NCBI GenBank assembly: GCA_963700155.1
Contig: OY969472.1
Location: 317,511-381,510 of the forward strand
Source: an uncultured bacterium
GTDB taxonomy: Bacteria; Patescibacteriota; Dojkabacteria; J137
DNA length: 64,000 nucleotides
Reading direction: 5' to 3'
This document shows positions 1 to 64,000 of the stretch, one piece after another. The notes under the pieces were generated by a model. The model saw nothing but the letters and a program-made list of their open reading frames with translations. It ran no database searches and had not been told where the DNA came from. Position 1 is the first letter of the stretch. Every line of letters starts with the position of its first letter. The translations under genes and the position numbers were made by a program.

Positions 1-367
1 AATGATATCTTTTTACAACTCCTGCAAAACCTTTTCCTTTTGTTTCTCCTAATACTTGAACTTTATCACCAACTGAAAAAACATCAGCTAACAATTCACT
101 AGCTATATCTCCGTTAACTTCTCCTTTAACTTTTATTACATTTTTAACTTTTGGAACAAATTTTAATGACTTATAATTTCCAACTTCATCTTTAGATGCA
201 GATTTCTTTTTATCTTTTCCTATTTCAATATGTGTTAATGTATCACCATTTTTAAGATGTTTAGTTATATAGTTACCAGAAACATCTAAAATTGTTCCAA
301 CAACTGACTTTCCATCTTCTAAAAAGACTTGAGTCATTCCTATTTTTTTTCCTATTAATGCCTTCAT
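1..367 (-). CDS. rplC: 50S ribosomal protein L3, partial; the 5' part lies in the window and the gene runs off the left edge
   Basis: Minus-strand translation from the ATG at 367..365 gives MKALIGKKIGMTQVFLEDGK..., the typical L3 N-terminus. It lies directly downstream of rpsJ, as in the S10 operon. It is absent from the ORF track because there is no stop codon inside the window. Confidence 0.8.
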   Translation of the reverse strand, partial: MKALIGKKIGMTQVFLEDGKSVVGTILDVSGNYITKHLKNGDTLTHIEIGKDKKKSASKDEVGNYKSLKFVPKVKNVIKVKGEVNGDIASELLADVFSVGDKVQVLGETKGKGFAGVVKRYH

Positions 368-448
368 ATACTAAAGCTAAAAATTTAAAGCCCTGCTTTA
401 AATTAAAAATTACAAATTATTAAAAGAAAATTAAAGCTCCCTGAAAGG

Positions 449-748
449 TTACTTAATTTCTACGCCTACTCCAGCCGGTAACTGCATATGAGTCAATGAT
501 TCAATGGTTTTTGCATTCGGCTCGAGAATATCAATCAATCTTATATGTTCAATGATTCCAAAATGCTCTTTTGACTTAGCGTCAATATGAGGACCTCTAT
601 GAACTGCCATCTTCCAGATTCTATTAGGAAGAGGTACAGGACCCCTAATCTTTGCTCCAGTGTCAATCACTGCTTTGCAAAGCTCTTGAGTAGCCTTGTC
701 AACAACTCTGTAATCAAATCCTTTTATTTTGACTCTGATTTTTTGCAT
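449..748 (-). CDS. rpsJ: 30S ribosomal protein S10
   Basis: 99 aa: MQKIRVKIKGFDYRVVDKATQ...GAKIRGPVPLPNR... This is the canonical S10 sequence. Confidence 0.95.
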   Translation of the reverse strand: MQKIRVKIKGFDYRVVDKATQELCKAVIDTGAKIRGPVPLPNRIWKMAVHRGPHIDAKSKEHFGIIEHIRLIDILEPNAKTIESLTHMQLPAGVGVEIK

Positions 749-800
749 CTTTTAAATTATTTAAAGAACACTAAAAATAAACTAAATTAATAAATTACAA

Positions 801-829
801 AAAGAGTCCCGATGAAATCGGGACTCTTT
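801..829 (-). terminator. Intergenic stem-loop between tuf and rpsJ (aaagagtcccgat-gaa-atcgggactcttt), T-rich on both sides
   Basis: Perfect 13-bp stem seen in the sequence, lying between the tuf stop (834) and rpsJ. It is probably a partial terminator or attenuator. Confidence 0.5.
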
Positions 830-833
830 TAAT

Positions 834-2030
834 TTATTTAACAACTTCGGTAACAATTCCAGCTCCAACTGTCATTCCACCCTCTCTAATTGCAAATGAC
901 ATTTGCTTTTCGATAGCGACAGGTGTTGAAAGCTTGATATCAACTGTTACATGATCACCTGGCATTACCAATTGTGTTCCTTCTGGTAATGTAATTTCTC
1001 CTGTAACATCAGCTGTTCTAATATAGAATTGTGGTCTATATCCTGATTGGAATGCTGTATGTCTTCCACCTTCATCCTTGCTTAGAACGTAAAGTTCAGC
1101 TTTGAACTCTGTATGTGGTTTAACACTTCCTTTTGCAGCTAATACCTGACCTCTTTCAATTTCTTCTCTTTTAATACCTCTAATCAATAATCCGACATTG
1201 TCCCCTGCTTGACCTTCTTGTAGTTGTTTCTTAAACATTTCTACTCCAGTTATAGTTAGTTCTTTTGAACCTTCCATTAAACCGATTTGTTCAACAATAT
1301 CGTTTACTTTAACTTTTCCTCTGTCAATTCTACCTGTTGCAACTGTTCCTCTTCCTTCAATTGAGAATACATCTTCAACAGCCATTAAGAATGGTTGATC
1401 AATTGGTCTTTCAGGTAATGGAATCGTTTCATCCATAGCTTTTAGTAATTCAGCGATCTTCTCATCCCCATCCTTTTCACCAGTTACTCCGTATAGAGCA
1501 CTACCTACAATGAATGGAACTTTATCAACATCTTCATATCCGTATTTTTTCAATAAGTCTCTAATTTCTTCTTTAATTAATTCAAGAAGTTCTTCATCAG
1601 TATCATCTTCAAATCTATTGATGAATACAACAATGTGTTTTACACCAACCTGATTAGCAAGTAACAAATGCTCTTTTGTCTGTGGCATAGGTCCGTCAGA
1701 TGCTGAAACAACCAAAATTGCTCCATCCATTTGAGCTGCTCCAGTAATCATATTCTTAATATAGTCCTTATGACCTGGACAATCGATATGAGCATAATGT
1801 CTTGTCTCTGATTCGTATTCAACGTGACTTGATGCGACTGTAACTATTTTATTTGAACCTGCTCTTGCAATTCCTCCCTTTGCAATATCTGCATAGGATT
1901 TACCTGAGTTCTGCCATCCCTTTCTCTGGGAATAAGCAACTAAAGCTGCAGTAAGAGTAGTCTTACCATGGTCAATATGACCGAGGGTACCTACATTTAC
2001 ATGAGGCTTTGATCTAACAAACTCTGCCAT
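834..2030 (-). CDS. tuf: Elongation factor Tu
   Basis: 398 aa with [13 protein letters not shown] and the [22 protein letters not shown]-domain motifs. Confidence 0.97.
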
Positions 2031-2281
2031 GATTTTATTTTAAAAAATTAAATAAATTATGTTCGATTTAATTTGCTGCCGAATGTTACCACCTTTTCAC
2101 ACTTTCTGGAAGTGCTTTATAGTAAATTCGATCCAGCTAAGTCGCAATTATAAAATAAATACTTTTTATTCGCAACAAAATTTAGGAGAGAATTTCTCTC
2201 CCAATAAAGTAAAGAATTATATCATCAAATCAGAAGATTATGAAGTTAAAAGTAGGAAAATTCAATAATAATTTTGGTAAA

Positions 2282-2641
2282 TTATTGCTCTTGTCCAGTT
2301 GTTCTTAAAAAGTTATCTGTATACATTATAATTTCATCATATGTAAGGCTACCAACTTCTTCTATTGTTTTACCATGGCCCAACGCTAATTTTAAACCTT
2401 GCTCTAATGAATGTAGATCTTGTCTTGTAATACCAAATTGCTTACCAAAATCTAACAAGCTATCTAACAAATTATAATCTTCATCTTGATAATAAACTGA
2501 ACCGCTTAATATTAATTTCTTAGCATATGAAGTAAGAGCTGAAAGTACATCATCTTTATTTCGTAGATGAAAAATCGATATATCACCTATTTTGGGTAGT
2601 ATTATATTATTACGCATTCTCTGAGTAAATAATATCAACAA
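2282..2641 (-). CDS. Hypothetical protein
   Basis: 119-aa ORF with no motif I recognise. Confidence 0.3.
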   Translation of the reverse strand: MLILFTQRMRNNIILPKIGDISIFHLRNKDDVLSALTSYAKKLILSGSVYYQDEDYNLLDSLLDFGKQFGITRQDLHSLEQGLKLALGHGKTIEEVGSLTYDEIIMYTDNFLRTTGQEQ

Positions 2642-2656
2642 TACATAATATACCTA

Positions 2657-3745
2657 TTAGGGATTCTGTTCAAGCCATTCTTTTAATGTTAATCCGCTGT
2701 CATGTACTGCTGTGGCATTATCGATACCAATGTATCGATAATGCCACGCTTCATGAGAATATCCTGTAATTTCTTCTTTGTTTTCTAAGTAAGATTGAAT
2801 ATATCCATATTTATATGAATTTTCAAAAATCCATTTTCCTGCTTTTGTTTTTTGAAAGTTATTAGTTAATGTGAGGCCACTTTCTTGATCAATAAAATCC
2901 ACAGCAGTCCCCAGTTGGTGCTCCGAGAAGCCAGGACGAGCCGACACTTTGTCGGCCTCGTCCTGGCCAAGTTGTCTTACCCAATCAGCATATAATTTAT
3001 ATTGTTCATTATAAGATCTATATCCTGAAGCTATTACCGCATTCTTCCCCGTATCTTTCTTTAAATCACTTAACATCAAACTCAAGTAATCTGCTGCTTC
3101 TTTTCTAAGCATAATAGTTGCAGTATTTGTATAAAGCTGATAGTCAGAATATAGATTTTTTAAATCTGTTGGAGCGTAATCATTAATTAATTTATGCTCT
3201 TTATTCACTTGGGCTTTTAGGTCGTCCCCGTCAGCCGTGTATTTAAAATTAGGCCAAGGGTCTATTGTCTTCATTCCAAAAGGAAGAGAAACTGCTTGTC
3301 TATTTAATTTCAATGTTATTGGTTCATCATTACCTCCTTTATCCTTAATGTCTACATTAATAGTTGCTGATCCTATACCGATATTTTTTATTTGCAGCGC
3401 ATACCAATATTCATCGCTTTGTGTATCCTGATTAAAATCTTTTTTAACAAATGTAAGTATTGTTCGATTATTATCATCAACAAGTACCTCCTTATTGGTT
3501 CTTACAGTAACCGCAGTATCGGGCTCTAGAACTACTTCGGAAGTCGTATTTGCATCAACTTTTAAAGGAGTTGTATCAACTGGGACGTCTTCTTTAGGTT
3601 GACCACTGGCAATTATCGAATTTATTGCATTTTGTATATCTTCGAATGAATTAGTATTAAAGATTTTATCTAAGGCAAAAAGTATCCCCACGCCTACCGC
3701 AAGAATTAGAATCAATATTAAAAATAATTTAAAAAGTTTTTTCAT
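2657..3745 (-). CDS. Membrane-anchored D-alanyl-D-alanine carboxypeptidase, peptidase M15B (VanY-like)
   Basis: N-terminal TM helix. C-terminal SGYRSYNEQ...FSEHQLGTAVDF...EAWHYRY matches the M15/VanY zinc-peptidase signature. Confidence 0.75.
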   Translation of the reverse strand: MKKLFKLFLILILILAVGVGILFALDKIFNTNSFEDIQNAINSIIASGQPKEDVPVDTTPLKVDANTTSEVVLEPDTAVTVRTNKEVLVDDNNRTILTFVKKDFNQDTQSDEYWYALQIKNIGIGSATINVDIKDKGGNDEPITLKLNRQAVSLPFGMKTIDPWPNFKYTADGDDLKAQVNKEHKLINDYAPTDLKNLYSDYQLYTNTATIMLRKEAADYLSLMLSDLKKDTGKNAVIASGYRSYNEQYKLYADWVRQLGQDEADKVSARPGFSEHQLGTAVDFIDQESGLTLTNNFQKTKAGKWIFENSYKYGYIQSYLENKEEITGYSHEAWHYRYIGIDNATAVHDSGLTLKEWLEQNP

Positions 3746-3809
3746 AATTTAAGTATATCATTATAATTTCAGATATAATTTTTCAATATTTATTTATAAA
3801 ATTATTTTT

Positions 3810-4673
3810 ATGGAAAATATCGAATACTATTTATTTTTTCTTATTTTAATAACAATATCAGAAATCTTTGTAATATTATCCTTACAATTTCTGAATCGCG
3901 ATAAATTTAAATTAAATTATTTTTCTTTTAATGTTAGGAATTATTATTTAATGCTGTTCCCTCTTGCGATTAGCTTTTTTATAGTAGCAGTAATCAGACA
4001 ATCTTTTGATCTAATTGTACTATTTCTTCTTTTTTCGATTGTTGGAATAATTGGAGAAACACTTTTTAGTTATTGGTGGAAAAAATTATTCCCGAAAAAA
4101 TATTTCGTTTATAAAGTTAAAACAATTTTTAATTCCTATTCAAGTTTGTTAAATTTTATCCCCTGGGGATTAGGAGGATTTTTATTTTTAGTAATAGTAC
4201 AATTAGCAAAGTATAAATATTCAAACCCTATAATTTCAACCGAACTTACAAATAATTTTCAATTCTATACATTATTTTGGATTATATTTATATCTTCAAT
4301 TCCATTTAGCATATTATTAATGTATATATATAGAAAAATTAGACCTTTTGATAAGAATACGTTTAATATAGATTTTATGACATACTTGATTTTCTCCCTT
4401 CCTATGATATTGGCAGTTCTTGCAATTTCATTACTATATTCACCAGATTATTTTTTAATTTCGTTAGGTTTTGGAGTTATTGGGTTTGTTTTAGAATATT
4501 TATTAGGTAAAATGTCGGTTTTCTTCATCTCAAAGAAATTATGGTATTACAATTACAATACAATAGATAATAACCATACAACAATATTAAACATAATACC
4601 TTGTATGGCAGGAGGATTTTTATTTTGGACAGTTGCTTTGATATTTATAAATCTCTTCGGCATTATTTATTAA
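3810..4673 (+). CDS. Polytopic membrane protein, function unknown
   Basis: 287 aa, very hydrophobic (F/I/L-rich) with several predicted TM segments. Confidence 0.4.
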   Translation: MENIEYYLFFLILITISEIFVILSLQFLNRDKFKLNYFSFNVRNYYLMLFPLAISFFIVAVIRQSFDLIVLFLLFSIVGIIGETLFSYWWKKLFPKKYFVYKVKTIFNSYSSLLNFIPWGLGGFLFLVIVQLAKYKYSNPIISTELTNNFQFYTLFWIIFISSIPFSILLMYIYRKIRPFDKNTFNIDFMTYLIFSLPMILAVLAISLLYSPDYFLISLGFGVIGFVLEYLLGKMSVFFISKKLWYYNYNTIDNNHTTILNIIPCMAGGFLFWTVALIFINLFGIIY

Positions 4674-4698
4674 GTTGTGATTCGAATTTGAAGAAAGT

Positions 4699-5511
4699 TT
4701 ATAAAGCAATATCTCCAACTTTTGTTCTACGTAAATTTATTAACATAGCTGGGAAACCTAGTTTTACTCCTAAATCTTCAGCTAACTGACGCATATAAGT
4801 ACCTTTGGAACATTTGATTCTGACTTTTGAAACTGGATAATCTATCTTTTTGCATATTTTTGCACCATTCTCTTCTATGTTTATTTCGTAATTTTTGGTG
4901 AAAATATTTAAAACTTCGCTTTCATATATTTTTACTTCTTTCTTTGGAAGCTCTACTTCCTTCTTGAACTCTTTATTATTAAAGAACTTGACTACTCTTT
5001 TATCTTTATCTTGTACAATTTCAAAAGTTTCAAACTTCCTTGCTAACTTTCTAAGTTTTTCACCATCAACCTTAACTGATGAAAATACTGGTACAAATTG
5101 ATTGTATGAAGGCTGAAATTCTTTTAAAGCATCATTTATTATAGATTCAGTTATCTTAGATTTTAGTTCCTTTAGTTTTATTTTATCTGTAACCACTTCT
5201 ACAATAGCTCCTTCAGGATCGGCTGATGTAGTCGACATACCAAATAGAATTTCAGCCTCGTAAACTTTATTTAAAGTAAGAAACTCGTCTGAAAGTTTTG
5301 TTGCTTTACCTGCAAGAATTATTAATAATCCTGAAGCAAATGGATCTAACGCTCCTGCATGCCCAACCTTTTTTGTTCCAAGCTTTTTTCGATATTCATA
5401 TACAATATCATGTGAAGTTTTCCCTGCCGGTTTATCAGCAGCAAATATTCCGCTTACTCTGCCGAATTCATCTACATAAGCTTTGTTCAATTCATAATCA
5501 TCAATATTCAT
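4699..5511 (-). CDS. truB: tRNA pseudouridine(55) synthase
   Basis: FAADKPAGKTSHDIV...GHAGALDPFASGLLIILAGKATK is the TruB catalytic motif, with the Asp in GALDP. Confidence 0.85.
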   Translation of the reverse strand: MNIDDYELNKAYVDEFGRVSGIFAADKPAGKTSHDIVYEYRKKLGTKKVGHAGALDPFASGLLIILAGKATKLSDEFLTLNKVYEAEILFGMSTTSADPEGAIVEVVTDKIKLKELKSKITESIINDALKEFQPSYNQFVPVFSSVKVDGEKLRKLARKFETFEIVQDKDKRVVKFFNNKEFKKEVELPKKEVKIYESEVLNIFTKNYEINIEENGAKICKKIDYPVSKVRIKCSKGTYMRQLAEDLGVKLGFPAMLINLRRTKVGDIAL

Positions 5512-5590
5512 TCAGTAATTATAGCTTAATAAGTCGTAAAAAATCCGAAAATATATGGGGAATAAAGGAGTGCTTTTTTAATAAAATTTT

Positions 5591-5655
5591 AAGTTGCCCA
5601 AATTGGTTCCAATTTGGGCAACTTTTGGTGCAGATTTGGTTAACAGTTGGGCAAG
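5591..5655. promoter_or_regulatory. 34-nt perfect palindrome (AAGTTGCCCAAATT-GGTTCC-AATTTGGGCAACTT) plus a third direct TTGGGCAA half-site 20 nt downstream; operator and/or terminator
   Basis: Seen in the sequence. It lies between the stop of the 5672..6067 gene and the truB start (5511). Confidence 0.4.
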
Positions 5656-5671
5656 TCAAAAAAGTGGATTT

Positions 5672-6067
5672 TTAGATACCCTCCCGCTCCACAACTTTAA
5701 AATAATAAATGGTCATAACACCATCTCGTTCAAATTCCTCTTTGTGTTCATTTGAAACATATTTTATAGCATCTTCTAATGTTTCAAATCCGCAGTCACG
5801 AATATATTCTATCGGCATTTCTTCCGGTTTTGCAGAAACAATCATTGATACTTGAGCCTTTCCTACTACCTTTTTATTGCCGTCAAGCAGCGGAACGACT
5901 CCGATATAGTTAGTTCTTAATCCACCTTTTAAAGTCGCTTTAATTTCACCAATTTCAGGGATAACTTCTCCTTTATTATCATATATTCTAATACCAAAAT
6001 TCATTTCTACTGGATAGTCTCCATTCTCACCCAAGAATTTATATGGTGCTCTTACAGTTGATGACAT
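5672..6067 (-). CDS. Small cytoplasmic protein, possibly ASCH/PUA-like fold
   Basis: 131 aa; the call rests only on a weak resemblance to ASCH/PUA-like proteins, so it is low confidence. Confidence 0.3.
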   Translation of the reverse strand: MSSTVRAPYKFLGENGDYPVEMNFGIRIYDNKGEVIPEIGEIKATLKGGLRTNYIGVVPLLDGNKKVVGKAQVSMIVSAKPEEMPIEYIRDCGFETLEDAIKYVSNEHKEEFERDGVMTIYYFKVVEREGI

Positions 6068-6147
6068 AATAAATTTTTAAATATATATTAAATCCAATTA
6101 TAACTATATTGTGATAAAATCACTACACTATATTTTTAGTAGATTTT

Positions 6148-6510
6148 ATGAGCAATGATATTTTCGCACAAGAACAACTAAGAAAGACAGAATTTATAAG
6201 AGAACTCGGGAAAAAGATTCGTGCAGCCAGAGATGAGGCGCGATTCTCACAGTTAGAAGTTGGAGTTACCTTAGGTGTTTCTGATAAAACCATCAGCGGT
6301 TACGAATCAGGAAGAATCGCGCCTCCTATCGATAAACTTATGCAACTTGCAGATTTGTTCAAAAAACCAATTACTTATTTTTTAGGTTCTGATCCAAGAG
6401 AATATAAGGTAGCTTCAAGATTAAGAGCTGTAGAAGTTACAATGAAAGAAATAAGAAAACAACTAAATGAAATAAAGTTACTTTCTCAAACTGTTGATTT
6501 AGATTCTTAA
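6148..6510 (+). CDS. XRE-family helix-turn-helix transcriptional regulator
   Basis: LGKKIRAARDEARFSQLEVGVTLGVSDKTISGYESG is a Cro/C1-type HTH. Confidence 0.7.
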   Translation: MSNDIFAQEQLRKTEFIRELGKKIRAARDEARFSQLEVGVTLGVSDKTISGYESGRIAPPIDKLMQLADLFKKPITYFLGSDPREYKVASRLRAVEVTMKEIRKQLNEIKLLSQTVDLDS

Positions 6511-6522
6511 ATAGTCTTTAAA

Positions 6523-7224
6523 TTAAACACTAACTAGATCTTCTCTTCTATTTGTAAACTTTAGAAAGTTTAGTAATATTCCGGCATTAATTCTAGAAAA
6601 TACTTTGGCAAAGTATAAAGGGAGTAATTTTATTAACCAAGTTATCCAAGCAACAAAACCTTTTTGCGGATTTTTTTTCATTTCATTTATTTTAAAGCTA
6701 AAAAAATCCGCTCTATTTGCCCAACTTAAAGTCTCTTGAATAACTAATTTTTTTGTACCAAGTACATCAATTTTTAGTCCGGGAAGTTTCCCAGCAAGTA
6801 TTGACTTCTCAATATTAGATTCTTCTTTTAAATCTTTATTTCTGCTAACTAGGTATTTTTCAATAAGTGAAGTTAAATCATCAATAAAATTCTTATCTTT
6901 CTTACTTAAAACTACATAATTCCCGGGAACGCTTCCAATTGGGACGGTACCATCATGAAGAACAAAAACAAGTTTAGTGTTAAATTTTAGGTTAGTTCTC
7001 AGATAATCAATTAATTCTCTACCGCTATATTTGGGTAATGTAGTATCAATAATAACAATATCAGGATTTATTATAAAAACATATCCTACACCTTCAACTC
7101 CGCTATCGGAGCAATATGTTTTAATATCTGTCGAAAGGCTTTTCCCTATTGAAGATAATAAAATTGTAAGTGCTTCTCTGATGACTAAATCATCATCTAA
7201 TAAAACTACTTTCTGTGATTCCAT
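6523..7224 (-). CDS. Response regulator: CheY-like receiver domain with an unknown, partly hydrophobic C-terminal domain
   Basis: VVLLDDDLVIREAL...DIVIIDTTLP is a receiver fold with the acceptor Asp. The C-terminal 110 aa has no recognisable DNA-binding motif and contains a hydrophobic helix (GFVAWITWLIKLLPLYFAKVF). Confidence 0.6.
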   Translation of the reverse strand: MESQKVVLLDDDLVIREALTILLSSIGKSLSTDIKTYCSDSGVEGVGYVFIINPDIVIIDTTLPKYSGRELIDYLRTNLKFNTKLVFVLHDGTVPIGSVPGNYVVLSKKDKNFIDDLTSLIEKYLVSRNKDLKEESNIEKSILAGKLPGLKIDVLGTKKLVIQETLSWANRADFFSFKINEMKKNPQKGFVAWITWLIKLLPLYFAKVFSRINAGILLNFLKFTNRREDLVSV

Positions 7225-7304
7225 ATTCTGTATTATGTTTAGAGATTACGTCGTAATTATGCAGGATTTATTTTATTTTGTAAACCTGAAGGAAAAATAT
7301 TAAA

Positions 7305-7386
7305 TGCCGACGAGAGGACTCGAACCTCCACATCTTGCGATACTGGTTCCTAAGACCAGCGCGTATACCAATTCCGCCACGTCGGC
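7305..7386 (-). tRNA. tRNA-Leu (anticodon UAG), type II with a long variable arm
   Basis: The reverse complement GCCGACGTGGCGGAATTGGTATACGCGCTGGTCTTAGGAACCAG...GGAGGTTCGAGTCCTCTCGTCGGCA folds as a cloverleaf. The anticodon loop is CTTAGGA. Confidence 0.9.
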
Positions 7387-7428
7387 ATTACTAATTACTT
7401 ATAGAATTTATAATACTACCAAAAATTC

Positions 7429-7444
7429 TCCCGATTAATCGGGA
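7429..7444. promoter_or_regulatory. 16-nt perfect palindrome TCCCGATTAATCGGGA in the divergent region between tRNA-Leu and the DUF2207-like gene
   Basis: Seen in the sequence. It shares the TCCCGAT/ATCGGGA stem core with the tuf-rpsJ hairpin at 801..829. Confidence 0.35.
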
Positions 7445-7623
7445 CTAATTCGATCTTAAGCTTCAGATTTGCTTCGATTCCTTCAGCTTGATCTCATTGA
7501 GCGCCACGTTGACTTTAAAAAGCAAGAAATTATATCATTTTAATCCCCTATAGTCATTACTAACAACTACATCTTAAGGCTTAATAGTAGTATACTTATA
7601 TAAATTACTCTTAACAAATTTAT

Positions 7624-9615
7624 ATGAAAATCTTTCTCAAAATCCTAGGAATTATTCTAGCTATTTTTATCTTCCATTCTATTACAACAGTTACAGTTCA
7701 TGCTGTAACTTTCACTTATCCAAATTATGATGTAAATGTTCAAATAAGCAAGGATTCAACGTATGTTGTGACTGAAAAAGCAGATTATGTTTTGAATGGC
7801 GAAGCTCATGGATTACGAAGAGACCTTACATTATATGATTCTCAAAAATCTCAGAAGTGTGCTAGTAGTTCAGATCTAACATGCGGTGGATTTGATAGGG
7901 TTCAAGTTTTAAGTGTGACTGATAATACAGGACGTGAACTAAACTCAAATGAATTTAAATTCTATGAATATACAGATGATTATGGAACTAGATATGGAAG
8001 ATTTGAATGGACAATATGGCCAGATGGTAAAGAAGTTACAGATTACAAAGTTGGATGGACAATTCAATATAAAATATTTGGTGGAATTCAAAAAATAGGA
8101 AATAATCCTTATTTCTACTGGAATATGCTTCCAGAAGATCGTAGTGGAACAGTAAATAATGCAAAACTTGAAGTTAACTTCCCAAGTGGCATAAATGTGA
8201 ACAAAGATAATTTATCTGTATATGCTGACGATAGTTACAGAATACAACCAACTTCAGGTGGATTCATTTTTACATTGAGCAGTCTTCCTGACTATAGTAA
8301 TTTTACCGTTGCATATAAATTCCAGCCAACAGATATAGTATTACCAGGCAGTATTTCATATAAAGTAGATGCTCCTTTATATGGAATTAATATATTATTA
8401 GATCAACAGTCAATTGATAGTAATTCGTCTGTTGGAATAATAAAAAGTGTTGAAGCAGGAGACCATACTTTAGAAATTAATCATGTGGGGTACAAACCAT
8501 TCAGTCAGAATATAAATGTAAAATCAGGAGAAACAAGCGATGTTGAAGTTACACTTGTACCGGAAACTTGGATGAGCATTTTGTTAGTTTTAAATAATGT
8601 ATTTATTCTTATTGGCTGCATATTGGTACCAGTAACGATGATTCTTGTATATTTGTATTACAGAAGACATGGTCGTGATAAAAACATGCCAAAAACTATC
8701 ATTCCGCTCTACACTCCACCAGAAAATACTCCTCCATATCTTTTAGGAACAATCAAAGATGAAAGTGTTGATAAAGAAGATATTGTAGGTTCAATTATTG
8801 ATTTAGCTTATCGTGGATTTATTAAAATTAAAGAACTTAAAAAAGGTAAAAATTATGAGTTGAATTTACAAGATAAAGATACTTCTGAATTAAATGAAAC
8901 TGAAAAGCAGATTTTAGATTCATTATTTAATGGTGAAGATACAAGAGAAACTGATGATATGAGTTCTTATTTCCCATCCAAATATATAAAATTAACTAAT
9001 AGAATTTATGATGAAGTTGTTGAGAAAGGATTCTTTAGTAGATCGCCTCGAACTACAATTGGAATTTATGCAGGGATTGGAGTTTTGCTTATTGTTTTGG
9101 GAGTTGGATCAGTTATTCTATTATCTGCTTTATTAACTAATTTCTTAGGGTATATATCTATATTTACTATTGGAATTGCAGCAGCGACGGGAGGTTTTTG
9201 CCTCCTTGTTATTGCCAAATTTATGCCGGCAAAAACCTCTCTTGGCAGCAAAACATATGCTGATATTTTAGGATTCAAAATGTATCTTCATACAGCTGAA
9301 CGTTACAGACTGCAAAAGCTTGGTCCTGATGAATTTGAGAGATATCTATCTTATGCAGTTGTATTCAAAATTGAAAAAGAATGGGCAAAGAAATTTGAAG
9401 GTATTTATAATAAACAGCCTGATTGGTTCGAAGGTGACTATAATGTATGGAATGCAATAATAATTTCAAATTTCTTAAGTAGTTTTAGAACTGCAAGTGT
9501 CAGCGGTATGACTCCGGTCTCGAGTGCAAGTGGTGGTGGATGGTCAGGTGGGGGCGGTTCATTTGGTGGCTTCTCCGGTGGTGGAGGTGGAGGCGGGGGA
9601 AGCGGTGGATGGTAA
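7624..9615 (+). CDS. DUF2207-like membrane protein: signal peptide, large extracellular domain, TM helices and a glycine-rich C-terminal tail
   Basis: 663 aa. An N-terminal signal/TM is followed by an extracellular region, TM segments around aa 320-345 and 480-530, and a C-terminal ...SGGGWSGGGGSFGGFSGGGGGGGGSGGW tail. The layout is typical of the DUF2207 family as I recall it. Confidence 0.5.
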   Translation: MKIFLKILGIILAIFIFHSITTVTVHAVTFTYPNYDVNVQISKDSTYVVTEKADYVLNGEAHGLRRDLTLYDSQKSQKCASSSDLTCGGFDRVQVLSVTDNTGRELNSNEFKFYEYTDDYGTRYGRFEWTIWPDGKEVTDYKVGWTIQYKIFGGIQKIGNNPYFYWNMLPEDRSGTVNNAKLEVNFPSGINVNKDNLSVYADDSYRIQPTSGGFIFTLSSLPDYSNFTVAYKFQPTDIVLPGSISYKVDAPLYGINILLDQQSIDSNSSVGIIKSVEAGDHTLEINHVGYKPFSQNINVKSGETSDVEVTLVPETWMSILLVLNNVFILIGCILVPVTMILVYLYYRRHGRDKNMPKTIIPLYTPPENTPPYLLGTIKDESVDKEDIVGSIIDLAYRGFIKIKELKKGKNYELNLQDKDTSELNETEKQILDSLFNGEDTRETDDMSSYFPSKYIKLTNRIYDEVVEKGFFSRSPRTTIGIYAGIGVLLIVLGVGSVILLSALLTNFLGYISIFTIGIAAATGGFCLLVIAKFMPAKTSLGSKTYADILGFKMYLHTAERYRLQKLGPDEFERYLSYAVVFKIEKEWAKKFEGIYNKQPDWFEGDYNVWNAIIISNFLSSFRTASVSGMTPVSSASGGGWSGGGGSFGGFSGGGGGGGGSGGW

Positions 9616-9617
9616 GA

Positions 9618-10196
9618 TTAAAATCTTTTAGAAAATATTTTTTCTATCTTTTTTGCTAAATTAGTAATCGTAGTGTTGTAATTTTTACTTAAATAATCTT
9701 CACTTAAAGCTAGTTGACTTACATGATATCCATATTCAAATATAAATTGAAAGATAATTGTCCAAATGAGGGAAATAAGTATTATTTGTAAATCTGGGAA
9801 AGGATTAAAAAACAAAATCAAATTATAGACAACAAAAAAGCTAAAAAATATATTTGGGAATATAAAGAATATCTTACGATTTTGCGAAATTACAAATAAA
9901 ATGTAACCTATCATCCTAATTATAAATAGTATTAAAAAGATTAAGGTTATAAGGGAATCAATATTTACAGAGATAATGTAAACAAAAAAAATAAAATAAA
10001 CAATCGTGTCAGTTAATTTATCATCTCTATTGTAACCCTTTAATGAAATACCAAACCCTTTTAATGCTCTCATATCAATCCAGTCTAGGTAAATTGCAAA
10101 TAATACAGTTAAAAGTGGGTTAATGAAAACTCCAATCGCAAAAAAAATTCTAAAAGAATAAATTAATAATTTTATAAACTTCTGACCTTGAATCAT
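9618..10196 (-). CDS. Small polytopic membrane protein
   Basis: 192 aa, mostly hydrophobic. Confidence 0.35.
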   Translation of the reverse strand: MIQGQKFIKLLIYSFRIFFAIGVFINPLLTVLFAIYLDWIDMRALKGFGISLKGYNRDDKLTDTIVYFIFFVYIISVNIDSLITLIFLILFIIRMIGYILFVISQNRKIFFIFPNIFFSFFVVYNLILFFNPFPDLQIILISLIWTIIFQFIFEYGYHVSQLALSEDYLSKNYNTTITNLAKKIEKIFSKRF

Positions 10197-10274
10197 ACAT
10201 TTATTTTATAGAATTAATTAAGCATTGCAATACTCTTAAAGTTTTGTGACAATTAATTACTATTTAATTTCCTT

Positions 10275-11123
10275 ATGATAATGCAGGATTTTAGCTACGA
10301 GTCCAGATTAGTCAAATATAAAGATAATTATATACAAGCCTATTCTATTGGAAGTGGTGATAAGGTAATCTTCTCTTTCCCAAGTTTTCCACATTCAGGA
10401 TTAACATATCTTCTTTTCTTAAAAGACTATAATCTTACTAAATTTAAATTTATTACTTTCGATCTTCCAGGTTGGATTGGTTATTCAGAAAATGTATTTA
10501 AAAATGGAGACTATGATCTAGAAGTTTGTATAAATATTGCAAAACATATTTTAAAAGAATATTCTGTAAAAAAATTTAATGTTATTGGATATTCTTTTGG
10601 TGGAGCACTTGCATTAAAATTTGCTTATGAGATGGAAGACAGTATTGATAAAATAGTTCTAGTTTCAACCATAATAAATTCAAAAATAATTGCTAATTTA
10701 AATACTGTAAGAGCAGTTAAGCTTCTAAAAAAGATAAATAAGCCTTCTATTTTATTAAGAATAATACATAACAGAGTTAAAAAATTTACAAAATTTATAA
10801 TCGCAGAAGGGATCATGCCTGAAGAACTTCTTTTAAAATATATAGATATGTCACAACATATTAATGCTAGAGTACTGTTAGAATCGATTTTCACGTTGTT
10901 TAATTCCGATTTAACCGAAGTATTATTAAATCTAAAAGATAAAAAAGATTTTCTAATTGTAAATTCAAAAGATGAAGCTTCAATGTTTAGAATACAAGCA
11001 GAATTTTTGAGAAGACATTTAGACAACGAAAAATCTATCTATTTGCATGGTACGCATGATGATTTTTTGCTTAACCCACATAAAGATGTAGTGAAAGAAG
11101 TAATTAATTTCCTAATAAAATAA
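10275..11123 (+). CDS. Alpha/beta-hydrolase fold protein
   Basis: Nucleophile elbow VIGYSFGGALA (GxSxG). Confidence 0.65.
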   Translation: MIMQDFSYESRLVKYKDNYIQAYSIGSGDKVIFSFPSFPHSGLTYLLFLKDYNLTKFKFITFDLPGWIGYSENVFKNGDYDLEVCINIAKHILKEYSVKKFNVIGYSFGGALALKFAYEMEDSIDKIVLVSTIINSKIIANLNTVRAVKLLKKINKPSILLRIIHNRVKKFTKFIIAEGIMPEELLLKYIDMSQHINARVLLESIFTLFNSDLTEVLLNLKDKKDFLIVNSKDEASMFRIQAEFLRRHLDNEKSIYLHGTHDDFLLNPHKDVVKEVINFLIK

Positions 11124-11216
11124 ATTTTTTAATTTTTCTCTTCAACTGTTATTTTCTTGGTGCTACAATTCGGAGTCAATAAAATAATTTTCCTTTAGTT
11201 TTTAAATTTCATAAGA

Positions 11217-11552
11217 ATGGCAACTAATATGCATGACCAGCTTCCTTGTCCTAATGGTGGTTTCCCAGGATTTACCCATCTAGGTTTACAAGATCAAATT
11301 AATCTAGTAACTAGGTTAGGAAGAAGAAATGATACAGTAACAGTAGTTCGAAATATGAGAGATCATATGCCATCAATTGATGATATCAAAGCACAATATT
11401 CCCAGATTAGAAATGAATATACTGAACTTGATAGGTTATTTCATAATGGTTGCACTTTAGAGAAAAAAAGAGCAATAGGAAGAAGAATGCAGGAAATAAA
11501 AGAGTTTTGTGGTGATATTGAAAGCTACTTGGGCAGTTCTTTAGAATCTTAA
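11217..11552 (+). CDS. Hypothetical protein
   Basis: 111-aa ORF with no motif recognised. Confidence 0.3.
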   Translation: MATNMHDQLPCPNGGFPGFTHLGLQDQINLVTRLGRRNDTVTVVRNMRDHMPSIDDIKAQYSQIRNEYTELDRLFHNGCTLEKKRAIGRRMQEIKEFCGDIESYLGSSLES

Positions 11553-11571
11553 TTTATTCTTTGTAAAACTA

Positions 11572-11600
11572 AAAGGCGGCGACTTAAAGTCGCCGCCTTT
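11572..11600. terminator. Bidirectional intrinsic terminator: GC-rich hairpin ggcggcgac-ttaaa-gtcgccgcc flanked by A/T runs
   Basis: Seen in the sequence between the convergent 11217..11552(+) gene and fusA(-). Confidence 0.6.
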
Positions 11601-11619
11601 TCAAACTCTATATTGCAAA

Positions 11620-13776
11620 TTACTTATCCTCAGCTCCTAAAATCTTATCCATTAAACCTCTAGGAACTTCTGCATAATGTGAAGGTTCCATATTTGGAGC
11701 TGCAGTTCCTGAAGTAAGATTTCTTAAATCTGAGACATATCCAAATAATTCCGCTAATGGAGCTTCTGCCATAATTTCTTTTGTTTTTCCTCTCTGTATC
11801 AAATTCTTAATAATTCCTCTTTTTGAAGAAAGATAACCTGTTACTGCTCCTACATGCTCTTCTGGAACATTAATTGTTACAGTCATGATAGGCTCTAAAA
11901 GTGCCGGATGAGCAGCTTTCATTAAATTTTTAAATCCATAATAGGCACAGATTCTGAAAGTATCAGTATTTGAGTCAACTTCATGATAAGTTCCATCAAC
12001 AATTTCAACTTCAACATCTACAACAGGATATCCGCCAAGTGGACCTGACACCATTGACTCCTGAACTCCCTTATTTATTGAAGGAATATATTCTCTTGGA
12101 ATTGCACCCCCTTTAATGTGATCAACAAATTCATAACCAGCTCCTCTTTCTCTTGGTCTTATTCTAAAATCAATATCAGCGTATTGTCCTGCTCCTCCTG
12201 ATTGCTTTTTTAATAATTCTCTATGAGCGCCTTCAGTTGTTACAGTTTCTCTGTAAGCAACTTGTGGTTTACCTACATTAACTTCAATTCCATATTCTCT
12301 TTTTAGAATGTCAACTTTAATATCCAAATGAAGTTCTCCCATTCCAGCAATAATAACCTGACCTGTTTCTGGATCAGTTTCTGCTTTAAATGTTGGATCT
12401 TCAGAAACTAATTTCCCTAGTGCTTCAGATAGTTTTTCCTGGTCAGATTTTGTTTTCGGCTCAATTGCAAATTTTACAACTGGTTCTGGGAAGGTAATAC
12501 TTTCAAGAACAATAGGTTTTGATTCGTCACAAATAGTTTGTCCAGTTCTCGTATCCTTAAATCCAACAATAGCTGCAATATCACCAGCTCTAACTTCCTG
12601 AGCTTCTTCTCTATGATTTGCATGCATCATTAAAATTCTACCAACTCTTTCTTTTCCTCCAGTTGAACTATTATAAATATAAGTTCCGGATTGTAACTTT
12701 CCAGAATAAACTCTAAAGAAAGCTAAATTTCCTACATGTGGGTCCACTGCCAATTTAAATACTAATCCGCAGAATGGATCAGTATCATCTAAATGTCTTG
12801 TAATTAATTCCCCTGTTTTTGGATCAGTTCCTGGAATTTCATCTTTATAAACATGTTCTTCTCCGGTTTCTTTGTCAGTTCTTGTAAAAGATTTATCATG
12901 TGGAGATGGAAGATATCTGCATACATTATCAAGCATCGCCTGAACTCCTTTATTTCTTAATGAGGAACCAGCCATAACTGGGAATAACTTTATAGCCATT
13001 GTTGCTTTTCTAATTCCGGCAATTAATTCTTCTGGAGTAATCTCAATACCATCAAGATATTTCATTGCAATATCATCATCTGCATCTGCAACTGCTTCAA
13101 TTAATTTGTTTCTGTATTCTTCTGCTTTTGACTTATATTCTTCAGGTATTTCAATAACTTCTATCTCTTTACCTTCTTCGTCTTTATGTATTCTTGCCTG
13201 CATATGAATAAGATCAATAATTCCATTGAAATCACCTTCTATTCCTACTGGCAATGAAATCGGAACAGCTTTTTCACTCAAATGGTCAACAATACTATTA
13301 TATGATTTATAAAAATCAGCTCCAATATTATCTAGTTTATTAATGTAACAAAGTCTTGGTACTCTGTATTTTTCTGATTGGAACCATACTTTTGAAGATT
13401 GTGGCTCAACACCCATCTTTCCATCAAAAACAACAATTGCTCCATCAAGAACTCTTAAAGATCTTTCAACTTCTGCAGTAAAGTCAACATGACCTGGTGT
13501 ATCAATAATATTAATTCTGTAAATCTGATCATCTAATGTCCAGAATGCCGTTGTAGCAGCTGATTGGATTGTAATCCCTCTCTCTCGTTCTTGTGCCATA
13601 AAGTCCATTTCTGCTGCTCCTTCGTGAACTTCTCCTGTTTTATGTTTTCTTCCTGTGAAGAATAAAATTCTTTCTGTTGTTGTAGTTTTCCCTGCATCAA
13701 CATGTGCAATAATACCTATATTTCTATAGAAATGAGTATCTCTAACCTTTGAATAATCTAAGTGACTCTCGGCCAT
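11620..13776 (-). CDS. fusA: Elongation factor G
   Basis: 718 aa: NIGIIAHVDAGKTTTTERIL..., DTPGHVDFTAEVERSLRVLDGA. Confidence 0.97.
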   Translation of the reverse strand: MAESHLDYSKVRDTHFYRNIGIIAHVDAGKTTTTERILFFTGRKHKTGEVHEGAAEMDFMAQERERGITIQSAATTAFWTLDDQIYRINIIDTPGHVDFTAEVERSLRVLDGAIVVFDGKMGVEPQSSKVWFQSEKYRVPRLCYINKLDNIGADFYKSYNSIVDHLSEKAVPISLPVGIEGDFNGIIDLIHMQARIHKDEEGKEIEVIEIPEEYKSKAEEYRNKLIEAVADADDDIAMKYLDGIEITPEELIAGIRKATMAIKLFPVMAGSSLRNKGVQAMLDNVCRYLPSPHDKSFTRTDKETGEEHVYKDEIPGTDPKTGELITRHLDDTDPFCGLVFKLAVDPHVGNLAFFRVYSGKLQSGTYIYNSSTGGKERVGRILMMHANHREEAQEVRAGDIAAIVGFKDTRTGQTICDESKPIVLESITFPEPVVKFAIEPKTKSDQEKLSEALGKLVSEDPTFKAETDPETGQVIIAGMGELHLDIKVDILKREYGIEVNVGKPQVAYRETVTTEGAHRELLKKQSGGAGQYADIDFRIRPRERGAGYEFVDHIKGGAIPREYIPSINKGVQESMVSGPLGGYPVVDVEVEIVDGTYHEVDSNTDTFRICAYYGFKNLMKAAHPALLEPIMTVTINVPEEHVGAVTGYLSSKRGIIKNLIQRGKTKEIMAEAPLAELFGYVSDLRNLTSGTAAPNMEPSHYAEVPRGLMDKILGAEDK

Positions 13777-13890
13777 ATTCGTTACAAAATTCAGATATAA
13801 AATAAATGATAAAATTGGGATAAAACCTTTTTATTCATGCTTGCGAATTATGCCAGAAAATACAGGAAAAGTCAAAGTGCATTAAGACAT

Positions 13891-14337
13891 TCAAGATTTA
13901 ATAAATGCCTCAACTATTAAAGATTCCGCTTCTTTATCACTAAGACCTTTTGACTGAAGGTAATACATCATTTCCTTGTCTATGTAGCCAATTGTGGCGC
14001 CATGGCCAGCTTTAACAGCTGACTCCTTGATTTCAAGACTTGGAATTGCTCTGGCCATGGCGCCTTCACTCAGCAGTAAACAATCTATTTTCAAGTATGT
14101 ATCTGTATTTATAGCTGATTTTTCAATCCTCAAAATACCTTCAAAGTCAAATTTTGCCTTATCAAAAAGTACTGCTTTAATATTAATCCTTGATTTTATA
14201 TCCGGTTTTCTATGAATAATAACTATTTTGGATTCAGACTTATTTTCTCCTTTCCCAATATATACTGCACTAATTTCACAATTTTCAGAAATCTCAATTT
14301 CTTGAGTTTTAGTTATATCTATCTTGAATTTTTTCAT
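13891..14337 (-). CDS. Short SufB/SufD (UPF0051) C-terminal-domain protein, a possible mini-SufD or remnant
   Basis: 148 aa. C-terminal ...LLLSEGAMARAIPSLEIKESAVKAGHGATIGYIDKEMMYYLQSKGLSDKEAESLIVEAF matches the conserved SufB/SufD C-terminal beta-helix region. The 300-aa N-terminal part of a normal SufB/D is missing. Confidence 0.5.
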   Translation of the reverse strand: MKKFKIDITKTQEIEISENCEISAVYIGKGENKSESKIVIIHRKPDIKSRINIKAVLFDKAKFDFEGILRIEKSAINTDTYLKIDCLLLSEGAMARAIPSLEIKESAVKAGHGATIGYIDKEMMYYLQSKGLSDKEAESLIVEAFIKS

Positions 14338-14369
14338 GAAGTTATTATAGCAAGTGAATCAAAGCAAAT

Positions 14370-17300
14370 TTACTGGATTTCTCTGAACGAATAAGATCTA
14401 TCAGCTATATCTGCCGAAAATATAGCGATAAATTTAGGATCATATTTTATTACAACACCTGGATCTGTTAAATTTGCTTGATAATTCAAATCTCTATGTA
14501 AATTTAAAGTTTTAGCTACTACTCCACCTAGGATATAAAGTCCCTGATATTTATAAGATGAACCCAATAAATTATTTGTATTACTTGAGAACGTACCATC
14601 TGTAACTAAATATGCATCAACTATTTCATAATTTGGTGGAGTTGATGAACTAACTGATATGTAAGGGGACTTAACCGACACAGAGGTAACTGAAATATTT
14701 CCCTTTATGACAAACATACATGCCGAGCTATCTGTATCATTTTTTAATTCTGGATTTATTGTGAGATTCCCTCCCACAAGAATTATTGCTTTAACATCAC
14801 AAGTCGAGGCTCCTAACGACAAATCACCACTTTGTTCTAGAATTGTTTTACTTCCTGGAGAGACGCCAATTAAAGTGGAAATCTTTCCTCCGAATCCCAT
14901 ATTCCCGGTTTTTTTTACTATAGTAGTAGCTTTATTCTTTTCTACTCTATCTTTTACCAAGTCATACCATTTAGTAAAATTTGTTGTTTTCGATGGTGCA
15001 ACAGACTCATCAATGTAGTTTATTGCATAAGTATCAGATTTTGAAATTCTTAGAGATGGGATTGCTGGTGTGCCACTCACAACCGAAAAAGTTGCTAAAT
15101 ATGGAGTTCCTGTATCGCCTCCAACAATTGATCCAGAACCAGAAAAATCGGCTACTATTTGATCGCTACTTTTTACATAATTATAAAACTGTACATTATC
15201 TAATGCTCCTGTAAATGCAACAGACCCATTTACTCCGATACAAGGATTTGTAGCCATAACAAAGTTTGCTGTATTACCTAGATTCGTAACTCCACCAGTA
15301 CTTCCAGATCCTTTTAACACCGAATCAACGTACATCGATATACTTGGGCCCGATCTAGTTATTGTAATAAAATGCCAATTATTATCATTTATCTGCTGAC
15401 TGGTTGACACTCCTTTATAATTTGTTCCGGATGCATCCTGATCCAACTCCATACTTATATATCCATTTCCATAAATCAAATTCCAAAAGCTAGCATGTGT
15501 ACATACCAATCGCTTTGAAATAATATAAGATGTTGCAGCACTATTCGTCTTTATCCAAAACTCAATACTAAAATCTCTCGTTCCAAAATTACCAATACTT
15601 GAGTTAGTACTAACACTATTACTACCATTAAAATTACCTGCAGTACCTTCTACCCCAGATACCCAAGAAGTTCCAGTTCCACTAAAAGTTCCATTATTTC
15701 CTCCACTGCTGTCACTAACAGTTGTACCAGTACCCTCATTGAATTTCCAATTTGCTATTGGAAGACCTTTTGAATAACTATACGCAACTTCACTTGCAGA
15801 TCTTGCATAATTGTATATTTCTGCTTCATCAATACTTCCATTTAATGGGTAACTTGCATCACCTCCAATATAAAAAGTTTTATTAGCTGTTGCATACCAA
15901 TTACCTACAAAATTTTGTTGAGATAATAAAACTCCATCTCGATAGAAATAAGCATATGCTCCATCATATACAACTGCATATTGGTGCCATAATCCATCAA
16001 ATTGAATAGCATTTACAGAAACCACATTTCCACCAAATACTGCAAATCTAAACGAACTTCCTATATATTCAACTGCCAAACCACCAGCTGAAGGAACTTC
16101 TAATAATCTACTTGTATGTGATACAGAGGACTTTAACCAGAAAACCACTGATAGTTTACTTGATGAATTAAAATTTAATGTTGAGCCGGATGTATATGAT
16201 AAAGTTGCACCAGCGCCGCTTCCATTTTTTGTAAATGCATTACCATAACGACCTGTTGAGAATGATCCAGATGAAATAGTAGCAGTATAACCACTATTAC
16301 TTGAATCACTAATTATTGAACCAGAACTCTCATCAAATTTCCAATATGCAATTGGAGCAGTCCCAATATCACCTGGAATTGTTCCATTTCCATAGGTAGA
16401 TTGATAAGTTCCTGTAAAAGGAACAGTAAAACTTGGGTTGTCAGGAATATTCACACTAAACCCCTGATTTGCAGAGATATTCCCTTGATATGCGTACAAC
16501 CAAGGTGTAGGTTGAGAGACATCTTTGTTAACGCTAGCATAGTTACATGCTGAATCCATTCCATCAAGCCTGAAATTAAAAGTATTACCTTGAGATGTAC
16601 TTGTATCGCTATAATTTCTTGTTGGAGCTGTTAAATAGTTACCCAAATTTACACTTCCTCTATGGGTATTTGGTGCAAAATTAAATTGGAGATCTTGCCC
16701 AATAGTATTATCTCTTAAGCCCCCTGTACTATCGGGGCGAGTGATATAGTTAACTACATCAGATAAAGTCCCGTTATCACTCGCCCCATATGTAACATTT
16801 AAAGTCTGGTTTGAATTATAAGATGGGCCAGTTATTGTTAAAGTTGGATTTGTTGTATCAATTGTCCAAGTATCAAGTTTTTTAAACATGAAATTATTTG
16901 AGCCAGTAGCATAAGAACTTACCTCAGTCCCATCAGAATTTCTCATATAAACCGTTCCATATACATTATAGGTACCACTAGGGAATGTGTTCTCGAACCT
17001 AATTTTATAAATTGATGTACTTGAATTACCTGATACAGTCATCTTTGAACTTACACCAACATCTATAAGTTTTCCAGTTCCATTCTCATTAGTCTCATCA
17101 CCACTTGAAATAATTGGAGCAAAAGTTACACCATCATTTTTTAGTGTTGCTCCTTGACCACCTGGATTTAAATCTACAGCTATAGCTTTGCTATTTGCAG
17201 ATTTCTGAAACAAAGTGCCTGCATCTATATAGGTATTATTTTCAGAATAAGTTCCTGTTGTTGGAACGAAAACTAAAAAGCTTCCAAGGAATTGATCAGA

Positions 17301-18188
17301 TTCAGTATCTTGATAAGTAACTGAATATGTTATTGGATTCTCTGTTAACCCACTTGAATTATCCCACCTTCCAGAAATACCACTTGATAAAGAACATGTA
17401 TCAGCTTGTGTAAATGAATGCGAAGTTTCAGTTGGAGTACTATTTATAGTGAAATTCCAAACTGCTGAATTGGCATTATTTGAGCCATTAGTTTTTTGAA
17501 CAAACCAACAATAAGTTGTCCCCCAATTTAATCCACTCGCTGTTGTTGAAAGTGTGCCTTGAGGTAACGTTGCATACTGTGTATAAGTTCCAGTACAACT
17601 CGCACTTAAAAATACTTTATATTGGTTACTTTGTGGACATCCTGTACCCCATCCTGTTGCATCAGTCCAACTTAAATTTACCGAATTATTTGGAATAGCT
17701 GAACCAGTTGATGGAGAGCTTAACGTTGCTGCTCCAGGGTTTGTTGATGTACAACAAGACTGAGTGTTGCACGATCTTGTACCTCCACATGCATTGGTCT
17801 GCGTTCCACCTCCACAAGCAACTGAGCACGAACCCCAGCTATTAGAATCACAGCATGCTTGAGTATTACAATACCTAGAATGTCCACATCCATCATATTG
17901 AATTCCTGTTCCACATGATGCAGAACACGAACCCCAGTTTGGAGTACAAGTTGGAGGTGGAGGACAGCTTCCGCATGTATGACTTCCATCAGGACAAGTT
18001 ATCGGGACTTGGCATGTACCTGAAAAAGATGGAGAACAATAATAAATTCTTGTACATAAAGAATCTGAACAAACAACACAACCAGCTCCATTTCCACAAC
18101 ACTGAGTTGCTGCATCTACATTCTTAGAGTACAAAACTCCCAATATAAAAAAACTTAAAACAATAAAGAAAAAAATATATTTTTTCAT
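14370..18188 (-). CDS. Giant secreted/surface protein 'B': signal peptide, Cys-rich region, two thrombospondin-type-1-like repeats, an FN3-like domain, two LamG/ConA-like lectin domains, and a shared C-terminal module
   Basis: 1272 aa.
- N-terminal hydrophobic signal.
- CTPNWGSCSASCGTGIQYDGCGHSRYCNTQACC and SWGSCSVACGGGTQTNACGGTRSCNTQSCC match the TSP1 pattern W-x-x-C-S-x-x-C-G-x-G.
- PGAATLSSP...VNLSW...YKVF is FN3-like.
- IAYWKFDESSG...FDGLWHQYAVVYDGAYAYFYRDGVLL...IDEAEIYNYARSASEV and IANWKFNEGTG...NNWHFITITRSGPSISMYVDSVLKG...LDNVQFYNY are Laminin_G_3-type domains.
- The last 270 aa are about 60-70% identical to the C-terminus of the 821-aa paralog. Confidence 0.7.
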   Translation of the reverse strand: MKKYIFFFIVLSFFILGVLYSKNVDAATQCCGNGAGCVVCSDSLCTRIYYCSPSFSGTCQVPITCPDGSHTCGSCPPPPTCTPNWGSCSASCGTGIQYDGCGHSRYCNTQACCDSNSWGSCSVACGGGTQTNACGGTRSCNTQSCCTSTNPGAATLSSPSTGSAIPNNSVNLSWTDATGWGTGCPQSNQYKVFLSASCTGTYTQYATLPQGTLSTTASGLNWGTTYCWFVQKTNGSNNANSAVWNFTINSTPTETSHSFTQADTCSLSSGISGRWDNSSGLTENPITYSVTYQDTESDQFLGSFLVFVPTTGTYSENNTYIDAGTLFQKSANSKAIAVDLNPGGQGATLKNDGVTFAPIISSGDETNENGTGKLIDVGVSSKMTVSGNSSTSIYKIRFENTFPSGTYNVYGTVYMRNSDGTEVSSYATGSNNFMFKKLDTWTIDTTNPTLTITGPSYNSNQTLNVTYGASDNGTLSDVVNYITRPDSTGGLRDNTIGQDLQFNFAPNTHRGSVNLGNYLTAPTRNYSDTSTSQGNTFNFRLDGMDSACNYASVNKDVSQPTPWLYAYQGNISANQGFSVNIPDNPSFTVPFTGTYQSTYGNGTIPGDIGTAPIAYWKFDESSGSIISDSSNSGYTATISSGSFSTGRYGNAFTKNGSGAGATLSYTSGSTLNFNSSSKLSVVFWLKSSVSHTSRLLEVPSAGGLAVEYIGSSFRFAVFGGNVVSVNAIQFDGLWHQYAVVYDGAYAYFYRDGVLLSQQNFVGNWYATANKTFYIGGDASYPLNGSIDEAEIYNYARSASEVAYSYSKGLPIANWKFNEGTGTTVSDSSGGNNGTFSGTGTSWVSGVEGTAGNFNGSNSVSTNSSIGNFGTRDFSIEFWIKTNSAATSYIISKRLVCTHASFWNLIYGNGYISMELDQDASGTNYKGVSTSQQINDNNWHFITITRSGPSISMYVDSVLKGSGSTGGVTNLGNTANFVMATNPCIGVNGSVAFTGALDNVQFYNYVKSSDQIVADFSGSGSIVGGDTGTPYLATFSVVSGTPAIPSLRISKSDTYAINYIDESVAPSKTTNFTKWYDLVKDRVEKNKATTIVKKTGNMGFGGKISTLIGVSPGSKTILEQSGDLSLGASTCDVKAIILVGGNLTINPELKNDTDSSACMFVIKGNISVTSVSVKSPYISVSSSTPPNYEIVDAYLVTDGTFSSNTNNLLGSSYKYQGLYILGGVVAKTLNLHRDLNYQANLTDPGVVIKYDPKFIAIFSADIADRSYSFREIQ

Positions 18189-18189
18189 A

Positions 18190-18651
18190 TTATATAGAAT
18201 TTAAACATTCCAATCTATCAAATGGGTATTTGATAAAATTTGATAAACCCCCATATGAATTATCCAATTTATCTGAATAACTCGGATTATTAATATAAAT
18301 TGCTAAAACCTTACAATCTCGAGGGGGCAATAAGTTACTGGTCTCACCTTCATTAATATGACTCCATTCCCCTAACATAGTTTCAAGATTAGTTTTTTCA
18401 AATGAATTTAATGGCAACTTAACCTCATCTTTTGCACTGTTAAATATAGAAAGATAACGATCATTAATATCTTCCAAGTGTAAGGTATAACTAAATTTTG
18501 AAGTATTTAGATAGTAAACCGTGAAATTATCTCCAGGAAAAGAATGTCCTGATAAGTCATCTTCTTTTTCTATATTAAAAAGAAGGTACCCACCGACAAA
18601 TATTAAAATTCCAACAATTAATAAAATAGATGCAAAAATTATTTTTCTCAC
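18190..18651 (-). CDS. Small N-terminally membrane-anchored protein, P2 of module b
   Basis: 153 aa; N-terminal TM. The extracytoplasmic part is S/N/Y-rich with two Cys near the C-terminus. Immediately upstream of giant gene B. Confidence 0.4.
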   Translation of the reverse strand: MRKIIFASILLIVGILIFVGGYLLFNIEKEDDLSGHSFPGDNFTVYYLNTSKFSYTLHLEDINDRYLSIFNSAKDEVKLPLNSFEKTNLETMLGEWSHINEGETSNLLPPRDCKVLAIYINNPSYSDKLDNSYGGLSNFIKYPFDRLECLNSI

Positions 18652-19100
18652 TTTAAATACAAATTAATATTATATGAATAAGTCCCTTGAAAATAGTAAC
18701 TAACAATACTAATATCATATGAACTTCCTGATTGTAGATAGCTACTAAGTTGCTGTTTATCTATAGTTGAATAACTATAATCAGGTTGAAAGATACCAAC
18801 TTTATTAGCAATTTCTGTAAACGGTATATCAACATTTACATCATTCTCTCTAAAATTTATAACAAAAAAGATACGGTCACTATTTACAACAGAATTTTTC
18901 AACGTTCCTAATATACTTCCTGAATTACCGACAGCATGTACATTAACATTATTAGAAACCAACCACTCACTGCTACTATACATGTCATTCCCCCAATAAT
19001 TTATTTTATTATTGTAGTCAGAGTATCTATATATACAAAAAACAACAGCAATTAGAAACGTTATTATTGAAAATATCAAAAAAAGATTTTTTTTCATCAA
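18648..19100 (-). CDS. Small N-terminally membrane-anchored protein, P1 of module b
   Basis: 150 aa; N-terminal TM and an S/N/Y-rich ectodomain. It overlaps the next gene by 4 bp, indicating translational coupling. Confidence 0.4.
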   Translation of the reverse strand: MMKKNLFLIFSIITFLIAVVFCIYRYSDYNNKINYWGNDMYSSSEWLVSNNVNVHAVGNSGSILGTLKNSVVNSDRIFFVINFRENDVNVDIPFTEIANKVGIFQPDYSYSTIDKQQLSSYLQSGSSYDISIVSYYFQGTYSYNINLYLK

Positions 19101-19154
19101 AAAATATTAATACTACTTAATCTATCATATGAGTCTATCAAGGTAAACTTAAAA

Positions 19155-21620
19155 TCAAAGGACTTCTCTAATAGAATATGATCGATCTGCTAAATCATTT
19201 CCAAACATAATCAAATACTTTGGGTTATATTTCACAACTACTCCCGGATCAGTAAGATTGGCTTGATAATTCAAATCTCTTTTCAAAGATAATGCATTCC
19301 CCGGAGCGCCATTAACAACCATTCCTCCATCTATATACAACCCTTCATATTTATTTGTAGAACCTGGAAGATTGTTTGTAAAAGTTTCAAGTTTCAAGTC
19401 AGTAATTATATATGCTTCAATCTTATCGTAATATGGCTGAGTAGTAGAATCTACAGCAATGGTAGGCGACTTGGCGGCCACAGAAGTAAGATTAACATTA
19501 CCTTTAACTACAAACATACATGCAGAAGCATCATTATTCTCTACAAAATCTGTACTTAAAGTTAAATTACCACTAATAAGGAATATTACCTTAACATCAC
19601 AAACTCCATTACTAATCGTCAAGTCGCCCCCCGATTGTTCAACTATCACTTTATCACCTACTGACACTCCAATTCCATTTGCAATACTTCCATCAATACT
19701 CATATTTCCACTCTTTGTTACTATTGGGCTTTTCTTATTTTTCTCTACTCTATCTTTTACAAGGTCATACCATTTAGAAAAATTACTTGATTTCGGTGGT
19801 TCGACAGCATCATTAGTATAATTTAGTGCATAAGTATCAGTTTTTGAAATCCGTAAGGTTGGTACTATAGTATTTCCACTAATAACAGCATAACTTGAAA
19901 GATAAGGAGTTCCAACATCATTGGCAAATGGTACTTTAAAGTTAGGATTATCTGGTATATTAACTTCAAAACCTAAATTCGCAGAAGCATTTCCAAGATA
20001 ACTAATGATCCACGGTTTTGGTTCAGATACTCCAATTGTTGTTCCCGAAATATTACATGCATTATCTTTTGCAACAAGTTTATATGAATAATTAGCAGGT
20101 ATTCCAGTTGTTTTATATTTATGTAAACCTAAATTACCGGTATTTATACCAGCGTTAGAACCTTGAGGATAATCATATGGTGTATTTCCTAAATTAATTA
20201 CCCCGACACTTGAATCTGTTAATTGTGCTCCACTTGATTTATCAGACCAAATATAAGAATAAATTGTATATAATCCAGAACCTCCTGAATCTGTTGCACC
20301 CCAATTTACGTTAAAAGTTTGGTCAGTATTATAAGTAGGACCGGTTAAAACTGGGCCAGGATTTGCCAAATCAAATCTCCAACTATCTAATTTTATAAAC
20401 ACTTGTGAATCCAATGGTGTTGCATAAGAAGATACTATAGTTCCATCACTATTTTGCATTAATACCATCCCATATACATTATAAGTTCCGCTAGGGAATG
20501 TATTCTCCATTCTTATCTTAAAATTTGCTGTTGCAGTATCTCCACTTACAGTCATTTTAGTATCTACATCTGCTCCTAAGACAGTTGCATGGCCATTTTG
20601 AGTAGTTTCATCTCCACTTGTTATTCCTGACGACCACGTAATATTATTATTCAAGGTACTAACTTTACCATTGGAGTTATTAATTAAAACTCCTATACCA
20701 CCAGCATTTATTGCTTCCTGCTCAACTGTATTAGCATTTACAGTTGGATTATTTTCTCTATATACTGGAACAAAAACTAAATAACTTCCTAAAAAAGTAT
20801 CACTTTCTGGATCTTGAAAAGAAAATGAATAACTAATTGGGTTCTCGGTTTCTCCACTTGGATTATCTGCCCTTCCTGAAATCCCATCCGATATCTTGCA
20901 GGTATTGTCCTGGGTAAAATTATGACTTAAATTTATAGGTGTTTTATTCACTTTAAAACTCCAGACTGAAGAATTTTGAGTACTTTTGCTATTATTTTTC
21001 TGAACAAACCAACAATAATTTGCCCCCCAAGATAATCCACTAACATTTTTATTTAATGTACCTTGAGGTACACTTCCATAATTTGTATAAGTACCAGTAC
21101 AATTTTGACTTATGAATACTGTATAAGTATTTGTGTTTGGGCATCCAGTGCCCCAGGAAGCTGAATCAGACCATTGTAAATTCACTGAGTTATTTGGAAC
21201 AATTGAACCGTTAGCAGGAAAAGACAATGTTGCAGCTCCTGGGGCACTTACTGTACAACAAGATTGAGTATTACAAGCCCTAGAATGGCCACAGCCATCA
21301 GATTGAGTTCCTCCACCACAAGATTTGGAACATGCGCCCCAGTTTGGAGTGCAACCTCCTCCTCCTCCACCAAGGCAGCATCCCATATTAACTTCTCCAT
21401 CACCATTTCTAAAACATCTAACACCTACATTAGGAACATTTTCTGTATGAAATCCTGAGTCACAGGGGTTGCACTCTGGAGCGCATTCTGCAGAAACCCC
21501 AATTATAGAACTAACAACTCCTGAACTTGAGTAATTACTTCCAGTATTGAAAAAGGAAATTACCCCAAGTATAAAAAGTGTTATTAAAACAACAGTTTTA
21601 AGTTTTTTAAAATAATTCAT
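19155..21620 (-). CDS. Giant secreted/surface protein 'A', paralog of B: signal peptide, Cys-rich region with a Gly6 tract, one TSP1-like repeat, an FN3-like domain, and the shared central and C-terminal modules; no LamG domains
   Basis: 821 aa. It contains CTPNWGACSKSCGGGTQSDGCGHSRACNTQSCC (TSP1-like) and PGAATLSFPANGSIVPNNSVNLQWSD (FN3-like). It is collinear with B throughout, except for a roughly 450-aa insertion in B between ...NIPDNP.F.VPF and GTPYL.... Confidence 0.7.
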   Translation of the reverse strand: MNYFKKLKTVVLITLFILGVISFFNTGSNYSSSGVVSSIIGVSAECAPECNPCDSGFHTENVPNVGVRCFRNGDGEVNMGCCLGGGGGGCTPNWGACSKSCGGGTQSDGCGHSRACNTQSCCTVSAPGAATLSFPANGSIVPNNSVNLQWSDSASWGTGCPNTNTYTVFISQNCTGTYTNYGSVPQGTLNKNVSGLSWGANYCWFVQKNNSKSTQNSSVWSFKVNKTPINLSHNFTQDNTCKISDGISGRADNPSGETENPISYSFSFQDPESDTFLGSYLVFVPVYRENNPTVNANTVEQEAINAGGIGVLINNSNGKVSTLNNNITWSSGITSGDETTQNGHATVLGADVDTKMTVSGDTATANFKIRMENTFPSGTYNVYGMVLMQNSDGTIVSSYATPLDSQVFIKLDSWRFDLANPGPVLTGPTYNTDQTFNVNWGATDSGGSGLYTIYSYIWSDKSSGAQLTDSSVGVINLGNTPYDYPQGSNAGINTGNLGLHKYKTTGIPANYSYKLVAKDNACNISGTTIGVSEPKPWIISYLGNASANLGFEVNIPDNPNFKVPFANDVGTPYLSSYAVISGNTIVPTLRISKTDTYALNYTNDAVEPPKSSNFSKWYDLVKDRVEKNKKSPIVTKSGNMSIDGSIANGIGVSVGDKVIVEQSGGDLTISNGVCDVKVIFLISGNLTLSTDFVENNDASACMFVVKGNVNLTSVAAKSPTIAVDSTTQPYYDKIEAYIITDLKLETFTNNLPGSTNKYEGLYIDGGMVVNGAPGNALSLKRDLNYQANLTDPGVVVKYNPKYLIMFGNDLADRSYSIREVL

Positions 21621-22006
21621 AAACTAAAAGTTTCAAAAGAATTCTCTAACTTATCCTTACATGAAATATATCTTACCAAGTCCTTATCATTATTAATATT
21701 TTTAATATCAATTTCAATATTAAAATACTTGCATGTATTCTTCGGGACTAAAAGCTCTCCACTTACAAAAAAATTATCAAGAAAATCATTTGCAGTTTTA
21801 TCTTTAATAGGAAAACTAAACGTCTTATTGTTTTCATTAACCAAACTTAAAACATCATTTTGTAAATGTATATTTACTTTTGAAGTATCAATATAAATAG
21901 AATCATAATCATAGTTTTGTATAGTAGTATTAGCTAATTTATATATAGTTAAACCAATAAAAATTATTGAAAGTAATAATAATATTAAAATTAAAAGTTT
22001 TCTCAA
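21617..22006 (-). CDS. Small N-terminally membrane-anchored protein, P2 of module a
   Basis: 129 aa; MRK + TM, with two Cys near the C-terminus as in the 153-aa P2b. It overlaps giant gene A by 4 bp. Confidence 0.4.
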   Translation of the reverse strand: MRKLLILILLLLSIIFIGLTIYKLANTTIQNYDYDSIYIDTSKVNIHLQNDVLSLVNENNKTFSFPIKDKTANDFLDNFFVSGELLVPKNTCKYFNIEIDIKNINNDKDLVRYISCKDKLENSFETFSL

Positions 22007-22010
22007 AAAT

Positions 22011-22517
22011 TTAATTTAATAAATAAAACCTGCTTACATAAGGATTTCCTTGTGTACTTTCTGGATAAGATATCTCAAGATCAATTCCACCTATACTCTT
22101 TAATTTATCAATAAAATCTGAATGATTTAATGATTCAGTTTTTAAAGAAACTGTATCAAAATCATATAAACTTCCTGTAAGATATGAATTAGGAATTGTT
22201 AAATCCATAGTTGATTTATTATTATCGTCACCTCCATTAAATTCTCTTAAAGTTGCTTTAGCAAAATTCCCAGTTTCAGGCAGAAATTCTAATGCACTAA
22301 CGAATCCACTATACTCTTTTCTATGAATGATACTTTTTAAAGAAGAATTGTAATTAAAATCATAAAGCCAGCTAACAGATGAAGTTTGAGAACTTTGCTT
22401 AAGTGAACCTATTAATCCCCCTGTGGAATTACCAGTAAAAAAGATAAAAATAACAAATGAAATTATCAAAATAAAAATGGCTATAACTACACCAATATTT
22501 TTCCTTAAGTTTTGCAT
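22011..22517 (-). CDS. Small N-terminally membrane-anchored protein, P1 of module a
   Basis: 168 aa; N-terminal TM and an S/N/T-rich ectodomain. It is the first gene of the cluster. Confidence 0.4.
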   Translation of the reverse strand: MQNLRKNIGVVIAIFILIISFVIFIFFTGNSTGGLIGSLKQSSQTSSVSWLYDFNYNSSLKSIIHRKEYSGFVSALEFLPETGNFAKATLREFNGGDDNNKSTMDLTIPNSYLTGSLYDFDTVSLKTESLNHSDFIDKLKSIGGIDLEISYPESTQGNPYVSRFYLLN

Positions 22518-22579
22518 TTCAGCTTCAAAAAATTAACTTAAATTCATTATATATAAATGATGTACTTATATCTATTCTT

Positions 22580-23209
22580 TTAAGAGAAAGCTAGTAAATT
22601 TTTAATTGGGACATAAGAAGTTCTGTGAAGACTACAAATACCGAATTTATGAATTGCAAATCTATGCTCTTTTGTTCCATACCCCTTATGTTTTGCAAAA
22701 CCGTAATTGGGGAATTCCAAATCTAATCTTTGCATTAATCGATCACGCTCTACTTTTGCTAAAATTGATGCTGCTGCAACAGAATAAAAAGTAGAATCTC
22801 CTCGAATTTTTTTTAGTGAATTCTCACTAAAATCTTTAGAAAATTGGCCATCAATTAAAAAATATGTATGGCTATCATCATATTTCTCAATGACTTCTGT
22901 TATTAAATGTTCAACAGTTTTCCCAATGCCAATACTATTAATTTCTTTTAAGCCTCCAAATAAAACTGAGTATTTATGAGTAGAAAGAAAAGAATACACC
23001 TCAGATCGCTCATCTTTTGTTAATTGCTTGGAATCAGTTACTTTTTTTACTGGTTTAGAATCAAATTCATAAATATATGCACCAACTGCTACAGGACCTG
23101 CCCAACATCCTCTTCCTACTTCATCGATACCGATAATTCGTGTATACATACCTGTGCTGAGAAGTTCTTTTTCATGTTTTGGAGTTAAAAATTTTTTCTT
23201 TTTCTTCAT
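22580..23209 (-). CDS. rnhB: Ribonuclease HII
   Basis: RIIGIDEVGRGCWAGPVAVGAY matches the RNase HII active-site motif. Confidence 0.85.
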   Translation of the reverse strand: MKKKKKFLTPKHEKELLSTGMYTRIIGIDEVGRGCWAGPVAVGAYIYEFDSKPVKKVTDSKQLTKDERSEVYSFLSTHKYSVLFGGLKEINSIGIGKTVEHLITEVIEKYDDSHTYFLIDGQFSKDFSENSLKKIRGDSTFYSVAAASILAKVERDRLMQRLDLEFPNYGFAKHKGYGTKEHRFAIHKFGICSLHRTSYVPIKNLLAFS

Positions 23210-23224
23210 TAAAAAATTAAATAT

Positions 23225-23632
23225 TTACATTAGTTTGTATTTATCCTGCATTTTTTTTAAATACTCATCAGGCAAAGGGGCTGTGGGTTTTGTATCCAAA
23301 GATACCTGATGAATTGATTCTTTAAATTTTTCATCATCACCTCTGAAAATTTTTACATGAGCATGAGAAACATCTTCACCCATAATAAAAGAATATATTG
23401 AATCTTGACCTGTTACTTTTTGAAAATGCTTTGCAATCTTTTGAGCTACCCTAAAAAGACCTTCTATGTTATCTACATCCCAAACCCATCTAAAGTGTTT
23501 TTTTGGAATCAATATTGTATATCCTTCTGTTTCAGGATAGATATCTAAAAAAGCTAAGAATTCATCATCTTCGTAAATTTTATAAGAAGGTATTTCACCT
23601 TTTAAAATTTTGCAGAAAATACAATCATCCAT
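23225..23632 (-). CDS. HIT-family (histidine triad) nucleotide hydrolase
   Basis: CIFCKI...EIP... plus the ...HAHVKIF histidine triad. Confidence 0.8.
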   Translation of the reverse strand: MDDCIFCKILKGEIPSYKIYEDDEFLAFLDIYPETEGYTILIPKKHFRWVWDVDNIEGLFRVAQKIAKHFQKVTGQDSIYSFIMGEDVSHAHVKIFRGDDEKFKESIHQVSLDTKPTAPLPDEYLKKMQDKYKLM

Positions 23633-23713
23633 ATTTTCAAATATAAAACAGAAATTAATTATATTGTAGCATACGATATTAAAGTGAAATTAAGATGAAA
23701 TAGAAACAAAAAA

Positions 23714-23738
23714 GGGCGGCAATTTTTGATTGCCGCCC
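23714..23738. terminator. Intrinsic terminator hairpin gggcggcaa-tttttga-ttgccgccc flanked by A5/T4
   Basis: Seen in the sequence downstream of rplS. Confidence 0.6.
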
Positions 23739-23766
23739 TTTTAAAATCTTAATTTATTATTTAATT

Positions 23767-24282
23767 TTATTCTTTATCAATAGATTCTTCTACAACTTCA
23801 GCTTCCTGAGAATTTTCATTTGAAGTATTGTCAACTTCAGATGTAACTCCTAATTCTTCAGGTGTCATTACTGCTTCTTCAGCTTCTTTATGTTCATCAA
23901 TAAATTCCAACTCATCATCTGAAACAAATTGAGCTTTACCTTTCTTAATTCTCATTGCATTCTTTCCTACTCTCTTTCTCATAAAGAATAATTTTGATCT
24001 TCTTACCTCTTCTTTTTTGATAACTTTAATTTTCCCAACATTTGGAGAATAAATTGGAAGTTTTTTCTCAACTCCATATCCCTTACTTATTTTTCTAACT
24101 GTAATCATTCTATCTGTCCCGCTACCGCTTACTGAAATTACCAACCCTCTAAACTTCTGAACTCTTTCTCTTTTTCCCTCTTTAATCAAAGTATCAATTT
24201 CAACAGTATATCCAGGTTTTAAAACTGGAATTCTTTTGTTCAGCATCTTTGATTGTACTTTTTTTAATACTTCTGTGTTCAT
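23767..24282 (-). CDS. rplS: 50S ribosomal protein L19, with an acidic C-terminal extension
   Basis: ...VQKFRGLVISVSGSGTDRMITVRKISKGYGVEKKLPIYSPNVGKIKVIKKEEVRRSKLFFMRKRVGK follows the L19 pattern. Confidence 0.88.
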   Translation of the reverse strand: MNTEVLKKVQSKMLNKRIPVLKPGYTVEIDTLIKEGKRERVQKFRGLVISVSGSGTDRMITVRKISKGYGVEKKLPIYSPNVGKIKVIKKEEVRRSKLFFMRKRVGKNAMRIKKGKAQFVSDDELEFIDEHKEAEEAVMTPEELGVTSEVDNTSNENSQEAEVVEESIDKE

Positions 24283-24406
24283 GATTATTTAATTTAAAAC
24301 AAGGAATTATAACAGGAAATATGATTAATTAACAATGGTATTAAGAAATTTATTGCTTTTAGGACATAAATTTTAATGCTATAACATAAGTAGTTAATAT
24401 AAAAAT

Positions 24407-24817
24407 ATGGTAATCCTAAAACTACATCCTGTTTTAGAAGATAGAGGATTTTTAAATCAGCTTCCAATTGAGATAAGAGAAATGATTGCAGCAGATCATA
24501 AAACTGCTAAATTACTAGATCAGTATGCAAAAACAATCGATGATATCGAATTTCTTGAAGATCGTGTTAGTGGAAGGAAATACAAATTAATAAATGATCA
24601 TGAACTCAGTTGGGATTTAAAAAATTTCTATATTGAACAAAATGAGTGTGAACAAAGGCAAATAATAAAATTAAATGAAGATTTACATTTTTTAAAAATA
24701 AAAATTTATAGAAGAGCTGTTAAATTAAACAAAAAGTGGAAGTTTTTAGATAGATTTTTCTCCAAAGAATATGAATTTTGGGAAAATCTTCTTAAAAATG
24801 TAAATCTTGAAGGATAA
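24407..24817 (+). CDS. Hypothetical protein
   Basis: 136-aa ORF with no motif recognised. Confidence 0.3.
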   Translation: MVILKLHPVLEDRGFLNQLPIEIREMIAADHKTAKLLDQYAKTIDDIEFLEDRVSGRKYKLINDHELSWDLKNFYIEQNECEQRQIIKLNEDLHFLKIKIYRRAVKLNKKWKFLDRFFSKEYEFWENLLKNVNLEG

Positions 24818-24892
24818 TATAAATTAACATATCTCTATTGCCTTTATAGCCATCATTAAGTATAATTAAGCCGTTAAATTAAAGGATCTAAT

Positions 24893-25093
24893 ATGTCAAA
24901 GACACAAGGACCAACATACAATCCAAGCAAGATCAAAAGAGTTAGAAAATTTGGATATATTGCACGAAAATCCACATCTGACGGTAAAAAAGTTCTAAAG
25001 AGAAGAATTCTTAAAGGCAGACATACTCTAACTGTTTCAGAGGAATTCGGCACAAAGATGGCAAAGAATAAAAAATTCTCCAGAAGAAGATAA
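24893..25093 (+). CDS. rpmH: 50S ribosomal protein L34, with N- and C-terminal extensions
   Basis: ...YNPSKIKRVRKFGYIARKSTSDGKKVLKRRILKGRHTLTVS matches the L34 consensus (F.PS..KR.R.HGFRARM.T.NGR.VL.RRR.KGR..L). Confidence 0.8.
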   Translation: MSKTQGPTYNPSKIKRVRKFGYIARKSTSDGKKVLKRRILKGRHTLTVSEEFGTKMAKNKKFSRRR

Positions 25094-25098
25094 ATTTC

Positions 25099-26838
25099 TT
25101 AAAGATTTTTAAATTTAATAATTAGGTTATTAAGTCTACTTAGAAGTTCATCGTTTTCAGGTTCTAAATTGAGTAATCTTTTTAAACTTAAAATTTCATT
25201 TCTAACAGATCGTTTTTGCATTCTTGAATATACATTTTCCAGTTCTTTATCTAAATATTTTATTTCAGTTGCATCGAACATAAGCATATCTTCTAAACTT
25301 TTTTTTGAATCTTCATCTAAAAATTGTGATATTTTCAATAGATCTTTGTTATCACCTGCCTTATAGTATTCTACAAAAATTTTCTTACAGACCTCATCTT
25401 TAAAAAAAGATTCATTAAGATCTTTAAATTTGGAAATTGAATCAGTTTGTATTAAAAGCGAAAGGAAATATCTTTCTATTTTTTGTACTGGTGAAATAGT
25501 TTTAGAAGAACTTGGAATTTCTGACTTATCTGAATCTTCTTGAGGGGCGAGCCGAAGGCTCGCCCCTTTTTTTAACTTTTCTCTTAAAATCTCTTCATCA
25601 ATTTCTAATATCATAGCAACTTCTTTTATATAATGACTTAACTCAACTTCATTTTTAATTGATTTTAGTACTGGGAATATTTTTTTATCAAAAGTTGTCT
25701 TACCATCTAAAGCATTCAAATCTAAATCTGAAGATAGTTTTTCAATCAAATATTCAACAGTATTTTTTGCACTTTTTACTCTTTTTTCCCATTCATCAGG
25801 TACCTTACAAATTAATTCATCAGCATCTTGAAAACCTGTAATATCAACAACTTTATGTTCTAATCCAATAATCTCTGCTAGTTCTAATCCGCGAATTAAA
25901 GCTTTAGTTCCAGCATCATCAGTATCAAAACAAAAATAAATTTGTTCACAAAATCTCTTAATTAATTTAGCTTGATTTAACGTAAAAGCTGTACCAAGTG
26001 GAGCTATAATATTTTTTATTCCAGCTCGATGAGATGAAAGAATATCAATATTACCTTCAACAATTATGACAAAGTTTTCCTTACGCATTGTTTCTTTAGC
26101 CTGAAAGATTCCATATAAGATTTCATTCTTTTTATAAACAAGTGTTTCAGGGGAATTTAAATATTTTGGAGCAAATTTGCTTTCCCCAATATATCTTCCA
26201 CTAAATCCTATAATATCGCCTCTTAGATTAAAAATAGGCTGAAGGAGTCTGTTCCTAAATTTATCTATTATACTTTTCTCTCTTTCAACCAAGAGTCCCC
26301 ATTTTATTAATTCTTGTTCACTAAACCCTTTAGAAGTTAAGAATTTTTTTAAATTAGTTCTTGAGTTTGGAGCAAATCCAATCAAAAAGTCCTCAATTCT
26401 TCTTGCATCAATTTGTCGTTTTTGAGCATATTCTCTTCCTGGTTTACCTGTTTTATGAGTTTTTAAAATATAGTTATAAAATTTAGCAGCTAAAGTATTA
26501 GCTTCAACAATTCTTTTTTTCTCTTCTTCAAGTTTTGAATCTTTTGAAAAGTTATTATTTTCTAAAGTAACACCAGCTTTTTCTGCGGCAAGGCGGAGAG
26601 CGTCTGGAAATTCAAGACGCTCAATTTCTTGTATAAAATTTATTACGTCACCCGCCTTGCCGCATCCAAAACACTTATATATTTGTAAACTTGGGTTGAC
26701 CATGAATGATGGTGTTTTTTCCTGATGGAATGGGCAGCAGGCTTTGTAATTTGCTCCGGCCCGTTTAAGATCTGGAACATAAGATCCGATAACTTCAACT
26801 ATATCTAATTTTGCTTTTACATTTTCTATGTCAGACAT
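25099..26838 (-). CDS. dnaG: DNA primase
   Basis: CHC2 zinc finger CCPFHQEKTPSFMVNPSLQIYKCFGCGKAGD; TOPRIM region ...VIIVEGNIDILS... Confidence 0.9.
   Translation of the reverse strand: MSDIENVKAKLDIVEVIGSYVPDLKRAGANYKACCPFHQEKTPSFMVNPSLQIYKCFGCGKAGDVINFIQEIERLEFPDALRLAAEKAGVTLENNNFSKDSKLEEEKKRIVEANTLAAKFYNYILKTHKTGKPGREYAQKRQIDARRIEDFLIGFAPNSRTNLKKFLTSKGFSEQELIKWGLLVEREKSIIDKFRNRLLQPIFNLRGDIIGFSGRYIGESKFAPKYLNSPETLVYKKNEILYGIFQAKETMRKENFVIIVEGNIDILSSHRAGIKNIIAPLGTAFTLNQAKLIKRFCEQIYFCFDTDDAGTKALIRGLELAEIIGLEHKVVDITGFQDADELICKVPDEWEKRVKSAKNTVEYLIEKLSSDLDLNALDGKTTFDKKIFPVLKSIKNEVELSHYIKEVAMILEIDEEILREKLKKGASLRLAPQEDSDKSEIPSSSKTISPVQKIERYFLSLLIQTDSISKFKDLNESFFKDEVCKKIFVEYYKAGDNKDLLKISQFLDEDSKKSLEDMLMFDATEIKYLDKELENVYSRMQKRSVRNEILSLKRLLNLEPENDELLSRLNNLIIKFKNL
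25544..25573 (+). terminator. GC-rich perfect hairpin ggggcgagcc-gaa-ggctcgcccc followed by T7. It is terminator-like on the plus strand and embedded antisense within the dnaG CDS
   Basis: Seen in the sequence. It encodes ...GASLRLAPQ... of DnaG on the minus strand. Confidence 0.35.
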
Positions 26839-26885
26839 ATTTTTAATGAGAATATTTTGATTGTAACATTAGTATTACCACTAAT

Positions 26886-27524
26886 TTAAAATTCAGGATA
26901 TCCTAATAACTTGTATAGTGCTCTTCGATAATCTAATGTTAATAAATTTGAATTTTGAATGTCTTTAATTTCTGGAACACTTTTTTCACCTATTGGAATA
27001 TCTTCTGTTTCATCAATAAATCTTGGATTGCATAATTCAAAAAACCTGAATCTTTTGCCCTCTGGGACTATCCATGTAAATATCCAGTTTTCACCTAAAA
27101 AAATCACATTATTCCTGTTCCTTATCGCATTCCAATAGCCTTGATAAACTTTTTTATCTGGAGCTTGGGCAAGAAAATATGCTTCACCAGCAACTGGGAC
27201 CTCCATAAAAACCCGCTTTGAAGAAAAATATTGAATTGGAGTTCTTTCTAAAACTATTATGTCTGCAAGATCAATATTTTTATCATAATTTAATACATCA
27301 GTTCCTTCAATTAGATACATATCTATAAAAATACCCCTATTTTGCATTGAATCTTCTTTTCTCAACAATCTTACCTTATATGTTTGACCCCCAATTTTAA
27401 AACTATCTAATTTCCCATTTTTCATTATGTGTGAAAAATCACTATCAGGACTAGGCTTAACGATTGGAATATCTATTTTTGAAATATTTATTTTTTTCAT
27501 CTTATTATGAACACATTTTAACAT
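26886..27524 (-). CDS. Hypothetical protein
   Basis: 212-aa ORF with no motif recognised. Confidence 0.3.
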   Translation of the reverse strand: MLKCVHNKMKKINISKIDIPIVKPSPDSDFSHIMKNGKLDSFKIGGQTYKVRLLRKEDSMQNRGIFIDMYLIEGTDVLNYDKNIDLADIIVLERTPIQYFSSKRVFMEVPVAGEAYFLAQAPDKKVYQGYWNAIRNRNNVIFLGENWIFTWIVPEGKRFRFFELCNPRFIDETEDIPIGEKSVPEIKDIQNSNLLTLDYRRALYKLLGYPEF

Positions 27525-27580
27525 TAGGATAAAAATTTCAGTTCTGCTAAAATTTATCTAATATATTTTTAAAAAACCTT

Positions 27581-27874
27581 ATGAATATTTATATTGCATC
27601 TGACCACGGAGGATTTGAACTTAAAAATAAACTTGTAGATTTTTTAACTGCTTCAGTTGAACTTTCACAACAGTTAGGAACATTGTCTATAAATGACTTA
27701 GGTCCAAATGAGTTAATTGAAGAAGATGATTATCCTGATTATGCTTTTAAAGTTGCTGAAAAAGTTGCAGAAAGTTTAGGTTCTTTGGGCATTTTAATAT
27801 GTAGATCTGGTAATGGGATGGTTATTGCTGCAAATAAAGTTAAAAGGATCATATGCTGCCTTAGCTTTCACTGA
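27581..27874 (+). CDS. rpiB: Ribose-5-phosphate isomerase B (RpiB/LacAB family), N-terminal fragment ending at a frameshift
   Basis: MNIYIASDHGGFELKNKLV...GILICRSGNGMVIAANKV matches the RpiB N-terminus. The frame is lost at the aaaagg tract near 27845. Confidence 0.7.
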   Translation: MNIYIASDHGGFELKNKLVDFLTASVELSQQLGTLSINDLGPNELIEEDDYPDYAFKVAEKVAESLGSLGILICRSGNGMVIAANKVKRIICCLSFH

Positions 27875-28025
27875 GAAACATGCGCAGATGGCAAAAAATG
27901 ATGATAATGCAAATATATTATGTTTAGATTCTGATTATGAAGATTTTGAAACACATAAAAAAATTGTCATAGCTTTCTTAACTACTCCATTCTCTAATGA
28001 AGAAAGACATCAAACGAAGGTTTAA
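27813..28025 (+). CDS. rpiB: Ribose-5-phosphate isomerase B, C-terminal fragment in the +1 frame
   Basis: ...GSYAALAFTEKHAQMAKNDDNANILCLDS...IVIAFLTTPFSNEERHQTKV matches the RpiB C-terminus (..RAALC.D...A...R.HNNANVL..G.R..G...A..IV..FL.T.F.GGRH..R). Confidence 0.7.
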   Translation: MGWLLLQIKLKGSYAALAFTEKHAQMAKNDDNANILCLDSDYEDFETHKKIVIAFLTTPFSNEERHQTKV

Positions 28026-28070
28026 TAAAATAAAAGCCTTCGAAGAAAAGTAATCATTGTTAATAATAAA

Positions 28071-28094
28071 AAGCGGGCCGTAAACGGCCCGCTT
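28071..28094. terminator. Bidirectional terminator hairpin aagcgggccg-taaa-cggcccgctt
   Basis: Seen in the sequence between rpiB(+) and the 28113..28727(-) gene. Confidence 0.55.
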
Positions 28095-28112
28095 TCTTAA
28101 ATCATTTATAAT

Positions 28113-28727
28113 TTAATTGTATACTAGAGTAATAACAGAAGTAGTATTCCCATTATCTACTCCATCAGAAATTCCAACAGTTAATGTTTTACTATCTTTC
28201 TGAGCTTGAATTGAATAAGTCGATAAGTAGTTAGAATCTGTTGTAATTGTCCATCCATTTGTAGCCAATTCAGATTTATAGAATTGATAAATATCTGAAG
28301 ATTTTGCATTTGCAGATAAGACCACATCTATTTCCCCGTTTGAGACGCTAGAACCTGAAACCGATGCTCCTGTATACACTGGTACATCTGAAGGGAAACC
28401 ATCCGGTAAATTTGTACCAAATGATACATTATTATCACTTGTTGAGTTATTGTCATTCGTCATATTATCACCTGATGAGTTTTGATCTTGTTGTGCATTA
28501 GATACACTATCCTGCAATTGATTTAAAATATCGTTTGCACTTCTATTTGTAAAATAATAAACTCCTGCTCCGGCTAACCCTAAACATAGACATAAAAGTA
28601 GCACAACAACAATTATAATTATTAATGCCTTATTGCCTTTCTTCTTAGGCATATTTGAATTCGTGCTCATATCAGCCGGAGCTGGCTTATTTTCAGATTG
28701 TTCCATAGTTTTTGTTTCGTCTGCCAT
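28113..28727 (-). CDS. Single-pass membrane protein; disordered N-terminus, TM, small extracytoplasmic domain; paralog 1
   Basis: 204 aa. Topology and the C-terminal domain (…YQFYKSELATNGWTIT…) resemble the adjacent gene. Confidence 0.4.
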   Translation of the reverse strand: MADETKTMEQSENKPAPADMSTNSNMPKKKGNKALIIIIVVVLLLCLCLGLAGAGVYYFTNRSANDILNQLQDSVSNAQQDQNSSGDNMTNDNNSTSDNNVSFGTNLPDGFPSDVPVYTGASVSGSSVSNGEIDVVLSANAKSSDIYQFYKSELATNGWTITTDSNYLSTYSIQAQKDSKTLTVGISDGVDNGNTTSVITLVYN

Positions 28728-28748
28728 AAATTCTTTTTTAATAAATAA

Positions 28749-29363
28749 TTATTTTTTAATAGAATAGTTTATTAATGTTGCACTTCCAGCAGGTCCAGTA
28801 CTGTCTGAAAGTCTTAATGTAATTTTAGTACTACTGTTTGTTGCTTCAATCTCATATTCTACATTAGATTCAGAATAAACATCTTTAGTAATATCCCAGC
28901 CATTATCTTTCAGTTGATTCTTATAATAATTATAAACTACAGTTAAAGAATCAGGTGTAGTAAGTTCAGCACCTAATCCATCTCCTGTACTCACAACTAC
29001 TTCAGAACCAGGATATGTTAAGAATTCTGTCGAAGGCTCTGATGGTTGCTCATTTTGCATTTCTTCAGTTGAAGTTTCATTATTATTTTCTTCATTTGTT
29101 GAATTATGCATAACATCAACTGGACTAGATACAATCGGAGTTGAAGTTGGTTGAGTTATAGTATCTTCTTGATTATTAATACTACTTTGTGGATTATAAG
29201 AAAATACTCCTAATAATAGTAATATTATAAGTAAAATGACTGCTCCAACCATAATTAAAATTAGAATAACCACTCTTTTCTTTAATTTCTTATCATTCTC
29301 ACTAGATAAATCCATTTCTTTCTTTTGTCCTTCCATTGGTTGATTTTCTGTTGAATAATTCAT
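28749..29363 (-). CDS. Single-pass membrane protein, paralog 2
   Basis: 204 aa with the same architecture; …YNYYKNQLKDNGWDIT… aligns with paralog 1. Confidence 0.4.
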   Translation of the reverse strand: MNYSTENQPMEGQKKEMDLSSENDKKLKKRVVILILIMVGAVILLIILLLLGVFSYNPQSSINNQEDTITQPTSTPIVSSPVDVMHNSTNEENNNETSTEEMQNEQPSEPSTEFLTYPGSEVVVSTGDGLGAELTTPDSLTVVYNYYKNQLKDNGWDITKDVYSESNVEYEIEATNSSTKITLRLSDSTGPAGSATLINYSIKK

Positions 29364-29492
29364 TGTTAAAAATATAACAGGTACTATAAAAATGATATCA
29401 GTTTATAAATTTACACACAACAATTTACTCTTCTACTTTTATCATTTTATGGTTAAAATAGTCTAAGTTTAGTATAAGAAATTTTAACAACT

Positions 29493-30347
29493 ATGAATAT
29501 CTTTCAGGCAATAATATTAGGGTTAATTCAAGGCATAACAGAATTTATTCCAGTTTCAAGTTCAGGACATTTGTATTTAATTCCACAAATTTTAGGATGG
29601 GCTACTCCATCTACAATATTTATTGTAGTAGTTGATTGGGGGACTTTATTAGCATTGATATATTACTATCGAGGTACTATTTTTAAATATATAAAAGTTC
29701 TTGGGAAATTTGCGGCAAATCAAGGCAAGCTTGAAATAGGGGATGACAAAAAATCAATGATGATAATTATAAATATTATTATTGCCACAATTCCTGCTGG
29801 AATTATTGGATTCTTGGCAGAAAGCTTAATAAGTAAATTCTATGATAATCCTGAAAATTTCAAGCTTGCCTCACTATTCACCACTTTAGCAATGATTCTT
29901 GTTGGAATAATATTTATTTATACAGAAAAATTCTTTTTAAATAATAAACTTGAGATAACTAACCTTTCAGTTAAAAAGGCTTTTATTATTGGTATATCGC
30001 AAGCATTTGCATTCATCAGAGGTGTTTCAAGATCAGGAATTACTTTGTTAACAGGTGAGTCAATTGGATTAAAACCTTTTGATTCAGCTGAGTTTGCTTT
30101 TCTAATGAGCATTCCGATTATTTTAGCATCTTCTATTTATGAAACTTATAAATTATTATCACTTCCGCAAACTCAGCTGAACTCAGAACTTATGGCAGCT
30201 ATTGTTGGATCATTCTTCGCATTTTTATCTGGTATTGTTGCAATCGAATTCATGCTTAAATATTTAAAAAAGCATGGTTTAAAAAATTTTGGAATTTATA
30301 GAATAATTTTTGGACTAATAGTATTAATAATTATAATCATTAAATAA
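29493..30347 (+). CDS. uppP: Undecaprenyl-diphosphatase
   Basis: MNIFQAIILGLIQGITEFIPVSSSGHL is the canonical UppP/BacA N-terminus. Confidence 0.85.
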   Translation: MNIFQAIILGLIQGITEFIPVSSSGHLYLIPQILGWATPSTIFIVVVDWGTLLALIYYYRGTIFKYIKVLGKFAANQGKLEIGDDKKSMMIIINIIIATIPAGIIGFLAESLISKFYDNPENFKLASLFTTLAMILVGIIFIYTEKFFLNNKLEITNLSVKKAFIIGISQAFAFIRGVSRSGITLLTGESIGLKPFDSAEFAFLMSIPIILASSIYETYKLLSLPQTQLNSELMAAIVGSFFAFLSGIVAIEFMLKYLKKHGLKNFGIYRIIFGLIVLIIIIIK

Positions 30348-30348
30348 A

Positions 30349-30684
30349 CTAATCTTCAGTTGTAACTGTCCTAGTGATTCGATACTTTGATGAATTAAAA
30401 CTAATAAATTCAATTAATTCTATTATCAAATAACCAACAATTGCGTATACGAGTAATGCAAAAATTGAAGAGAATTCAATTATAAATCCTCCTTCCAAGG
30501 TCGGAGCAGGAAACATTCCTAAAAATGGCCAAATTAAACCTTTAGAAGTCTCATATATCCAATTTACAAAAGGTGCTTGAGTGCTTGCTCCGAATAATTT
30601 TAATATAATTCTAAAAAGAATAAAAAGTTCTGCTATTCCCAATACAAAATCAACTAAATATATTAACGTTTTTGAAAATTTCAT
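30349..30684 (-). CDS. YggT-family small membrane protein
   Basis: 111 aa, two TM helices. The spacing ...FRIILKLF...WPFLGMFPAPTLEGGFIIEFSSIFALLV resembles YggT/Ycf19. Confidence 0.45.
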   Translation of the reverse strand: MKFSKTLIYLVDFVLGIAELFILFRIILKLFGASTQAPFVNWIYETSKGLIWPFLGMFPAPTLEGGFIIEFSSIFALLVYAIVGYLIIELIEFISFNSSKYRITRTVTTED

Positions 30685-30774
30685 ACTAATTTAGTAATAA
30701 GTAATATAGTTGTATATTATGAAGACTTTTTTAAGGCATATTAAATAAAATGTAAAACTAATGTAAAATTTTAT

Positions 30775-32064
30775 TTGCTTGTAATCCAGACAAAAGTCTT
30801 TAGAATATTCTTTATGCTAAAGATTAAGAAGGAAAACTTAAGAGATCAGCTTTATTTTTTTAGAATTGTATTCACAATTGTAGATCTTGTTACTAACTCC
30901 TTCTATTATATTCTCCTGTTTAAAGTAACAAACCAGTTCACACCATTATTTATTGATATGATTATATATTTTCTTGCCCAATGGATAGGGTTAATTATTG
31001 GAAGTGTAATAATACCAAGGTTTGGATATATTAAAATTTTTAAAGCTGGATTTTTCTTTCATACAATTGCGATGATTTTATTGATTGTGAATATTAATAA
31101 TCTAGTGTTTTTATATCCAATTTTCGCAGTATTAAGAAGCTTTCCTAGAGGACTTTATTGGGCAGTAAATAATAATTATCTTTTAAAAGAATTACCACAA
31201 AAAAGCAGGAGTATGGCAATTAGTGATATGGCTTCAATTACATACATATTACAAATTGTACTCCCAGTATTGATTGGAAGCACAGTAACCTTAGATGGTA
31301 ATTACTCTATTCTATTTATCATAGCTGGTTCAATAAGTTTCGTTAGTTTATTCTTTCCTTGGAAATATAACAAAAAGCCAAAAACTCATATAACCATTAG
31401 TGAGATAAACAATATAATACGAAATAAAAAATTTAATTCTTTTGGAACACTTTTACTTTTAGAAGCAGGATTCAATGCATGTTTTACTTTAAGTTTTGCT
31501 ATCGTTCCCTACCTTTTAATAAAAAATGAGTTTGGTGTTGGTGCTTTGTTAAGTTTAATAAATTTAATTGCAGCTATTTTTGCCTTCATGGAAAGAAGTA
31601 AAAAAGCCGAGAAAGTCAAAATAATATCTTATTTCGGGACATTTATAAGCGGAATTTCGAATATAATTTTTGTCTTAATTTGGAGCTTTCCAGCTTTAAT
31701 TTTTAGGAGTATATTTTCAACTCTAGGAGACTCGCTCTATACACCTTTTATAGATAAGCTTGACTTAAATATTAGAGATAAAATATTAGGAAATAATATT
31801 AATCAATCATCATCTGAAATGATAATAGTAGTTGAAACAATTTTCACAGTAGGAAGAGTACTTTTTTTACTTTTATTCTTATTTCTTTTAGTAATAATAA
31901 ATGATAATGAAAGCATCTTTAAAATTATTATCGCAATAAATGGTTTTTGGGTAATCTATTTATTAAGTAGTTTTATGAAGTTAGATAATTCAAAAAGAAA
32001 AACTATTAACCTACAAGAAAATATAACCTCAGAAAACAGTAATCCAAATTCAGTACAAGTTTAA
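30775..32064 (+). CDS. Polytopic membrane transporter, MFS-like
   Basis: 429 aa with about 12 predicted TM helices. The MFS assignment is tentative. Confidence 0.4.
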   Translation: MLVIQTKVFRIFFMLKIKKENLRDQLYFFRIVFTIVDLVTNSFYYILLFKVTNQFTPLFIDMIIYFLAQWIGLIIGSVIIPRFGYIKIFKAGFFFHTIAMILLIVNINNLVFLYPIFAVLRSFPRGLYWAVNNNYLLKELPQKSRSMAISDMASITYILQIVLPVLIGSTVTLDGNYSILFIIAGSISFVSLFFPWKYNKKPKTHITISEINNIIRNKKFNSFGTLLLLEAGFNACFTLSFAIVPYLLIKNEFGVGALLSLINLIAAIFAFMERSKKAEKVKIISYFGTFISGISNIIFVLIWSFPALIFRSIFSTLGDSLYTPFIDKLDLNIRDKILGNNINQSSSEMIIVVETIFTVGRVLFLLLFLFLLVIINDNESIFKIIIAINGFWVIYLLSSFMKLDNSKRKTINLQENITSENSNPNSVQV

Positions 32065-32582
32065 GCAGCTTTTTTTGTTTTTGTTACAAACTTTACAATT
32101 TTATAAGAGACCTTTCTAGTAGGCAAAACAACTTCAACTACTTCACCAATTCTTGCATTATTAACAGCTTTTCCAATAGGTGAATCTGTAGAAATTTTAC
32201 CCTCCATTGGGTTTGCTGATCTAGTTTCTTCTGATCCTACTAAAGTTATGACCTTAGATTGTTTTGTCTCAAGATTAGAAATCTCTACTGTTTCTCCAAC
32301 AGAAACTATATCATCACTTTTATTTACTTCTACGATTTTAGCTAGTTTAAGAATATCTTCAATTTCACTTATCCTATTCTCATTCAAATCCTTCTTTTCC
32401 ATTGCAACTTGATATGCATGGTTTTCAGATAGATCTCCTAAATCTCTTGCAACAGCAATTTCATCAGCAATCTCTTTTCTAAGAGTATTTTGTCTATTAT
32501 CAAGCTCTTTTACTAACTCATCATATGCTGATTGAGTCATTTTTATCTCATTTTCGTTATTGTTTTTTCTTGGTCTTGCCAT
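32061..32582 (-). CDS. greA: Transcription elongation factor GreA
   Basis: ...LGDLSENHAYQVAMEKKDLNENRISEIEDILKLAKIVE... plus the C-terminal FKBP-like ...ISTDSPIGKAV.... Confidence 0.85.
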   Translation of the reverse strand: MARPRKNNNENEIKMTQSAYDELVKELDNRQNTLRKEIADEIAVARDLGDLSENHAYQVAMEKKDLNENRISEIEDILKLAKIVEVNKSDDIVSVGETVEISNLETKQSKVITLVGSEETRSANPMEGKISTDSPIGKAVNNARIGEVVEVVLPTRKVSYKIVKFVTKTKKAA

Positions 32583-32747
32583 ATTTTAATATTTTATTTC
32601 TATATAAAAAAAACTTCCCTTAATTCAAAATTGAACTATGGGAATGTATTATACACTAAAAGTGAAATATTTCGAACAGATCTTCTTAACGTTTTTACAA
32701 TCACTGTATTATGGCACAAGTTTATTAATATTAAAAGAGGAACTTGA

Positions 32748-35700
32748 TTACTGCTTCTTTATTGAAAGATTAACTGAAAAATCTGGATTAATAGTTTGGT
32801 TGTATACTAAGCTGTCATTTTGTTTGGAACCAACTGGTTCAAAACTTGTTAATATTAAATCAGGTTCAAAAACAATCTTTTGATCTAAATTTGTATCTGC
32901 ACCTCTAATACTCATAGAATTAAGAGTAGCATTATAATTGCCATCCGAATTACTTTTTAATTTTGGATTTACAGCCCAGTCAAATTCAACAGATTTTTCA
33001 TCAAGAATTTGTGCAACAGCACAAGTCTCATCCGAATATTCATTAATACTTACTTTATATGATTCTATTCCCTTTACTGTAACCTTATCTTTTTTTACTG
33101 ATGAAGGTAGACAAATCGAGAGTCTTTGTGCTGAACCAAATACGGGAACTTGTACCACAGTCTTATAAGTTAGACCTAAGTTAGAATCGATTCTTATTTC
33201 ATCAGACACATTAAAATTTAAATATCTATCTAAAGATACCATTGTAGGATCTTCAAGATTATATCCAAGTGAATAAAATGAATTTGCCTTTGAACTTTTT
33301 ATTCCATTTAAACTATTTGATTTAACAAATGACTCATATTCAAGATCGGAACTATTAAATAGAATGCCTTGAGTAAGGGCTGAATTATGAAATGAAGTTA
33401 TTATTTGAGGAAACAATCCTGAAATATTATTGAACATTAAGTTTATTGTTTGAGCCATTATATGCGCAGAAATTTCATGTTTAGCTGATAATGTTGAATT
33501 ACCAATCTGTGATTTACCTAACTGGCTCAAAAAGTTATCTTTTTCATAATTCAGCCCTTCTACACTCACATCATTTCCATTGTTTTTAAGTATATCCAAA
33601 AGTTCTGAAAAACTCTGATAATTTATTGATAATACTCCCGAAATCTTTTGATCAAATGTATCATTAAATATTTTAGAAATACTATTTGAAAATACAGAAT
33701 AATCTGAAATATTCTCAAGATTTGAATATGAAATATGATCTTTAGATACTGCTGTTAGAGATCTTTTATTAATCTCATCTAAAGTATTCTGATCAATGCT
33801 TTTATAATCAAACTTTACAGAATCTGGAGATTGTAATGTAGTTTTAGTTATTGCTCCATTATCTAATGTTACTAATAAAAATGCAGCAGTCTCACCACCG
33901 ATTGGTTTTATCCTTGTACTATCCTGTAATAATATTAAGTATGTTTTTTTAGAATTAAGGCCTAATATTTCAGGCAGGTATTTTACAGATTCCAATGACT
34001 GCACTCCAGTTTCGTATTGCTTTAGTTTTAAATTCATATTAACCAAACCACTTACAAGAAATCCTGGTAGAACAGACATATCTACTTTTTGAGCTTGACC
34101 AAGCCCTTTCTGATATTTTTCAATTCCGGTAGTTAAATAAGGTTGTCTATTTACTAATTCCTCAAGATAATTTTGATAATTGGTGTTCGAAGTGCTCGTT
34201 GAAAGATATCCATCTGTTCCCGACCTAACCTGAGTATTATTTTGAAAATTATTAAGATAATCATAAAAAGGCTCAAGTGAATATTGTATGTTGCTTAAAC
34301 CCTCAGCTGTTACTTGATAAGCATTAATCATATTTTTAAACTGAGAAAATTCATTATTTAAACCTAAAATTGAAGCTTCGGAATTAAAACTCTCTAGGTT
34401 TTCTTGGATATCTTTCAACGAGCTACTTAAAGTATCTGCATGCAGGTTTCCAGTACTATAATTACTTGAATCTATCGAATTAAATGTATTATTGTAAAAA
34501 GGTAGTATTGAAATTAAATCTCGTCCTATTAAAACTGAAGGTGAGAATACTCCAAAAAAGAATAAGAAAAATATTACAAATAAAAATAATAAAGTAACTA
34601 TTTGCCCCGGTGACTTATTTTTAAATAGTGTAAAAGTATTCCCAAAGTCTGTAGAAAAATTCCATATTTTATTTGAAATTTTTTCTTTTAAAGTCTTATT
34701 GTGAGATATTTTTTTTGATTGAACATTATTATTTGCATTAGTAATACTTTGCATTTTAAGTTCTTCCTGTTTTTTTCTCTCCGCAATTAATCTTGAAATA
34801 GGTCCACCATATTGATCTTTTTTAGATTCTTCTTTATCTGCCAAAGACATAAAACTTTTTAGTTTATCAATAACATTATCTTGAGAAGGGTTGACTTTAT
34901 TAGTTTGAGTTTCCAAAAGATAGATTTTTGCAGCCGCAACTGATTGAGTTATTGCTTTATCAATCGGAATTTTTGGAGTCCAACCTATTGCTGAAAGATT
35001 AGGTGCTGGTTTGTAAAGCCTAATTTCAGGAAGATTATCATCTTCATCAACAAATTGTATCTCCTTTGCATCTGCTTCAAGTTCTTGAACCTTATATGCA
35101 ATCGATAAATGTGTAAAAGGATTAGGATAAGCTATTGAAAAAATCTCTCCTTTTGTATTTGCTGAAAATTGAGCTTTAATTATTCCATAAGCAGCATCCA
35201 TTAAATGTACAAGCCACTCTGATTCTAGTCCATCTTTTGATAATTTTAGAGGCTGTTTTTCTACGACTCTAATCATCAGATCAGTGAAGAAAGTCTTTGT
35301 TGAGAAATCTAAACCTTCACCTATAATTTCACCTAATCGTACAATTCTTGCATCAAGGTTTGTTTTTTCTGAATATTCCATAACAAGACTTTCTGCATAT
35401 CTTTGTACTTCCATTTCAGTATAAACAGTATGTCTTTCTTTTGAATCAACACCGTATTTAGCACTTAAATCATCGTAAGATAGACTTAATTGATGTGCTC
35501 TAATAGCTGTAGTTAATAGAAATTTAGACCCAAATTTATTTGCTAAATTTAAAGTATTATCAAGATAGTTAGAAAACTTTAGGAAATTCTGAGTAGATAT
35601 TTTTGACATATAATCTAATGACTCATGATCAAAATAGAAAATATAGTCTAGTCTTCTTAATTCTTCATCAAGTTCAGCTAAGGTTGTGTAATCTATAAAA

Positions 35701-35894
35701 CTTACTAATGATCCTTTTGGAAAAATATTTAACTTTGCAATATTCTCATCAGAATAATTATCAACAATAATCACATATCCTCCTTGTTCAATTAAAGAAT
35801 CAACAATTTCTAATCCAAGTCTAGAAAGTCCTCCAACTATCAAAGAAGTTGGATATTTTATTGTATTCTTTAATCTGTATTGTTCCTGAATCAT
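32748..35894 (-). CDS. Fusion protein: N-terminal cytoplasmic NAD(P)-binding epimerase/dehydratase-like Rossmann domain, one TM helix, and a large extracytoplasmic DUF4012-like domain
   Basis: 1048 aa. SLIVGGLSRLGLEIVDSLIEQGGYVIIVDN is a Rossmann fold; a TM helix lies around aa 440-465. The ectodomain motif YLILLQDSTRIKPIGGETAAFLLVTLDNGAI is shared with the 740-aa protein at 47462..49684. I recall this motif as the DUF4012 hallmark but cannot verify it here. Confidence 0.5.
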   Translation of the reverse strand: MIQEQYRLKNTIKYPTSLIVGGLSRLGLEIVDSLIEQGGYVIIVDNYSDENIAKLNIFPKGSLVSFIDYTTLAELDEELRRLDYIFYFDHESLDYMSKISTQNFLKFSNYLDNTLNLANKFGSKFLLTTAIRAHQLSLSYDDLSAKYGVDSKERHTVYTEMEVQRYAESLVMEYSEKTNLDARIVRLGEIIGEGLDFSTKTFFTDLMIRVVEKQPLKLSKDGLESEWLVHLMDAAYGIIKAQFSANTKGEIFSIAYPNPFTHLSIAYKVQELEADAKEIQFVDEDDNLPEIRLYKPAPNLSAIGWTPKIPIDKAITQSVAAAKIYLLETQTNKVNPSQDNVIDKLKSFMSLADKEESKKDQYGGPISRLIAERKKQEELKMQSITNANNNVQSKKISHNKTLKEKISNKIWNFSTDFGNTFTLFKNKSPGQIVTLLFLFVIFFLFFFGVFSPSVLIGRDLISILPFYNNTFNSIDSSNYSTGNLHADTLSSSLKDIQENLESFNSEASILGLNNEFSQFKNMINAYQVTAEGLSNIQYSLEPFYDYLNNFQNNTQVRSGTDGYLSTSTSNTNYQNYLEELVNRQPYLTTGIEKYQKGLGQAQKVDMSVLPGFLVSGLVNMNLKLKQYETGVQSLESVKYLPEILGLNSKKTYLILLQDSTRIKPIGGETAAFLLVTLDNGAITKTTLQSPDSVKFDYKSIDQNTLDEINKRSLTAVSKDHISYSNLENISDYSVFSNSISKIFNDTFDQKISGVLSINYQSFSELLDILKNNGNDVSVEGLNYEKDNFLSQLGKSQIGNSTLSAKHEISAHIMAQTINLMFNNISGLFPQIITSFHNSALTQGILFNSSDLEYESFVKSNSLNGIKSSKANSFYSLGYNLEDPTMVSLDRYLNFNVSDEIRIDSNLGLTYKTVVQVPVFGSAQRLSICLPSSVKKDKVTVKGIESYKVSINEYSDETCAVAQILDEKSVEFDWAVNPKLKSNSDGNYNATLNSMSIRGADTNLDQKIVFEPDLILTSFEPVGSKQNDSLVYNQTINPDFSVNLSIKKQ

Positions 35895-36574
35895 TTTGTC
35901 TGAATTTGTACTGGTTGCAACATTAAAGCTGCATCAATATTTAAATTTAGCCCCAATAATTTATCTCTATCACTTTGTTCCGAAGGTAAGATCGTAAATT
36001 CTAAATCATCATACCCTTTTTTAGAGATTATTATCGTGTGTTGACTATCCAATTTAAGATTAGCCGATACTGAATTACCCGAAATTTTAATATCAGAATC
36101 AGAATCTATTTTTAAAGTTGCATCCTGTACATTTGAAAGAACATTTAAAGTAGTTTCGTTATTATTTTCTCCTGTTCCAGCAGAAGCATAAATAATATGA
36201 CCCTCGCTAAATTCTTCTTCTGGTCCAAGATTATACGATGCAACAACAACTGTACCTTTGTAAAAATCTATAAGTTTATTTAAATCCCAATATGCACCTA
36301 CAACAGATGTTTCTTTTTTTAAAGTAATTAAGTGTTCCCCCGGGGTTACATCATCTTTAATATAAGGATCATTTCCTTCATTCACTGTACCAATTTTTTC
36401 ATTATCAAGATAAATATCTAATTTCCCACTCAAAGAATAAACTTGTAAACCTGATATATTTTCAGATTGTTTGATTCCAAATATAGATTGTATGTCTATT
36501 TTAGTCCAAGGAGACCATAGAGCTAAAAGTACACAAAGCACCAGCAGTATTACAAATATAACTATTCGTTTCAT
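35891..36574 (-). CDS. Membrane-anchored PEGA-domain protein
   Basis: 227 aa; N-terminal TM. ...LDIYLDNEKIGTVN...VTPGEHLITLKK and ...SQHTIIISKKGYDDLEF are PEGA-like. It overlaps the next gene by 4 bp. Confidence 0.45.
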   Translation of the reverse strand: MKRIVIFVILLVLCVLLALWSPWTKIDIQSIFGIKQSENISGLQVYSLSGKLDIYLDNEKIGTVNEGNDPYIKDDVTPGEHLITLKKETSVVGAYWDLNKLIDFYKGTVVVASYNLGPEEEFSEGHIIYASAGTGENNNETTLNVLSNVQDATLKIDSDSDIKISGNSVSANLKLDSQHTIIISKKGYDDLEFTILPSEQSDRDKLLGLNLNIDAALMLQPVQIQTK

Positions 36575-36726
36575 TAATAGAATTTAAATATGTTGTACAA
36601 GATATTATTCTTTTTCTATTCTACATTAACTATGTTTAAGTTGAAAGATTTAAATAGATATTATGTTCCCTTGCCTGTTTAGATGATTTCTCATATAATC
36701 CACACATAAATATTATCTTTTTACTT

Positions 36727-37065
36727 ATGGGGTTTTCTGATGATGATCCTAAAATTTTTGATATAGATGCGCAAATTCAGACTACGTTTGAAAGTCTAAC
36801 AGATTTACAAAAAGCGAATTTGATATTTTATAGTAAATATTCTCTAGAAATAAATATGGCTCAAGAAAGAGCAATTTCATCACAAGAACTTCAAGAAGTT
36901 AAAGTTGAAATTGAAGGATTCAATGCCTATTGGTATCTAATTATTTACCCTGATGGGAATATTACACTTTCATCAAAACCTTTATCTATACTTTCAGGGG
37001 AGAAAAAAGAATTAACGGAAAAAGAATTCTTTAAACTTAAAGGAACAAAAATTGAAGAAAGTTAA
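36727..37065 (+). CDS. Hypothetical protein
   Basis: 112-aa ORF with no motif recognised. Confidence 0.3.
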   Translation: MGFSDDDPKIFDIDAQIQTTFESLTDLQKANLIFYSKYSLEINMAQERAISSQELQEVKVEIEGFNAYWYLIIYPDGNITLSSKPLSILSGEKKELTEKEFFKLKGTKIEES

Positions 37066-37097
37066 TTAATTAATAAATTATTTTTTTAATATTAAAA

Positions 37098-37340
37098 ATG
37101 AGCAAAAATAATATTGCAAAAGAAACTTTTCAAAAAGTTGAATTGCCTAAAACTTATCTTAATTTAAGTGAAATTATTGATATGCTTACTGTAAAAGCTT
37201 CTAAAAAAAAATTTACTGCTTATGCTGTAATTCCAGGCGTTGAATATTTTGATAAACCTGTATCTAACTTTAGATATGTATTAGTAAACTCAAAAGGAGA
37301 AGTTACATACACAACTATGCCTCCTCAGATTGAAAGTTAA
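37098..37340 (+). CDS. Hypothetical protein
   Basis: 80-aa ORF. Confidence 0.25.
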   Translation: MSKNNIAKETFQKVELPKTYLNLSEIIDMLTVKASKKKFTAYAVIPGVEYFDKPVSNFRYVLVNSKGEVTYTTMPPQIES

Positions 37341-37428
37341 AAAATAGCTTATTCGTGGAATTCATTAACTGTATTTACGTTTAGACATTTACTGAGTTAT
37401 AATTATTTATATATTTTAAAATATACAT

Positions 37429-38151
37429 ATGAAGCAAAATAATTTTCCAGAAAATGACTGGAGACCCTCTGCTGAAGACTTGAAAAAGCTCGAGAGGATA
37501 CTAGCATCTAGAACAACTTTAAAACTGGATGAAATTTTAGCTAAACAAAAACCAACAAATGAAGAAAAAATAGAAGCCGCAAAAGTAAGGGCTAGAACCA
37601 AAGGACCACAAATAGTTATATTAGATACTAGTAAGTTGGATCTAAGTGATAATATTATACCTTACCAAGCTGCAATTGTCTTAAGTAATGGAATTGTATT
37701 GAGTTACACAAGGTTAGAAGATGCCCTAGTTGCGTTTCACTCACCTGATGAATATCCAAAGAAATTAATAAAAGAAAAACAAATTAATGAGATTCCATTC
37801 AATTCTTATACTAAAAATCCTATTGAAGGTGACAATACACTAGGAGCTGCACTTCTTGAGAGTATTCAAAAGCAGCTTGCAGATCAAGATACAAGAACTT
37901 TAGATTCCGCAATCGAAAAAGCGAGATCAAGTGGACAAAGTCAATTAGTAAAGCTAAACCCAATTGTCACTAGTTTAAATGATCAGAATAACGAATATCG
38001 TTACGTCTGGGTTGACAGAGAAGGACATCAAGAACCATTTTCTTTATTAGAATCTCCTAGTTATAAAAATGAATTCAAAGAAATTATTAAAAAGGAAAAA
38101 CCTATATTAGGAAAAGAAGAATCCTACAATTTTTCTGATTTGGAAGGATAA
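37429..38151 (+). CDS. Hypothetical cytoplasmic protein
   Basis: 240-aa ORF with no motif recognised. Confidence 0.3.
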   Translation: MKQNNFPENDWRPSAEDLKKLERILASRTTLKLDEILAKQKPTNEEKIEAAKVRARTKGPQIVILDTSKLDLSDNIIPYQAAIVLSNGIVLSYTRLEDALVAFHSPDEYPKKLIKEKQINEIPFNSYTKNPIEGDNTLGAALLESIQKQLADQDTRTLDSAIEKARSSGQSQLVKLNPIVTSLNDQNNEYRYVWVDREGHQEPFSLLESPSYKNEFKEIIKKEKPILGKEESYNFSDLEG

Positions 38152-38159
38152 GACATTTA

Positions 38160-38732
38160 TTATTCTGCCCAAGATTTTAAGATATCGATTTGAGATTTTG
38201 TTCCTTCTGGAGTTCTTAATTCTGGAGTTTCCATAATAAAATCTAGGTTTTTTAATTTTGGATGATTTAAGAACGCTTTCATAGCAGTCTCACCTATTTT
38301 TGCATCAGCAGAACCAAGATTTTCATGTCTATCCTTGTGAGAAGCTAAATCAGTTTTTGAATCATTAAAATGAACTGCTGTAATTTTATCTATCCCTAAA
38401 TATTTTTCGATTTGTTCTACTACTCCATCCAAATCATTAATTAAATCATACCCACTGGCAAACATGTGCTGAGTATCTAAACAGAAACCGATGTGCGGCT
38501 GGAATTCAGGTTTTACACCTTCGTAGATTTTGGCTAATTCTTCGAATCGATCCCCAACAATGCTACCGCTTCCAGCCGCACATTCCAGAAGCAGTTTTCT
38601 TCCTTTAGTATCGGTATTTAGATTCCCAAAAATCCAGTTTAAGCCATAACTTACTCTATCATATGCTTTCTGCTCATCAGCTTCAGTGTATTCCTTAAAG
38701 CTTCCTGTATGGAATACAACTCCATCAGCCAT
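38160..38732 (-). CDS. nfo: Endonuclease IV (AP endonuclease family 2), C-terminal fragment
   Basis: ...VVFHTGSF...IGFCLDTQHMFASGYDL...VHFNDSKTDLASHKDRHENLG...FIMETP matches Endo IV (HPGSH / CIDTCHAFAAGYDL / HLNDAK...DRHH.LG / ILET). Confidence 0.7.
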   Translation of the reverse strand: MADGVVFHTGSFKEYTEADEQKAYDRVSYGLNWIFGNLNTDTKGRKLLLECAAGSGSIVGDRFEELAKIYEGVKPEFQPHIGFCLDTQHMFASGYDLINDLDGVVEQIEKYLGIDKITAVHFNDSKTDLASHKDRHENLGSADAKIGETAMKAFLNHPKLKNLDFIMETPELRTPEGTKSQIDILKSWAE

Positions 38733-39039
38733 TAATTTTATTTAATAGATCTAAATGATTTACTAGAGATAATTTTGAGAGATGGAATTTCTGGCTGTCC
38801 GGATTCGCTAAATTTATTAAATAAATTCCATGAAAATAGACTTTTTCTACGCTTGTTCCGGCGCCTTTTCGCTGCAAATATTTCTGTTCAATTACTTCAT
38901 CTTTGAACGGCTGCGAATTCCAACGCTGTGGTGCCGCCGGATGGGTCATAACTACATTTGCACCAGCTTCTTCTCCTCGATCTAAAATATTTTGAAGTCC
39001 ACCAGCACAAGAAACAAAACAGCCAAGATAACGTGTCAT
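38725..39039 (-). CDS. nfo: Endonuclease IV, N-terminal fragment in a different frame from the C-terminal part
   Basis: MTRYLGCFVSCAGGLQNIL... fits the Endo IV start (G.HVSAAGG....). It runs into the downstream fragment with a +1 frame change near 38725..38745 (aataaaatta tract). Confidence 0.65.
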   Translation of the reverse strand: MTRYLGCFVSCAGGLQNILDRGEEAGANVVMTHPAAPQRWNSQPFKDEVIEQKYLQRKGAGTSVEKVYFHGIYLINLANPDSQKFHLSKLSLVNHLDLLNKING

Positions 39040-39047
39040 AAAAAATT

Positions 39048-40487
39048 TTAAAGATTTAAAGCTTTTCTAATTTCTTCTTCAGCAACTTTTGGATTAACTT
39101 TTCCTTTTGAAAGTTTCATAACTTGACCAACAAGGAATTTGATAGCATTAGGGTTTTTTGAAATATCCGCAACAACTTTCTGATTTTCTTCAATTACTTG
39201 TTTTACAAAATTCTCAACCTCAGAAGAATCTGAAATTTGAATTAGATTTTGTGATTTAATAATCTCTTCAGCATTTCCGCCTTTTTCGAAAATCTGATCA
39301 ATTACATTTTTAGCAATAGTACCTGAGATTTTATTATCCTGAACAAGTTTTACCAAATGTATTAAATCATTTTCTGAAACAGGTGAATCGTTAATTGTCA
39401 TTTTTCGTTTCTCAAGATGTCCAGAAATATCTCCAACAATCCATTTTGCAATCTCTTTTTCAAGACCTTTTGATTCAGGATTTTCTAAAGCTTTATCTAA
39501 CCACATTCCTCTTGCATTATCTTCAACAAATACATCAGCTTGCTCACCTTCCAAACCTAAACTCATATATCTAGCTTTTCTTTCATTAGGAAGTTCTGGA
39601 AGTGAGGATTTTAAACTTGAAATTTGCTCATCAGAAATATGAATCGGGGGAATGTCCGGCTCAGGGAAATATCTATAGTCGTCTGACGACTCTTTTGACC
39701 TTTGAAACAAAGTTTCGCCGGACATTCCCTTTAAACCTCTTGTCTGAGTTGGAATCTCTTCACCTTTATCAAGCAAATTTTTCTGACGTTCAAATTCAAA
39801 ATTTATTACTTTTTCTAAAACTGAAATTGAACCAATATTCTTAACTTCAACCTTATAATCTGGAAGTTCTCCATTTGGCAGATTGTCAGGTTTTAAGCTC
39901 ATATTAAGTTCAAAACGCATCTGACCTTTCTGCATCTCAGCATCCGAAACATCTAAATACCTGACAATCTGCCTCAAACGCTTTGCGAACAAAATAACTT
40001 CTTCAATACTTTCAAAATCGGGATAAGTTACAATTTCCATTAGTGGAACTCCTGATTTATTATAATCCAGCAAAGTTTCATCTCCATTATGTAAAGATTT
40101 TCCGGTATCTTCTTCCAAATGAACTCTTTGAACTCTAATTCTTCTCGAATCTGAATCTACTTCAATTTCTACAAATCCTTCTTCTCCAATTGGTTGATCA
40201 TATTGAGAAATCTGATATCCTTTTGGCAAATCAGGATAGAAATAATTCTTTCTATCAAACTTAGTTTCCTGATTAATTCTACAATTTAAAGCTAAAGCAA
40301 ATTTAATTACTTTTTCAAAAGCAGTTTTGTTTGGAACTGGAATTGCACCAGGAAGTCCAAAGCAAACAGGGCAAACATTTAAATTAGCTTCTTTGCCAAA
40401 GTATTCTGCAGCACATCTACAAAACATTTTAGATTTAGTTTTTACCTGAACATGAATTTCAAGACCAATTACAGGAAGATATGTCAT
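39048..40487 (-). CDS. gatB: Asp-tRNA(Asn)/Glu-tRNA(Gln) amidotransferase subunit B
   Basis: MTYLPVIGLEIHVQVKTKSKMFCRC...NLNVCPVCFGLPGAIPV is the canonical GatB N-terminus; the C-terminal GatB/YqeY domain is present. Confidence 0.9.
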   Translation of the reverse strand: MTYLPVIGLEIHVQVKTKSKMFCRCAAEYFGKEANLNVCPVCFGLPGAIPVPNKTAFEKVIKFALALNCRINQETKFDRKNYFYPDLPKGYQISQYDQPIGEEGFVEIEVDSDSRRIRVQRVHLEEDTGKSLHNGDETLLDYNKSGVPLMEIVTYPDFESIEEVILFAKRLRQIVRYLDVSDAEMQKGQMRFELNMSLKPDNLPNGELPDYKVEVKNIGSISVLEKVINFEFERQKNLLDKGEEIPTQTRGLKGMSGETLFQRSKESSDDYRYFPEPDIPPIHISDEQISSLKSSLPELPNERKARYMSLGLEGEQADVFVEDNARGMWLDKALENPESKGLEKEIAKWIVGDISGHLEKRKMTINDSPVSENDLIHLVKLVQDNKISGTIAKNVIDQIFEKGGNAEEIIKSQNLIQISDSSEVENFVKQVIEENQKVVADISKNPNAIKFLVGQVMKLSKGKVNPKVAEEEIRKALNL

Positions 40488-40543
40488 AAACCTTAATTAT
40501 TAATTAACACTGAATTATATGATAAATAAGCATTTTAATAAAT

Positions 40544-41329
40544 GTGACACAGCAAAAAAATTATTTTATACTCAATAACATTATAAACAATAATATGGAT
40601 AAACATTTTTCGGGAAAAGATATTAATTTAGATAATTATTGTCAAGCTGGTGAGGGTATAACTAGAATGTCTGACATCGAATCCAAATATGTTATAGCTT
40701 CGACAAGAGGTATTTTAAAAAAACATAAATCATTGGAATTAGCATTGTTAGACGACACTATTTCTGAGCTTGTCATATATGATTGTTTTTTAATTCTTTT
40801 TTCAATAAATTTTAATAACCAGGAAAATATTGGTTTGCCTATAATCCCATACTTTGATGAACCAGTTTACGATGAATTAGGAAGTCCACCATTCAGATAT
40901 TTCCATCGTTTTCTACCAGTCACTTCCCTTATTCGATTAATTGTAGATTTAGATAAGGATGAGAAGGGTCTTTTATTAGAATTACTTAAAGATTTTCTAA
41001 ATTTTACTTCAATTGGTAATTACGAAAATTTTGTCAAATTGTATTTTTCAAGTCACCATAAATATACTTTTGAAAATTATGAAGATACATTAAAAGCTTT
41101 TCGATCTTTTCTTGTCTGGTTTGATCTACAGCTTTATGACTTTTTATTAAAAAATAAAAACAAATCTAGTGAGAAATTTCATGAGATACAAATGTTTGTA
41201 AAAGAAATGATCGAAAAGCTTCCAGGAAGTATTGAGATTGATAATCTTCCACAAAATCCAATAGAACTTATACAAATATATAATTCAGATTTTTATAACT
41301 TAATCGCTGAAAAAGCAATCGAAATTTAA
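40544..41329 (+). CDS. Hypothetical protein
   Basis: 261-aa ORF with no motif recognised. Confidence 0.3.
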   Translation: MTQQKNYFILNNIINNNMDKHFSGKDINLDNYCQAGEGITRMSDIESKYVIASTRGILKKHKSLELALLDDTISELVIYDCFLILFSINFNNQENIGLPIIPYFDEPVYDELGSPPFRYFHRFLPVTSLIRLIVDLDKDEKGLLLELLKDFLNFTSIGNYENFVKLYFSSHHKYTFENYEDTLKAFRSFLVWFDLQLYDFLLKNKNKSSEKFHEIQMFVKEMIEKLPGSIEIDNLPQNPIELIQIYNSDFYNLIAEKAIEI

Positions 41330-42076
41330 GAAGTCTTGTACACCTTCTGTCGGGCATACTGCGTCCTGCCTTCTTGCTAAAAATCCCTCGACAGGAGATT
41401 TAACAACTTCATCTAGCGGATATAAGGGTTTGTTAACTGTACTTGTTAAATCCCAGAAGCCAAAAATTACTAAATAAAGAGGAATCATACATAGGCAAAG
41501 TAAGAGGATTTTTGAAATGTTAGATTTCAAAAATCCTTTTGTATTATTTCCTAATTCTTTTGCTTTATCTAAAACCGTATTAACATCTTCTTTTATTAAA
41601 GGTGAAAGCCATAAAGATAATCCAATTCCAAAAACAGATCCTGTCATAAACCTTGTGAAATTAGTACTTACATATAAAGGCATTCCGAGGAGGGCTCCAG
41701 AAGATGAGATATTGAACATCGTGAATATTGTCTGGAGCCCTCCATCCAAAGCTATGGGAACCATAAACGGAAGAACCCAGTACCACTTTATTCCTTTAAT
41801 TTTATTAAACTTTAATAATATTGCCGTAATCCAAATTCCTAGCCAGATTCCAGTATCTCTTGAACACCATGCAAATTGATAGTCAAATAAGTCAAAAGAA
41901 CGATAAGCTATTTGGTGACAAAAAAAACTGTAGATAAAATAAATTACTTTAGCAGGACCTTCCAAACCTAGTTTTAATAATACTGGAGCTAAAACCGGAA
42001 GACTAACTAAGATCGTTAGTCCAGTTAAATAAACATTGTAAAAATTTTTTAAGAAATTTCTAAGTTTTATGATCAT
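41300..42076 (-). CDS. Polytopic membrane protein, possibly DUF2085 family
   Basis: 258 aa. The motif ...FFCHQIAYRSF... after the first TM resembles the CHQ..RSF signature I associate with DUF2085. Confidence 0.35.
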   Translation of the reverse strand: MIIKLRNFLKNFYNVYLTGLTILVSLPVLAPVLLKLGLEGPAKVIYFIYSFFCHQIAYRSFDLFDYQFAWCSRDTGIWLGIWITAILLKFNKIKGIKWYWVLPFMVPIALDGGLQTIFTMFNISSSGALLGMPLYVSTNFTRFMTGSVFGIGLSLWLSPLIKEDVNTVLDKAKELGNNTKGFLKSNISKILLLCLCMIPLYLVIFGFWDLTSTVNKPLYPLDEVVKSPVEGFLARRQDAVCPTEGVQDFLNFDCFFSD

Positions 42077-42483
42077 ATATCAGCTTTAATCCAGCCTAAT
42101 AAAATAAAATCTCTTCTAGCATATCCTGCAAGATCAATATTATCTAAATTTTCTTTTTTAAACCATCTTATTCCATTACACTTATCCTGCTCCATAATTT
42201 TAGGAGAACCTTCAACTTTTCCTTTGTAAATATTAACTTCCCATTGAACTCCATTGAAAATCGGCTCAATATTCATTAGTAATTCAAAGTCGGATAGTTC
42301 AACGCCTAACTCTTCTTTAACTTCTCTTCTTAAAGCTGACTCAGGATTTTCATCAATTTCAATTTTTCCTCCGCAGTTTTCCCATTTTAAACTTTCAGAT
42401 TCTTCACTTTCACTTCTTTGCATCAAAAGCACTTCATCGTTATCGTTTTCAATAATTACAGTTACTGCTCTTTTTTCAGTCAT
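42073..42483 (-). CDS. NUDIX hydrolase
   Basis: Nudix box GGKIEIDENPESALRREVKEELGVEL (GX5EX7REUXEEXGU). Confidence 0.7.
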   Translation of the reverse strand: MTEKRAVTVIIENDNDEVLLMQRSESEESESLKWENCGGKIEIDENPESALRREVKEELGVELSDFELLMNIEPIFNGVQWEVNIYKGKVEGSPKIMEQDKCNGIRWFKKENLDNIDLAGYARRDFILLGWIKADI

Positions 42484-42544
42484 GAATTTTTTATAAAAGA
42501 ATATGAAGTATTTTACTAAATAATTTAAGTATTGAAAGTATTTC

Positions 42545-43039
42545 TTAGTTATTTTCTAGAGGTTTGAGATAAACTTTTGCATTATATGTTTTGCTTATTA
42601 TTTTAAGATGCTCTTCTATACTACTCAATCCCATTTTTAATCTTAAATCATTCAAGTGTTGTATGTCTTCAACAGGTTGTAAAACAAGATAGTCTCCAAA
42701 GTCTCTAAATTGAGTTCCAAACCTCTGAGATTTTCCTTCAGCAACTAGGATTCTATCTGTTAAGTATGCAATATCATGTTTTGAGACCTCATTATTCTTT
42801 AATTCATTCATTAATTTTAGGCAATATTTTTGAAAATCAATATCTTTATCAGAATGCTGAGCAATCAACCAAGCATTACTTGAAGTCTTTCTCCCAAATT
42901 TATTAATGCTAATCCAACCATAATTTTTTATAAGTTCTTTTAATTTTTTAGTGTTATCTTTATCTATCTTATCAATTAACTTCCAGTTATATTCCCCATG
43001 TTCATTTCCTTTTCGAGCTGATTGATCAAGTTCTACCAT
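42545..43039 (-). CDS. Hypothetical protein
   Basis: 164-aa ORF upstream of the ABC-2 transporter genes. Confidence 0.3.
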   Translation of the reverse strand: MVELDQSARKGNEHGEYNWKLIDKIDKDNTKKLKELIKNYGWISINKFGRKTSSNAWLIAQHSDKDIDFQKYCLKLMNELKNNEVSKHDIAYLTDRILVAEGKSQRFGTQFRDFGDYLVLQPVEDIQHLNDLRLKMGLSSIEEHLKIISKTYNAKVYLKPLENN

Positions 43040-43118
43040 TTTGGCAAGTTGTTTCTTTATTTCATTTATACTTAAATTCTTATAACCATAAAATAATTAT
43101 TAACATTTGAATTAAAAA

Positions 43119-44075
43119 TTATACTCTAAAAATATCTGCGATAATTTCCTCAAGTGGAGTTGAAACAATGTCAATATCGACTAAACTATACTTAGAAGTT
43201 TTTTCTGATATAAATTTTGGCATTTCTTCTCTACTCATCTTAAATAGATAGAAATTTTTACCTTCTTCAATGATTTCAGCTGAAAATTCATTTCTTAATG
43301 GTTTATTTTCAAATATTAGTTTAATAAATTTAGTTTTATTGTACTTATCTGTTAAATATTTTATTGAATTATCATATACTTTCTTCCCTTTATTAATAAC
43401 AATTACTCTATCACATACTTTTTCGATATCATCCATATCATGACTTGTTAAAAGCATAGTAACTTGATATTTTCTCTGTATTTCTCTTAAAAAGAGACGC
43501 ATTTTTTGTTTTGAAATTATATCTAACCCAATAGTTGGTTCATCTAAAAATAAAACCTTAGGATTATGTAAAATTGCTCCAATAACTTCCATTTTCATTC
43601 TTTCACCTAGAGATAATCTTCGTACTTGAGTATTTAGAAATCTTGAAGTATCTAGTAAATTTGTTAACTCATTTAATCTAACTTCAAAATCTTCTTTTGG
43701 AATTTTGTAGATCTGTCTTAGAAGTTCAAAGCTTTGTTTAGGGGTTAAATCCCAATTCAACCCAGCTTTATTTCCCATAACTAGACCTATTTGCATTAAA
43801 TATTCTTTTTCTCTTTTGAAAGGCACAAAACCAAGAACTGAGACTTCACCTGAAGTTGGATAAATCAAACCGGTCAGCATCTTTATTGTTGTGGTTTTTC
43901 CAGCTCCATTAGGGCCAAGAAATGCTACTGATTCTCCTTTTTTAATTTTAAAAGAGATTGAATCTACTGCTCTGACTTTTTCAAAATCTGGTTTAAATAA
44001 GTCTTTCCAGAAAGATCTCTTTATTACTCTCTTAAATTCTTTAGTAAGATTTGAAACTTGAATTATATTTTCCAT
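43119..44075 (-). CDS. ABC transporter ATP-binding protein, ABC-2 type exporter
   Basis: Walker A LGPNGAGKTTTIKML; signature/Walker B LSLGERMKMEVIGAILHNPKVLFLDEPTIGLD. Confidence 0.85.
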   Translation of the reverse strand: MENIIQVSNLTKEFKRVIKRSFWKDLFKPDFEKVRAVDSISFKIKKGESVAFLGPNGAGKTTTIKMLTGLIYPTSGEVSVLGFVPFKREKEYLMQIGLVMGNKAGLNWDLTPKQSFELLRQIYKIPKEDFEVRLNELTNLLDTSRFLNTQVRRLSLGERMKMEVIGAILHNPKVLFLDEPTIGLDIISKQKMRLFLREIQRKYQVTMLLTSHDMDDIEKVCDRVIVINKGKKVYDNSIKYLTDKYNKTKFIKLIFENKPLRNEFSAEIIEEGKNFYLFKMSREEMPKFISEKTSKYSLVDIDIVSTPLEEIIADIFRV

Positions 44076-44098
44076 ATAAAAAAATTAAAAGTTAAAGT

Positions 44099-44917
44099 TT
44101 AGCTGCTAGCTGATGTATAGTTTTTTAAGGCAAGCTTCCAGGCAAAGACTTTTACCCTTAAAAATATTACACATACTATTGCTGTTAATATTAAAAATGG
44201 TATTCCTGGAAGCTTGCCCAACATAACAGATACACTTACTCCAACAGATATAAGTAAAGGAATAAAAGTTATAAAAACAGATTGAAATGTTTTACTAAAA
44301 TTGAATCCTTCAAAAGGTATCTGTTGAATGAATTCAAAATCGAAAGATAAAACTAAATCCAGAATAGAAGAGCTTTCTCCAAGCCAGAAAACCGGTAATG
44401 CTGCTACAAAGTGAACTACATGGGAGATCAGGAATCCAAATACAAAAATCATGAATCCTAAACATACATTATACAAATTTAGATTTAGATTACTCCATTG
44501 TATTGAAATAATGATTGCTAGTACTCCTATGAAAAAATCACGAGTAATGCTAAAAATATCTATTGTTTTCGTAGAAACATAAAATAAGGAAGGTACCGGT
44601 TTTGATAAAATTAAATCAATCTCACCAGAATTAACTTCAGCTATTAAGTCTTGGATATTTCTTATGCTAAACATCCAAGTAAAGATAAATATTAATTGAG
44701 CGATAAAAATAAAAAAAAGCATTTCATCTTTATCGTAACCAGCTATGGTTTTTACATTAGAATATAAAATGTTAATAAATAAAACAGTCACTATCATATA
44801 GACCGTTGCAGAAAGAATATTTCCCCAGTTATTGAAGGCGTAGGCATAGTCTCTTTGGAATGTATTTATTATAGATACTTTGATTAAAACAAGTCTTTCA
44901 GTTAAATAATTTTTCAT
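44099..44917 (-). CDS. ABC-2 family transporter permease
   Basis: 272 aa with about 6 TM helices, adjacent to the ABC ATPase. Confidence 0.5.
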   Translation of the reverse strand: MKNYLTERLVLIKVSIINTFQRDYAYAFNNWGNILSATVYMIVTVLFINILYSNVKTIAGYDKDEMLFFIFIAQLIFIFTWMFSIRNIQDLIAEVNSGEIDLILSKPVPSLFYVSTKTIDIFSITRDFFIGVLAIIISIQWSNLNLNLYNVCLGFMIFVFGFLISHVVHFVAALPVFWLGESSSILDLVLSFDFEFIQQIPFEGFNFSKTFQSVFITFIPLLISVGVSVSVMLGKLPGIPFLILTAIVCVIFLRVKVFAWKLALKNYTSASS

Positions 44918-44935
44918 AAAGAATTTATATTAAAA

Positions 44936-45646
44936 TTAAATCCCAATAGCTTCATATTTTTTTAAAGCCTTTTTCCAAAATAATGTGACTACAATATTAA
45001 GAAATATTGCCCAAAAGAATGAAATAAGCAATAAATTAAAAGTTTCACTTGTGAAATCTTGTAATTTTAATGCATTAGTAGGCGCAGAAATCATAGCTGG
45101 GAATGGTGATAAATTTACTATATTTCTTAAACCTTCTGGGAAAAATGTGAGTGGAACAACTAGCCCAGATAGAACTCTTGTTATATGATGTAGAGAATTT
45201 TTTATTCCAGAAACTTCTGTAAATACAAATGAAATTGCTCCTTCAAAAAGGTTATAAGCAAAAGCAATGAAGAAGGCACTGAAAAAAAATAACGGGAATA
45301 AAATAATTCCATAAATGGTTATTCCCTTGTTAATAATTATTCCTATAATAATACTACCTATAGCCCAGAACATTGCAACCCCTCTTTCTCCAAGTGTTGT
45401 GAAATAAAGATATGATATTAATTCTACAGGGCGAATTAGAACTTGATTAATACTCCCTCTCTTCACAGCCCTTCTTATTGTTCTTCCAAAGTTTGTATTA
45501 TCTGCCATTAAAAGTTCGCCAACTCCTTGTGCAATCAAGAAATAAGAAATAATGTCAGTAATATTTATTGTATTATTCGAAGCTTCAGAAATTAATGACC
45601 AAAAAACTACTAAAAAACTTAACATTAAAATTCTTTTAAGAATCAT
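44936..45646 (-). CDS. ABC-2 family transporter permease, second subunit
   Basis: 236 aa with about 6 TM helices, in the same operon orientation. Confidence 0.5.
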   Translation of the reverse strand: MILKRILMLSFLVVFWSLISEASNNTINITDIISYFLIAQGVGELLMADNTNFGRTIRRAVKRGSINQVLIRPVELISYLYFTTLGERGVAMFWAIGSIIIGIIINKGITIYGIILFPLFFFSAFFIAFAYNLFEGAISFVFTEVSGIKNSLHHITRVLSGLVVPLTFFPEGLRNIVNLSPFPAMISAPTNALKLQDFTSETFNLLLISFFWAIFLNIVVTLFWKKALKKYEAIGI

Positions 45647-46154
45647 ACTTACAACCTCTAATGGATAAGTAAGAAAACGAAAAAATTAAATTTTATTAGA
45701 AATAGATAAATAGCCATAAAAAATATGGGGTTAAATAGAAAAATTACCTCTTAAAGATCAAATAATTTTTAAAACGTGAATCAGCCCTTTGGGAAATGTA
45801 AGTGGAAGCAATTGTATACTAAAACAAAAGATAATGCAATGTTTTTTAATACAAAATATATTGAATAGTAATATCTATCTAGCCCTATTTTGGAACCATT
45901 GAATGAAATAATAAACACCAGGAGTTAAGATTGCTCCAATTATTATTGTGTCCAGAACTTTTAATACAAAATTTGAGAGTCCAACTGTATCACCGAAATT
46001 AAAAGGAAATCCATAAATTACACTTCCAGGAAACAACGTTAAGAAACTGAAAGTTTAGAATTGCAGCAATAATTAATGCTACAATTCCAGAAAATATCCA
46101 ATATTGTTTTTTTGCAGGATCTATTGAGTCCATACTTAATTTTAATAATATGAA

Positions 46155-46547
46155 TTAAAATATCAAATTTTTAAGTTCACTCCAAGTTTGAGTCGCCGTT
46201 TTATCCCAATTATACTCTTTTGCAACTAATCTCCCTTTCTCAATATAACTCTTTTTTAAATTATCATCTTCTAAGAAATTTTTAATACTTCGTATGGCAC
46301 CATCCAAATTTTTTAAATTTATCAAAAAAGCTCCACCTTTTGTTACTTCTGGAGTACAGGAAGTATCAGATGCAATCGCAGGGATTCCTGCAGCCATTGC
46401 CTGGACTGGTCCGAAGTGAAATCCTTCATAGGTAGAAAGATTTATATAAGCTGCTGAATTGAACAAAAGATATTTAAGATCCTTATCAGAAATTTTGTCC
46501 GTAGTGATTATATTTTCTGAAATATTTAGTCCCTGAGCTTTTGACAA
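46155..46547 (-). CDS. Glycosyltransferase family 4 (GT-B), C-terminal fragment
   Basis: ...LKYLLFNSAAYINLSTYEGFHFGPVQAMAAGIPAIASDTSCTPEV...NWDKTA matches the GT4 C-terminal EX7E region (Y..A..FV.PS.YEGFGLP.LEAMA.G.PVI.S). Confidence 0.65.
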   Translation of the reverse strand: MSKAQGLNISENIITTDKISDKDLKYLLFNSAAYINLSTYEGFHFGPVQAMAAGIPAIASDTSCTPEVTKGGAFLINLKNLDGAIRSIKNFLEDDNLKKSYIEKGRLVAKEYNWDKTATQTWSELKNLIF

Positions 46548-47454
46548 AAATTGTCTTGACTTGCGGGGATTTTGGTAGAATAGATTTTCCTATTCCTCTG
46601 CCAAAATCCCCTCCTGTAATTACTAAAAAATCTGGAATTCTACTCCCATTCTGTAATTTAGCAAAGACTTCTAATAATTCATCAGTATTTTTATTATCTT
46701 CTAACCCTGAATCATAAAAGAAATATTTTTTATCTTGGACTTGATATTGCCCTAACACAGTTCTCGATTCACCCTGGTCAAAATCGAAATTTTTCTTATA
46801 AAATGTATCATCAATCCCTAAATATATTGATTTAACTTTTTCACCAGGTGTTCCTACATATTTTTCGATATCTAGTTTCGAAAAATTACTACATGTCAAA
46901 ACCAGGTCTGCGAGCTCGACACCTTTTATTAATTTTTTATAAAACCACTTTTTTACAACGTTTTGGATAAAACCTTTTTTTGAGAATTTAAAATCTGGAA
47001 TCGCAATGGGAATTGCATCAGGATAAAAAACTGCAGTCTTTGGTGAGTTACTAATTCTTCCAGCAAAGATTGGGGCGGTTGGTAAACCACGTTCAAAATG
47101 TAAAGCATAGAAGATATCAGGTTTTATATCTTCCAAAGCCTTCTTATACCAACCGCCCCATCTTAAAATATTCAATATTCCAGATGGTTTAGGATCTCCA
47201 AATGAATAAAATTCTATTTCATTTATTAATCTATTAATCTCTAACTGAGTAAATTCAAGCTGAACCAAATTTAATTCTAAATTGCAAAACCCTACTAAGT
47301 GAAGTTCAAAATCTTTATTATCTATAATGATTGGGATTAGTCTTTTTACGATTTCTCGACCTGTTCTTCCAATTCCTCTTCTTGAATATTGATCAAATAA
47401 GAAAGTTATATCTATCAAAATCTTCTTTCTCTCAGATGTTTTATTTGCGTTCAT
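46486..47454 (-). CDS. Glycosyltransferase family 4, N-terminal and central fragment
   Basis: The 322-aa GT-B N-terminal domain reads into ...FLVITGGDFGRGIGKSILPKSPQVKTIF, then loses frame at a T5 run near 46548..46556 and overlaps the C-terminal fragment. Confidence 0.6.
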   Translation of the reverse strand: MNANKTSERKKILIDITFLFDQYSRRGIGRTGREIVKRLIPIIIDNKDFELHLVGFCNLELNLVQLEFTQLEINRLINEIEFYSFGDPKPSGILNILRWGGWYKKALEDIKPDIFYALHFERGLPTAPIFAGRISNSPKTAVFYPDAIPIAIPDFKFSKKGFIQNVVKKWFYKKLIKGVELADLVLTCSNFSKLDIEKYVGTPGEKVKSIYLGIDDTFYKKNFDFDQGESRTVLGQYQVQDKKYFFYDSGLEDNKNTDELLEVFAKLQNGSRIPDFLVITGGDFGRGIGKSILPKSPQVKTIFVKSSGTKYFRKYNHYGQNF

Positions 47455-47461
47455 AAAAAAT

Positions 47462-49684
47462 TTATTTACTGCTTAACTTATCCCAAGGGATAGAATTAAC
47501 AAGGCCAGTTAACCAATCAAGACTTTTATCATAATTATCTACTGAGATAATACCATTTTTATACGTTAGAACTTTATCTCTATCTAGTACAAAATCAATT
47601 GAATACTGTTGTCCCCCTTGATTAATATTTATTGTATATTTCTCTCCCCAAGATTTTCCGGGGTGTTTTTGAATTAGAAGTGTATATTTTTTATCAGATT
47701 TATAATTTATAGAATCTGGCAAATCATAGCTTACATTCATTTCCTGTCTTAAGATCGGGTCTGATTCTTGAAATCTTCGATGATCAAACTGTACTATATT
47801 GTCACTAACTTCTTTATTCATAATTGAATCATAATATTCCTGTGGATAATAACCAACATATCCAGAGGCTGTGTATCCATCTGAATTGAAATTCGTAGTT
47901 CCAACTGGAGTCATAAATCTTACCCAGGCTCTATAGCTAAATGAAGTTGATGGTGAATATTGTTTTTCCAAACCAGGTTCATATACTTTTGTTTGAAGCC
48001 ATTTTACGTTAACAGCATCATTTATATTGCCATTGTCTTGGATTGTTACATTTTGTGTAACTTCGTCTCTAATCCATTTATTTAATTTTAATGAACAATT
48101 TTGTGCTTCATTCATATGGAAATAATCACCACCGCTATAATCAGTTGCAAATCTTCCAGACATTCCATAAGTATCTAAATACTTTTGAGTATCAGCGCTG
48201 AAAGGTGCTTCAATTGCTAAATCTCTTCTTTGGAACGATTGAATTATTGTACTTAGGATGTCAGGAAATTTTTCAACAGGTAGGTTGAAAAATTTCTTTT
48301 TAGCAGCATTAGCAATATCTTTAATAATCTCTTTTCTCTGATCATTTGGTAGATTTTGGTCTGTTTCTCCTTTAATAAAATCATATAAATTTTCTGCTGT
48401 AACAGTCCCATAACCTTCTACTTCTAGTGGTTGGATTAAATTTATTAAATTTGTTGCAAAAGTCTCATCAAGAAATAAAATATAATCATATTCGGGATAC
48501 TTATCTGGGTAGACAGGTTGAACAATATTATAGTAATCAACAAGCATACTTCCTATTTGGTGTAAATCTGGATAAATTCCTGCATCTTGAACTCTTAATT
48601 CAGTTCCTCCACATCCTAGATTCATTAAAACATTCTGCCCATAAATATTACTATATGGCATTGGTCGACCAACTCCCCATAAATCATATTGAAAGTTCCA
48701 CATATCTGTTAAAAAGATATCTTCACCTAAAGTACCTTTATCAATATTCATAAATCCATAAGCTGTTAATAAACCTCCTGAGGATCTCATCTCGGTTTCA
48801 TTTTGAAGTATTAATAAATATTTCGCAGGTTTGTTTGCTCCAACTAAGTCAGGAACGTATTTTAAGAAATTTGTGGTTTGAGCTGAAATTGTCGGGAATT
48901 CATCTATAAAATCATAACTAGATTGGATTGAATCTTTTAAATTATATCCTGCTATATTTGGAACATAATTTAAATCAATTTTCTTAACATCTTTTAGAAT
49001 ATCTTCTATTTGAGGTTCAATATTATTATAAAGTTTTAAATAACTAGGAAGCTGTTGCAGAATTAATGTCACTGCTCCTTCTTCTTCACCTTTTTTAGGA
49101 ATTACTTCATTTTGATCAACTTTAAATCCAGTTAATTTAAGTACATCTTTTAAATCCGGAAGAGTTGTTTGTATAACATTACTAGTTTTATGAAGTATTC
49201 CTCTGGCAACCTGGAAGTTTTCATAATATCCTTTTGTAGCATCCATAGAAGCTAAGAAATCATACCTACTTAATTCGCCATCTATATTATTTAAATCTGT
49301 CTCAATATTATTAAAATATGAGTCAATATTTGATAAATCTTTTCCATTAAAGTCATTAAGAATCGAAGCACCATTAGCCTTAATATCATCAACATAACCA
49401 AGGATTCTTTGAGCAGGAACAACTACAAAAAAATAACCTAAGCCACCAACTATCAATAGTATTGCAATTATTAACAATACAAAAATTCTTAATATTTTCT
49501 TCTTTTTCTTACTTTTATCTGAAACTATTGGGTTATCTACATTAACAACAGTTGTGGGTTTTTCGACTTGGTTTTCATTTTTTACTTCCGAATCTTGGAA
49601 TAAAACCCCGTCCGATTGACTGGATTCTTCTAATTTTTCTTTTTTAAAATTTAAATTTCTACTTTTCACCAAAATTAAATACAA
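47462..49684 (-). CDS. Membrane-anchored protein with a large extracytoplasmic DUF4012-like domain
   Basis: 740 aa: Lys-rich cytoplasmic N-terminus, one TM helix, and a 650-aa ectodomain. The motif YLLILQNETEMRSSGGLLTAYGFMNIDKGTL is shared with the 1048-aa protein. Confidence 0.45.
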   Translation of the reverse strand: MYLILVKSRNLNFKKEKLEESSQSDGVLFQDSEVKNENQVEKPTTVVNVDNPIVSDKSKKKKKILRIFVLLIIAILLIVGGLGYFFVVVPAQRILGYVDDIKANGASILNDFNGKDLSNIDSYFNNIETDLNNIDGELSRYDFLASMDATKGYYENFQVARGILHKTSNVIQTTLPDLKDVLKLTGFKVDQNEVIPKKGEEEGAVTLILQQLPSYLKLYNNIEPQIEDILKDVKKIDLNYVPNIAGYNLKDSIQSSYDFIDEFPTISAQTTNFLKYVPDLVGANKPAKYLLILQNETEMRSSGGLLTAYGFMNIDKGTLGEDIFLTDMWNFQYDLWGVGRPMPYSNIYGQNVLMNLGCGGTELRVQDAGIYPDLHQIGSMLVDYYNIVQPVYPDKYPEYDYILFLDETFATNLINLIQPLEVEGYGTVTAENLYDFIKGETDQNLPNDQRKEIIKDIANAAKKKFFNLPVEKFPDILSTIIQSFQRRDLAIEAPFSADTQKYLDTYGMSGRFATDYSGGDYFHMNEAQNCSLKLNKWIRDEVTQNVTIQDNGNINDAVNVKWLQTKVYEPGLEKQYSPSTSFSYRAWVRFMTPVGTTNFNSDGYTASGYVGYYPQEYYDSIMNKEVSDNIVQFDHRRFQESDPILRQEMNVSYDLPDSINYKSDKKYTLLIQKHPGKSWGEKYTININQGGQQYSIDFVLDRDKVLTYKNGIISVDNYDKSLDWLTGLVNSIPWDKLSSK

Positions 49685-49773
49685 AATATTACGGCTTAAA
49701 CAGTATACCAGAGGTTAAGTCTTATTATTACTAAAACTTGTGATTTACTCTCCCTTATCTATATAATATATTT

Positions 49774-50658
49774 ATGAACTTAAGAAATGAAGTAGAATTT
49801 TATCGGACAAATAAATTAAGGTTAGGTAGAGATATTTTTCTTTCTATACTAATCTTAGGATTTTTCCTAATTGGATTTTGGGCAGCAACATATTTTTCGA
49901 ACCAAATAGATACAAGTTTAAAAAATGCTTCAGCTACAATAACTCCAAGGTATTGGTATATTCAAAAAGTTACTCCTGATAAAAATAATAAATTTACTTT
50001 AGCAGTACAAAGTAGTATTGGTAATGTTAGAAATTATGAAAATATTATTTCTTATGGGCTTTCTCAAAGCGGAAGATACCTTGCACTGCATAATATTGAG
50101 GGTATTTATATAATTGATTTAGAAGATGAAAGTAGAAAAACTGTTGCTGCCCCTGTTGATAAATTTTTCGGAGATATTGGTGAAGTTTTTAGTTGGAATA
50201 ACGATGATGAATATTTTGCTTTACCTGTAGTCGTGCAAAGTCCAAAACAACATACAGAAGTATGGATTTATAAGAAAGATGGAACACTCTATTCAACAAT
50301 AACCGCAGATATTCCAGTTAGTGAATCCGGAAAGAGCATTGTTGAGCCAGTATATTTTTCAAAGAAAGACAATATACTACTGATTAGAACATATAAAACT
50401 GATGACCTTTCTTTTGTCCAAGACAGTAGTAAAAAATATTCGCTTTATGACCTTCCAATTTATCTAGATACCTATAATTTAGAAGGTAAAATGATTGAAG
50501 AGTTTAACGTTAGAGATTATGATACTACTGGAACTAATATTATCTATTTTTGGAATCAAACAGCAGACTATATCGAATATTACATCTATAAAAATACACC
50601 ACCAGATATAACAAAAGATTATCTATTTACAAAACAAGTAGCCGACAATGGAAGATAA
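49774..50658 (+). CDS. Membrane-anchored protein with a probable beta-propeller-like ectodomain
   Basis: 294 aa; N-terminal TM, then repetitive beta-strand-rich sequence (…YGLSQSGRYLALHNIEGIYIIDLEDES…). The assignment is weak. Confidence 0.3.
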   Translation: MNLRNEVEFYRTNKLRLGRDIFLSILILGFFLIGFWAATYFSNQIDTSLKNASATITPRYWYIQKVTPDKNNKFTLAVQSSIGNVRNYENIISYGLSQSGRYLALHNIEGIYIIDLEDESRKTVAAPVDKFFGDIGEVFSWNNDDEYFALPVVVQSPKQHTEVWIYKKDGTLYSTITADIPVSESGKSIVEPVYFSKKDNILLIRTYKTDDLSFVQDSSKKYSLYDLPIYLDTYNLEGKMIEEFNVRDYDTTGTNIIYFWNQTADYIEYYIYKNTPPDITKDYLFTKQVADNGR

Positions 50659-52831
50659 TGACCAAAAAAAAGAACAAAATTTAAATGACCAGAATAATCC
50701 AATTCAAGAACCTGAAAAGAAGGAGGAACTTCCTGCTGAAGATTTAACAAAAGATAATGAGCCAGCAGTTAATCCAACAGAAAAAACTCCAGGTTTTTTA
50801 GCAGCTGACATCCCTGAACAATCTGAAGATATAAATAAGCCGGTAGAAAATATACTTAACCCTAAAGTCAAACCTCAAAGTAGCTTACCAGAAGAGGTTT
50901 TGGCGAACCACAAGATTGATAGAGAAAGTTATAAGAAATCACTACAAAATGAAAATTCTAAAGAGCCGCCAAAACCTCTTTCTGAAAGTACAAAGGGCAA
51001 TCAATTCCAACAAATGATACAAAAGGTAAGAAATGTTTTTAAGAATGAATCTAATGTTGTAAAAATACTCTTAATAATACCTGCCCTGATTGCGATTTGT
51101 TTTGTTTTATTTTTCTTAGCTTATCTTGCAAATATCGATACAGCTATTTTCAAAATAAGAATGGAGGGAACAATAACTGATTCTTCAACCCAAACACCGA
51201 TTAGTTTTGCGAAGGTATATATCAATGGACAAGAAAAAGCAACTTCTGATGAGACTGGAAATTATCAAATTGATAATTTAAGTCCTCAAGTTTCAGATGT
51301 AAAAGTAACTGCAAATGGCTACGATGATTTCACAAAACAAATCGCCATTACTCGAGGGTTTTTAGCTTATACAGTAAAACAAGATTTCACACTCTCTTCT
51401 TCTCAACAGGCAAGTGTTGAAGGAAAGCTTATTGCAAATAATAATAAATATGATTTCTCAAGCGATAAAATAATTATTAATGATAAGGAATATCGAATTA
51501 ATTCAAATGGAACTTTTAATATAAATGATTTAAAAACAGGAACAATTCACTTTCAATATAATTCAATGAGCTTTAAAGACATTGATACTCAATATGTACT
51601 TCTTGCTGGTACAAATAAACTTCAGGATATAGTTCTGGAACCTGCAGGAGATATCACCGGAGTACTTAAAAGTTATGTTAGTGAAGATCTTGTACTTGGT
51701 GCACAATTTAATATTGAAAATGTCTCAGCAAGTCAGGTGAAAGTTGATGATAAAGGTAATTTTGTTATCAGTGATCTTGATGTAGATAAAAAATATAAAA
51801 TTCGAGTAATCGCAGATGGTTATAGAACAAGAGATTATGAGATAGTAATAAAACAAGGAGAAAATAAACTGTTTGACTTTAGACTTGTAGAAAACTTTAC
51901 AGCTGCTTTTTTAAGAAAAGTAGAAAACCATTCTCAATTTTTTAGATCTGACCTTGATGGTATTAATTCTGAACAAGTAACTTTTATTGATAACTTTAAT
52001 CCATTCTCATGGTATTTCAACAATTCTGAATCCACTCTTTATTTCTTAAGCAATCATGAACATTTTTCTGGGGCAGAATCTAATGTAAGGGTGGCCTATT
52101 CTGTCGATAGCAGTAATAAATTAACACGTTTAACAACGAATACTACTAATCTTGGTAAGGTTTTTGCAAACTTTAGTGCTAAAAAACTAATAAATATAGT
52201 TACTAACCATCCAGGTTATTCAACAAGTAGTCAGACTTTACAAGTTATGGATCTCAGTGGAGAAAATAAGAAAGATATTAAGTCCATTGACCAAGGAACA
52301 TTTAGTAATGTTTTGATGAGTGATGATGGAAATTATATTTTCTTTGTTGAAGACGATGGTGATAATGCAGGATTCTATAGAGTTAATATAGCAAACGGTG
52401 ATTCAAAACTAATTTCACAAGTAGAAAATGTTATACCTTATGATATAAGCAAAGATGGCGGACAAGTTGTATTTTCTAGAAAGAATTCAGCCACTGGTTT
52501 TAATGATCTTGCTTTATATAACTTTTCAAATAATGAAACAAGGATTTTAGACGAAAACTTGGATGGATTTAATTATCAATTTGTCGAAGATAATGACGAT
52601 CAGATACTCTACTTTGCCAAAAGAGCTGGAGAATTTAATGTCTATAAATTTACAATTTCTTTGAATAAAGATGAAAAAGTTACTGGTTTAACTTCAGATT
52701 ATGAAATACTAAGTATTTATCAGAATGGTAAGTATCTATTTTATTATACAAACAAAGGACTATATGTCTTAGATACTACAACTCCTAAGAACTTCAAAAT
52801 TGTAACTGATGATGTTGTAATCCCTGACTGA
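50648..52831 (+). CDS. Membrane-anchored protein with carboxypeptidase-regulatory-like (CarboxypepD_reg) domains and a TolB-like (PD40) beta-propeller region
   Basis: 727 aa with a disordered N-terminus and a TM helix. GTITDSSTQTPISFAKVYINGQEKATSDETGNYQIDNLSPQVSDVKVTANGYDD and GVLKSYVSEDLVLGAQFNIENVSASQVKVDDKGNFVISDL...IRVIADGYRTRDYEI are CarboxypepD_reg-like. The C-terminal repeats DGNYIFFVEDDG.../DISKDGGQVVFSR are PD40-like. Confidence 0.5.
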   Translation: MEDNDQKKEQNLNDQNNPIQEPEKKEELPAEDLTKDNEPAVNPTEKTPGFLAADIPEQSEDINKPVENILNPKVKPQSSLPEEVLANHKIDRESYKKSLQNENSKEPPKPLSESTKGNQFQQMIQKVRNVFKNESNVVKILLIIPALIAICFVLFFLAYLANIDTAIFKIRMEGTITDSSTQTPISFAKVYINGQEKATSDETGNYQIDNLSPQVSDVKVTANGYDDFTKQIAITRGFLAYTVKQDFTLSSSQQASVEGKLIANNNKYDFSSDKIIINDKEYRINSNGTFNINDLKTGTIHFQYNSMSFKDIDTQYVLLAGTNKLQDIVLEPAGDITGVLKSYVSEDLVLGAQFNIENVSASQVKVDDKGNFVISDLDVDKKYKIRVIADGYRTRDYEIVIKQGENKLFDFRLVENFTAAFLRKVENHSQFFRSDLDGINSEQVTFIDNFNPFSWYFNNSESTLYFLSNHEHFSGAESNVRVAYSVDSSNKLTRLTTNTTNLGKVFANFSAKKLINIVTNHPGYSTSSQTLQVMDLSGENKKDIKSIDQGTFSNVLMSDDGNYIFFVEDDGDNAGFYRVNIANGDSKLISQVENVIPYDISKDGGQVVFSRKNSATGFNDLALYNFSNNETRILDENLDGFNYQFVEDNDDQILYFAKRAGEFNVYKFTISLNKDEKVTGLTSDYEILSIYQNGKYLFYYTNKGLYVLDTTTPKNFKIVTDDVVIPD

Positions 52832-52847
52832 ATGATATAATTGGTAC

Positions 52848-54023
52848 ATGAATGTAAAAGAACAATTCCCCATTTTCCAAAATAATCCTGGATTAATATA
52901 TCTGGATAATTCTGCCACAACTCAAAAACCACAAAGAGTTATTGATGCAGTTGTTGACTACTATTCAAAATATAATTCTAACGTTCATCGTGGACTTTAT
53001 CCTCTCTCTGAGAAATCAACAGGAAAATACGAATCAGCAAGAAAAATAATTGCAGAATTTCTTAATGCAGAACCTGAAGAAATTATTTTTACAAGTGGAA
53101 CAACAGACGGAATAAACTCGATTGCTGAAAGCTTAAAGTTATCCGGAATGATCAGCAATAATCCAGAGATTTTACTCACTGAATTGGAGCATCATTCGAA
53201 TATCCTCCCCTGGCAAAGAATAACAACTCAACTTGAATACTTGGAACTAGATGAAGATGAGCAATTGCTGATAAAAGCCCAAAAAGACGAATACGACATT
53301 ATCTCAACAACCCTGGTTAGCAATGTAACTGGAACAATTAATGATATTCATGAAATTTCCAAGATTAATCATAAAATTTTAATTATTGATGCAGCTCAAG
53401 CAATTGCTCATCTTCCAATTGATGTAAAAACATTAGGAGCTGATTTCATTGTGTTCTCGGGTCACAAAATGTATGGACCAACTGGAGTTGGAGTTATCTG
53501 GGGAAGAAAAGAGTTATTAGAAAAAATGGAACCATTTAGAGTTGGAGGTGGAATGATTAATGAAGTTAAAAGAGATTCAGCTACTTGGGCAGAGATTCCT
53601 GAGAAATTCGAAGCAGGAACTCCACCGATAGCACAGGTGATTGGACTAGCTGAAGCTGCAAATTTTCTTAAAGATCTGAGATTTGAAGAAATTGAAAAAC
53701 ATGAACAACACTTAAGAAAATACCTTATCGAAAATTTGCAGCAAATTGAAAATATAAAAATCTATCATCCAGATTTATCAAAAAAAGCTGTAGGGGTTAT
53801 AAGTTTCACTGTTGAAGGAATTCATCCTCATGATCTATCTCAGTTTTTAGGAGATAGAAATATTTGTGTTCGTGCCGGACACCATTGTACTCAAATTCTT
53901 CATAGAGAAGTTTTAGAAATTCCTGCTAGTGTTCGTGTGAGTTTGGCTATATATAATACTGAGGAAGATATTGATAAATTGATAAATGAAATAATCTCTG
54001 CAAAACAATATTACCTAAAGTAA
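52848..54023 (+). CDS. sufS: Cysteine desulfurase (SufS/CsdA-type, aminotransferase class V)
   Basis: ...IYLDNSATTQKPQRVIDAV...FSGHKMYGPTGVGVIWGRKELLEKMEPF (PLP lysine in SGHK) ...RAGHHCTQ. Confidence 0.85.
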   Translation: MNVKEQFPIFQNNPGLIYLDNSATTQKPQRVIDAVVDYYSKYNSNVHRGLYPLSEKSTGKYESARKIIAEFLNAEPEEIIFTSGTTDGINSIAESLKLSGMISNNPEILLTELEHHSNILPWQRITTQLEYLELDEDEQLLIKAQKDEYDIISTTLVSNVTGTINDIHEISKINHKILIIDAAQAIAHLPIDVKTLGADFIVFSGHKMYGPTGVGVIWGRKELLEKMEPFRVGGGMINEVKRDSATWAEIPEKFEAGTPPIAQVIGLAEAANFLKDLRFEEIEKHEQHLRKYLIENLQQIENIKIYHPDLSKKAVGVISFTVEGIHPHDLSQFLGDRNICVRAGHHCTQILHREVLEIPASVRVSLAIYNTEEDIDKLINEIISAKQYYLK

Positions 54024-54027
54024 TACT

Positions 54028-54504
54028 TTACTTAAGATGCCAATAAGCAGTAATAATACCATCATCTCCTACAACTTTTGCATAGTTTGCACAACCATTC
54101 AAAAGACTTGGATCTAAACCAGGATAACAATATGTGCCTCTCGTTAACCAACCTGAATTTGCTGCATAAACAGGCTGGTTAGTAACCGGCAATGCAACAA
54201 TATCTATTGCATTATGAGCATATGGACCACTATAACCTTGAGTCATTACAACATTACCTTTTAGAGGGAGTTGTAATGGATTACCTGATGAACCACAACC
54301 ATCGCCTGGTTTTAAATAATCACATGGATTTTTATTAAGACCATTTACATATACCTCAAAATGCAAATGAGTTCCTGAAGTTGGATTACTTGGAGATGGT
54401 AGTGGGATAACATATCCAGTATTACCCATAATACCTATTACCGTTCCAGCATAAACATAAGTATTTGAAGGAACTTGAGTAAGTATCAATTGCTGCATAG
54501 CCAA
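54028..54504 (-). CDS. M23/LytM-family peptidase domain protein with the two motif halves in swapped order (apparent circular permutation)
   Basis: The N-terminal part, ...YAGTVIGIMGNTGY...SGTHLHFEVYVNG..NP, corresponds to the canonical C-terminal half (G.TG.STGPHLHFE). After a Cys/Gly-rich linker, ...GPYAHNAIDIVALP...PVYAANSGW...GCANYAKVVGDDGIITAYWHLK* corresponds to the canonical N-terminal half (HxxxD...PVyA..G.V...GyGn.v.i.h.dG..t.YaHL). Confidence 0.6.
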   Translation of the reverse strand: MAMQQLILTQVPSNTYVYAGTVIGIMGNTGYVIPLPSPSNPTSGTHLHFEVYVNGLNKNPCDYLKPGDGCGSSGNPLQLPLKGNVVMTQGYSGPYAHNAIDIVALPVTNQPVYAANSGWLTRGTYCYPGLDPSLLNGCANYAKVVGDDGIITAYWHLK

Positions 54505-54590
54505 AATTTGCTCTGCATTTAGATGTTCTTCTGTATTTTGAAGTTCATTAATTTTTGATTTCTGATGCGTTATTAGTCTCTTGCAACTGA

Positions 54591-55316
54591 TTAATTGCTG
54601 AATAATATTCCGACAAGTTTAAGATCCACATCTTCCTTTTTCTTGTCTAAATCTGATTTTTTAACATCTTCATCTTCCTTTGATCTCTTTAGCTCGATTA
54701 ATTTTCTATCAAGTTCTTTCTTTTTATCCGATAGTTCTTGCTTTAATTGTGCTACTTTCACCATTAACTCATTAGTACTTGATTGAATTAACTCTTTATA
54801 TTGAGAATCTTTAAAGTAATTATTTATATTATCAATTACCAAAATTTTACTTCCACCTTCAATGTTTCCATACATTCGATAGTTCATATAACTATTCTTG
54901 ATTCTTAAGCTTGACTCTGTTTCAAGACCTGCAATTGTATCTTCCGTACTCTTAATCAGTTTCTGGTTATCTGAAATTTGACCGTTTAAAATTTCTATAT
55001 TTGTTTGTAACTGTTCAATTTCAAGCCTAAGCTGATCAATCTGTTTTTGATACAGCTGTGCTTCACCTTGCAAACTTGAAACTTGTGAATTATATCCATT
55101 AATAGTATAGGTATTGGAATCCAATTGAGCCTGTAGTTCTGCTTCTTGAGCTCTAATATCGTCTAACTGCTTTTGGAGTCTATCAACTTTTTCCTGAGGA
55201 GTTTCTGCAAAAACTTTATATTCTGAGAATGAAACTATTTGTGAAAAAGGCGCAGCAAATAGAGCAAACAAAAGCACAACAAGAATTAGATTTTTTATAT
55301 TGAAAAGCTTTTTCAT
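54591..55316 (-). CDS. Secreted/anchored coiled-coil protein; EnvC/NlpD-like N-terminal module upstream of the M23 gene
   Basis: 241 aa: a signal/TM sequence followed by long heptad-like Q/E/L-rich stretches (…LQKQLDDIRAQEAELQAQLD…IDQLRLEIEQLQTNIEILNGQI…). Confidence 0.5.
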   Translation of the reverse strand: MKKLFNIKNLILVVLLFALFAAPFSQIVSFSEYKVFAETPQEKVDRLQKQLDDIRAQEAELQAQLDSNTYTINGYNSQVSSLQGEAQLYQKQIDQLRLEIEQLQTNIEILNGQISDNQKLIKSTEDTIAGLETESSLRIKNSYMNYRMYGNIEGGSKILVIDNINNYFKDSQYKELIQSSTNELMVKVAQLKQELSDKKKELDRKLIELKRSKEDEDVKKSDLDKKKEDVDLKLVGILFSN

Positions 55317-55426
55317 AATAGTTAAAAATACTTACATTATATATATTATATGGAGAATACATTTCATGCAAGTTTAAGTCTATAATAGCCTATTCCTGCA
55401 AACCTTTTACGTGTATAATATCGTAT

Positions 55427-57949
55427 ATGAATCTGGGAAACATTCCTACACTTATCTTAACAGCCTTTGTAATAGGATTTATTTTGTATATACTCTATTT
55501 GAGGTTTCTTCATTTAAAGACTACAGTTCATGAAGAGATTAAAGATAAAGTACTTCTGAAAATCTCTGTTCCTGTAAAAAATGATAAAAAAGCTTTAGCA
55601 GCAGAACAAATGTTCCAGTCATTACATGGAATTCTTAAACATGAAGAAAAATCTTTAGATCACTACTCTTTTGAAATATTTGCTGCTGCTCATGGGATTT
55701 ATTTTGTTGTTGGGTGTCAAAGAAGATATAAAACTTTTTTAGAGAACCAGATTTATGCTCAATATCCTGAAGCTCAAATTACTGAAGTTACTGACTATGC
55801 TTCAACAGGGCAAGGATATAATTATGCTTTCTCAGAACTAAGACTATCAAAAGAATTTTTTTTACCAATAAAAACATTTACAAGCTTTGAAGTTGATCCT
55901 TTAGCTTCAATTACTGGGGCTGTCGCAAACTTAGAAAATAATTATGAAGCTTGGATTCAAGTAGTAACAAGACCTGTTGATAACAAATGGCAAGATAAAG
56001 GTAAAAAATATGTAGAAACAGCTCGTCAAACAAAAACCGAATCAGGAGAATCAAAAGCATTATCTGAATCAATTTTAGAGAATCTAAAAGAAATTGAAAA
56101 AAAATCGAGTAAAGTCGGTTTTCAGTTTATTATAAGAATAGTTGTTAAGGGATTAGACCCTGTAACATCCCAACATTATCTTGAAGATATTGAAGCTGCT
56201 TTCAAACAATTCCAGACTGCACAACAAAACAGCATAATAAAACCAAAGAAAAAAAAGAAATCTATATTTAAAAAATTTAATGAAAATGTAACTAGTTTAA
56301 TTCAAGGAAAACGAGAAGGTGAAAAATTAAATATATTACAAAAATATACTGCAAGGTTTTTAGATGAAAATGAAGAAAATATTTTAAATACAGAAGAATT
56401 AGCATCAATCTACCACCTCCCTAACGAATCTGTAAAAACACCAAATATATCTTGGGCAAAATCACGAAAATTAGAGTTTCCACTGAATCTACCTATTGTT
56501 CAACCGAGAAATGATGACAAGAATATAAGACCATTCGCTTTAACAGATTATAGAAATATCCACCTCCCATTTGGTATAAAAAAAGAAGATCGAAGAAGGC
56601 ATATGTACTTATTAGGAAAAACAGGAACTGGTAAAACTACATTTTTAAAGAACATGATTGTCGGAGATATTATGGATGGAAATGGTCTAGCTGTTTTAGA
56701 TCCTCATGGAGATCTTGTAGAAGAATTATTAGATTTAATACCGGAAAATAGAATTCAAGATGTAGTATATCTTGACCCATCTGACGTTGAATGGCCAGTA
56801 GGTCTTAATATGCTTGATATTCATCCTGATGAAACTAAGGACCTACTGGCCGACGGAATAGTAAATGTTTTTAAAAAGTTTTTTGAAGATTCATGGGGTC
56901 CAAGGCTTCAATATATACTGACTAATACTTTAATAACATTGCTTGAATGCCAGAACGTCTCGCTTTTGGCGGTTCAGAGAATTTTAACAGATAGAAATTA
57001 CAGGAAATTCTTACTAAAACAAGTGAAAGATCCATTTTTATTAAAATTCTGGAATGATGAATTTGATGCAATGAGCCAAAACCCAAGAATGCTTGCTGAA
57101 GCCTTGGCACCAATCCAAAACAAAGTCGGTCGATTTTTGAATTCAACAATGGTAAGAAATATGCTTGGACAGATAAAGTCCTCAATTAGTCTGCAGGATA
57201 TTATGAATCAACAAAAAATATTATTAGTAAATCTATCTCAAGGTAAAATCGGTGAAGAAAACTCTTCTCTTTTAGGAGCTATGATTGTAACAAGAATGTA
57301 TTCAAACGCAATGCAGAGAGCAAAGATTCCTGTAGAGCAAAGAAAAGACTTTTATTTGTATGTTGATGAGTTCCAAAACTTTGCGACTGATTCGTTTATA
57401 AAAATACTTTCAGAAGCTAGAAAATATGGACTTAACCTTATCGTTACTCACCAATATATCGACCAGATAGATGAAGGAATTCAGGATGCAATCTTCGGGA
57501 ATGTTGGTACATTAATGAATTATGTTGTCGGTCAAAAAGACTCTTTAAGATTAGAGCAGGAATACACTCCACATTTAACTTCTGAAGATTTGATAAATCT
57601 TGATAGATATAGATTAGCTATGAAGATGACAATTGAGGGAGCCCAGACTCCTCCATTTACTGCGATTGCATTAAAGCCTAGCTATTATGAATATAAATTA
57701 AAAGAGCAAATCAAGAACTATGGAAGAGAAACATATGCAAAATCAAGAGCGGAAGTTGAATTAAAGTTAAATAAGTGGGCAAGCCAAGTTTATGATAAAA
57801 AAGGTAATTTAATGCAGCCTGGTCAAAAATATGATAATTTTGAGCAGAAAAAAGAAAATAGAGACGAGAATAAAGCAGAAGGTAAAGAAAATACAAATCA
57901 AATTACTACAAGAGTAACTTCTCAAACAAACAATCCAGAGAAAAAATGA
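55427..57949 (+). CDS. Membrane-anchored P-loop NTPase of the TraD/VirD4/TrwB (type IV coupling protein-like; FtsK-HerA superfamily) type
   Basis: 840 aa with an N-terminal TM. Walker A LLGKTGTGKTTFLKNMI, then ...AVLDPHGDL...; Walker B ...DFYLYVDEFQNF.... The layout resembles a T4SS DNA-binding/coupling ATPase. Confidence 0.5.
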   Translation: MNLGNIPTLILTAFVIGFILYILYLRFLHLKTTVHEEIKDKVLLKISVPVKNDKKALAAEQMFQSLHGILKHEEKSLDHYSFEIFAAAHGIYFVVGCQRRYKTFLENQIYAQYPEAQITEVTDYASTGQGYNYAFSELRLSKEFFLPIKTFTSFEVDPLASITGAVANLENNYEAWIQVVTRPVDNKWQDKGKKYVETARQTKTESGESKALSESILENLKEIEKKSSKVGFQFIIRIVVKGLDPVTSQHYLEDIEAAFKQFQTAQQNSIIKPKKKKKSIFKKFNENVTSLIQGKREGEKLNILQKYTARFLDENEENILNTEELASIYHLPNESVKTPNISWAKSRKLEFPLNLPIVQPRNDDKNIRPFALTDYRNIHLPFGIKKEDRRRHMYLLGKTGTGKTTFLKNMIVGDIMDGNGLAVLDPHGDLVEELLDLIPENRIQDVVYLDPSDVEWPVGLNMLDIHPDETKDLLADGIVNVFKKFFEDSWGPRLQYILTNTLITLLECQNVSLLAVQRILTDRNYRKFLLKQVKDPFLLKFWNDEFDAMSQNPRMLAEALAPIQNKVGRFLNSTMVRNMLGQIKSSISLQDIMNQQKILLVNLSQGKIGEENSSLLGAMIVTRMYSNAMQRAKIPVEQRKDFYLYVDEFQNFATDSFIKILSEARKYGLNLIVTHQYIDQIDEGIQDAIFGNVGTLMNYVVGQKDSLRLEQEYTPHLTSEDLINLDRYRLAMKMTIEGAQTPPFTAIALKPSYYEYKLKEQIKNYGRETYAKSRAEVELKLNKWASQVYDKKGNLMQPGQKYDNFEQKKENRDENKAEGKENTNQITTRVTSQTNNPEKK

Positions 57950-57961
57950 TGAAGCTAATAA

Positions 57962-58153
57962 ATCAAATACCTTGAATTAGTGGGACAATGGGCGGCGCTT
58001 TGCGCCGCCCAGAGAGAGTTTGATCACCTCCAGTCAACGGTTTCCCTTTGGAATTCGGATTCGAAGGTACCCCCTGTTTAGGTTAGGTACGACTCTAATT
58101 CCTCCTCTCCAAGCTCTCCCGCGACCTTTGGTGTAGGACTTTTTTTGTGCCAT
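57962..58153 (-). CDS. Small, highly basic protein (63 aa from the ATG at 58153; an in-frame upstream ATG at 58195 would give 77 aa). It is unannotated and not in the provided ORF track
   Basis: My own translation: MAQKKSYTKGRGRAWRGGIRVVPNPKQGVPSNPNSKGKPLTGGDQTLSGRRKAPPIVPLIQGI*. A strong SD (AGGGAG) lies 7 nt upstream of the ATG. The ORF ends within or just after the GC hairpin at 57989..58009. Confidence 0.3.
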
Positions 58154-58341
58154 TTCAAACTCCCTAAAAATTTTTGCCCAGCTCTCATTCGGCATGGGTT
58201 AAATCGAATTTTATCACAAATAAAAATATGTTACCAATATATAATGACTAAACCTAGATTTTTATTAAAATATCTTATATAATTCATAATCGAAAATTTA
58301 GTTTCTCTCTTATGCTTTAACGCTAAGAGAGAGGGGGTATT

Positions 58342-58476
58342 ATGAAATCCAGATTCAAAAAAAAAGAATTCGGTCTTTGTTCCAAGCGCAAAAAAAAGAA
58401 ACAGGGAAGTAATGAGGACCGCCGTACCGACAACAAGATACGGCGTGTTAAAAAAGAAAAAGAAACTACAACCTAA
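58342..58476 (+). CDS. Small, very basic 44-aa protein, unannotated
   Basis: MKSRFKKKEFGLCSKRKKKKQGSNEDRRTDNKIRRVKKEKETTT*. A GAGGGGG SD lies 6 nt upstream and overlaps the 3' arm of a 5'UTR hairpin (58306..58338). A GC-rich terminator (58488..58509) follows immediately after the stop. Confidence 0.3.
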   Translation: MKSRFKKKEFGLCSKRKKKKQGSNEDRRTDNKIRRVKKEKETTT

Positions 58477-58587
58477 TATTTTCGATCAGGGGCGGGCGTG
58501 CCCGCCCCTGTTAAACCGAAACTTACCATCTCGTAAACTTCATAAATTTATTCTAGAATATTTGAAATTATTTATAAGCAAAAAGAT

Positions 58588-59193
58588 ATGCTTCAAAAAC
58601 TACTTCCACTTAATTTGAAGATGAATAAATTAATAAAATTCATGATTTATTCTGATCTAATTTTTCAGACTGGCTGGGGTTTAATTAATCCAATTATTGC
58701 AGTGTTTATAACAGACCAAATTACAGGAGCTGATGTTGCCGTTGTTGGTATTGCAGCTACAATTTATCTTGTTGTGCAAAGCATCATTCAAATTCCTATT
58801 TCTCATTATATTGACTCAAAAAAAGGAGAATTTGATGACTATAGAATTATGATTGTCGGAAGTGTTCTTTTAGCAAGTTCAGCGTTCTTATATATTTTTG
58901 CTAAAGAAATCTGGCATGTTTATTTAATACAGATTGTAGGTGGTATTGGGGCAGGATTATCTTATCCAGGATGGGTTGCCATCTTTACAAGACATATTGA
59001 CAAAAATCGTGAGGGATTTGAATGGAGTTTTTATTCAACACTTGTTAACTTAGGAACAGCTTTAACAGCAGCTATTGGAGGATTAGCTGCTAATGCTTTT
59101 GGATATAAATATTTATTTTTAACAGTTGGTATACTTTCAATAATCGGCACCTTATTTCTGTTTTTTATACATTCAAGCCTAAAGAAGAAATAA
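58588..59193 (+). CDS. Polytopic membrane protein, about 6 TM, possibly a half-size MFS-like permease
   Basis: 201 aa, hydrophobic. Confidence 0.35.
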   Translation: MLQKLLPLNLKMNKLIKFMIYSDLIFQTGWGLINPIIAVFITDQITGADVAVVGIAATIYLVVQSIIQIPISHYIDSKKGEFDDYRIMIVGSVLLASSAFLYIFAKEIWHVYLIQIVGGIGAGLSYPGWVAIFTRHIDKNREGFEWSFYSTLVNLGTALTAAIGGLAANAFGYKYLFLTVGILSIIGTLFLFFIHSSLKKK

Positions 59194-59898
59194 TTAACTT
59201 TCAGGTATTAAAGTTAATACTTCACATTCAGCAATATTTGCTAAAGCATCTGAATCTGATAAAGTTCCTGCAATTCCTGCATCATTATGCATAGGTATTG
59301 CTATCTTTGGTTTTATAGTATTTATAGCTTCTGCTGCTTCTTGAACACTCATAACATAAGTTCCAGAAACCGGAATCATTATTATATCTACTTTCATTGG
59401 TTCTTTCATTTCATTAATAAAGTCTGTGTCACCAGTATGATAGATAAATACATTCTCATCATCTGCAATATTTACAAATTCTAAAAGAAAACCTAATCCA
59501 TTATTTTCTTTTGGATGGAAAGGTTTTCCTGGTTCTTGGAATTTATTGATATTGTAAGCGGGTTTGGAATGGATTTTAAAGTTTTCAAAGTCTTTAGTTT
59601 CATTTGGATTCATCTCAATAAAATTTGGAATATTCATTCCTTCCAAACCCGCTTTAACTAGTTCATTTCCTATAACAACTGTTTCAACTTTTAAGATTTT
59701 TTGAAGGCTGACTTTATCTAAGTGATCGAAATGTTCATGAGAAATTAAAATAAAGTCAGCCTTTGGTTGCTCATCAGGCAGCTTATAAGGATCAATATAA
59801 ATATTTTTATAATCTTGCATTGTACTATCTGTTGGATAATCTATCCTAAATCCATCATGCAAATATTTCGTTATTTTTAAATTTTTATATTCATACAT
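59194..59898 (-). CDS. Metallo-beta-lactamase-fold hydrolase
   Basis: ...FILISHEHFDHLD... is the HxHxDH zinc-binding motif. Confidence 0.7.
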   Translation of the reverse strand: MYEYKNLKITKYLHDGFRIDYPTDSTMQDYKNIYIDPYKLPDEQPKADFILISHEHFDHLDKVSLQKILKVETVVIGNELVKAGLEGMNIPNFIEMNPNETKDFENFKIHSKPAYNINKFQEPGKPFHPKENNGLGFLLEFVNIADDENVFIYHTGDTDFINEMKEPMKVDIIMIPVSGTYVMSVQEAAEAINTIKPKIAIPMHNDAGIAGTLSDSDALANIAECEVLTLIPES

Positions 59899-59975
59899 AA
59901 AAAAATACTAACAAATATACTTTATTTTACTATAAATATTATTTTTACTTTTTTGGTTAAAAACTAGTAAAAGCT

Positions 59976-60443
59976 ATGAAAAATAAGCTTAGTAGAGTTA
60001 TAATTCTTTGGTTTATTTATAGAAATAAAATTATGGATAATACAGTAATAGACGAAAAAATAATACAAGTTCCAACTATAGTAGGGATAATGGGACAATC
60101 ACAAGAAAATTTAAAACTAATAATTAATAATATCAAAGAAGAAATATTCAGTGAACCAAATAATAGGAATTCTTATGTACATGGAATAATCTCCCTTACA
60201 ACAACTCTAAACGAGGGCAATAAATTAAGTCCTAACAATGAACATGCGGTTAATAAATTTAAATTAACTCAAGCTGCAATAAATATCATTTGCTCTCAAT
60301 TTTATAATAGTACGACTTTCAGAGTTGACCTTTTTAAAGATGCTCTTAAAGCATTTTGTAACTTTATTGAATTAAGAGATTATGTTGATACCAAAGTTTT
60401 ATTAGATGGTATCGATCGATTCTTCAAAATAACAGAACAATAA
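59976..60443 (+). CDS. Hypothetical protein
   Basis: 155-aa ORF with no motif recognised. Confidence 0.3.
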   Translation: MKNKLSRVIILWFIYRNKIMDNTVIDEKIIQVPTIVGIMGQSQENLKLIINNIKEEIFSEPNNRNSYVHGIISLTTTLNEGNKLSPNNEHAVNKFKLTQAAINIICSQFYNSTTFRVDLFKDALKAFCNFIELRDYVDTKVLLDGIDRFFKITEQ

Positions 60444-60486
60444 AAATCTTCTTGACATATATACTCCCCCCTAGTATCATATCTTC

Positions 60487-60747
60487 ATGACAGAAATTCA
60501 GTGCATAGATATAAAAAAACAAATGAATAGAATTTCAGGACAAGTTAAAGGAATTGATAAAATGATCGATGAAGGTCGTGACTATCTTGAAATTATTCAG
60601 CAAATAAAAGCAGTTCAGTCTGCTCTTTCCCGTTTGGGTGTAGAACTCTTGAAAGATGAATCAAAACAATGTTTTAATAAAACAGACAATGCTGAAAAAG
60701 TTAAAAAATTTGAAGAATTAGTTGCAAACTTTTTCAAAATTGCATAA
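60487..60747 (+). CDS. CsoR/RcnR-family metal-sensing transcriptional repressor
   Basis: 86 aa: ...KKQMNRISGQVKGIDKMIDEGRDYLEIIQQIKAVQSAL...QCF fits the DUF156/CsoR pattern, including the conserved C...H/C. Confidence 0.7.
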   Translation: MTEIQCIDIKKQMNRISGQVKGIDKMIDEGRDYLEIIQQIKAVQSALSRLGVELLKDESKQCFNKTDNAEKVKKFEELVANFFKIA

Positions 60748-60777
60748 TTTATTTAATCTATTTATTAGTTTATTTTT

Positions 60778-61152
60778 ATGAGTAATGACAATAAAGCATC
60801 TAACGATGCAACAAAAAAAGTGCTTGAAACGGAGCTTACTAATGATAATTTTAATGACTTTGTCGAGAAAGGATATACTTTCGTAGATTTCTGGGCTGAA
60901 TGGTGTACCCCGTGCAGAATGGTTGCTCCAGTTGTAGAAAAACTTGCTCAAGATTGGAAAGGAAAAATAAAAGTCGGTAAATTAAATACAGATGATCATC
61001 CTGAAATTGCTATGAAATACCAAGTTATGGGTATCCCCACCTTTATTATGTTTAAAGATGGTGAGTTGGTAGATAGAATGACAGGAGCGGTTCCACCACC
61101 AATGTTTACACAATTTGTAACAAAAAATTATAAAGAAGAGAAAGCTAAATAA
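60778..61152 (+). CDS. trxA: Thioredoxin
   Basis: ...FVDFWAEWCTPCRMVAPVVEKLA... has the WCxPC active site. Confidence 0.88.
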   Translation: MSNDNKASNDATKKVLETELTNDNFNDFVEKGYTFVDFWAEWCTPCRMVAPVVEKLAQDWKGKIKVGKLNTDDHPEIAMKYQVMGIPTFIMFKDGELVDRMTGAVPPPMFTQFVTKNYKEEKAK

Positions 61153-61179
61153 AATTATTTAAGTTTTAGGATTTCAATT

Positions 61180-62097
61180 ATGAATAAAGTCGTAATAATA
61201 GGTTCAGGACCGGCAGGATTAACAGCAGCCATATATGCTTCAAGAGCAAGGCTTGAACCTGTTTTAGTAGCAGGATATCAATATGGCGGCCAGTTAATGA
61301 ATACTACTTTAGTTGAAAATTATCCAGGGTTTATTGATGGTATTGATGGACCAGTTTTAATGGATAACATGTTAAAACAAGCTCAAAAATTTGGAACTGA
61401 AGTAGTTTTTGAAAATGCTGTAAAAATTGAAAATAAGGATGAAAATAAAATAGTTACAACAGATCAAGGGAAAACCTTTGAAGCAAATACTGTAATTATT
61501 GCAACAGGAGCTCTTCCTAAAAAACTTGGAATACCGGGAGAAGATAAATTTTATGGGAAAGGTGTTTCAACATGTGCAACTTGTGACGCAGCATTTTTTA
61601 AAGATAAGATTGTAGCTGTTGTTGGAGGTGGTGATAGTGCTATGGAAGATTCAAGTGTCTTATCGAAATTTGCATCTAAAGTTTATGTTATTCACAGAAG
61701 AGATGAGCTTAAAGCAAGTAAGATTATGCAGGAAAGAGTTTTGAATAACCCTAAAATTGAGGTCATATATAATACAGAAGTTAAAGAAGTTATTGGTGAT
61801 CAAAATGTAGATTCTTTGAAATTATTTAATAGTGTTGAGAACAAAGAATCCGAATTAAAAGTTGATGGTATGTTCTTAGCTATCGGTCATATTCCTGTAA
61901 CAGATTTTGTTAAAGGATTAGTTGAATTGGATGAAGTGGGATATATAAAAACTCCTGATGGTGTTCACACATCCTTAGATGGTATTTTTGTTGCAGGTGA
62001 TGTTCAAGATCATATCTATAGACAAGCTGTTACAGCAGCAGGAGCTGGATGTAAAGCAGCATTAGAAGTTGAGAAATGGGTTGAAGCTAAAAAATAA
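61180..62097 (+). CDS. trxB: Thioredoxin-disulfide reductase
   Basis: VVIIGSGPAGLTAAIYASRA (FAD); the CATCDA redox-active disulfide; GGGDSAMED (NADPH). Confidence 0.9.
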   Translation: MNKVVIIGSGPAGLTAAIYASRARLEPVLVAGYQYGGQLMNTTLVENYPGFIDGIDGPVLMDNMLKQAQKFGTEVVFENAVKIENKDENKIVTTDQGKTFEANTVIIATGALPKKLGIPGEDKFYGKGVSTCATCDAAFFKDKIVAVVGGGDSAMEDSSVLSKFASKVYVIHRRDELKASKIMQERVLNNPKIEVIYNTEVKEVIGDQNVDSLKLFNSVENKESELKVDGMFLAIGHIPVTDFVKGLVELDEVGYIKTPDGVHTSLDGIFVAGDVQDHIYRQAVTAAGAGCKAALEVEKWVEAKK

Positions 62098-62152
62098 TTG
62101 ATTGAAAATAATATCTGATCGTATAATCAAATATAATTTTTATAATTAATAG

Positions 62153-62644
62153 ATGCAATCAGATCCTAAACATGAACTTGTTGATGTCTTTCCTGAAGAA
62201 CACTCTTTGTCAAACTGCTTTCTTTCTCCAGTTCTTTACAGAGAGATTGAATTCAAATCTGTTGAGCATGCTTATCAATTATTTAAGTTTTTTAAAAATG
62301 GCGTTGGGTGGACTATACCGCTAAATGTACGCTTACAAATTATAGAGGCTCCAACAGGACCTGAGGCTAAAAGAATTGCTTATGAATACAAAGCTGATAT
62401 GATTATTACTGACACTAATGAGAAAGTAACTTTGGCATACGAAATTATGCGTGAGAAATTTATTCAAAGTAGTGATCTCAGAAAAATCCTTCTTGAAACT
62501 GATCCAAATACTCTTTTTGAACAAAGTCCTGGAAATACTGAATCAGATAAATTTTGGGGAATAGGAATTGATGGAGCTGGAGAAAATGTTATCGGAAATA
62601 TATTGATGCACATTAGGAAAGAACTTCTTATACATAGAATTTAA
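62153..62644 (+). CDS. NADAR-domain protein (YbiA/DUF1768-like N-glycosidase family)
   Basis: ...SNCFLSPVLYREIEFKSVEHAYQLFKF... fits the NADAR signature (SNF.p..F...g..y.SvEHyfQa.Kf). Confidence 0.6.
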   Translation: MQSDPKHELVDVFPEEHSLSNCFLSPVLYREIEFKSVEHAYQLFKFFKNGVGWTIPLNVRLQIIEAPTGPEAKRIAYEYKADMIITDTNEKVTLAYEIMREKFIQSSDLRKILLETDPNTLFEQSPGNTESDKFWGIGIDGAGENVIGNILMHIRKELLIHRI

Positions 62645-62648
62645 TAGA

Positions 62649-63221
62649 TCATTTTCTAATAAAGAACATATCCCCATAACTTCTTTCTTCGGGAGTTGGA
62701 TATACTTTATCAATAAATTTATAAGTTTTTGATAAATAATCTTTTAGATTTTTCTCAGTGTTCTTATAAGAATTATGGAATTCTACGAAGATATAATCAA
62801 ACTGGTTCAAGTCTGCACCTTCTAAAACATCAAACTCTGAACCTTCAACATCCAAAACCAAACAATTATAATTCTGCAGATTATGTTCATTTATAAAAGT
62901 CTTTAAAGTCTTACTAATATGGTTCTCCTCTCCACTAAATACTACACCGAATTCTTCTCCTTCAGTATAAATACTTGAACATGTAGGGAATTCTGCAATG
63001 TGCAATGTTACCTCTTCGCCATCTTTATCAGTAATCAATTCGTTATAAGCATTATTCGTTTTCTTTATTAGCTCATTGAAAGCTTTATTTTGGGGTTCAA
63101 TAAAAACCGATGGCCAATTATTAAACATTTCGACCTCTTCTCCAACTGAAGCACCAACCTGAATGATTCCTCTCACATCTAATTTATTTTTTTTTACAAT
63201 ACCAGGGAAATTAAAAAGCAT
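62649..63221 (-). CDS. FkbM-family methyltransferase
   Basis: ...IQVGASVGEEV... and ...CLVLDVEGSEFDVLEGA... are FkbM motifs. Confidence 0.6.
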   Translation of the reverse strand: MLFNFPGIVKKNKLDVRGIIQVGASVGEEVEMFNNWPSVFIEPQNKAFNELIKKTNNAYNELITDKDGEEVTLHIAEFPTCSSIYTEGEEFGVVFSGEENHISKTLKTFINEHNLQNYNCLVLDVEGSEFDVLEGADLNQFDYIFVEFHNSYKNTEKNLKDYLSKTYKFIDKVYPTPEERSYGDMFFIRK

Positions 63222-63229
63222 CTGTTATT

Positions 63230-64000
63230 TTAGTAAGTTTCTACTTTGAAAGCAATAACTTCATCACCTTCTTCAACACCTTCAACTTTAGGATCGATTA
63301 TAATTCCACATTCTAATCCCTTCTTTACTTCACGAACTTCATCTTTTCTTATTCTTAAAGAAGAAATTTTTCCTCTTCCAACTTCAGCTTCACCCCTCAT
63401 TACTTTCACTCTATAACCTTTTATAAATACACCTTTTGTAACTTCACATCCAACTACTGTATCTCCATTTGACAAAGTAAATACTTGTTTAACTTTTGCA
63501 TTAGCAATGGCAACTTCTTCTTCTATAGGCTTTTCCATGCTCTCAAGAACTTCCTGAACTTCATCAAACAATTCATAAATTACTTCATAATTTCTTACTA
63601 ATACTCTCTCTGATTTTGCAATTGCTTCAATTTTCGAAGGAGTTGGAAGTTGAAAAGTAACTATAATTCCTTTTGCTAATTTTGCTCTTGAGATTTCATC
63701 TTCAGTAACGTCCCCTGTACCAGAATCAAGAATACTGACCACAGATTCATCGGAACCTAATGTTTTTAATTTCTCAACGATTGCTTCTAAAGTTCCTTCA
63801 GTCGAGGCTTTAACAATAACATTAAGCTTTTTTTGTTCAATACCTTGTTTAATTTCCTCTCTTTTAATTAACATTTGTGCAAAAAGAGATTCAGTGTCTA
63901 ACCCTTCAAGCTGAGGATTTTCTTCAACTACTTGATTCTGAGATCGTAACTCTTTTTGCACTTCTTTAGCTTGCTCTTCAGTTTCAGTAAAATATATTAT
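63230..64000 (-). CDS. infB: Translation initiation factor IF-2, C-terminal portion; the gene continues beyond the window end
   Basis: ...NVIVKASTEGTLEAIVEKLKTL...ILDSGTGDVTEDEISRAKLAKGIIVTFQ...YEVIYELFDEV...GCEVTKGVFIKGYRVKVMRGEAEV...LECGIII... matches IF-2 domains C1/C2. Confidence 0.85.
   Translation of the reverse strand: MIYFTETEEQAKEVQKELRSQNQVVEENPQLEGLDTESLFAQMLIKREEIKQGIEQKKLNVIVKASTEGTLEAIVEKLKTLGSDESVVSILDSGTGDVTEDEISRAKLAKGIIVTFQLPTPSKIEAIAKSERVLVRNYEVIYELFDEVQEVLESMEKPIEEEVAIANAKVKQVFTLSNGDTVVGCEVTKGVFIKGYRVKVMRGEAEVGRGKISSLRIRKDEVREVKKGLECGIIIDPKVEGVEEGDEVIAFKVETY

Follow-up and report, generated by a model that had tools for sequence, protein, structure and literature searches.

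A tandemly duplicated gene module encoding a candidate surface adhesin and two small membrane proteins

The Thermus thermophilus protein ComZ and the cyanobacterial PilX are pilins: they have an N-terminal pilin helix and a pilin fold that carries an inserted solenoid (PMC6561018), and this solenoid is proposed to act as a tip plug that replaces PilY1 (PMC6561018; bioRxiv 10.64898/2026.02.12.705559). The two large proteins described here, GiantA and GiantB, resemble ComZ and PilX in being encoded beside small partner proteins, and some of their relatives are encoded within or next to type IV pilus clusters. However, the giants have neither a pilin domain nor a pilin signal, they carry the solenoid at the C terminus, after a Sec leader, a Cys-rich head and an FN3 stalk, and sequence similarity is undetectable. 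The PilY1/PilC tip adhesins are likewise large, Sec-exported non-pilin proteins encoded after small proteins with hydrophobic N termini, on which they are proposed to sit, and they are modular with an optional VWA domain (present in one member of the giant family). Unlike these adhesins, the giants have no match to the PilY1/PilC β-propeller family, their partners lack pilin motifs, and most giant loci lie outside pil operons.

Modular pilins of monoderm bacteria, such as Streptococcus sanguinis PilB/PilC, have a lectin, VWA or β-propeller module grafted onto a conserved mounting domain (PMC8179133), and PilX1/PilX2 of TM7x (Saccharibacteria), like the giants, lack a PilD signal (PMC11623550). 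The giants share with these proteins the principle of a ligand module on a mounting domain; those, however, are pilin folds in pil loci, whereas the giants combine an FN3 stalk with a solenoid. Gram-positive stalk-and-head adhesins (S. gordonii C123, Ruminococcus Sas6) likewise present binding modules on a β-sandwich rod, and Foldseek matches to the GiantA model include 7l0o_B and 7uww_A. These adhesins are wall-anchored through LPXTG/sortase or cohesin-dockerin, whereas the giants carry no such signal, are encoded with two dedicated membrane proteins instead, and have an unusual Cys-rich head.

Locus organization and family

The window (i.e., the whole 64-kb stretch of DNA analysed) contains six minus-strand ORFs in the order P1a–P2a–GiantA–P1b–P2b–GiantB, which form two adjacent copies of a three-gene operon:

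22580..23209, minus strand: rnhB (RNase HII), conserved upstream boundary, context only
22011..22517, minus strand: P1a, 168 aa, opens module A
21617..22006, minus strand: P2a, 129 aa
19155..21620, minus strand: GiantA, 821 aa, exported-type scaffold without a cassette
18648..19100, minus strand: P1b, 150 aa (149 counted from ATG), opens module B
18190..18651, minus strand: P2b, 153 aa
14370..18188, minus strand: GiantB, 1272 aa, GiantA paralog with a double LamG cassette
13891..14337, minus strand: stand-alone SufBD-core protein, 148 aa, conserved downstream boundary, context only

The public annotation gives P1b as 111 aa, which is too short.

Our ORF coordinates agree with the gene order in the initial annotation and locate the 4-bp overlaps it described at 21617-21620 (P2a end and GiantA start) and 18648-18651 (P1b and P2b). 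Direct reading likewise bore out a hydrophobic N-terminal helix in all six products. At 821 and 1272 aa the two proteins hardly merit the name "giant", which we keep as a label. GiantA and GiantB are collinear, as had been claimed: they share 50% identity across 503 aa, rising to 57% in the final 253 aa (the GiantB solenoid module against GiantA aa 568-820; 70% at the DNA level over 279 nt), and GiantB has ~430 extra aa inserted relative to GiantA. The paralogs diverge most in the head (17% identity) and in the fourth and last stalk sandwich (GiantA aa 451-535; 17-33%).

An exhaustive HMM search found ~100 full-length relatives, none annotated. The family is without a name or prior description, its scaffold is unnamed in Pfam and NCBIfam, and GiantA has no match in either at E<=1. 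The predicted small-small-giant synteny is conserved: two small ORFs precede the giant, often overlapping it, in 13 of the 15 modules seen, and those read at seven loci (L001, L002, L004, L005, L008, L010 and L011) begin with a hydrophobic helix. The usual site lies between rnhB, the neighbour at eight loci (L001, L002, L003, L004, L005, L008, L011 and the P0003 locus), and a sufBD-like gene, found also at L002, L003, L005 and L011; in the window, the 148-aa neighbour matches Pfam SUFBD_core (E 1.7e-38). The nearest genome-resolved relative is labelled Candidatus Saccharibacteria. A Saccharibacteria-labelled relative has a single module at this site, as seen at L002, so that the window holds a tandem duplication. 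Module duplication recurred independently elsewhere: whole modules are duplicated in three places (the window, L001 and the P0128 locus), and giants encoded in one genome match each other best (51% and 45% identity versus 31-36% across genomes). Between the window and L002, the EF-G proteins share 80% identity, the giants 34-37% and P1/P2 <30%, a comparison that marks the module as fast-evolving.

Vertical inheritance in a fixed housekeeping neighbourhood (rplS-HIT-rnhB-[module]-sufBD-like...fusA) is what would be expected of a core envelope component. The giants might thus be structural envelope proteins (S-layer or cell-wall scaffold) that P1 and P2 anchor, with adhesion incidental, and their many β-sandwich domains and Ser-, Thr-, Asn- and Gly-rich sequence fit such a role. 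We nonetheless consider this improbable: a Cys-rich head and optional lectin-type cassettes are atypical for S-layer proteins, the giants match no SLH or other S-layer family at E<=1, nothing points to their self-assembly, and duplication with divergent heads suits recognition over lattice formation.

Domain architecture of the giants

An AlphaFold model of GiantA built from 52 sequences (pLDDT 85) predicts a signal peptide, some four FN3/Ig-like β-sandwiches and, at the C terminus, a triangular β-solenoid. The features of the two proteins are:

21552..21620, minus strand: GiantA signal/TM helix, aa 1-23 (helix at residues 2-22 in the model)
21255..21485, minus strand: GiantA Cys-rich head, aa 46-89, plus one TSP1-like repeat
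21258-21353, minus strand: GiantA TSP1-like repeat, 32 aa, aa 90-121 (motif coordinates)
20943..21254, minus strand: GiantA FN3-like domain, aa 123-226, family signature WGxGCP...YCWxV
20016..20942, minus strand: GiantA stalk, about three more β-sandwich domains, aa 227-535
19158..20015, minus strand: GiantA conserved C-terminal module, aa 536-821, helix and triangular β-solenoid, ending ...RSYSIRE
17754..17948, minus strand: two tandem GiantB TSP1-like repeats, aa 81-112 and 113-145
17439..17750, minus strand: GiantB FN3-like domain, aa 147-250, 60% identical to that of GiantA
15144..16361, minus strand: GiantB double LamG/concanavalin-A-like lectin cassette, ~aa 610-806 and 808-1015
14373..15128, minus strand: GiantB C-terminal β-solenoid module, aa 1021-1272

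Foldseek aligned the GiantA model to tandem FN3/Ig arrays over 410-590 columns; the earlier FN3 assignment is thus confirmed at the level of fold, with no support from Pfam. The same C-terminal module follows N-terminal passengers that differ considerably but all have Sec-type leaders, and it is the constant part of the family. In the model, the solenoid is similar in shape to ice-binding proteins and to ComZ, a tip pilin of type IV pili. The predicted scaffold is an FN3/Ig stalk with an ice-binding-protein/ComZ-like β-solenoid, rather than the eukaryote-typical TSP1/LamG combination once taken as its defining trait.

The solenoid is structurally like the DUF3494/IBP-1 ice-binding proteins (3wp9, 6bg8, 7bwx), of which a Shewanella example is also fused to Ig-like domains. 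However, the giants show no sequence-level membership (no Pfam match at E<=1) and no sign of ice binding, and their module forms a conserved C terminus behind varied passengers, with loops that tolerate 200-400-aa cassettes. The giants also have no recognised anchoring signal, which makes release from the cell conceivable and counts against an adhesin. They could be released effectors, enzymes or ice-binding proteins with a glycan-degrading or ice-binding solenoid; polysaccharide lyases and tailspikes often contain β-solenoids (PMC6561018), and a PT-HINT domain, of the kind usual in polymorphic toxins, is present in the relative P0007. We regard this as very improbable, since neither giant has a catalytic or toxin domain or a Pfam Ice_binding match at E<=1, PHROG matches are limited to the LamG cassette, and obligate pairing with two membrane proteins would go unexplained. 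A solenoid that is constant beneath highly variable passengers also fits docking better than a ligand-specific activity.

The LamG assignment is confirmed, but LamG is confined to GiantB, in two copies (Laminin_G_3, E 4.3e-35, two stretches; PHROG matches at aa 613-802 and 822-1003). The cassette interrupts the C-terminal module close to its beginning, following GiantA residue ~563, at an insertion hot spot also used by discoidin cassettes in P0009. LamG is one of several optional cassettes: the 52 members scanned carry LamG (3), F5/8C (2), Kelch (2), C-type lectin (1) or VWA (1), at four recurrent insertion points of the scaffold. Contrary to the initial suggestion, Laminin_G_3 (PF13385, concanavalin-A-like) is not rare in bacteria, and its presence in 3 of the 52 family members scanned agrees with this. 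LamG, Kelch and discoidin domains are known also from enzymes and non-adhesive proteins, which weighs against an adhesin.

The TSP1 assignment fared less clearly. The giants' repeats share the core W-x-x-C-S-x-x-C-G-x-G-x-Q/R with eukaryotic TSP1 repeats and hold six cysteines in 32-33 aa, but they are ~17 residues shorter and lack the second Trp and the Arg ladder. Both Pfam models score below cut-off (TSP1_ADAMTS 20.0 bits against 23.8, E 0.0035 in GiantA and 8e-4 in GiantB; TSP_1 9.1 against 21.6), with alignment limited to a 15-residue W-x-x-CS-x-x-CG-x-G core, and the predicted fold is of low confidence (pLDDT <50 in GiantA, the Cys-rich head being likewise unmodelled). On the other side, relatives P0005 and P0007 with the same short repeat score above the TSP_1 cut-off, and P0007 has a full canonical repeat (37 bits) alongside short ones. 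The TSP1 identity of the giants' repeats is unproven. The second GiantB repeat is an internal 99-nt duplication; at the DNA level, GiantB repeat 1 is closer to the GiantA repeat (80% identity) than to GiantB repeat 2 (63%).

Cysteines are kept in 44-52 of 52 homologues (including C241, C522, C674 and C701; 45-52 of 52 in the head region), and GiantB and the relative P0003 have Sec-type A-x-A sites. Together with the N-terminal hydrophobic segments and a Cys pair in P2, this conservation is a hallmark of extracytoplasmic proteins and suggests export.

P1, P2 and pilus-linked relatives

All four small proteins are bitopic. P1a has an N-terminal TM helix and a ~140-aa ectodomain, a position and topology that fit the P1 family; in P1b, an INYWGN...W motif follows the helix. 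P2a and P2b carry the conserved Cys pair (C113 and C149 in P2b), which is invariant in 10 homologues. P2a–P2b homology has profile support only (leave-one-out; hhalign 86%, hmmsearch 9e-11), and P1a–P1b homology is not demonstrable (BLASTP E 0.05; leave-one-out hhalign probability 2%). P1 and P2 evolve too fast for homology to be proved across distant loci, and the term cognate partner rests on position and topology. Co-inheritance, the sole evidence here, suggests that they may be membrane tethers or assembly partners of the giant.

A possible type IV pilus connection was missed by the initial annotation. The giant could be a Sec-exported, PilY1/ComZ/PilX-like tip "plug" and adhesin, with P1 and P2 as adaptors that resemble minor pilins but are non-canonical and extremely divergent; their N-terminal helices would place the giant at the tip. 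The same ice-binding-protein-like triangular solenoid is present in ComZ and cyanobacterial PilX, although such solenoids occur also in pilus-unrelated proteins. In a distant subclade with full-length members, the small-small-giant module at L010 and the genes pilM-pilN-pilO are transcribed divergently, and an N_methyl pilin gene lies nearby at the P0128 locus; at eight loci, however, the module sits beside rnhB and not pil genes. P0005 lies behind two small ORFs inside a complete pilB-pilT-pilC-pilin-pilD...pilMNO cluster and shares the TSP1-like and FN3 module (hhalign probability 99%), but only these N-terminal domains, the solenoid not being shared at the sequence level. Another pilus cluster, L009, holds a 510-aa partial homologue, while at pilus cluster L012 the small ORFs show no homology to P1 or P2. 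Large lectin-like putative tip pilins that lack a PilD signal are reported from TM7x (PMC11623550). Against this, direct reading shows no class III signal (G|F-T-L-x-E) in P1, P2 or the giants, which also have no N_methyl match at E<=1, P1 is Asn/Gly/Tyr-rich after its TM helix, where a pilin would extend its long helix, and the whole window lacks a canonical pilin motif. A type IV pilus mount is conceivable though unproven, and we think the pilus-accessory role unlikely.

The adhesin reading

The best reading is a fast-evolving, cassette-swapping host adhesin, and we lean towards each module encoding one host-binding cell-surface adhesin with two membrane partners. The core of the initial proposal holds without its TSP1/LamG framing: the operon is duplicated, diverging and of adhesin type, and it corresponds to no described system. 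The giant would be exported via Sec by its cleavable-looking N-terminal signal and would fold outside the cell into a disulfide-braced rod, comprising a variable Cys-rich head (one or two TSP1-like knots), about four FN3/Ig sandwiches and the solenoid. Loops at fixed points of the scaffold would accept ligand-binding cassettes (two LamG lectin domains in GiantB; discoidin, Kelch, C-type lectin or VWA instead in relatives). P1 and P2, single-pass proteins with small ectodomains that are inherited and duplicated with their own giant, would dock its conserved C-terminal module, so that the variable head and cassettes point outward and could bind host-cell surface glycans or proteins. The bacterium, a patescibacterium, has a reduced genome and is probably episymbiotic, a lifestyle read from one MAG label, and the module is probably how this tiny episymbiont grips its host. 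If so, the tandem duplication would have yielded two adhesins that differ in head, fourth sandwich and cassette presence, which implies two binding specificities.

Gene content and duplication of the module

The initial annotation described two consecutive three-gene modules on the minus strand, P1a–P2a–GiantA (module A) and P1b–P2b–GiantB (module B), each encoding two small membrane proteins (P1 and P2) and one large exported protein, or giant. Reading of the open reading frames recovered all six genes with the order and lengths originally claimed:

22517-22011, minus strand: P1a, ORF of 168 aa
22006-21617, minus strand: P2a, ORF of 129 aa
21620-19155, minus strand: GiantA, ORF of 821 aa
19100-18648, minus strand: P1b, ORF of 150 aa
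18651-18190, minus strand: P2b, ORF of 153 aa
18188-14370, minus strand: GiantB, ORF of 1272 aa

These coordinates also bear out the reported 4-bp overlaps between P2a and GiantA and between P1b and P2b, and they place P2b and GiantB 1 nt apart. As described, all six products begin with a hydrophobic N-terminal helix. Public annotation of P1b (database protein P0160) starts at the internal Met40 and yields a protein of only 111 aa. This start omits the transmembrane helix and an INYWGN motif, both of which are conserved in homologues; the longer ORF (18648-19100, minus strand, starting at TTG or at an ATG one codon on) is the better call. A promoter and terminator scan returned 59 sites versus 56 expected in AT-rich DNA and was thus uninformative. 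Three ORFs of 89-120 aa (14707-15018, plus strand; 17720-17989, minus strand; 19459-19821, plus strand) run antisense or out of frame to the giants and are most likely non-coding shadows.

Alignment of GiantA and GiantB agreed with their description as collinear paralogs: identity is 50% across 503 aa and 57% in the last 253 aa, and GiantB has an additional segment of ~430 aa. Divergence was greatest in the head (17% identity) and the fourth β-sandwich (17-33%), and least in the TSP-like repeat (82%). Between modules, the P1 and P2 pairs have diverged much more than the giants: similarity between P1a and P1b was not significant (BLASTP E 0.05; leave-one-out hhalign 2%), and kinship of P2a and P2b had support solely from a profile of the family (hhalign 86%; hmmsearch E 9e-11). 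P1 and P2 showed no relationship to one another (hhalign probability 17% over 8 residues), and sequence-profile searches of the PDB with either protein returned nothing relevant. At the DNA level, the highest similarity between modules was 80% over 100 nt, within the TSP-like repeat, which indicates that the duplication is not recent and rules out recent gene conversion between the modules. The second TSP1-like repeat of GiantB is itself an internal 99-nt duplication.

We found that the nearest genome-resolved relative (L002, a MAG labelled uncultured Candidatus Saccharibacteria) carries the gene order truB, HTH, rplS, HIT, rnhB, P1, P2, giant, sufBD-like...fusA, with one copy of the module (a P1 of 157 aa, a P2 of 126 aa and a giant of 808 aa). 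This is the neighbourhood of the window with a single module, demonstrating that the window carries a tandem duplication. Synteny among relatives had been proposed as a check on the module, and the order rnhB-small-small-giant recurred at six other loci (L001, L004, L005, L008, L011 and the locus of database protein P0003), while two more (L003 and L007) have a single small ORF at the module. In L001 a further module lies dispersed from the first, with small proteins of 160 and 126 aa and a giant of 1524 aa that contains three discoidin domains, and the locus of protein P0128 holds a tandem module pair. Giants within a genome are mutually closest (51% and 45% identity, versus 31-36% between genomes), which indicates that duplication occurred independently in each lineage. 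Finally, the window and L002 share 80% identity in EF-G, whereas the giants share 34-37% and P1/P2 less than 30% identity, indicating that the module changes much more rapidly than the genes around it.

Domain assignments and predicted fold of the giants

The giants had been assigned LamG, TSP1 and FN3 domains. The LamG assignment held for GiantB, in which Laminin_G_3 (PF13385) scored 121.5 bits against a gathering threshold of 27.6 (E 4e-35) in two stretches, corresponding to two copies bounded by PHROG matches at aa 613-802 and 822-1003; GiantA, in contrast, had no LamG match in Pfam. Indeed, neither GiantA nor any of the four small proteins had a significant match in Pfam or NCBIfam.

For TSP1, all scores were sub-threshold. 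Isolated repeats scored 9.1 bits with TSP_1 (PF00090), below the Pfam gathering threshold of 21.6, and TSP1_ADAMTS (PF19030) scored 20.0 bits in GiantB and 18.0 bits in GiantA, both below the cut-off of 23.8. The alignment covered only profile positions 5-19, a 15-residue core of a model repeat of ~50 aa. A canonical TSP1 repeat is a layered, three-stranded fold with three disulfides and a Trp/Arg ladder. Each repeat of the giants contains six Cys, one Trp and no R-x-R, and in AlphaFold models this region stayed at pLDDT below 50, even when the alignment comprised 52 sequences. Two relatives with the same short repeat (P0005 and P0007) hold additional, canonical repeats that pass Pfam TSP_1, which makes a degenerate, shortened TSP1-like knot plausible but unproven. 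P0007 is an 855-aa protein with a PT-HINT/intein-like domain and three TSP1-type repeats, one a full canonical TSP_1 (37 bits) and two of the window's short 32-aa form; canonical and shortened repeats thus form a graded series within a single protein.

The isolated FN3-like domain had no match to fn3 (PF00041) at E<=10; among relatives, 4 of 52 matched Pfam fn3 somewhere along their length. Although the Pfam threshold was not reached, the FN3 assignment is clear by fold, since the predicted structure is a seven-stranded β-sandwich of FN3 topology. An AlphaFold model of GiantA built from 5 sequences (pLDDT 60.7) was too weak and was superseded by a 52-member model (pLDDT 85, pTM 0.66) that is confident over residues 121-815. 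Foldseek aligned 410-590 columns of tandem FN3/Ig arrays to this model, in which residues 123-535 are accordingly predicted to form a rod of some four β-sandwich domains.

At its C-terminus the model shows a triangular β-solenoid, right-handed and with an α-helix packed against it, as in DUF3494/IBP-1 proteins. It is not a propeller, and no Pfam or NCBIfam match to the PilY1/PilC C-terminal β-propeller was found. The closest likeness reported for the ComZ solenoid is to an ice-binding protein (PMC6561018), and cyanobacterial PilX tip pilins, which carry the same kind of solenoid, have been proposed to form a PilY1-like plug (bioRxiv 10.64898/2026.02.12.705559). Neither giant matches Pfam Ice_binding (DUF3494/IBP-1) at E<=1, and we consider it very improbable that the giants are released enzymes or ice-binding proteins.

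Pfam, NCBIfam and reading of the sequence revealed no SLH domain, LPXTG motif, lipobox or C-terminal transmembrane anchor in the giants, which end in ...RSYSIREVL and ...RSYSFREIQ without a hydrophobic tail. Pfam and NCBIfam likewise found no RHS/YD repeats, toxin domain or PT-HINT domain in either giant, PT-HINT being present only in the distant relative P0007. PHROG returned no match for GiantA, P1 or P2, its matches in GiantB were confined to the LamG cassette, and the genes around the module are housekeeping genes with no phage genes nearby. The initial annotation had named a match to families such as S-layer or RHS/YD proteins, combined with absence of the synteny from all relatives, as one of the grounds for abandoning its reading; no such match was found, and the Pfam, NCBIfam and PHROG results rule out prophage, RHS and S-layer family membership. 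That the giants serve as a structural envelope protein seems improbable to us.

A scaffold family with inserted cassettes

Word-indexed searches returned 8 proteins for GiantA, 9 for a trimmed 6-sequence alignment and 4 for a P1 alignment, so that the family appeared near-unique. An exhaustive HMM search overturned this picture, yielding 2317 proteins at E<=1e-3, of which 180 reached E<=1e-30, with about 100 full-length members (~800 aa) among the matches. Scans of genome contigs and of metagenome contigs found one locus each. The searches turned up neither a Pfam nor an NCBIfam model for the family, nor any literature description of it, and among 52 members the scaffold had no Pfam match.

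Within this scaffold, the 52 members carry optional cassettes (LamG in 3, F5/8 type C in 2, Kelch in 2, C-type lectin in 1, VWA in 1 and fn3 in 4), and four points, following GiantA residues ~114, 556-568, 633 and 755, repeatedly take up large insertions. The second point is used by the LamG pair of GiantB and the discoidin domains of P0009, and the fourth, which lies inside the solenoid, by the Kelch propeller of P0003 and the LamG pair of P0014. Cys 160, 241, 522, 674 and 701 are invariant or nearly so across the family alignment, a set that fits an oxidised, extracellular protein. Many further proteins have only the ~300-aa C-terminal module in common, under different Cys-rich, Sec-led passengers, and this arrangement appears to mark the module as a constant mounting end.

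Proposed mounting of the module and candidate function

We favour, as reasonably probable, a Sec-exported, disulfide-braced, membrane-tethered stalk adhesin. The giant would be exported via Sec as a braced stalk; P1 and P2, as its cognate single-pass membrane proteins, would hold it at the conserved solenoid end, and its variable head and cassettes may bind host surface structures; duplication would then give two binding specificities. Here we infer export, localisation, contact between P1/P2 and the giant, and the ligand.

Mounting on a type IV pilus tip is possible but, in our view, unlikely. In two distant full-length members (L010 and the P0128 locus) the module lies divergent from pilM-pilN-pilO, with an N_methyl pilin also near the latter. 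P0005, which is related to the family over the TSP1-like and FN3 region (hhalign 99%), lies inside a complete pilus cluster (L012), downstream of two small ORFs, and a partial homologue is located in another pilus cluster (L009). However, most loci lie away from pil genes, and the C-terminus of P0005 lacks detectable homology to that of the family. The class III pilin signal, in which a short basic leader with a final Gly is followed by F/M-T-L-x-E and a hydrophobic helix of ~20 aa, is absent from all six window proteins: none matched N_methyl (PF07963) at E<=1, while genuine pilins in L009 and L012 did. A pilin-motif regex matched twice in the 64-kb window, and neither match is a pilin. At L012 (7099-7479, plus strand), two genes lie directly upstream of that for the large protein, one encoding a Cys-rich secreted protein of 126 aa and the other a single-pass membrane protein of 172 aa. 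This layout echoes the small-small-large order; only the 172-aa protein was compared with P1 and P2, and no homology to either was detected.

A broader proposal, which we regard as more doubtful still, is that the module is an undescribed host-recognition apparatus of Saccharibacteria-like Patescibacteria. As a 'split' relative of ComZ/PilX tip complexes, it would use two hyper-divergent, non-canonical helix-anchored proteins to mount a solenoid adhesin on the membrane or a type IV pilus tip, with duplication of the whole module and lectin-cassette swapping at fixed positions in loops setting and shifting host range.

The FN3 stalk, the lectin cassettes and the ice-binding-protein/ComZ-like solenoid are known building blocks; what is new is the obligate combination of three genes, cassette sites that stay fixed, and whole-module duplication that recurs in a Patescibacterial core locus. 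What has so far been implicated in host recognition and attachment by ultrasmall episymbiotic Patescibacteria is limited to type IV pili and a few adhesins that are loosely defined (PMC10633639, PMC11623550). The family is a concrete candidate for host recognition or attachment in these bacteria, because conserved position, rapid divergence, lectin-cassette exchange and duplication as a unit are traits expected of a host-specificity determinant. The scaffold and C-terminal module, with their defined insertion sites, could be turned into Pfam-style models, and the family offers a link that can be tested, outside Thermus and cyanobacteria, between solenoids of the ice-binding-protein type and the tips of type IV pili. 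Even if the giants are merely generic adhesins, an annotation gap is closed for six 'hypothetical' genes, one of which had a mis-called start.

Other genes in the window include:

13891-14337, minus strand: stand-alone SufBD-core protein, 148 aa (Pfam SUFBD_core, E 1.7e-38)
55427-57949, plus strand: VirD4/TrwB-like coupling ATPase, 840 aa (TrwB_AAD_bind, TraG-D_C)
32748-35894 and 47462-49684, minus strand: two large DUF4012 proteins, of which the first also carries a fused NAD-dependent epimerase domain
50648-52831, plus strand: envelope-type CarboxypepD_reg-domain protein, 727 aa
7624-9615, plus strand: envelope-type DUF2207 membrane protein

Of the SufB/SufD core, the SufBD-core protein has the C-terminal half alone, and no further Suf gene was found in the stretches read; its gene also lies directly downstream of the giant in L002, L003, L005 and L011. 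The coupling ATPase probably belongs to the type IV secretion system that is typical of Patescibacteria. DUF4012 is also encoded close to the module at the P0003 locus, and in L007 the vicinity of the module includes a DUF2207 gene downstream of fusA.

Follow-up and report, generated by a model that had tools for sequence, protein, structure and literature searches.

Two LamG domains in the scaffold linker of one of two tandem paralogs, a probable domain gain in a putative surface protein of a Dojkabacteria bacterium

The window analysed here, the whole stretch of 64,000 nucleotides (64 kb) from the genome of an uncultured Dojkabacteria bacterium, contains two neighbouring paralogous genes on the reverse strand, called A and B in this study. 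Gene A (19155..21620) is an open reading frame of 821 aa and has the base architecture without insert. Gene B (14370..18188) is an open reading frame of 1272 aa, for which "giant paralog", the term of the first-pass annotation, is a generous label; its product combines a signal peptide and two Cys-rich TSP1-like repeats with an Fn3/Ig-like stalk, a pair of LamG domains and a beta-solenoid module at the C-terminus. Two small genes encoding membrane-anchored proteins are located directly upstream of each large gene, also on the reverse strand. Those upstream of B (18190..19100; 150 and 153 aa, N-terminally anchored) overlap each other by 4 nt, and the 150-aa protein is a "YWG-motif" partner conserved in relatives. 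Those upstream of A (21617..22517; 168 and 129 aa) make up, together with A, the first copy of a three-gene module, and here the 129-aa ORF shares 4 nt with the start of A. The small neighbouring proteins could not be assigned to any Pfam or NCBIfam family. The synteny of relatives was recovered via the neighbouring EF-G gene, and in related Patescibacteria the three-gene module lies between the genes for RNase HII and EF-G, in the conserved order RNaseHII, small, small, large, SufBD-like and EF-G. Peptide patterns taken from the family gave no match when searched in GTDB genomes.

The comparison of A and B showed that they are collinear, with 50-57% identity outside a 431-aa block and a 33-aa repeat. 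Two collinear HSPs were obtained by BLASTP, one joining A94-587 to B118-605 (50% identity, E 9e-154) and the other A568-820 to B1025-1271 (57% identity, E 3e-90). In the global alignment, B592-1022 formed a single gap of 431 aa falling between A565 and A566, an insert-free junction at 19925/19926 of the window, a second gap of 33 aa (B105-137) corresponded to an additional Cys-rich repeat, and each of the remaining indels was 5 aa or less. The first-pass annotation had described the extra residues of B as one block rather than many small indels, which the pairwise alignment bears out, and the junction motifs NIPDNP(N/S)F(K/T)VPF and GTPYL(S/A) are exactly as it quoted them. Its size of 450 aa was too high, as the overall length difference of 451 aa takes in the 33-aa repeat as well, and its position, 15190..16420, is corrected here to 15123..16415. 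The Cys-rich repeat (family D2, CxxxWGxCSxxCGxGxQ...CNTQxCC) is present in B as two tandem 99-nt (33-aa) copies at 17751..17949 on the reverse strand and in A as one copy at 21255-21354. As for gene conversion between A and B, no stretch with high synonymous identity was found in a sliding-window comparison.

The block found only in B (15123..16415, reverse strand) consists of a linker of about 20 aa followed by two domains. LamG1 (15765..16355, reverse strand; about B612-808, Pfam-matched core 670-802) opens with the motif IAYWKFDESSG, and LamG2 (15123..15764, reverse strand; B809-1022, Pfam-matched core 854-1011) with IANWKFNEGTG. When the halves of the block were scanned separately, both scored above the Pfam cutoff of Laminin_G_3 (27.6 bits), LamG1 with 70.3 bits (E 2.7e-19) and LamG2 with 76.2 bits (E 3.9e-21). 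LamG2 also matches Toxin_R_bind_N (PF07953) and Laminin_G_2 of the same superfamily in Pfam, and in the PDB it aligned, by sequence only, with solved neurexin-1 alpha LNS/LamG structures (E 9e-11). LamG1 had no credible PDB sequence match, and its Fab heavy-chain matches were Ser/Gly-rich noise. The profile matches confirmed the predicted nature of the block as two complete LamG domains of the Laminin_G_3 family, and the cassette-like clean insertion proposed at first reading held as well, in that a pair of whole domains is placed in the linker between two scaffold modules. A clostridial neurotoxin receptor-binding domain was rejected, since only the jelly-roll model matches (49 bits), beneath the stronger Laminin_G_3 match, and other toxin domains were absent from A and B in Pfam.

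LamG1 and LamG2 share only 28% identity and the insert gave no match to itself in a plain BLAST, and a recent tandem duplication of one LamG domain was rejected on this basis. Within the 64-kb window, tblastn of the insert returned only itself, so neither a second copy nor a donor is present there, and a diversity-generating-retroelement target was discarded because the window contains no template repeat and no second copy of parts of the LamG region. B comes from a metagenome-assembled genome, in which repeated paralogs might mislead the assembler into a chimeric or misassembled ORF fusing a scaffold gene with an unrelated LamG gene. But the reading frame of B is continuous with both flanks homologous to A, codon usage is uniform along the gene, and other genomes carry analogous inserts at the same linker. 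An independent Logan assembly (L001, 8827 nt) was 100% identical over B with its insert and both junctions, and over the two flanks, which rules out a misassembly of the source record as the origin of the insert, and we regard the chance of such an artefact as negligible.

The first-pass annotation had left open whether the block was inserted in B or deleted from A, and two sequences alone cannot separate these. This direction was resolved at the orthologous loci. A and B are sister sequences with 51-53% identity over the core, as against 26-43% to all other family members compared. The linker carries no insert in the nearest outgroup P0037, in P0036, or in the syntenic genes of six related genomes (L002, L003 with two copies, L004, L005, L006 and L009), and the insert is missing at this linker in most of 105 family representatives. 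Because the outgroups lack the insert and A and B are sisters, the LamG block is a gain in B, a question that these sequences settle. If the ancestor of A and B had borne the LamG pair and A had lost it precisely, two events (a gain before the duplication and a later loss) would be required instead of one. For such a loss, a 10-nt direct repeat could be invoked: one copy of TACAGGAACT falls directly on the insert's 5' edge (16407..16416, reverse strand) and the other just past its 3' edge (15105..15114, reverse strand; the TGT of ...GGDTGTPYL), and recombination between them would take out 434 codons in frame. However, a repeat-mediated deletion would leave VPF-TGT-PYL, and the junction in A reads VPF-ANDVGT-PYL. 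Sharing of at least 10 nt is seen in about 1.4% of pairs of 60-nt windows drawn at random from the gene, and the 9-mer ACAGGAACT inside TACAGGAACT occurs a third time in the gene. A precise deletion in A is therefore very unlikely. In the case of a gain in B, the direct repeat at both junctions may be suggestive of a microhomology footprint, and it was set aside as evidence in view of the chance expectation and the age of the event.

The gain in B is old despite its clean boundaries, as indicated by saturated synonymous sites, codon usage matching the host gene and the low identity between LamG1 and LamG2. The four-fold sites of A and B were 42% identical against 37% expected, and GC3 is 0.155 in the insert, near the 0.19-0.20 of the segments of B that flank it. 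Database searches returned no close donor of the insert, the best relatives having about 30% identity or less, and no ortholog of B was found in them. Nor are the LamG inserts in the rest of the family more similar to that of B (24-30% identity). A recent horizontal acquisition found no support, given the GC3 near that of the flanks and the best database relatives, which are tri-LamG proteins of 24-29% identity.

The scaffold shared by A and B runs from a signal peptide and Cys-rich repeats through an Fn3/Ig-like stalk and a coil linker to a beta-solenoid at the C-terminus, and it has no Pfam or NCBIfam match. The AF2 model of A had a pLDDT of 84 overall, with ten-residue blocks mostly above 80 over residues 120-815, and the insertion point (A563-566) lies inside the coil 548-577 of this model. 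Insertion of whole domains into a flexible linker would account for the undisturbed scaffold fold and the clean boundaries. The modelled stalk of A matched tandem Fn3 domains and the adhesin stalks of SiiE, PrgB and antigen I/II in Foldseek (E 3e-8 to 2e-6, the value of 3e-8 for tandem Fn3), and the family profile matched the Fn3 domains of titin and Dscam in the PDB at profile positions 115-210 (E 5e-6), which places the predicted stalk among Fn3/Ig-like beta-sandwich domains. The N-terminal Cys-rich repeats resemble TSP_1 in their motif (WGxCSxxCGxGxQ); no Pfam family, PF00090 included, was matched by B1-150 at E<=1, and precomputed PF00090 matches exist for two relatives that have the repeat, P0005 and P0007. 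Besides the N-terminal hydrophobic segment, no cell-wall or membrane anchor was recognisable in the large protein, so it could be released instead of displayed.

The C-terminal module (in B, B1023-1272, 14373..15122 on the reverse strand, 57% identical to A568-820) is beta-solenoid-like with one flanking helix and a family-invariant Cys pair (C674/C701 of A), and for A it was modelled by AF2 with a pLDDT of 93.5 and a pTM of 0.91. It had no significant PDB or BFVD match in Foldseek and no Pfam match, and it might act as an anchor, an enzyme or a binding surface. The best, weak structural match was the DUF3494-type ice-binding beta-helix (PDB 7bwy, 3wp9), with a probability of 0.84, TM 0.40/0.53, a non-significant E of 0.33 and 11% identity; the likeness lies in a small right-handed beta-solenoid with an adjacent alpha-helix, and membership is not supported. 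The weak matches were all beta-helices, including pectate lyases and tailspikes, and they bear on the question of whether the large protein is a polysaccharide-active enzyme, in which the C-terminal beta-solenoid would be lyase- or hydrolase-like and the inserted domains of the family would be CBMs that direct it to different polymers, serving nutrient acquisition and not adhesion to cells. LamG/ConA-like and discoidin folds do act as CBMs in many glycoside hydrolases, and Patescibacteria rely on external polymers. On the other hand, the pectate lyase matches had probabilities of at most 0.04 and TM-scores of at most 0.2, the best match is a non-catalytic type of beta-helix, and the Fn3/Ig stalk, typical of adhesins, makes up half of the protein. 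Pfam/NCBIfam returned no catalytic family, with A searched at E<=0.1 and the scaffold segments of B at E<=1. A pectate-lyase-like or other catalytic beta-helix is not supported by the Foldseek and family searches, and the enzyme reading as a whole seems unlikely to us. An adhesin-like scaffold is the reading followed below.

The family was surveyed by an exhaustive HMMER search, which was used because a word-indexed protein search proved insensitive: it gave 8 matches with A alone and 4 with a profile of 40 sequences, and a query with the insert of B failed to retrieve B itself. The family set comprised 160 cluster representatives at E<1e-30, and 105 of these were full-span. Members without inserts had a median length of 831 aa. 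Core inserts of at least 100 aa were found in 25 of the 105 full-span members, at six recurrent loops. The linker site of B holds three discoidin domains in P0070 and one in P0073; site 755 holds two LamG domains in P0038, one in P0073, Kelch in P0003 and P0078 and an SBBP-like match in P0108; two C-type lectin domains lie at about site 630 in P0066, and Kelch lies at about site 460 in P0093. From the recurrence of the sites, about six loops of the scaffold appear to be permissive and to serve the family as slots for domains of the lectin and propeller types. A second lineage (L082) has in one neighbourhood a plain copy, P0004, and the copy P0070 with its three discoidin domains in the same linker, a plain and decorated pair that is independent of A and B.

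LamG/ConA-like folds are also found in glycoside hydrolases and as inert spacers, and the LamG pair might merely lengthen or stiffen the molecule, giving more reach from the cell surface with no ligand specificity of its own. The insert does lie in the linker between stalk and head, where added domains would lengthen the molecule, and some inserts of the family are further Fn3-like domains or Cys-rich repeats. Beyond these, however, all inserts identified by Pfam belong to ligand-binding classes (LamG, discoidin, C-type lectin, Kelch), and these classes turn up again at other loops, some of them inside the head module, so a neutral spacer is quite improbable. Diversified binding specificity, which the first reading had suggested, is a reasonable expectation from the domain types at the site of B and at the other sites, and a surface adhesin whose specificity is diversified by inserted domains is the most likely role suggested by these data.

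Several known systems share parts of this design. Laminin_G_3 (PF13385)/ConA-like lectin proteins of Patescibacteria and DPANN belong to the same domain family as the insert of B, and the ConA-like lectin domains of Patescibacteria are regarded as likely attachment factors (PMC12911398). The tri-LamG proteins, such as P0009 of candidate division WWE3, have arrays of 600-740 aa that cover 93-98% of the insert at 24-29% identity; in these proteins LamG makes up nearly the whole protein, whereas B has two LamG domains within the linker of an unrelated conserved scaffold. Modular adhesins of the Gram-positive and giant types, such as SiiE, PrgB and antigen I/II, are likewise secreted and have ligand-binding domains separate from a stalk of beta-sandwich domains, which Foldseek aligned to the stalk of A. 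In adhesins of this type, lectin-type heads confer specificity. They have no sequence homology to A and B, which are without LPXTG or RTX features; the head of A and B is a different beta-solenoid, and binding domains occur at several internal loops instead of at one end. Neurexin, a eukaryotic synaptic protein with which LamG2 aligns by sequence, has only the domain fold in common. TafC, the haloarchaeal Tat-fimbria subunit (NF052521), aligned by its C-terminal part, model positions 149-369 of 373, with B811-1024 in the LamG2 region (E 7.8e-10), and it is a subunit of surface filaments (PMC11821415). B was rejected as a member of this family because it scored 38.4 bits against a cutoff of 410, only its LamG part aligns and it has no Tat signal.

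Based on these results, we propose that a lineage-specific tandem duplication of the three-gene module, encoding two small membrane-anchored proteins and one large secreted protein, gave rise to A and B. The large protein would be a surface scaffold with a Sec-type signal peptide, one or more disulfide-rich TSP1-like repeats, a stalk, a coil linker and a beta-solenoid. After the duplication, B would have gained a cassette of two LamG jelly rolls in the coil linker between stalk and beta-solenoid, and also one additional Cys-rich repeat. The LamG pair may add or alter a surface for ligand binding, whose target would be a glycan or protein carried by a host cell, a partner cell or a polymer, in which case the cell would present one adhesin-like protein in two forms, plain and LamG-decorated. 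Surface location, adhesion and ligand specificity are what we infer for A and B, and the account as a whole, from the duplicated module to a surface adhesin with changed ligand specificity, is in our judgement probably correct.

Domain gain after duplication of a surface protein is a textbook evolutionary pattern and not surprising in itself. The Patescibacteria, ultra-small bacteria of which most are uncultured, are considered to live in attachment to other cells. The locus of A and B provides a natural comparison, one scaffold with and without a LamG pair in a single genome, and the family looks to be an adhesin framework whose binding heads can be exchanged. The survey also maps where a stable scaffold tolerates insertions, information of use in protein engineering. 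More speculatively, the three-gene module near EF-G in Dojkabacteria-like Patescibacteria might be a dedicated apparatus for host or substrate recognition, built on an undescribed scaffold family with a new beta-solenoid head and about six permissive loops, into which LamG, discoidin, C-type lectin and Kelch cassettes were repeatedly inserted and exchanged; duplication of the module and subsequent gain of a cassette, as for A/B and P0004/P0070, could then widen or switch the host range of the episymbiont, an idea we offer only tentatively. The loops that repeatedly accept lectin-type domains point to concrete candidate host- or glycan-recognition proteins for expression and testing.

BLASTP between gene A (19155-21620, minus strand, 821 aa) and its neighbouring paralog B (14370-18188, minus strand, 1272 aa) returned two collinear segments, A94-587 with B118-605 (50% identity, E 9e-154) and A568-820 with B1025-1271 (57% identity, E 3e-90). 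The global alignment placed the extra residues of B in one block of 431 aa, B592-1022 (window positions 15123-16415), between A565 and A566; a second extra block of B is 33 aa long (B105-137), and all remaining indels are of 5 aa or less. The first-pass annotation had described one inserted block rather than scattered indels, bounded by NIPDNP(N/S)F(K/T)VPF before and GTPYL(S/A) after, and the alignment gives the same picture and the same junctions. Its span of 15190-16420 was close to the actual block, and its 450 aa overstated the length by lumping in the separate 33-aa repeat. An independent Logan assembly of the same locus (L001) was 100% identical over 8827 nt spanning the insert and both junctions, therefore the block is not an assembly artefact. 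The 33-aa unit is Cys-rich (CTPNWGxCSxSCGxGxQ...CNTQxCC), two tandem copies being present in B (17751-17949) and one in A (21255-21354). It resembles thrombospondin type-1 repeats by motif alone; Pfam TSP_1 did not match A or B and was recorded for the relatives P0005 and P0007. Our results showed B to be a multidomain protein of secretory type that differs from A on a large scale only in two LamG domains, placed in the stalk-head linker, and one extra Cys-rich repeat.

The presence of two LamG domains in the extra sequence, as proposed earlier, was confirmed by scanning the halves of the block apart, which scored 70.3 and 76.2 bits against Laminin_G_3 (gathering score 27.6). The second half also matched Toxin_R_bind_N and Laminin_G_2, models of the ConA-like jelly-roll superfamily, and neurexin LNS/LamG domains of the PDB by sequence (E 9e-11). 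Both domains begin with the same motif, (I)A(Y/N)WKF(D/N)E. The block therefore consists of a short linker and two complete domains, with no partial domain remaining. The two share 28% identity, and the closest matches of the insert among 5.8 billion proteins were tandem-LamG proteins of other CPR bacteria (24-29% identical). The inserted domains are ordinary Laminin_G_3 members. No further LamG sequence was found within the 64-kb window, and neither a B ortholog nor a close insert donor in the databases searched. Assignments of B as a TafC member (38 bits against a cutoff of 410), a clostridial toxin (the jelly-roll alone matches) and a DGR target (no template repeat) were rejected.

The scaffold shared by A and B gave no Pfam or NCBIfam match in A at E<=0.1 and, in a Pfam scan of B outside the insert at E<=1, hits no better than noise (best E 0.1). 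When 1.84 billion cluster representatives were searched exhaustively by HMMER with a four-sequence profile, 160 had E<1e-30, and in 105 of these the match covers most of the profile. For the 105, the median length in the absence of large inserts is 831 aa, close to that of A, which thus has the base architecture of the family. The AlphaFold2 model of A (40-sequence alignment) averages pLDDT 84.2; 511 of its 821 residues score at least 90, and ten-residue blocks are mostly above 80 over residues 120-815; the Cys-rich residues 26-119 are poorly modelled. Residues ~120-550 matched tandem Fn3 domains, as well as the Ig-like stalks of the adhesins SiiE, PrgB and antigen I/II, in the PDB (Foldseek, E 3e-8 to 2e-6), and a PDB-sequence profile search agrees for the first beta-sandwich. 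The C-terminal head, A540-821, modelled on its own with 60 sequences (pLDDT 93.5, pTM 0.91), consists of stacked short strands and one flanking helix. It had no significant match in PDB or BFVD, and its weak matches were all beta-solenoids, the best being a DUF3494-type ice-binding protein (probability 0.84, E 0.33, TM 0.40/0.53). The N-terminus of B resembles a Sec signal peptide (…SKNVDA|A) and that of A a hydrophobic helix; 13 of 20 cysteines in A and 23 of 32 in B lie within the first 150 residues. This pattern fits an extracellular, disulfide-bonded protein.

The earlier annotation left insertion into B or deletion from A as the source of the difference. A and B are 51-53% identical over the core, as compared to 26-43% between either of them and any other family member, and in the neighbour-joining tree they are sisters, with P0037 as the next branch. 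The stalk-head linker of P0037 is free of inserts, and six related genomes (L002, L003 with two copies, L004, L005, L006 and L009) have homologous genes immediately upstream of EF-G, all of which lack the LamG block. One gain in B after duplication therefore explains the data, in favour of modular domain gain; loss of the block from A would need one extra event. The duplication itself is old: at four-fold degenerate sites A and B agree in 42%, where composition alone predicts 37%; no segment showed signs of recent gene conversion. The GC3 of the insert (0.155) is close to that of its flanks in B (0.19-0.20), and together with the divergence of the two domains, the distant best matches and the missing donor in the window this argues against a recent event, so the clean boundaries reflect whole domains in a linker. 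A 10-nt direct repeat, TACAGGAACT, occurs at both block edges (16407-16416 and 15105-15114; chance expectation ~1.4%), and the 9-mer ACAGGAACT embedded in it is present a third time in the gene. A microhomology footprint is one reading of the repeat and chance in a Thr/Gly-rich gene the other, and we do not rely on it.

When family members were mapped onto the profile, large inserts were confined to a few recurrent positions. Twelve members have them at the N-terminal Cys-rich region (where repeat number varies, with inserts up to 209 aa), six at ~205-245, four at ~400-500, four at 549-580, which is the site used in B, eight at ~625-680, three at ~710-730 and five at 755; at least one core insert of at least 100 aa is carried by 25 of the 105 members. 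In the A model, the N-terminal site lies where the poorly modelled Cys-rich region ends, ~205-245 borders the first beta-sandwich, and the sites from ~400-500 onward fall in predicted coil, that of B at A563-566 within coil 548-577 between stalk and head. The inserts that Pfam can name belong nearly all to ligand-binding classes. At the site of B, P0070 carries three F5/8-type-C (discoidin) domains and P0073 one; at 755, P0038 has two Laminin_G_3 domains, P0073 one, P0003 and P0078 Kelch propellers, and P0108 a weak SBBP beta-propeller-repeat match; two C-type lectin domains are found in P0066 (~630) and a Kelch propeller in P0093 (~460). The family thus tolerates and repeatedly fixes lectin and propeller domains at defined loops. 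P0141 has a 344-aa insert (residues 629-972) at or near the linker site of B, with repeats such as GDWNGNGTDTIGLYD that resemble FG-GAP/VCBS repeats and gave no Pfam match at E<=1e-3. The long inserts of P0081 and P0169 and the Cys-rich array of P0113 also had no Pfam match; other long inserts occur in P0110, P0145 and P0163, and further Cys-rich arrays in P0109 and P0118.

Both genes lie in a tightly packed minus-strand run from RNase HII (22580-23209) through two proteins of 168 and 129 aa with a hydrophobic helix at the N-terminus (21617-22517), A, two small membrane-anchored proteins of 150 and 153 aa (18190-19100), B and a 148-aa SufBD-core-like protein (13891-14337) to EF-G. Overlaps of 4 nt join the 129-aa ORF to the start of A and the 150-aa ORF to the 153-aa ORF, which itself ends one base ahead of B; this spacing suggests co-transcription and perhaps translational coupling. 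In the window, L002, L003, L006, L009 and L082, each large gene follows a pair of small ones whose products (120-170 aa, no known family) are anchored at the N-terminus; the first type has a conserved NYWG..(E)..W(L/I) motif. This three-gene unit beside RNase HII and EF-G is kept in relatives, and is duplicated whole in the window and in L082 (Logan SRR30597359). The L082 contig carries the plain P0004 (898 aa, 3513-6209) and the decorated P0070 (1524 aa, 10001-14575), the latter also with a 209-aa N-terminal expansion, in the order DnaG, L34, L19, HIT, RNase HII, small, small, P0004, small, small, P0070, EF-G, the same neighbourhood as in the window, and the small YWG-motif membrane proteins of its modules are recognisably homologous to the 150-aa protein. 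In the tree, P0004, P0070, P0073 and P0038 group together in a clade that excludes A and B; therefore, a module has been duplicated and one of its copies then decorated at least twice, and LamG in one lineage and discoidin in the other entered the stalk-head linker independently. The window has 31% G+C, and its EF-G is 83-84% identical to that of MAGs that carry the label Dojkabacteria, 'Patescibacteria group' or (not consistently) Saccharibacteria, which places the host in the Patescibacteria (CPR). The 148-aa protein matches positions 106-232 alone of Pfam SUFBD_core, the C-terminal half of the SufB/SufD core beta-helix (E 1.7e-38); it stands alone, and L002, L003, L005, L006 and L009 have conserved it, with 50-60% identity, next to their large surface-protein gene. 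Elsewhere, an 840-aa protein (55427-57949, plus strand) with TrwB/VirD4-type coupling-protein and HerA-like ATPase matches may be part of a Patescibacteria type IV secretion or conjugation-like machinery, and DUF4012 occurs in two large minus-strand proteins, at 47462-49684 and at 32748-35894, the latter fused to an NAD-dependent epimerase/dehydratase domain.

B shares with known modular adhesins a beta-sandwich stalk and lectin-type binding domains. A and B would be exposed at the cell surface, perhaps tethered there by the two small membrane proteins encoded with them, and the inserted domains, judged by their classes, would provide or alter ligand binding. This surface-adhesin reading agrees with the common opinion that Patescibacteria use ConA-like lectin domains for attachment (PMC12911398). 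The main alternative takes the C-terminal solenoid as an enzyme and the inserts as carbohydrate-binding modules, but Pfam, NCBIfam and Foldseek supported no catalytic family. Pfam, NCBIfam and PDB contain no description of the scaffold family, of its beta-solenoid head or of its recurrent insertion slots. Domain gain between paralogs is a textbook pattern, and the moderate interest of this case lies in the family-level slots and the parallel plain and decorated pairs in episymbiotic bacteria. If the inserts act on ligand binding as adhesin domains would, a cell with both A and B would present two specificities on one scaffold.

Follow-up and report, generated by a model that had tools for sequence, protein, structure and literature searches.

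Two neighbouring genes, A and B, of an ultrasmall bacterium of Patescibacteria/CPR type, in the 64-kb stretch of DNA analysed here (64,000 nucleotides; hereafter the window), encode three six-cysteine units of 32-33 residues, which we read as genuine thrombospondin type-1 repeats (TSRs) that have been drastically shortened and that lie near the N-terminus of both proteins, where they would belong to an outward arm in contact with host cells. We put the probability of this reading at roughly 0.68. Protein B carries two of the units in tandem and its paralogue A carries one:

17853..17948, minus strand: first mini-TSR of B (B1), B aa 81-112, CTPNWGSCSASCGTGIQYDGCGHSRYCNTQAC, 32 residues
17754..17852, minus strand: second mini-TSR of B (B2), B aa 113-145, CDSNSWGSCSVACGGGTQTNACGGTRSCNTQSC, 33 residues
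21258..21353, minus strand: mini-TSR of A (A1), A aa 90-121, CTPNWGACSKSCGGGTQSDGCGHSRACNTQSC

These copies, which an initial annotation of the same DNA had pointed out as two tandem repeats in B and one in A, are borne out by translation of the minus strand, by a six-frame scan of the window that returned the three copies and no others, and by 50 shuffled sequences, in which the pattern was matched 0 times. The units follow the pattern C-x3-4-W-x2-CS-x2-CG-x-G-x-Q-x3-CG-x4-CNTQ-x-C, are invariant in 18 of 32 columns and each contain six cysteines, as had been claimed. The consensus proposed earlier is exact for B1 and A1, but B2 has one additional residue ahead of the tryptophan and alanine in place of serine before the third cysteine; likewise, the ranges first given (17751..17948 and 21255..21353) enclose the units but each also takes in the next cysteine, with which the following unit or domain opens. 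At the DNA level the three copies differ at many synonymous positions, which indicates old paralogues with the peptide under selection and not a recent duplication.

The TSR core motif W-x2-C-S-x-[ST]-C-G-x-G is present as WGSCSASCGTG in B1, WGACSKSCGGG in A and WGSCSVACGGG in B2, the last having alanine at the S/T position. Each unit has a single tryptophan and a net charge of about 0 as read from the sequences, and the sole conserved arginine falls in the segment aligned with TSR strand C. The span from tryptophan to last cysteine is 28 residues in the window units versus 40-50 in canonical TSRs, and the whole unit is shorter than the canonical domain of ~45-60 aa.

The Pfam gathering thresholds for TSR models were reached by neither the B nor the A repeats. 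The two B repeats together scored 17.3 bits on PF19030 (cut-off 23.8), 13.3 on PF19028 (41), 10.1 on PF19035 (27) and 9.6 on PF00090 (21.6), the last of these, with E=1.4, giving no significant match in the hmmsearch that the initial annotation had proposed as a check. The A repeat scored 17.5 bits on PF19030 (cut-off 23.8), the best of the Pfam TSR models, whose match spans only the 15-residue W..CS..CG.G core; our own HMM built from canonical TSRs only gave 16.3 bits on A and again covered 15 residues. Full-length A and B were without a TSR match in Pfam, and a homology search by word index, queried with just the two B repeats, returned no matches.

The evidence for homology comes from other comparisons. 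A profile of 10 repeats searched against 177,635 PDB sequences gave 34 matches, 34 of 34 being TSR proteins, with thrombospondin-1 at the top (5e-12); a profile of the three window copies alone gave 22 matches, all TSR proteins (top 1e-3), and no other cysteine-rich family in the PDB scored with the repeat profiles. When 13 short repeats were compared by hhalign with 28 canonical TSRs, the probability was 98.6% (E=5e-16), the canonical set having been gathered with a profile that included short repeats and thus being biased to CNTQxC-type TSRs; the alignment extends over 30 of 33 columns, is broken by two clean deletions and includes the CNTQxC C-terminal half. The cysteine layout is that of a group-2 TSR, with an N-terminal cysteine, the CS and CG cysteines, a middle cysteine and C-x4-C, the definitions of groups 1 and 2 reportedly being those of Tan and colleagues in 2002. 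In group 2 the N-terminal cysteine is paired with the middle one, and two further disulfides clamp the opposite end. The N-terminal cysteine and one middle cysteine occur in 24/24 short and 11/11 medium units, as well as in 17/22 canonical units among those with an N-terminal cysteine. Repeats in relatives come in graded lengths of 32, 40 and ~50 residues, and some proteins carry more than one length in tandem: the 40-aa repeats of P0005 exceed the Pfam cut-offs for PF00090 and PF19030, P0007 has a short-short-canonical tandem whose canonical unit matches PF00090 at full length with 37 bits, and L021 combines a short with a canonical TSR. Judged from these profile matches, the hhalign comparison, the length intermediates and the group-2 cysteine pattern, homology of the window repeats to TSRs is well supported, and in this respect the suggestion of TSR-like repeats in bacterial proteins holds, with the qualification that the WxxW and RxR hallmarks are absent.

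The proteins that carry the repeats are large and modular:

14370..18188, minus strand: gene B, open reading frame for a 1272-aa secreted modular protein
18111..18188, minus strand: predicted Sec signal peptide of B, aa 1-26, MKKYIFFFIVLSFFILGVLYSKNVDA with AT after the cut, assigned by reading the sequence
17949..18110, minus strand: N-terminal Cys-rich segment of B, aa 27-80, ending in PPPP and distal to the repeats
17424..17753, minus strand: FN3-like domain of B, aa 146-~255, with the motifs WGTGCP and YCWFVQK
15156..16271, minus strand: two LamG/concanavalin-A-like lectin domains of B, ~aa 640-1011, from Pfam and the A/B alignment
14373..15143, minus strand: conserved C-terminal domain of B, aa 1016-1272, which defines the family
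19155..21620, minus strand: gene A, 821 aa, 50% identical to its paralogue B; it has a single mini-TSR and lacks the LamG insertion
20925..21257, minus strand: FN3-like domain of A, aa 122-~232
19158..19925, minus strand: conserved C-terminal domain of A, aa 566-821

In B the order is signal peptide, Cys-rich segment, two mini-TSRs, FN3-like domain, middle region, two LamG domains and conserved C-terminal domain, as drawn from the translation, Pfam and alignments with A and with orthologues. The repeats had been placed immediately after the signal peptide, which is not the case: a Cys-rich segment of ~45-55 residues intervenes in both proteins. In B it has 12 cysteines within aa 28-76 and matches no Pfam family, and in A it occupies aa ~45-89 and is followed by a Gly run, both ahead of the repeat. 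The FN3-like assignment is based on PF00041 carried by profile-search matches, a weak PDB match to an FN3 domain and the occurrence of fn3 in 5/59 family members. The LamG region of B, an insertion missing from A, matches Pfam Laminin_G_3 at 4e-35, and a sub-threshold NCBIfam match to TafC falls on the same region; in A, Pfam yielded no recognisable lectin module. Neither NCBIfam nor PDB sequence searches were informative when A, B or the family profile served as query. Both proteins would be displayed on the cell surface.

A and B are members of a large family without a name, in which a beta-rich C-terminal domain (~250 aa) is conserved and lectin or adhesion modules are swapped. At E<=1e-3 the family of the C-terminal domain comprises 1,852 clusters, the domain being invariably C-terminal; fn3, LamG, F5/8C, C-type lectin, VWA and Hint modules occur in members, and Kelch in relatives as well. 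A short TSR sits at aa ~85-125 in 11 of the best 150 family members. According to the C-terminal domain search, the remainder of A and B is specific to Patescibacteria. A GTDB genome scan with the full-length family alignment confirmed 0 relatives. Sequence searches of Pfam, NCBIfam and the PDB gave no match to the C-terminal domain. The model of this domain in A (A aa 561-821, 261 residues) is beta-rich, with pLDDT >90 at ~residues 60-150, and is not a beta-propeller; Foldseek found no significant structural neighbour, and the weak neighbours of beta-solenoid type (ice-binding, pectate lyase, RTX, tapirin) were discarded at E~1.

An AlphaFold model of B aa 77-148 (pLDDT 83.4, pTM 0.43) gives each repeat an irregular Trp-bearing segment and a beta-hairpin, where TSR strands B and C are expected. 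The Foldseek search of this two-repeat model against the PDB, with 32-aa domains and an uncertain inter-repeat orientation, was without a TSR match (best E=1.7, the matches listed being noise), so that, with the Pfam scores below threshold, both tests that the initial annotation had set fail as written. Set against a canonical TSR, the unit would retain the last tryptophan with the CS-x2-CG-x-G turn, the start of strand B including the conserved glutamine, and the end of strand C (R/Q-x-CNTQ-x-C), together with six cysteines in the group-2 arrangement, namely the N-terminal one, the middle one and two at either end of the clamp between the A-B turn and the C-terminus. The upstream tryptophan layer or layers, the RxR ladder and the tip of the B-C hairpin would have been lost. 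With all three strands trimmed at the same domain end, what remains would be a stub of half the length, held together by three putative disulfides. As the Trp/Arg ladder is missing, the classical glycosaminoglycan-binding face cannot exist.

Epibiotic growth of Patescibacteria requires pili and several lectin/FN3-type adhesins (PMC10633639; PMC11623550), and A and B are probably adhesins that hold on to host cells, with the repeats as a putative and plausible exposed binding tip. The repeats would stand near the mature N-terminus, with the short Cys-rich cap distal to them and the FN3-like domain next, the three together forming a rigid, protease-resistant distal arm that would touch the host surface. 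The C-terminal domain would tether the protein to the cell surface by way of two small membrane-anchored proteins that would be co-transcribed with it, and in some relatives it would dock to a type IV pilus instead.

It is possible, although we consider it unlikely, that the TSR-derived repeats serve as rigid spacers only and that binding is left to the LamG or other modules or to the N-terminal Cys-rich cap. The missing Trp/Arg ladder of the classical ligand face and the net charge of ~0 fit such a role, as do the place of the repeats between the distal Cys-rich segment and the FN3-like domain, the dedicated lectin domains in B and the copy number of 1 to 3 among relatives, which is typical for stalk modules. 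However, the surface glutamine, Asn-Thr-Gln and arginine are conserved beyond the needs of a pure spacer, and A is without a recognisable lectin module.

Each of the two large genes is preceded by two genes for small proteins:

22011..22517, minus strand: small protein 1 of cassette A, 168 aa, N-terminal membrane anchor
21617..22006, minus strand: small protein 2 of cassette A, 129 aa, N-terminal membrane anchor, its end overlapping the start of A
18648..19100, minus strand: small protein 1 of cassette B, 150 aa, N-terminal membrane anchor
18190..18651, minus strand: small protein 2 of cassette B, 153 aa, N-terminal membrane anchor, abutting the start of B

This cassette, in which the big protein follows two small membrane-anchored ones, is conserved and keeps its synteny beside RNase HII. 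The first small protein of cassette B is homologous to its equivalents in locus L019 (7e-12); BLAST and phmmer linked only orthologous small proteins; the cassette proteins match neither Pfam nor NCBIfam families and lack a prepilin motif.

Type IV pilus clusters contain or adjoin the genes of some family members, which raises the alternative that A and B are themselves PilY1/PilX2-like pilus tip adhesins, the C-terminal domain sitting on a minor-pilin complex with the TSR arm at the tip. P0005 (L002) lies inside such a cluster, flanked by small proteins on one side and by a PilX-like protein and minor pilins on the other; the reading frame for the L015 protein overlaps that of a prepilin, with PilM nearby; and P0012 (L034/L035) is beside PilM, with pilins, prepilin peptidase and PilC <10 kb away. 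All three combine a homologous C-terminal domain (hhalign 88%, E=2.8e-6; HMM cross-matches) with an N-terminal TSR/FN3-like arm. In L018 a single protein joins a prepilin (N_methyl) directly to four canonical TSP1 domains, one family member has a VWA domain, and TM7x PilX2 is a large pilus-locus adhesin without a PilD signal (PMC11623550). We nevertheless judge this alternative improbable for the window proteins: no prepilin motif, pilin or pilus Pfam family was found among the examined ORFs of the 64-kb window, the closest relatives (P0003, P0004, L005, L006) adjoin RNase HII and two non-pilin small proteins without any pilus link, a prepilin motif occurs in 0 of the best 150 family members, and the C-terminal model has no beta-propeller. 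The idea that A and B are modular type IV pilins was rejected, as they have no class III signal peptide or N_methyl motif; a G-F-T-L-I-E-type motif and PF07963 are missing from both.

We also rejected, as very improbable, the explanation that the repeats are a convergent small disulfide-rich domain and resemble the TSR at CSxxCGxG by chance, through a composition rich in Cys and Gly. Its grounds are the single-profile tests with canonical TSRs, all sub-threshold and restricted to 15 residues, and the Foldseek search. Convergence is contradicted by PDB profile matches that are TSRs in every case and never another Cys-rich family, by the C-terminal half aligning as well, by the cysteine pattern common to both, and by a continuous length series in which short and canonical units stand in tandem within single proteins. 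Eukaryotic contamination or an assembly chimera, suggested by TSRs being best known from animals and apicomplexans (PMC3417536), is for practical purposes refuted by conserved synteny of the same genes in independent assemblies, and was rejected also because the genes lie on a 1.14-Mb contig among bacterial housekeeping genes (window GC 31%) and the remainder of each protein is Patescibacteria-specific.

Read as shortened TSRs, the units are closest to group-2 TSRs such as those of Plasmodium TRAP/CSP and F-spondin (PF00090, PF19028, PF19030), with which they have in common the W-x2-CS-x2-CG-x-G core, six cysteines (N-terminal, middle and the C-terminal C-x4-C), a beta-hairpin after an irregular Trp-bearing strand (modelled in the window units), probable extracellular tandem display on adhesive proteins, and profile-profile homology. 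They differ in having one Trp instead of WxxW(xxW), no RxR ladder, a deleted B-C hairpin tip, a length of 32-33 aa against ~45-55, scores under every Pfam cut-off and a host lineage within Patescibacteria. In eukaryotic TSRs, modifications occur at the WxxW and CxxS/TC sites. One annotated counterpart is MBI2620619.1 from candidate division WWE3, also CPR, which belongs to the P0005 cluster and is named 'thrombospondin type-1 domain-containing protein' by NCBI. It has the same Cys-rich N-terminus, TSRs, FN3-like domain and homologous C-terminal domain, but its repeats are 40-aa WxxW forms above Pfam thresholds and its gene is inside a type IV pilus cluster, whereas the window proteins have the 32-aa form, no annotation and no pilus linkage.

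PilY1 (Pseudomonas, Myxococcus) and TM7x PilX1/PilX2 are similarly large secreted proteins without a prepilin signal, with a variable adhesive part and a conserved docking part, a role that the C-terminal domain may have in the window family, some members of which are likewise encoded among minor pilins (PMC11623550). However, neither sequence nor fold shows a detectable resemblance, the conserved domain of the window family is no beta-propeller and the window locus is without pilus genes. Apicomplexan TRAP/MIC2 offers an analogy only, in that an obligate cell-associated parasite or episymbiont has a surface protein that carries TSRs alongside other adhesive domains (PMC3417536); the apicomplexan proteins are eukaryotic, have a transmembrane segment and a cytoplasmic tail coupled to a gliding motor, and carry canonical TSRs with a heparin-binding face.

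TSRs are usually regarded as adhesion modules of animals and apicomplexans (PMC3417536), and we found no literature linking thrombospondin type-1 repeats with Patescibacteria. One paper names both CPR and thrombospondin and is about type-3 repeats. The unit occurs in Patescibacteria and in one probably archaeal genome, and in a DPANN archaeon a 40-residue form adjoins a longer TSR-like unit. A broader proposition, which we offer tentatively and with the odds against it, is that the 32-residue unit is the smallest natural TSR fold, trimmed at one end of all three strands and used mainly by ultrasmall episymbionts, and that an extensive, undescribed system of host recognition (~1,850 clusters) uses it as its distal arm, with a new C-terminal docking domain, two small membrane proteins, exchanged lectin heads and, in some lineages, type IV pili.

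The findings overturn nothing, as longer bacterial versions already carry TSP1 annotations at NCBI, and the proposed function is a prediction. The trimmed TSR recurs in putative surface proteins of Patescibacteria, and since the mini-TSR escapes the standard Pfam models, it is left unannotated in proteins like A and B. Together, the mini-TSR profile and the C-terminal domain profile provide a sequence handle for finding such adhesins, and structural studies may find in the mini-TSR a naturally minimal TSR scaffold. Members of this modular family are good candidates for the factors by which uncultivated episymbionts attach to their hosts.

The neighbouring genes A and B are paralogues whose predicted secreted products are 50% identical over their shared parts, and they carry three short units (B1, B2 and A1) that, judged by sequence comparison, are a new, shortened variant of the thrombospondin type-1 repeat (TSR), here called mini-TSRs. 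The features concerned are as follows, in window coordinates unless residues are given.

14370..18188, minus strand: gene B, 1272 aa
19155..21620, minus strand: gene A, 821 aa
B aa 81-112, B aa 113-145 and A aa 90-121, minus strand: mini-TSR units, 32-33 residues each
17949..18110 (B) and ~21354..21490 (A): distal Cys-rich segment, ~45-55 aa, not assigned to any family, with 12 Cys in B aa 28-76
15156..16271, minus strand: two LamG lectin domains (B aa ~640-1011), in B alone and not in A
14373..15143 (B) and 19158..19925 (A), minus strand: conserved C-terminal domain, ~250 aa

The three units are real features of the translated proteins, sharing the pattern C-x3-4-W-x2-C-S-x2-C-G-x-G-x-Q-x3-C-G-x2-R-x-C-N-T-Q-x-C with 18 of 32 columns invariant, and a six-frame scan of the window recovered exactly three copies as against none in 50 shuffles. 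The coordinates in the initial annotation match exactly, spanning the unit residues plus the next Cys. At the DNA level the copies differ at many synonymous positions, which argues that the peptide is under selection. The repeats had also been placed directly behind the signal peptide as an exposed tip, which is only partly right: a Cys-rich segment intervenes (B aa 27-80; A aa ~45-89) and, lying distal to the TSRs, forms the true N-terminal end of the mature protein.

The proposed likeness to TSRs is supported as homology, but neither threshold-based family membership nor a fold search supports it. On the isolated repeats, PF00090, the model first proposed for the check, failed with E=1.4. 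The top model, PF19030, scored 17.3-17.5 bits where its gathering score is 23.8, and it matched just the 15-residue W..CS..CG.G core; an HMM that we built from canonical TSRs only showed similar behaviour (16.3 bits). B aa 77-148 gave a confident AlphaFold model (mean pLDDT 83.4). In each repeat of this model a beta-hairpin (GIQY/SRYC in the first and GTQTN/TRSC in the second B repeat) comes after an irregular segment that bears the Trp, and these hairpins sit where TSR strands B and C belong. A Foldseek search of this two-repeat model against the PDB returned nothing significant (best E=1.7).

Homology of the repeats to TSRs is nevertheless supported by four lines of sequence evidence. First, a ten-repeat profile built from A, B and their homologues had 34 matches among PDB sequences, all TSR proteins, led by thrombospondin-1 (5e-12) and including CSP, CCN3, ADAMTS13, ADAMTS-5, BAI1 (listed as vasculostatin-120), F-spondin, MIC2, isthmin and TRAP, the last also as its Plasmodium vivax orthologue, sporozoite surface protein 2. 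The three window copies alone had 22 matches, again all TSR proteins (best E 1e-3), and neither profile matched any other Cys-rich family in the PDB. Second, hhalign aligned 13 short repeats with 28 canonical ones (98.6% probability, E=5e-16, 30/33 columns, one clean deletion of 13 residues and another of 4); every parent protein of the canonical set had a precomputed Pfam TSR-family hit. As a caveat, that set was gathered with a profile that itself contained short repeats. Third, the forms make up a length series, the span from last Trp to last Cys being 28 residues in short, 32 in medium (WxxW) and 40-50 in canonical units. The medium repeats of the homologue P0005 exceed Pfam cut-offs, protein P0007 has the tandem order short-short-canonical with the canonical unit matching PF00090 over its full length at 37.1 bits, and short and canonical units also occur together at locus L021. 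Fourth, an N-terminal Cys with one middle Cys is found in 24/24 short and 11/11 medium units; one middle Cys also occurs in 17 of the 22 canonical units that have the N-terminal Cys, and two in 15 of the 24 that lack it. We take these arrangements to be the group-2 (N-terminal Cys) and group-1 TSR patterns, after Tan et al. 2002.

Absent from the short units are the upstream Trp(s), the RxR ladder along with the distal half of strand B that bears it, the tip of the hairpin and the beginning of strand C. Since every one of these parts belongs to the same end of the three-stranded domain, the short form is best understood as a domain cut coherently to half its length, and the absence of the Trp/Arg face makes the classical TSR ligand mode unlikely. 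Mini-TSRs may instead be rigid spacers or bind via the conserved Gln, Arg and Asn-Thr-Gln positions.

In scans that covered GTDB genomes and metagenomes, the short form turned up in several Patescibacteria lineages (Dojkabacteria, Saccharibacteria, Roizmanbacteria and unclassified lineages) and on low-GC metagenome contigs, with canonical TSRs sporadic in other bacterial MAGs. Two further TSR-type occurrences are probably archaeal: P0008 (L036 2085..3611), which has a PKD domain after its short unit and is encoded beside archaeal-type OapB and OapC genes, and a medium unit adjoining a longer TSR-like unit in a Pacearchaeota MAG (L013 9554..11518). These suggest a module common to CPR bacteria and DPANN archaea. 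NCBI nr already lists a P0005 cluster member as 'thrombospondin type-1 domain-containing protein [candidate division WWE3 bacterium]'; A and B had no name in that look-up, and we found no paper tying type-1 repeats to Patescibacteria.

Behind the repeats, A and B continue with an FN3-like domain (motifs WGTGCP and YCWFVQK), an unassigned middle region and the C-terminal domain, the LamG pair of B being placed between the latter two. The C-terminal domain had no sequence match in Pfam, NCBIfam or the PDB. Its AlphaFold model (A aa 561-821, 261 residues) is beta-rich (pTM 0.72; pLDDT exceeding 90 around residues 60-150) and had no significant Foldseek neighbour. A seven-sequence profile searched against 1.84 billion representatives retrieved 1,852 clusters at E<=1e-3, 481 at <=1e-10 and 122 at <=1e-30, with the domain invariably C-terminal. 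Modules in the family include fn3, LamG, F5/8 type C, C-type lectin, VWA, sialidase-N and Hint; among the best 150 members, 11 have a short TSR near aa 85-125 and none a prepilin motif. Kelch and LamG insertion points differ along the scaffold, which tolerates whole-domain insertions: a Kelch propeller lies within the C-terminal domain of P0003 (aa ~725-1010), and the L005 and L006 proteins have very large inserts. Hint domains, found in 3/59 members scanned, may point to a distal end that matures, or is attached, by autoproteolysis; in P0007 a Hint/intein-like autoprocessing domain (aa 59-190; L001 5108..7675) is N-terminal to the TSRs.

Two small proteins, each with a hydrophobic anchor at its N-terminus, are encoded ahead of A and another two ahead of B, in overlapping or abutting genes. 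Further features of this context are:

14370..22517, minus strand: three-gene cassette, twice in tandem
13891..14337: SufBD-like ORF, 148 aa, covering profile positions 106-232 (C-terminal part of the SufBD core only); it is the remnant of a truncation or else a minimal gene of the SufB/D type
55427..57949, 32748..35894, 47462..49684 and 7624..9615: other envelope-related genes, namely those for a TrwB/TraG-like type IV secretion coupling protein, a pair of DUF4012 proteins, one of them with an epimerase domain fused to it, and a DUF2207 membrane protein that carries a PEGA/CarboxypepD_reg-like domain

The first small proteins of the cassettes are detectably homologous (7e-12), and the second have only a weak pattern with two Cys in common. 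The cassette recurs in other Patescibacteria, always right downstream of RNase HII/HIT/L19/primase: in the same order (primase, L19, HIT, RNase HII, cassette) at the P0003 and P0004 loci, the latter (L019) with two cassettes (9107..12697 and 15575..21063), and, in a Saccharibacteria genome (L006 3170..10589), shortened to HIT, RNase HII, a single small protein and the big protein.

No pilus genes were found among the ORFs examined in the 64-kb window. More distant family members (P0005, the L015 protein and P0012), with a homologous C-terminal domain (hhalign 88%, E=2.8e-6; HMM cross-hits), are encoded in or beside type IV pilus clusters. P0012 (L034 10001..10759; L035 4742..7407), which has 252 aa with a short TSR and variant TSR-like units, seems to be the N-terminal part of a family gene that has been split or frameshifted; it adjoins PilM, and a Y1 transposase gene lies ~2 kb downstream. 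One ORF (L018 983..2647) joins a prepilin N-terminus (N_methyl) to four canonical TSP1 domains (PF19028, 1e-28) which makes it a TSR-bearing modular pilin. Its contig was binned as Phocaeicola vulgatus, probably wrongly given its 27% GC.

What the analysis shows is an N-terminus of the secreted type, modules rich in disulfides, lectin-type modules among family members, the conserved C-terminal domain and the conserved cassette with two small anchored proteins. In the proposed mechanism, the C-terminal domain would tie the big protein to the cell via the small cassette proteins or, in the subfamily linked to pilus clusters, to pili, and the N-terminal arm with its mini-TSRs would point outward and touch the host surface. 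Since the epibiotic growth of Patescibacteria depends on pili and several lectin/FN3-type adhesins (PMC10633639; PMC11623550), a role of the A/B family as adhesins is reasonable. The C-terminal-domain family would deserve its own family description, and mini-TSRs are carried on this large, uncharacterised family of probable Patescibacteria adhesins.

Follow-up and report, generated by a model that had tools for sequence, protein, structure and literature searches.

The M23/LytM peptidase domain encoded by ORF B, on the minus strand of the 64-kb window (the whole stretch of DNA analysed here), is, judged by motif order and profile alignment, circularly permuted, precisely and with a conserved order. 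The locus probably represents the ancestral gene for an extracytoplasmic, coiled-coil-tethered peptidoglycan endopeptidase with a circularly permuted, zinc-dependent M23/LytM domain.

The two halves of the M23 domain of ORF B are swapped

ORF B encodes 158 amino acids when read from a TTG and 156 when read from the ATG at 54498; the deposited record calls the 156-aa form, P0001, on a contig of 1,140,724 bp. Residues are numbered here from ATG 54498, except where TTG numbering is indicated. The features of ORF B are as follows.

54028..54504 (-): ORF B; last turns of the second coiled-coil helix, complete permuted M23 domain and stop codon
54340..54480 (-): canonical M23 C-terminal half, placed first; aa 7-53, VxxGxxIGxxGNTG...GTHLHFEV
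54361-54369 (-): HxH motif (H44-L-H46), in the first-placed C-terminal half
54322-54324 (-): Cys59, one codon upstream of the new linker; Cys68 lies inside the linker
54280..54321 (-): new linker; aa 60-73, DYLKPGDGCGSSGN, joining the canonical C-terminus to the canonical N-terminus
54031..54279 (-): canonical M23 N-terminal half, placed last; aa 74-156
54202-54216 (-): HxxxD motif (H95-NAI-D99), in the last-placed N-terminal half
54037-54045 (-): Y152-W-H154, in the last-placed N-terminal half

ORF B matches the Pfam profile PF01551 (Peptidase_M23) in two stretches and scores 40 bits, where the cut-off is 28.7. In the better of the two, aa 10-60 of the 158-aa ORF (TTG numbering) correspond to profile positions 56-96 of 96, indicating that the C-terminal part of the profile stands first in ORF B. 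With a home-built HMM made from 26 canonical M23 domains (145 positions), aa 7-53 aligned to HMM positions 88-134 (64.4 bits) and aa 74-156 aligned to HMM positions 5-86 (40.1 bits). When ORF B was joined to a copy of itself, there was a single match across the junction, with HMM positions 5-134 aligned to aa 74-209 (110.8 bits, E 1e-34). This permutation-aware alignment to an M23 profile, the two PF01551 stretches and the canonical HMM all bear out an earlier note on this DNA, which had proposed that the halves of the domain are reversed and had called for such an alignment. HMM position 86 falls on the final residues of the protein (..YWHLK, then the stop codon) and HMM position 88 falls on aa 7, indicating that the breakpoint lies exactly at the canonical mid-domain junction, where the note had also placed the end of the protein. 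The protein stops one residue after the HL of YWHL.

The motif order in canonical M23 domains is HxxxD ... YxHL ... HxH, whereas ORF B has HxH ... HxxxD ... YxHL. As the note had claimed, all catalytic-site residues are present (H44, H46, H95, D99, Y152 and H154). In LytM, H210, D214 and H293 are zinc ligands, and H260 and H291 are catalytic residues; we assume that these established roles carry over to the permuted domain. On that assumption, the zinc-ligand positions are filled by H95 and D99 of HxxxD together with H46, the second histidine of HxH, and the catalytic histidine positions are filled by H44, the first histidine of HxH, and H154 of YxHL, with Y152. The stretch between the two halves, aa 60-73, has no counterpart in the canonical M23 HMM. 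A linker of about 40 aa had been proposed at this point; a new, Cys-bearing linker does exist, but it is only ~14 aa long, and the remainder of the supposed linker consists of two canonical strands, the last (VYVNGLNKNPC) and the first (PLQLPLKGNVVMTQGY).

The swapped order is conserved in a family of proteins

Homologues of ORF B were sought by a word-indexed search and by HMMER, run exhaustively over 1.84 billion cluster representatives. The word-indexed search matched ORF B itself and canonical M23 proteins, the halves of the latter being in the opposite order. The permuted family surfaced only in the exhaustive search, which gave 257 matches at E <= 1e-3. Among the 150 HMMER matches listed, 43 (including the window protein) are collinear with the whole query, in one stretch, at the C-terminus. 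These clusters, at least 43 in number, are mostly 387-456 aa long, with a few contig-end fragments. HxH precedes HxxxD in every one of the 43, and most end 0-4 residues past a YWHL-type motif ([YFLIR]H[LMIVF]), while a few have tails of up to ~15 residues.

Forty permuted domains from the HMMER matches were aligned (alignment A1). H44, H46, H95, D99, Y152 and H154 are invariant (40/40), as are G18, G25, G28, P58 and G116; at C59, beside the new linker, and C68, inside it, conservation is 90% or more. Swapped halves relative to the canonical M23 HMM were observed for all 40 family members, and a junction-spanning, full-length match to the self-joined sequence was observed for 37 of the 40. A search of all PDB sequences with the A1 profile matched 38 M23/LytM entries. 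Those matching both A1 halves do so, in all cases, in swapped order with a 3-residue junction, and the others match one half; none of the 38 is collinear with A1 over the whole domain. A long lysostaphin match was considered as a possible collinear case and rejected, since it is the C-half continuing into the linker.

One sub-clade (P0168, from L012 1411-2055; P0170; P0165) has the same permuted M23 domain without the coiled coil. In its members a signal peptide is present, the linker is Pro-rich or of low complexity, and the NPC...C cysteine pair is missing; the record of the short member P0168 is labelled Candidatus Nanoarchaeia. A further protein, P0014 (257 aa, on a 914-bp contig), has an M23 C-half, then a divergent N-half-like stretch, then a coiled coil. 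It is unlike the permuted family and could be a piece of a multidomain, phage-type lysin.

The coiled coil and the M23 domain belong to one gene split by two insertions

The earlier note had described an EnvC-like coiled-coil protein encoded beside ORF B. The coiled coil is present, but it is not a separate neighbour: ORF A, which encodes it, is the N-terminal two-thirds of the same gene. The features of the split are as follows.

54591..55316 (-): ORF A; 241 aa, N-terminal hydrophobic signal/anchor segment and coiled coil
54611..54614 (-): first frameshift site; gtcg, four bases where relatives have one codon (Ala in P0019, 'LAEYY')
54554..54613 (-): twenty bridging codons, in the third frame only; SEYYSAINQLQETNNASEIK, homologous to P0019 residues ~227-246
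54552..54556 (-): second frameshift site; run of five A, with one extra A

A tblastn search with P0019, an intact homologue of 424 aa, aligned residues 2-227 to 55310..54612 with 56% identity; P0019 also aligns to ORF B, with 52% identity. ORF A corresponds to residues 1 to ~226 of an ancestral protein of ~428 aa, followed by a short out-of-frame tail; in three-frame translation it ends ...KKEDVDLKL, then VGILFSN and the stop codon. The first frameshift site has one base too many and lies outside any homopolymer. At the second site, dropping one A from the A5 run restores ...EIK-INELQ... in frame with the M23 domain, and beyond it the ORF B frame reads INELQNTEEHLNAEQILAMQQLIL.... The frameshift-corrected composite (428 aa) is collinear with P0019 and gap-free across the bridging stretch, with 56% identity. 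From this reconstruction of the reading frames, we conclude that 54028..55316 (-) is one ancestral gene, interrupted here by two independent 1-nt insertions ~60 nt apart.

UGA recoding (genetic code 25) was rejected as an explanation of the split, since the shifted frames all close with TAA stops. Programmed frameshifting is unlikely: two separate +1 events would be involved, the first without a slippery context, and the ORF is uninterrupted in every relative examined.

ORF B has neither a hydrophobic leader or signal peptide nor a clear Shine-Dalgarno (ribosome-binding) sequence. Being without an export signal, ORF B as a separate product would fail to reach the cell wall. Across the 156 codons of the permuted domain in the window, the catalytic residues are unchanged and there are no internal stops. 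There was no second copy of the permuted M23 gene from the window's contig among the homology-search matches.

Related loci and linkage to ftsE and ftsX

Related loci (L001-L021) were collected from scans of public genomes and metagenomes, with the composite alignment A2 as query, and from look-ups of single family proteins; the metagenome scan contributed 4 loci. L012 and L013 carry the same gene, so the 21 loci comprise 20 distinct ones. The source MAGs are labelled Candidatus Saccharibacteria, Dojkabacteria, Doudnabacteria or 'Patescibacteria group'. In every related locus a single intact ORF aligns collinearly with the permuted profile at its C-terminus and ends no more than 8 residues from the profile end. 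The order of the halves, which the note had proposed looking for in orthologs, is thus found in at least 43 clusters among the matches listed and in 20 distinct loci. L001, on a 1.19-Mb chromosome, is syntenic with the window: it has the lactamase_B-like gene, the coiled-coil/permuted-M23 gene (encoding a protein of 419 aa that ends YWHLKAF) and the convergent SufS gene. This synteny, including SufS, indicates that the abrupt end of the gene against SufS is ancestral, with no truncation.

Of the 18 related loci that have a coiled coil, 8 carry ftsX immediately upstream of the permuted M23 gene and in the same orientation. L008, L010, L015, L020 and L021 have a gene for an FtsE-like ABC ATPase, then ftsX, then the permuted M23 gene, all on one strand; the gene order at L015 is prfB, ftsE, ftsX, permuted M23 gene. 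At L008, L010 and L015 the FtsX protein has matches to PF02687 as well as PF18075. L009 and L017 have a partial ftsX at the contig end, and L014 has a fragmented ftsX. Neither ftsX nor an ABC ATPase with an LSGG signature was found in the 64-kb window, and the ftsEX linkage is absent from the closest clade, L001-L007. A study of Saccharimonadia found FtsX and FtsE genes in most bins (59 and 57 bins, respectively; PMC12592800).

At L014, ftsE and ftsX (1796-3954) are broken into several short ORFs upstream of an intact permuted M23 gene; frameshifts, an alternative genetic code or decay could explain the breakage. Lamin-tail (PF00932, LTD) proteins are encoded repeatedly on the downstream side of the permuted M23 gene: next to it in L010 (3945-5648) and L011 (1432-2409), and ~2 kb further on in L014 (7434-8918). 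The LTD proteins may be functional partners of the permuted M23 protein.

Predicted structure and architecture

AlphaFold2, run on the permuted domain with alignment A1, predicts a single compact, beta-rich domain (mean pLDDT 93.1, pTM 0.88), in which the linker block has pLDDT values of 89-97. A Foldseek search of the model against the PDB gave nothing significant; the half-length structure matches of the permuted domain are exclusively M23 structures. The AlphaFold2 model of intact P0019 (pLDDT 79.9) has a hydrophobic helix at residues 5-19 and helices at 33-143 and 153-269, followed by the domain; the pTM of 0.44 indicates that the inter-domain orientation is uncertain. An export/anchor segment and then a long antiparallel helical hairpin are thus found ahead of the catalytic domain. 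From the residue invariance, the exact breakpoint and the high pTM of the domain model, we infer that the two halves rebuild a working zinc site. The near-invariant cysteine pair of the linker and further cysteine pairs in the N-half insert would fit an extracytoplasmic, disulfide-stabilised domain.

Other genes in the window

Several other genes in the window look broken. A GT4 glycosyltransferase gene at 46155-47454 (-) has an apparent frameshift split at ~46,486-46,547, near runs of T5 and A4; ORF 46486-47454 contains the Glyco_transf_4 N-domain, and the overlapping ORF 46155-46547 matches Glycos_transf_1 positions 65-170. In an AP_endonuc_2 gene at 38160-39039 (-), ORF 38160-38732 matches only positions 85-248 of 249 (a xylose-isomerase-like TIM barrel); a 104-aa ORF without a Pfam match, at 38725-39039 (-), is probably the detached N-terminal part of this gene, with the split at ~38,725. 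Half of an MFS transporter is encoded at 58588-59193 (+), its 201 aa matching MFS_1 positions 7-174 of 347. This ORF runs into a convergent lactamase_B-like gene at 59194-59898, indicating that the MFS gene is truncated.

An ATPase of 840 aa that is similar to a type IV coupling protein (TrwB_AAD_bind, DUF87, TraG-D_C) and the MFS fragment together occupy 55427-59193, a block that separates the coiled-coil/M23 gene from the lactamase_B-like gene. The M23 and lactamase_B-like genes are adjacent in L001, suggesting an insertion of ~3.9 kb in the window, which is possibly the remnant of a mobile element. At 28113-29363 (-), two adjacent ORFs of 204 aa each, on the same strand and without a Pfam match, may be a tandem duplicate.

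Alternative explanations

The swapped order might reflect an assembly artefact, e.g. a collapsed or mis-joined tandem M23 duplication, a concern raised in the earlier note. This is an a priori possibility only, to which the other indel-type defects in the window can be added. A collapsed tandem repeat, however, would yield the canonical order rather than the permuted one, and collapse is ruled out because the swapped order is conserved across independent assemblies: the order, the breakpoint and the C-terminal end are common to the collinear clusters and to the distinct loci described above, which come from independent MAGs and metagenomes that include the 1.19-Mb chromosome. The convergent SufS gene also lies directly next to the permuted gene in both the window and L001. 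We therefore regard an artefact of this kind as exceedingly improbable. Another reading is that the permuted domain is a non-catalytic regulator that, like the degenerate LytM domains of EnvC and NlpD, activates amidases instead of cutting peptidoglycan. The combination of a coiled coil with a LytM-type domain and the linkage to ftsEX do resemble EnvC. EnvC-type domains are without metal ligands, yet the five active-site residues H95, D99, H46, H44 and H154 are retained in all 40 aligned members, and the residue loss typical of EnvC/NlpD-type degenerate LytM activators is not seen. A purely regulatory role is thus unlikely, and a catalytic endopeptidase remains the reading that we prefer.

The state of the copy in the window is a separate matter: it is either a recent pseudogene or a carrier of consensus indel errors. 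An arrangement of two functional genes, for a secreted coiled-coil protein and a separately translated M23 protein, would agree with the fact that both ORFs are open and are called as separate proteins in the deposited record; it is very unlikely given the single ORF in all relatives examined, the 20 inter-ORF codons conserved in the third frame, and the missing export signal of ORF B. A true recent pseudogene, in which the enzyme was lost through two real 1-nt insertions while the family is otherwise functional, is quite possible, if somewhat short of an even chance. The two +1 insertions are independent and the first lies outside any homopolymer; ORF B lacks a signal peptide and an evident ribosome-binding site; and long ORFs elsewhere in the window are intact, indicating that the consensus is not generally poor. 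On the other hand, in 156 codons the domain has gained neither a stop codon nor a catalytic-residue substitution, and the gene is kept across classes of Patescibacteria, with no second copy from the same contig found. In the same 64 kb, the GT4 glycosyltransferase and AP_endonuc_2 genes, at least, also look split, and the MFS gene is truncated; several broken genes would also fit indel errors in the long-read consensus of a 1.14-Mb single contig.

Proposed function and origin

The ancestral chain of ~428 residues would begin with the signal/anchor segment, followed by two helices of ~110 residues each, and would lead into the catalytic domain through the strand found after YxHL in canonical M23 domains. 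It would then pass through GxTG...HxH to the canonical C-terminus, cross the ~14-residue Cys-containing linker to the canonical N-terminus, and continue through HxxxD, finishing right after the catalytic histidine of YWHL. The permuted enzyme is predicted to cleave peptidoglycan cross-links, peptidase activity being suggested by three zinc ligands and two catalytic histidines that never vary. The coiled coil is predicted to dock on the extracellular domain of FtsX, and FtsE would then switch the hydrolase through ATP hydrolysis while the cell divides or its wall grows, as in the case of EnvC, PcsB, CwlO and RipC. Our preferred reading is that the family corresponds, in Patescibacteria, to these FtsEX-controlled coiled-coil wall hydrolases.

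The permutation could have arisen from a tandem duplication of the domain followed by loss of the outer half-domains, which is the classical route to circular permutants. Tandem M23-M23 proteins exist (P0138 and P0107); no direct intermediate was found among the homologues recovered. More speculatively, the permutation may be adaptive rather than neutral, and the family may be the principal division hydrolase across much of Patescibacteria, a proposal that we consider doubtful. Were it correct, the chain would no longer enter on the far side of the domain but at the strand beside the catalytic histidine of YxHL, placing the last coiled-coil helix and the free C-terminus at the active-site cleft; FtsEX-driven motion of the coiled coil could then gate catalysis directly, unlike the 'restraining arm' of EnvC.

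Novelty and significance

In agreement with the earlier note, whose author knew of no described permuted LytM domain, a literature search found no report of a permuted M23/LytM domain, although an earlier description elsewhere is possible; where permuted wall hydrolases were mentioned, they belonged to NlpC/P60 families. No NCBIfam model covers the permuted M23 family, Pfam detects only the C-half of the M23 domain in intact relatives, and the source annotations are 'hypothetical protein', 'peptidoglycan hydrolase CwlO-like protein' and 'peptidoglycan DD-metalloendopeptidase family protein'. Together with the outcome of the Foldseek search, these half-domain matches and 'hypothetical' or 'CwlO-like' labels amount to an annotation blind spot.

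Few cell-wall hydrolases have been studied as closely as the M23/LytM enzymes, which include lysostaphin, LytM, EnvC and ShyA and which are being engineered as antibacterials. A permutant that occurs naturally and is conserved marks where the M23 fold tolerates new termini and a new connection, and can serve to test how regulation depends on the way in which a coiled coil is joined to the catalytic domain. The family is also likely to supply the FtsEX-coupled hydrolase in a very large group of ultra-small bacteria that have not been cultivated and whose division is poorly understood. We expect a permuted M23 domain to be moderately to clearly surprising to specialists in cell-wall hydrolases and in the evolution of protein folds, and to give a concrete handle on division in Patescibacteria.

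Comparison with known systems

The permuted domain has HxxxD, YxHL and GxTG...HxH in common with canonical M23/LytM domains (PF01551; LytM, lysostaphin, Csd3 and ShyA); each of its halves gives a significant HMM match, and its predicted fold is likewise beta-rich. It differs from them in its swapped half-domains, its new termini after YxHL and its ~14-aa Cys-bearing linker. Firmicutes-type proteins that combine a coiled coil with a canonical M23 domain (P0078, P0079, P0106 and P0109) are of similar length (409-420 aa), with an N-terminal coiled coil, a C-terminal M23 domain and, in three of the four, a hydrophobic leader. All four share with the window protein and P0019 an insertion before HxH, 'TGNVxPxPTxxNPxxGxHLHFEV' (also 'TGxVxPxPxxxNPxxGxHLHFEV'). 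By contrast, their M23 domain is in canonical order and ends ...NPxxYL. Plausibly, these proteins are related to the unpermuted ancestor.

EnvC of E. coli and V. cholerae is an FtsEX-bound amidase activator whose LytM domain has the canonical order and is catalytically dead, whereas the domain of the permuted family has swapped halves and keeps every catalytic residue. FtsEX also controls the coiled-coil hydrolases PcsB, CwlO and RipC of Gram-positive bacteria and mycobacteria; these have a CHAP or NlpC/P60 cysteine peptidase as catalytic domain, whereas that of the permuted family is M23. Circularly permuted NlpC/P60 families (YaeF/poxvirus G6R and LRAT-like) are a case of natural permutation of a cell-wall hydrolase domain (PMC6403190). 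They provide a precedent for the permuted M23 domain, to which their fold and papain-like Cys/His chemistry are unrelated.
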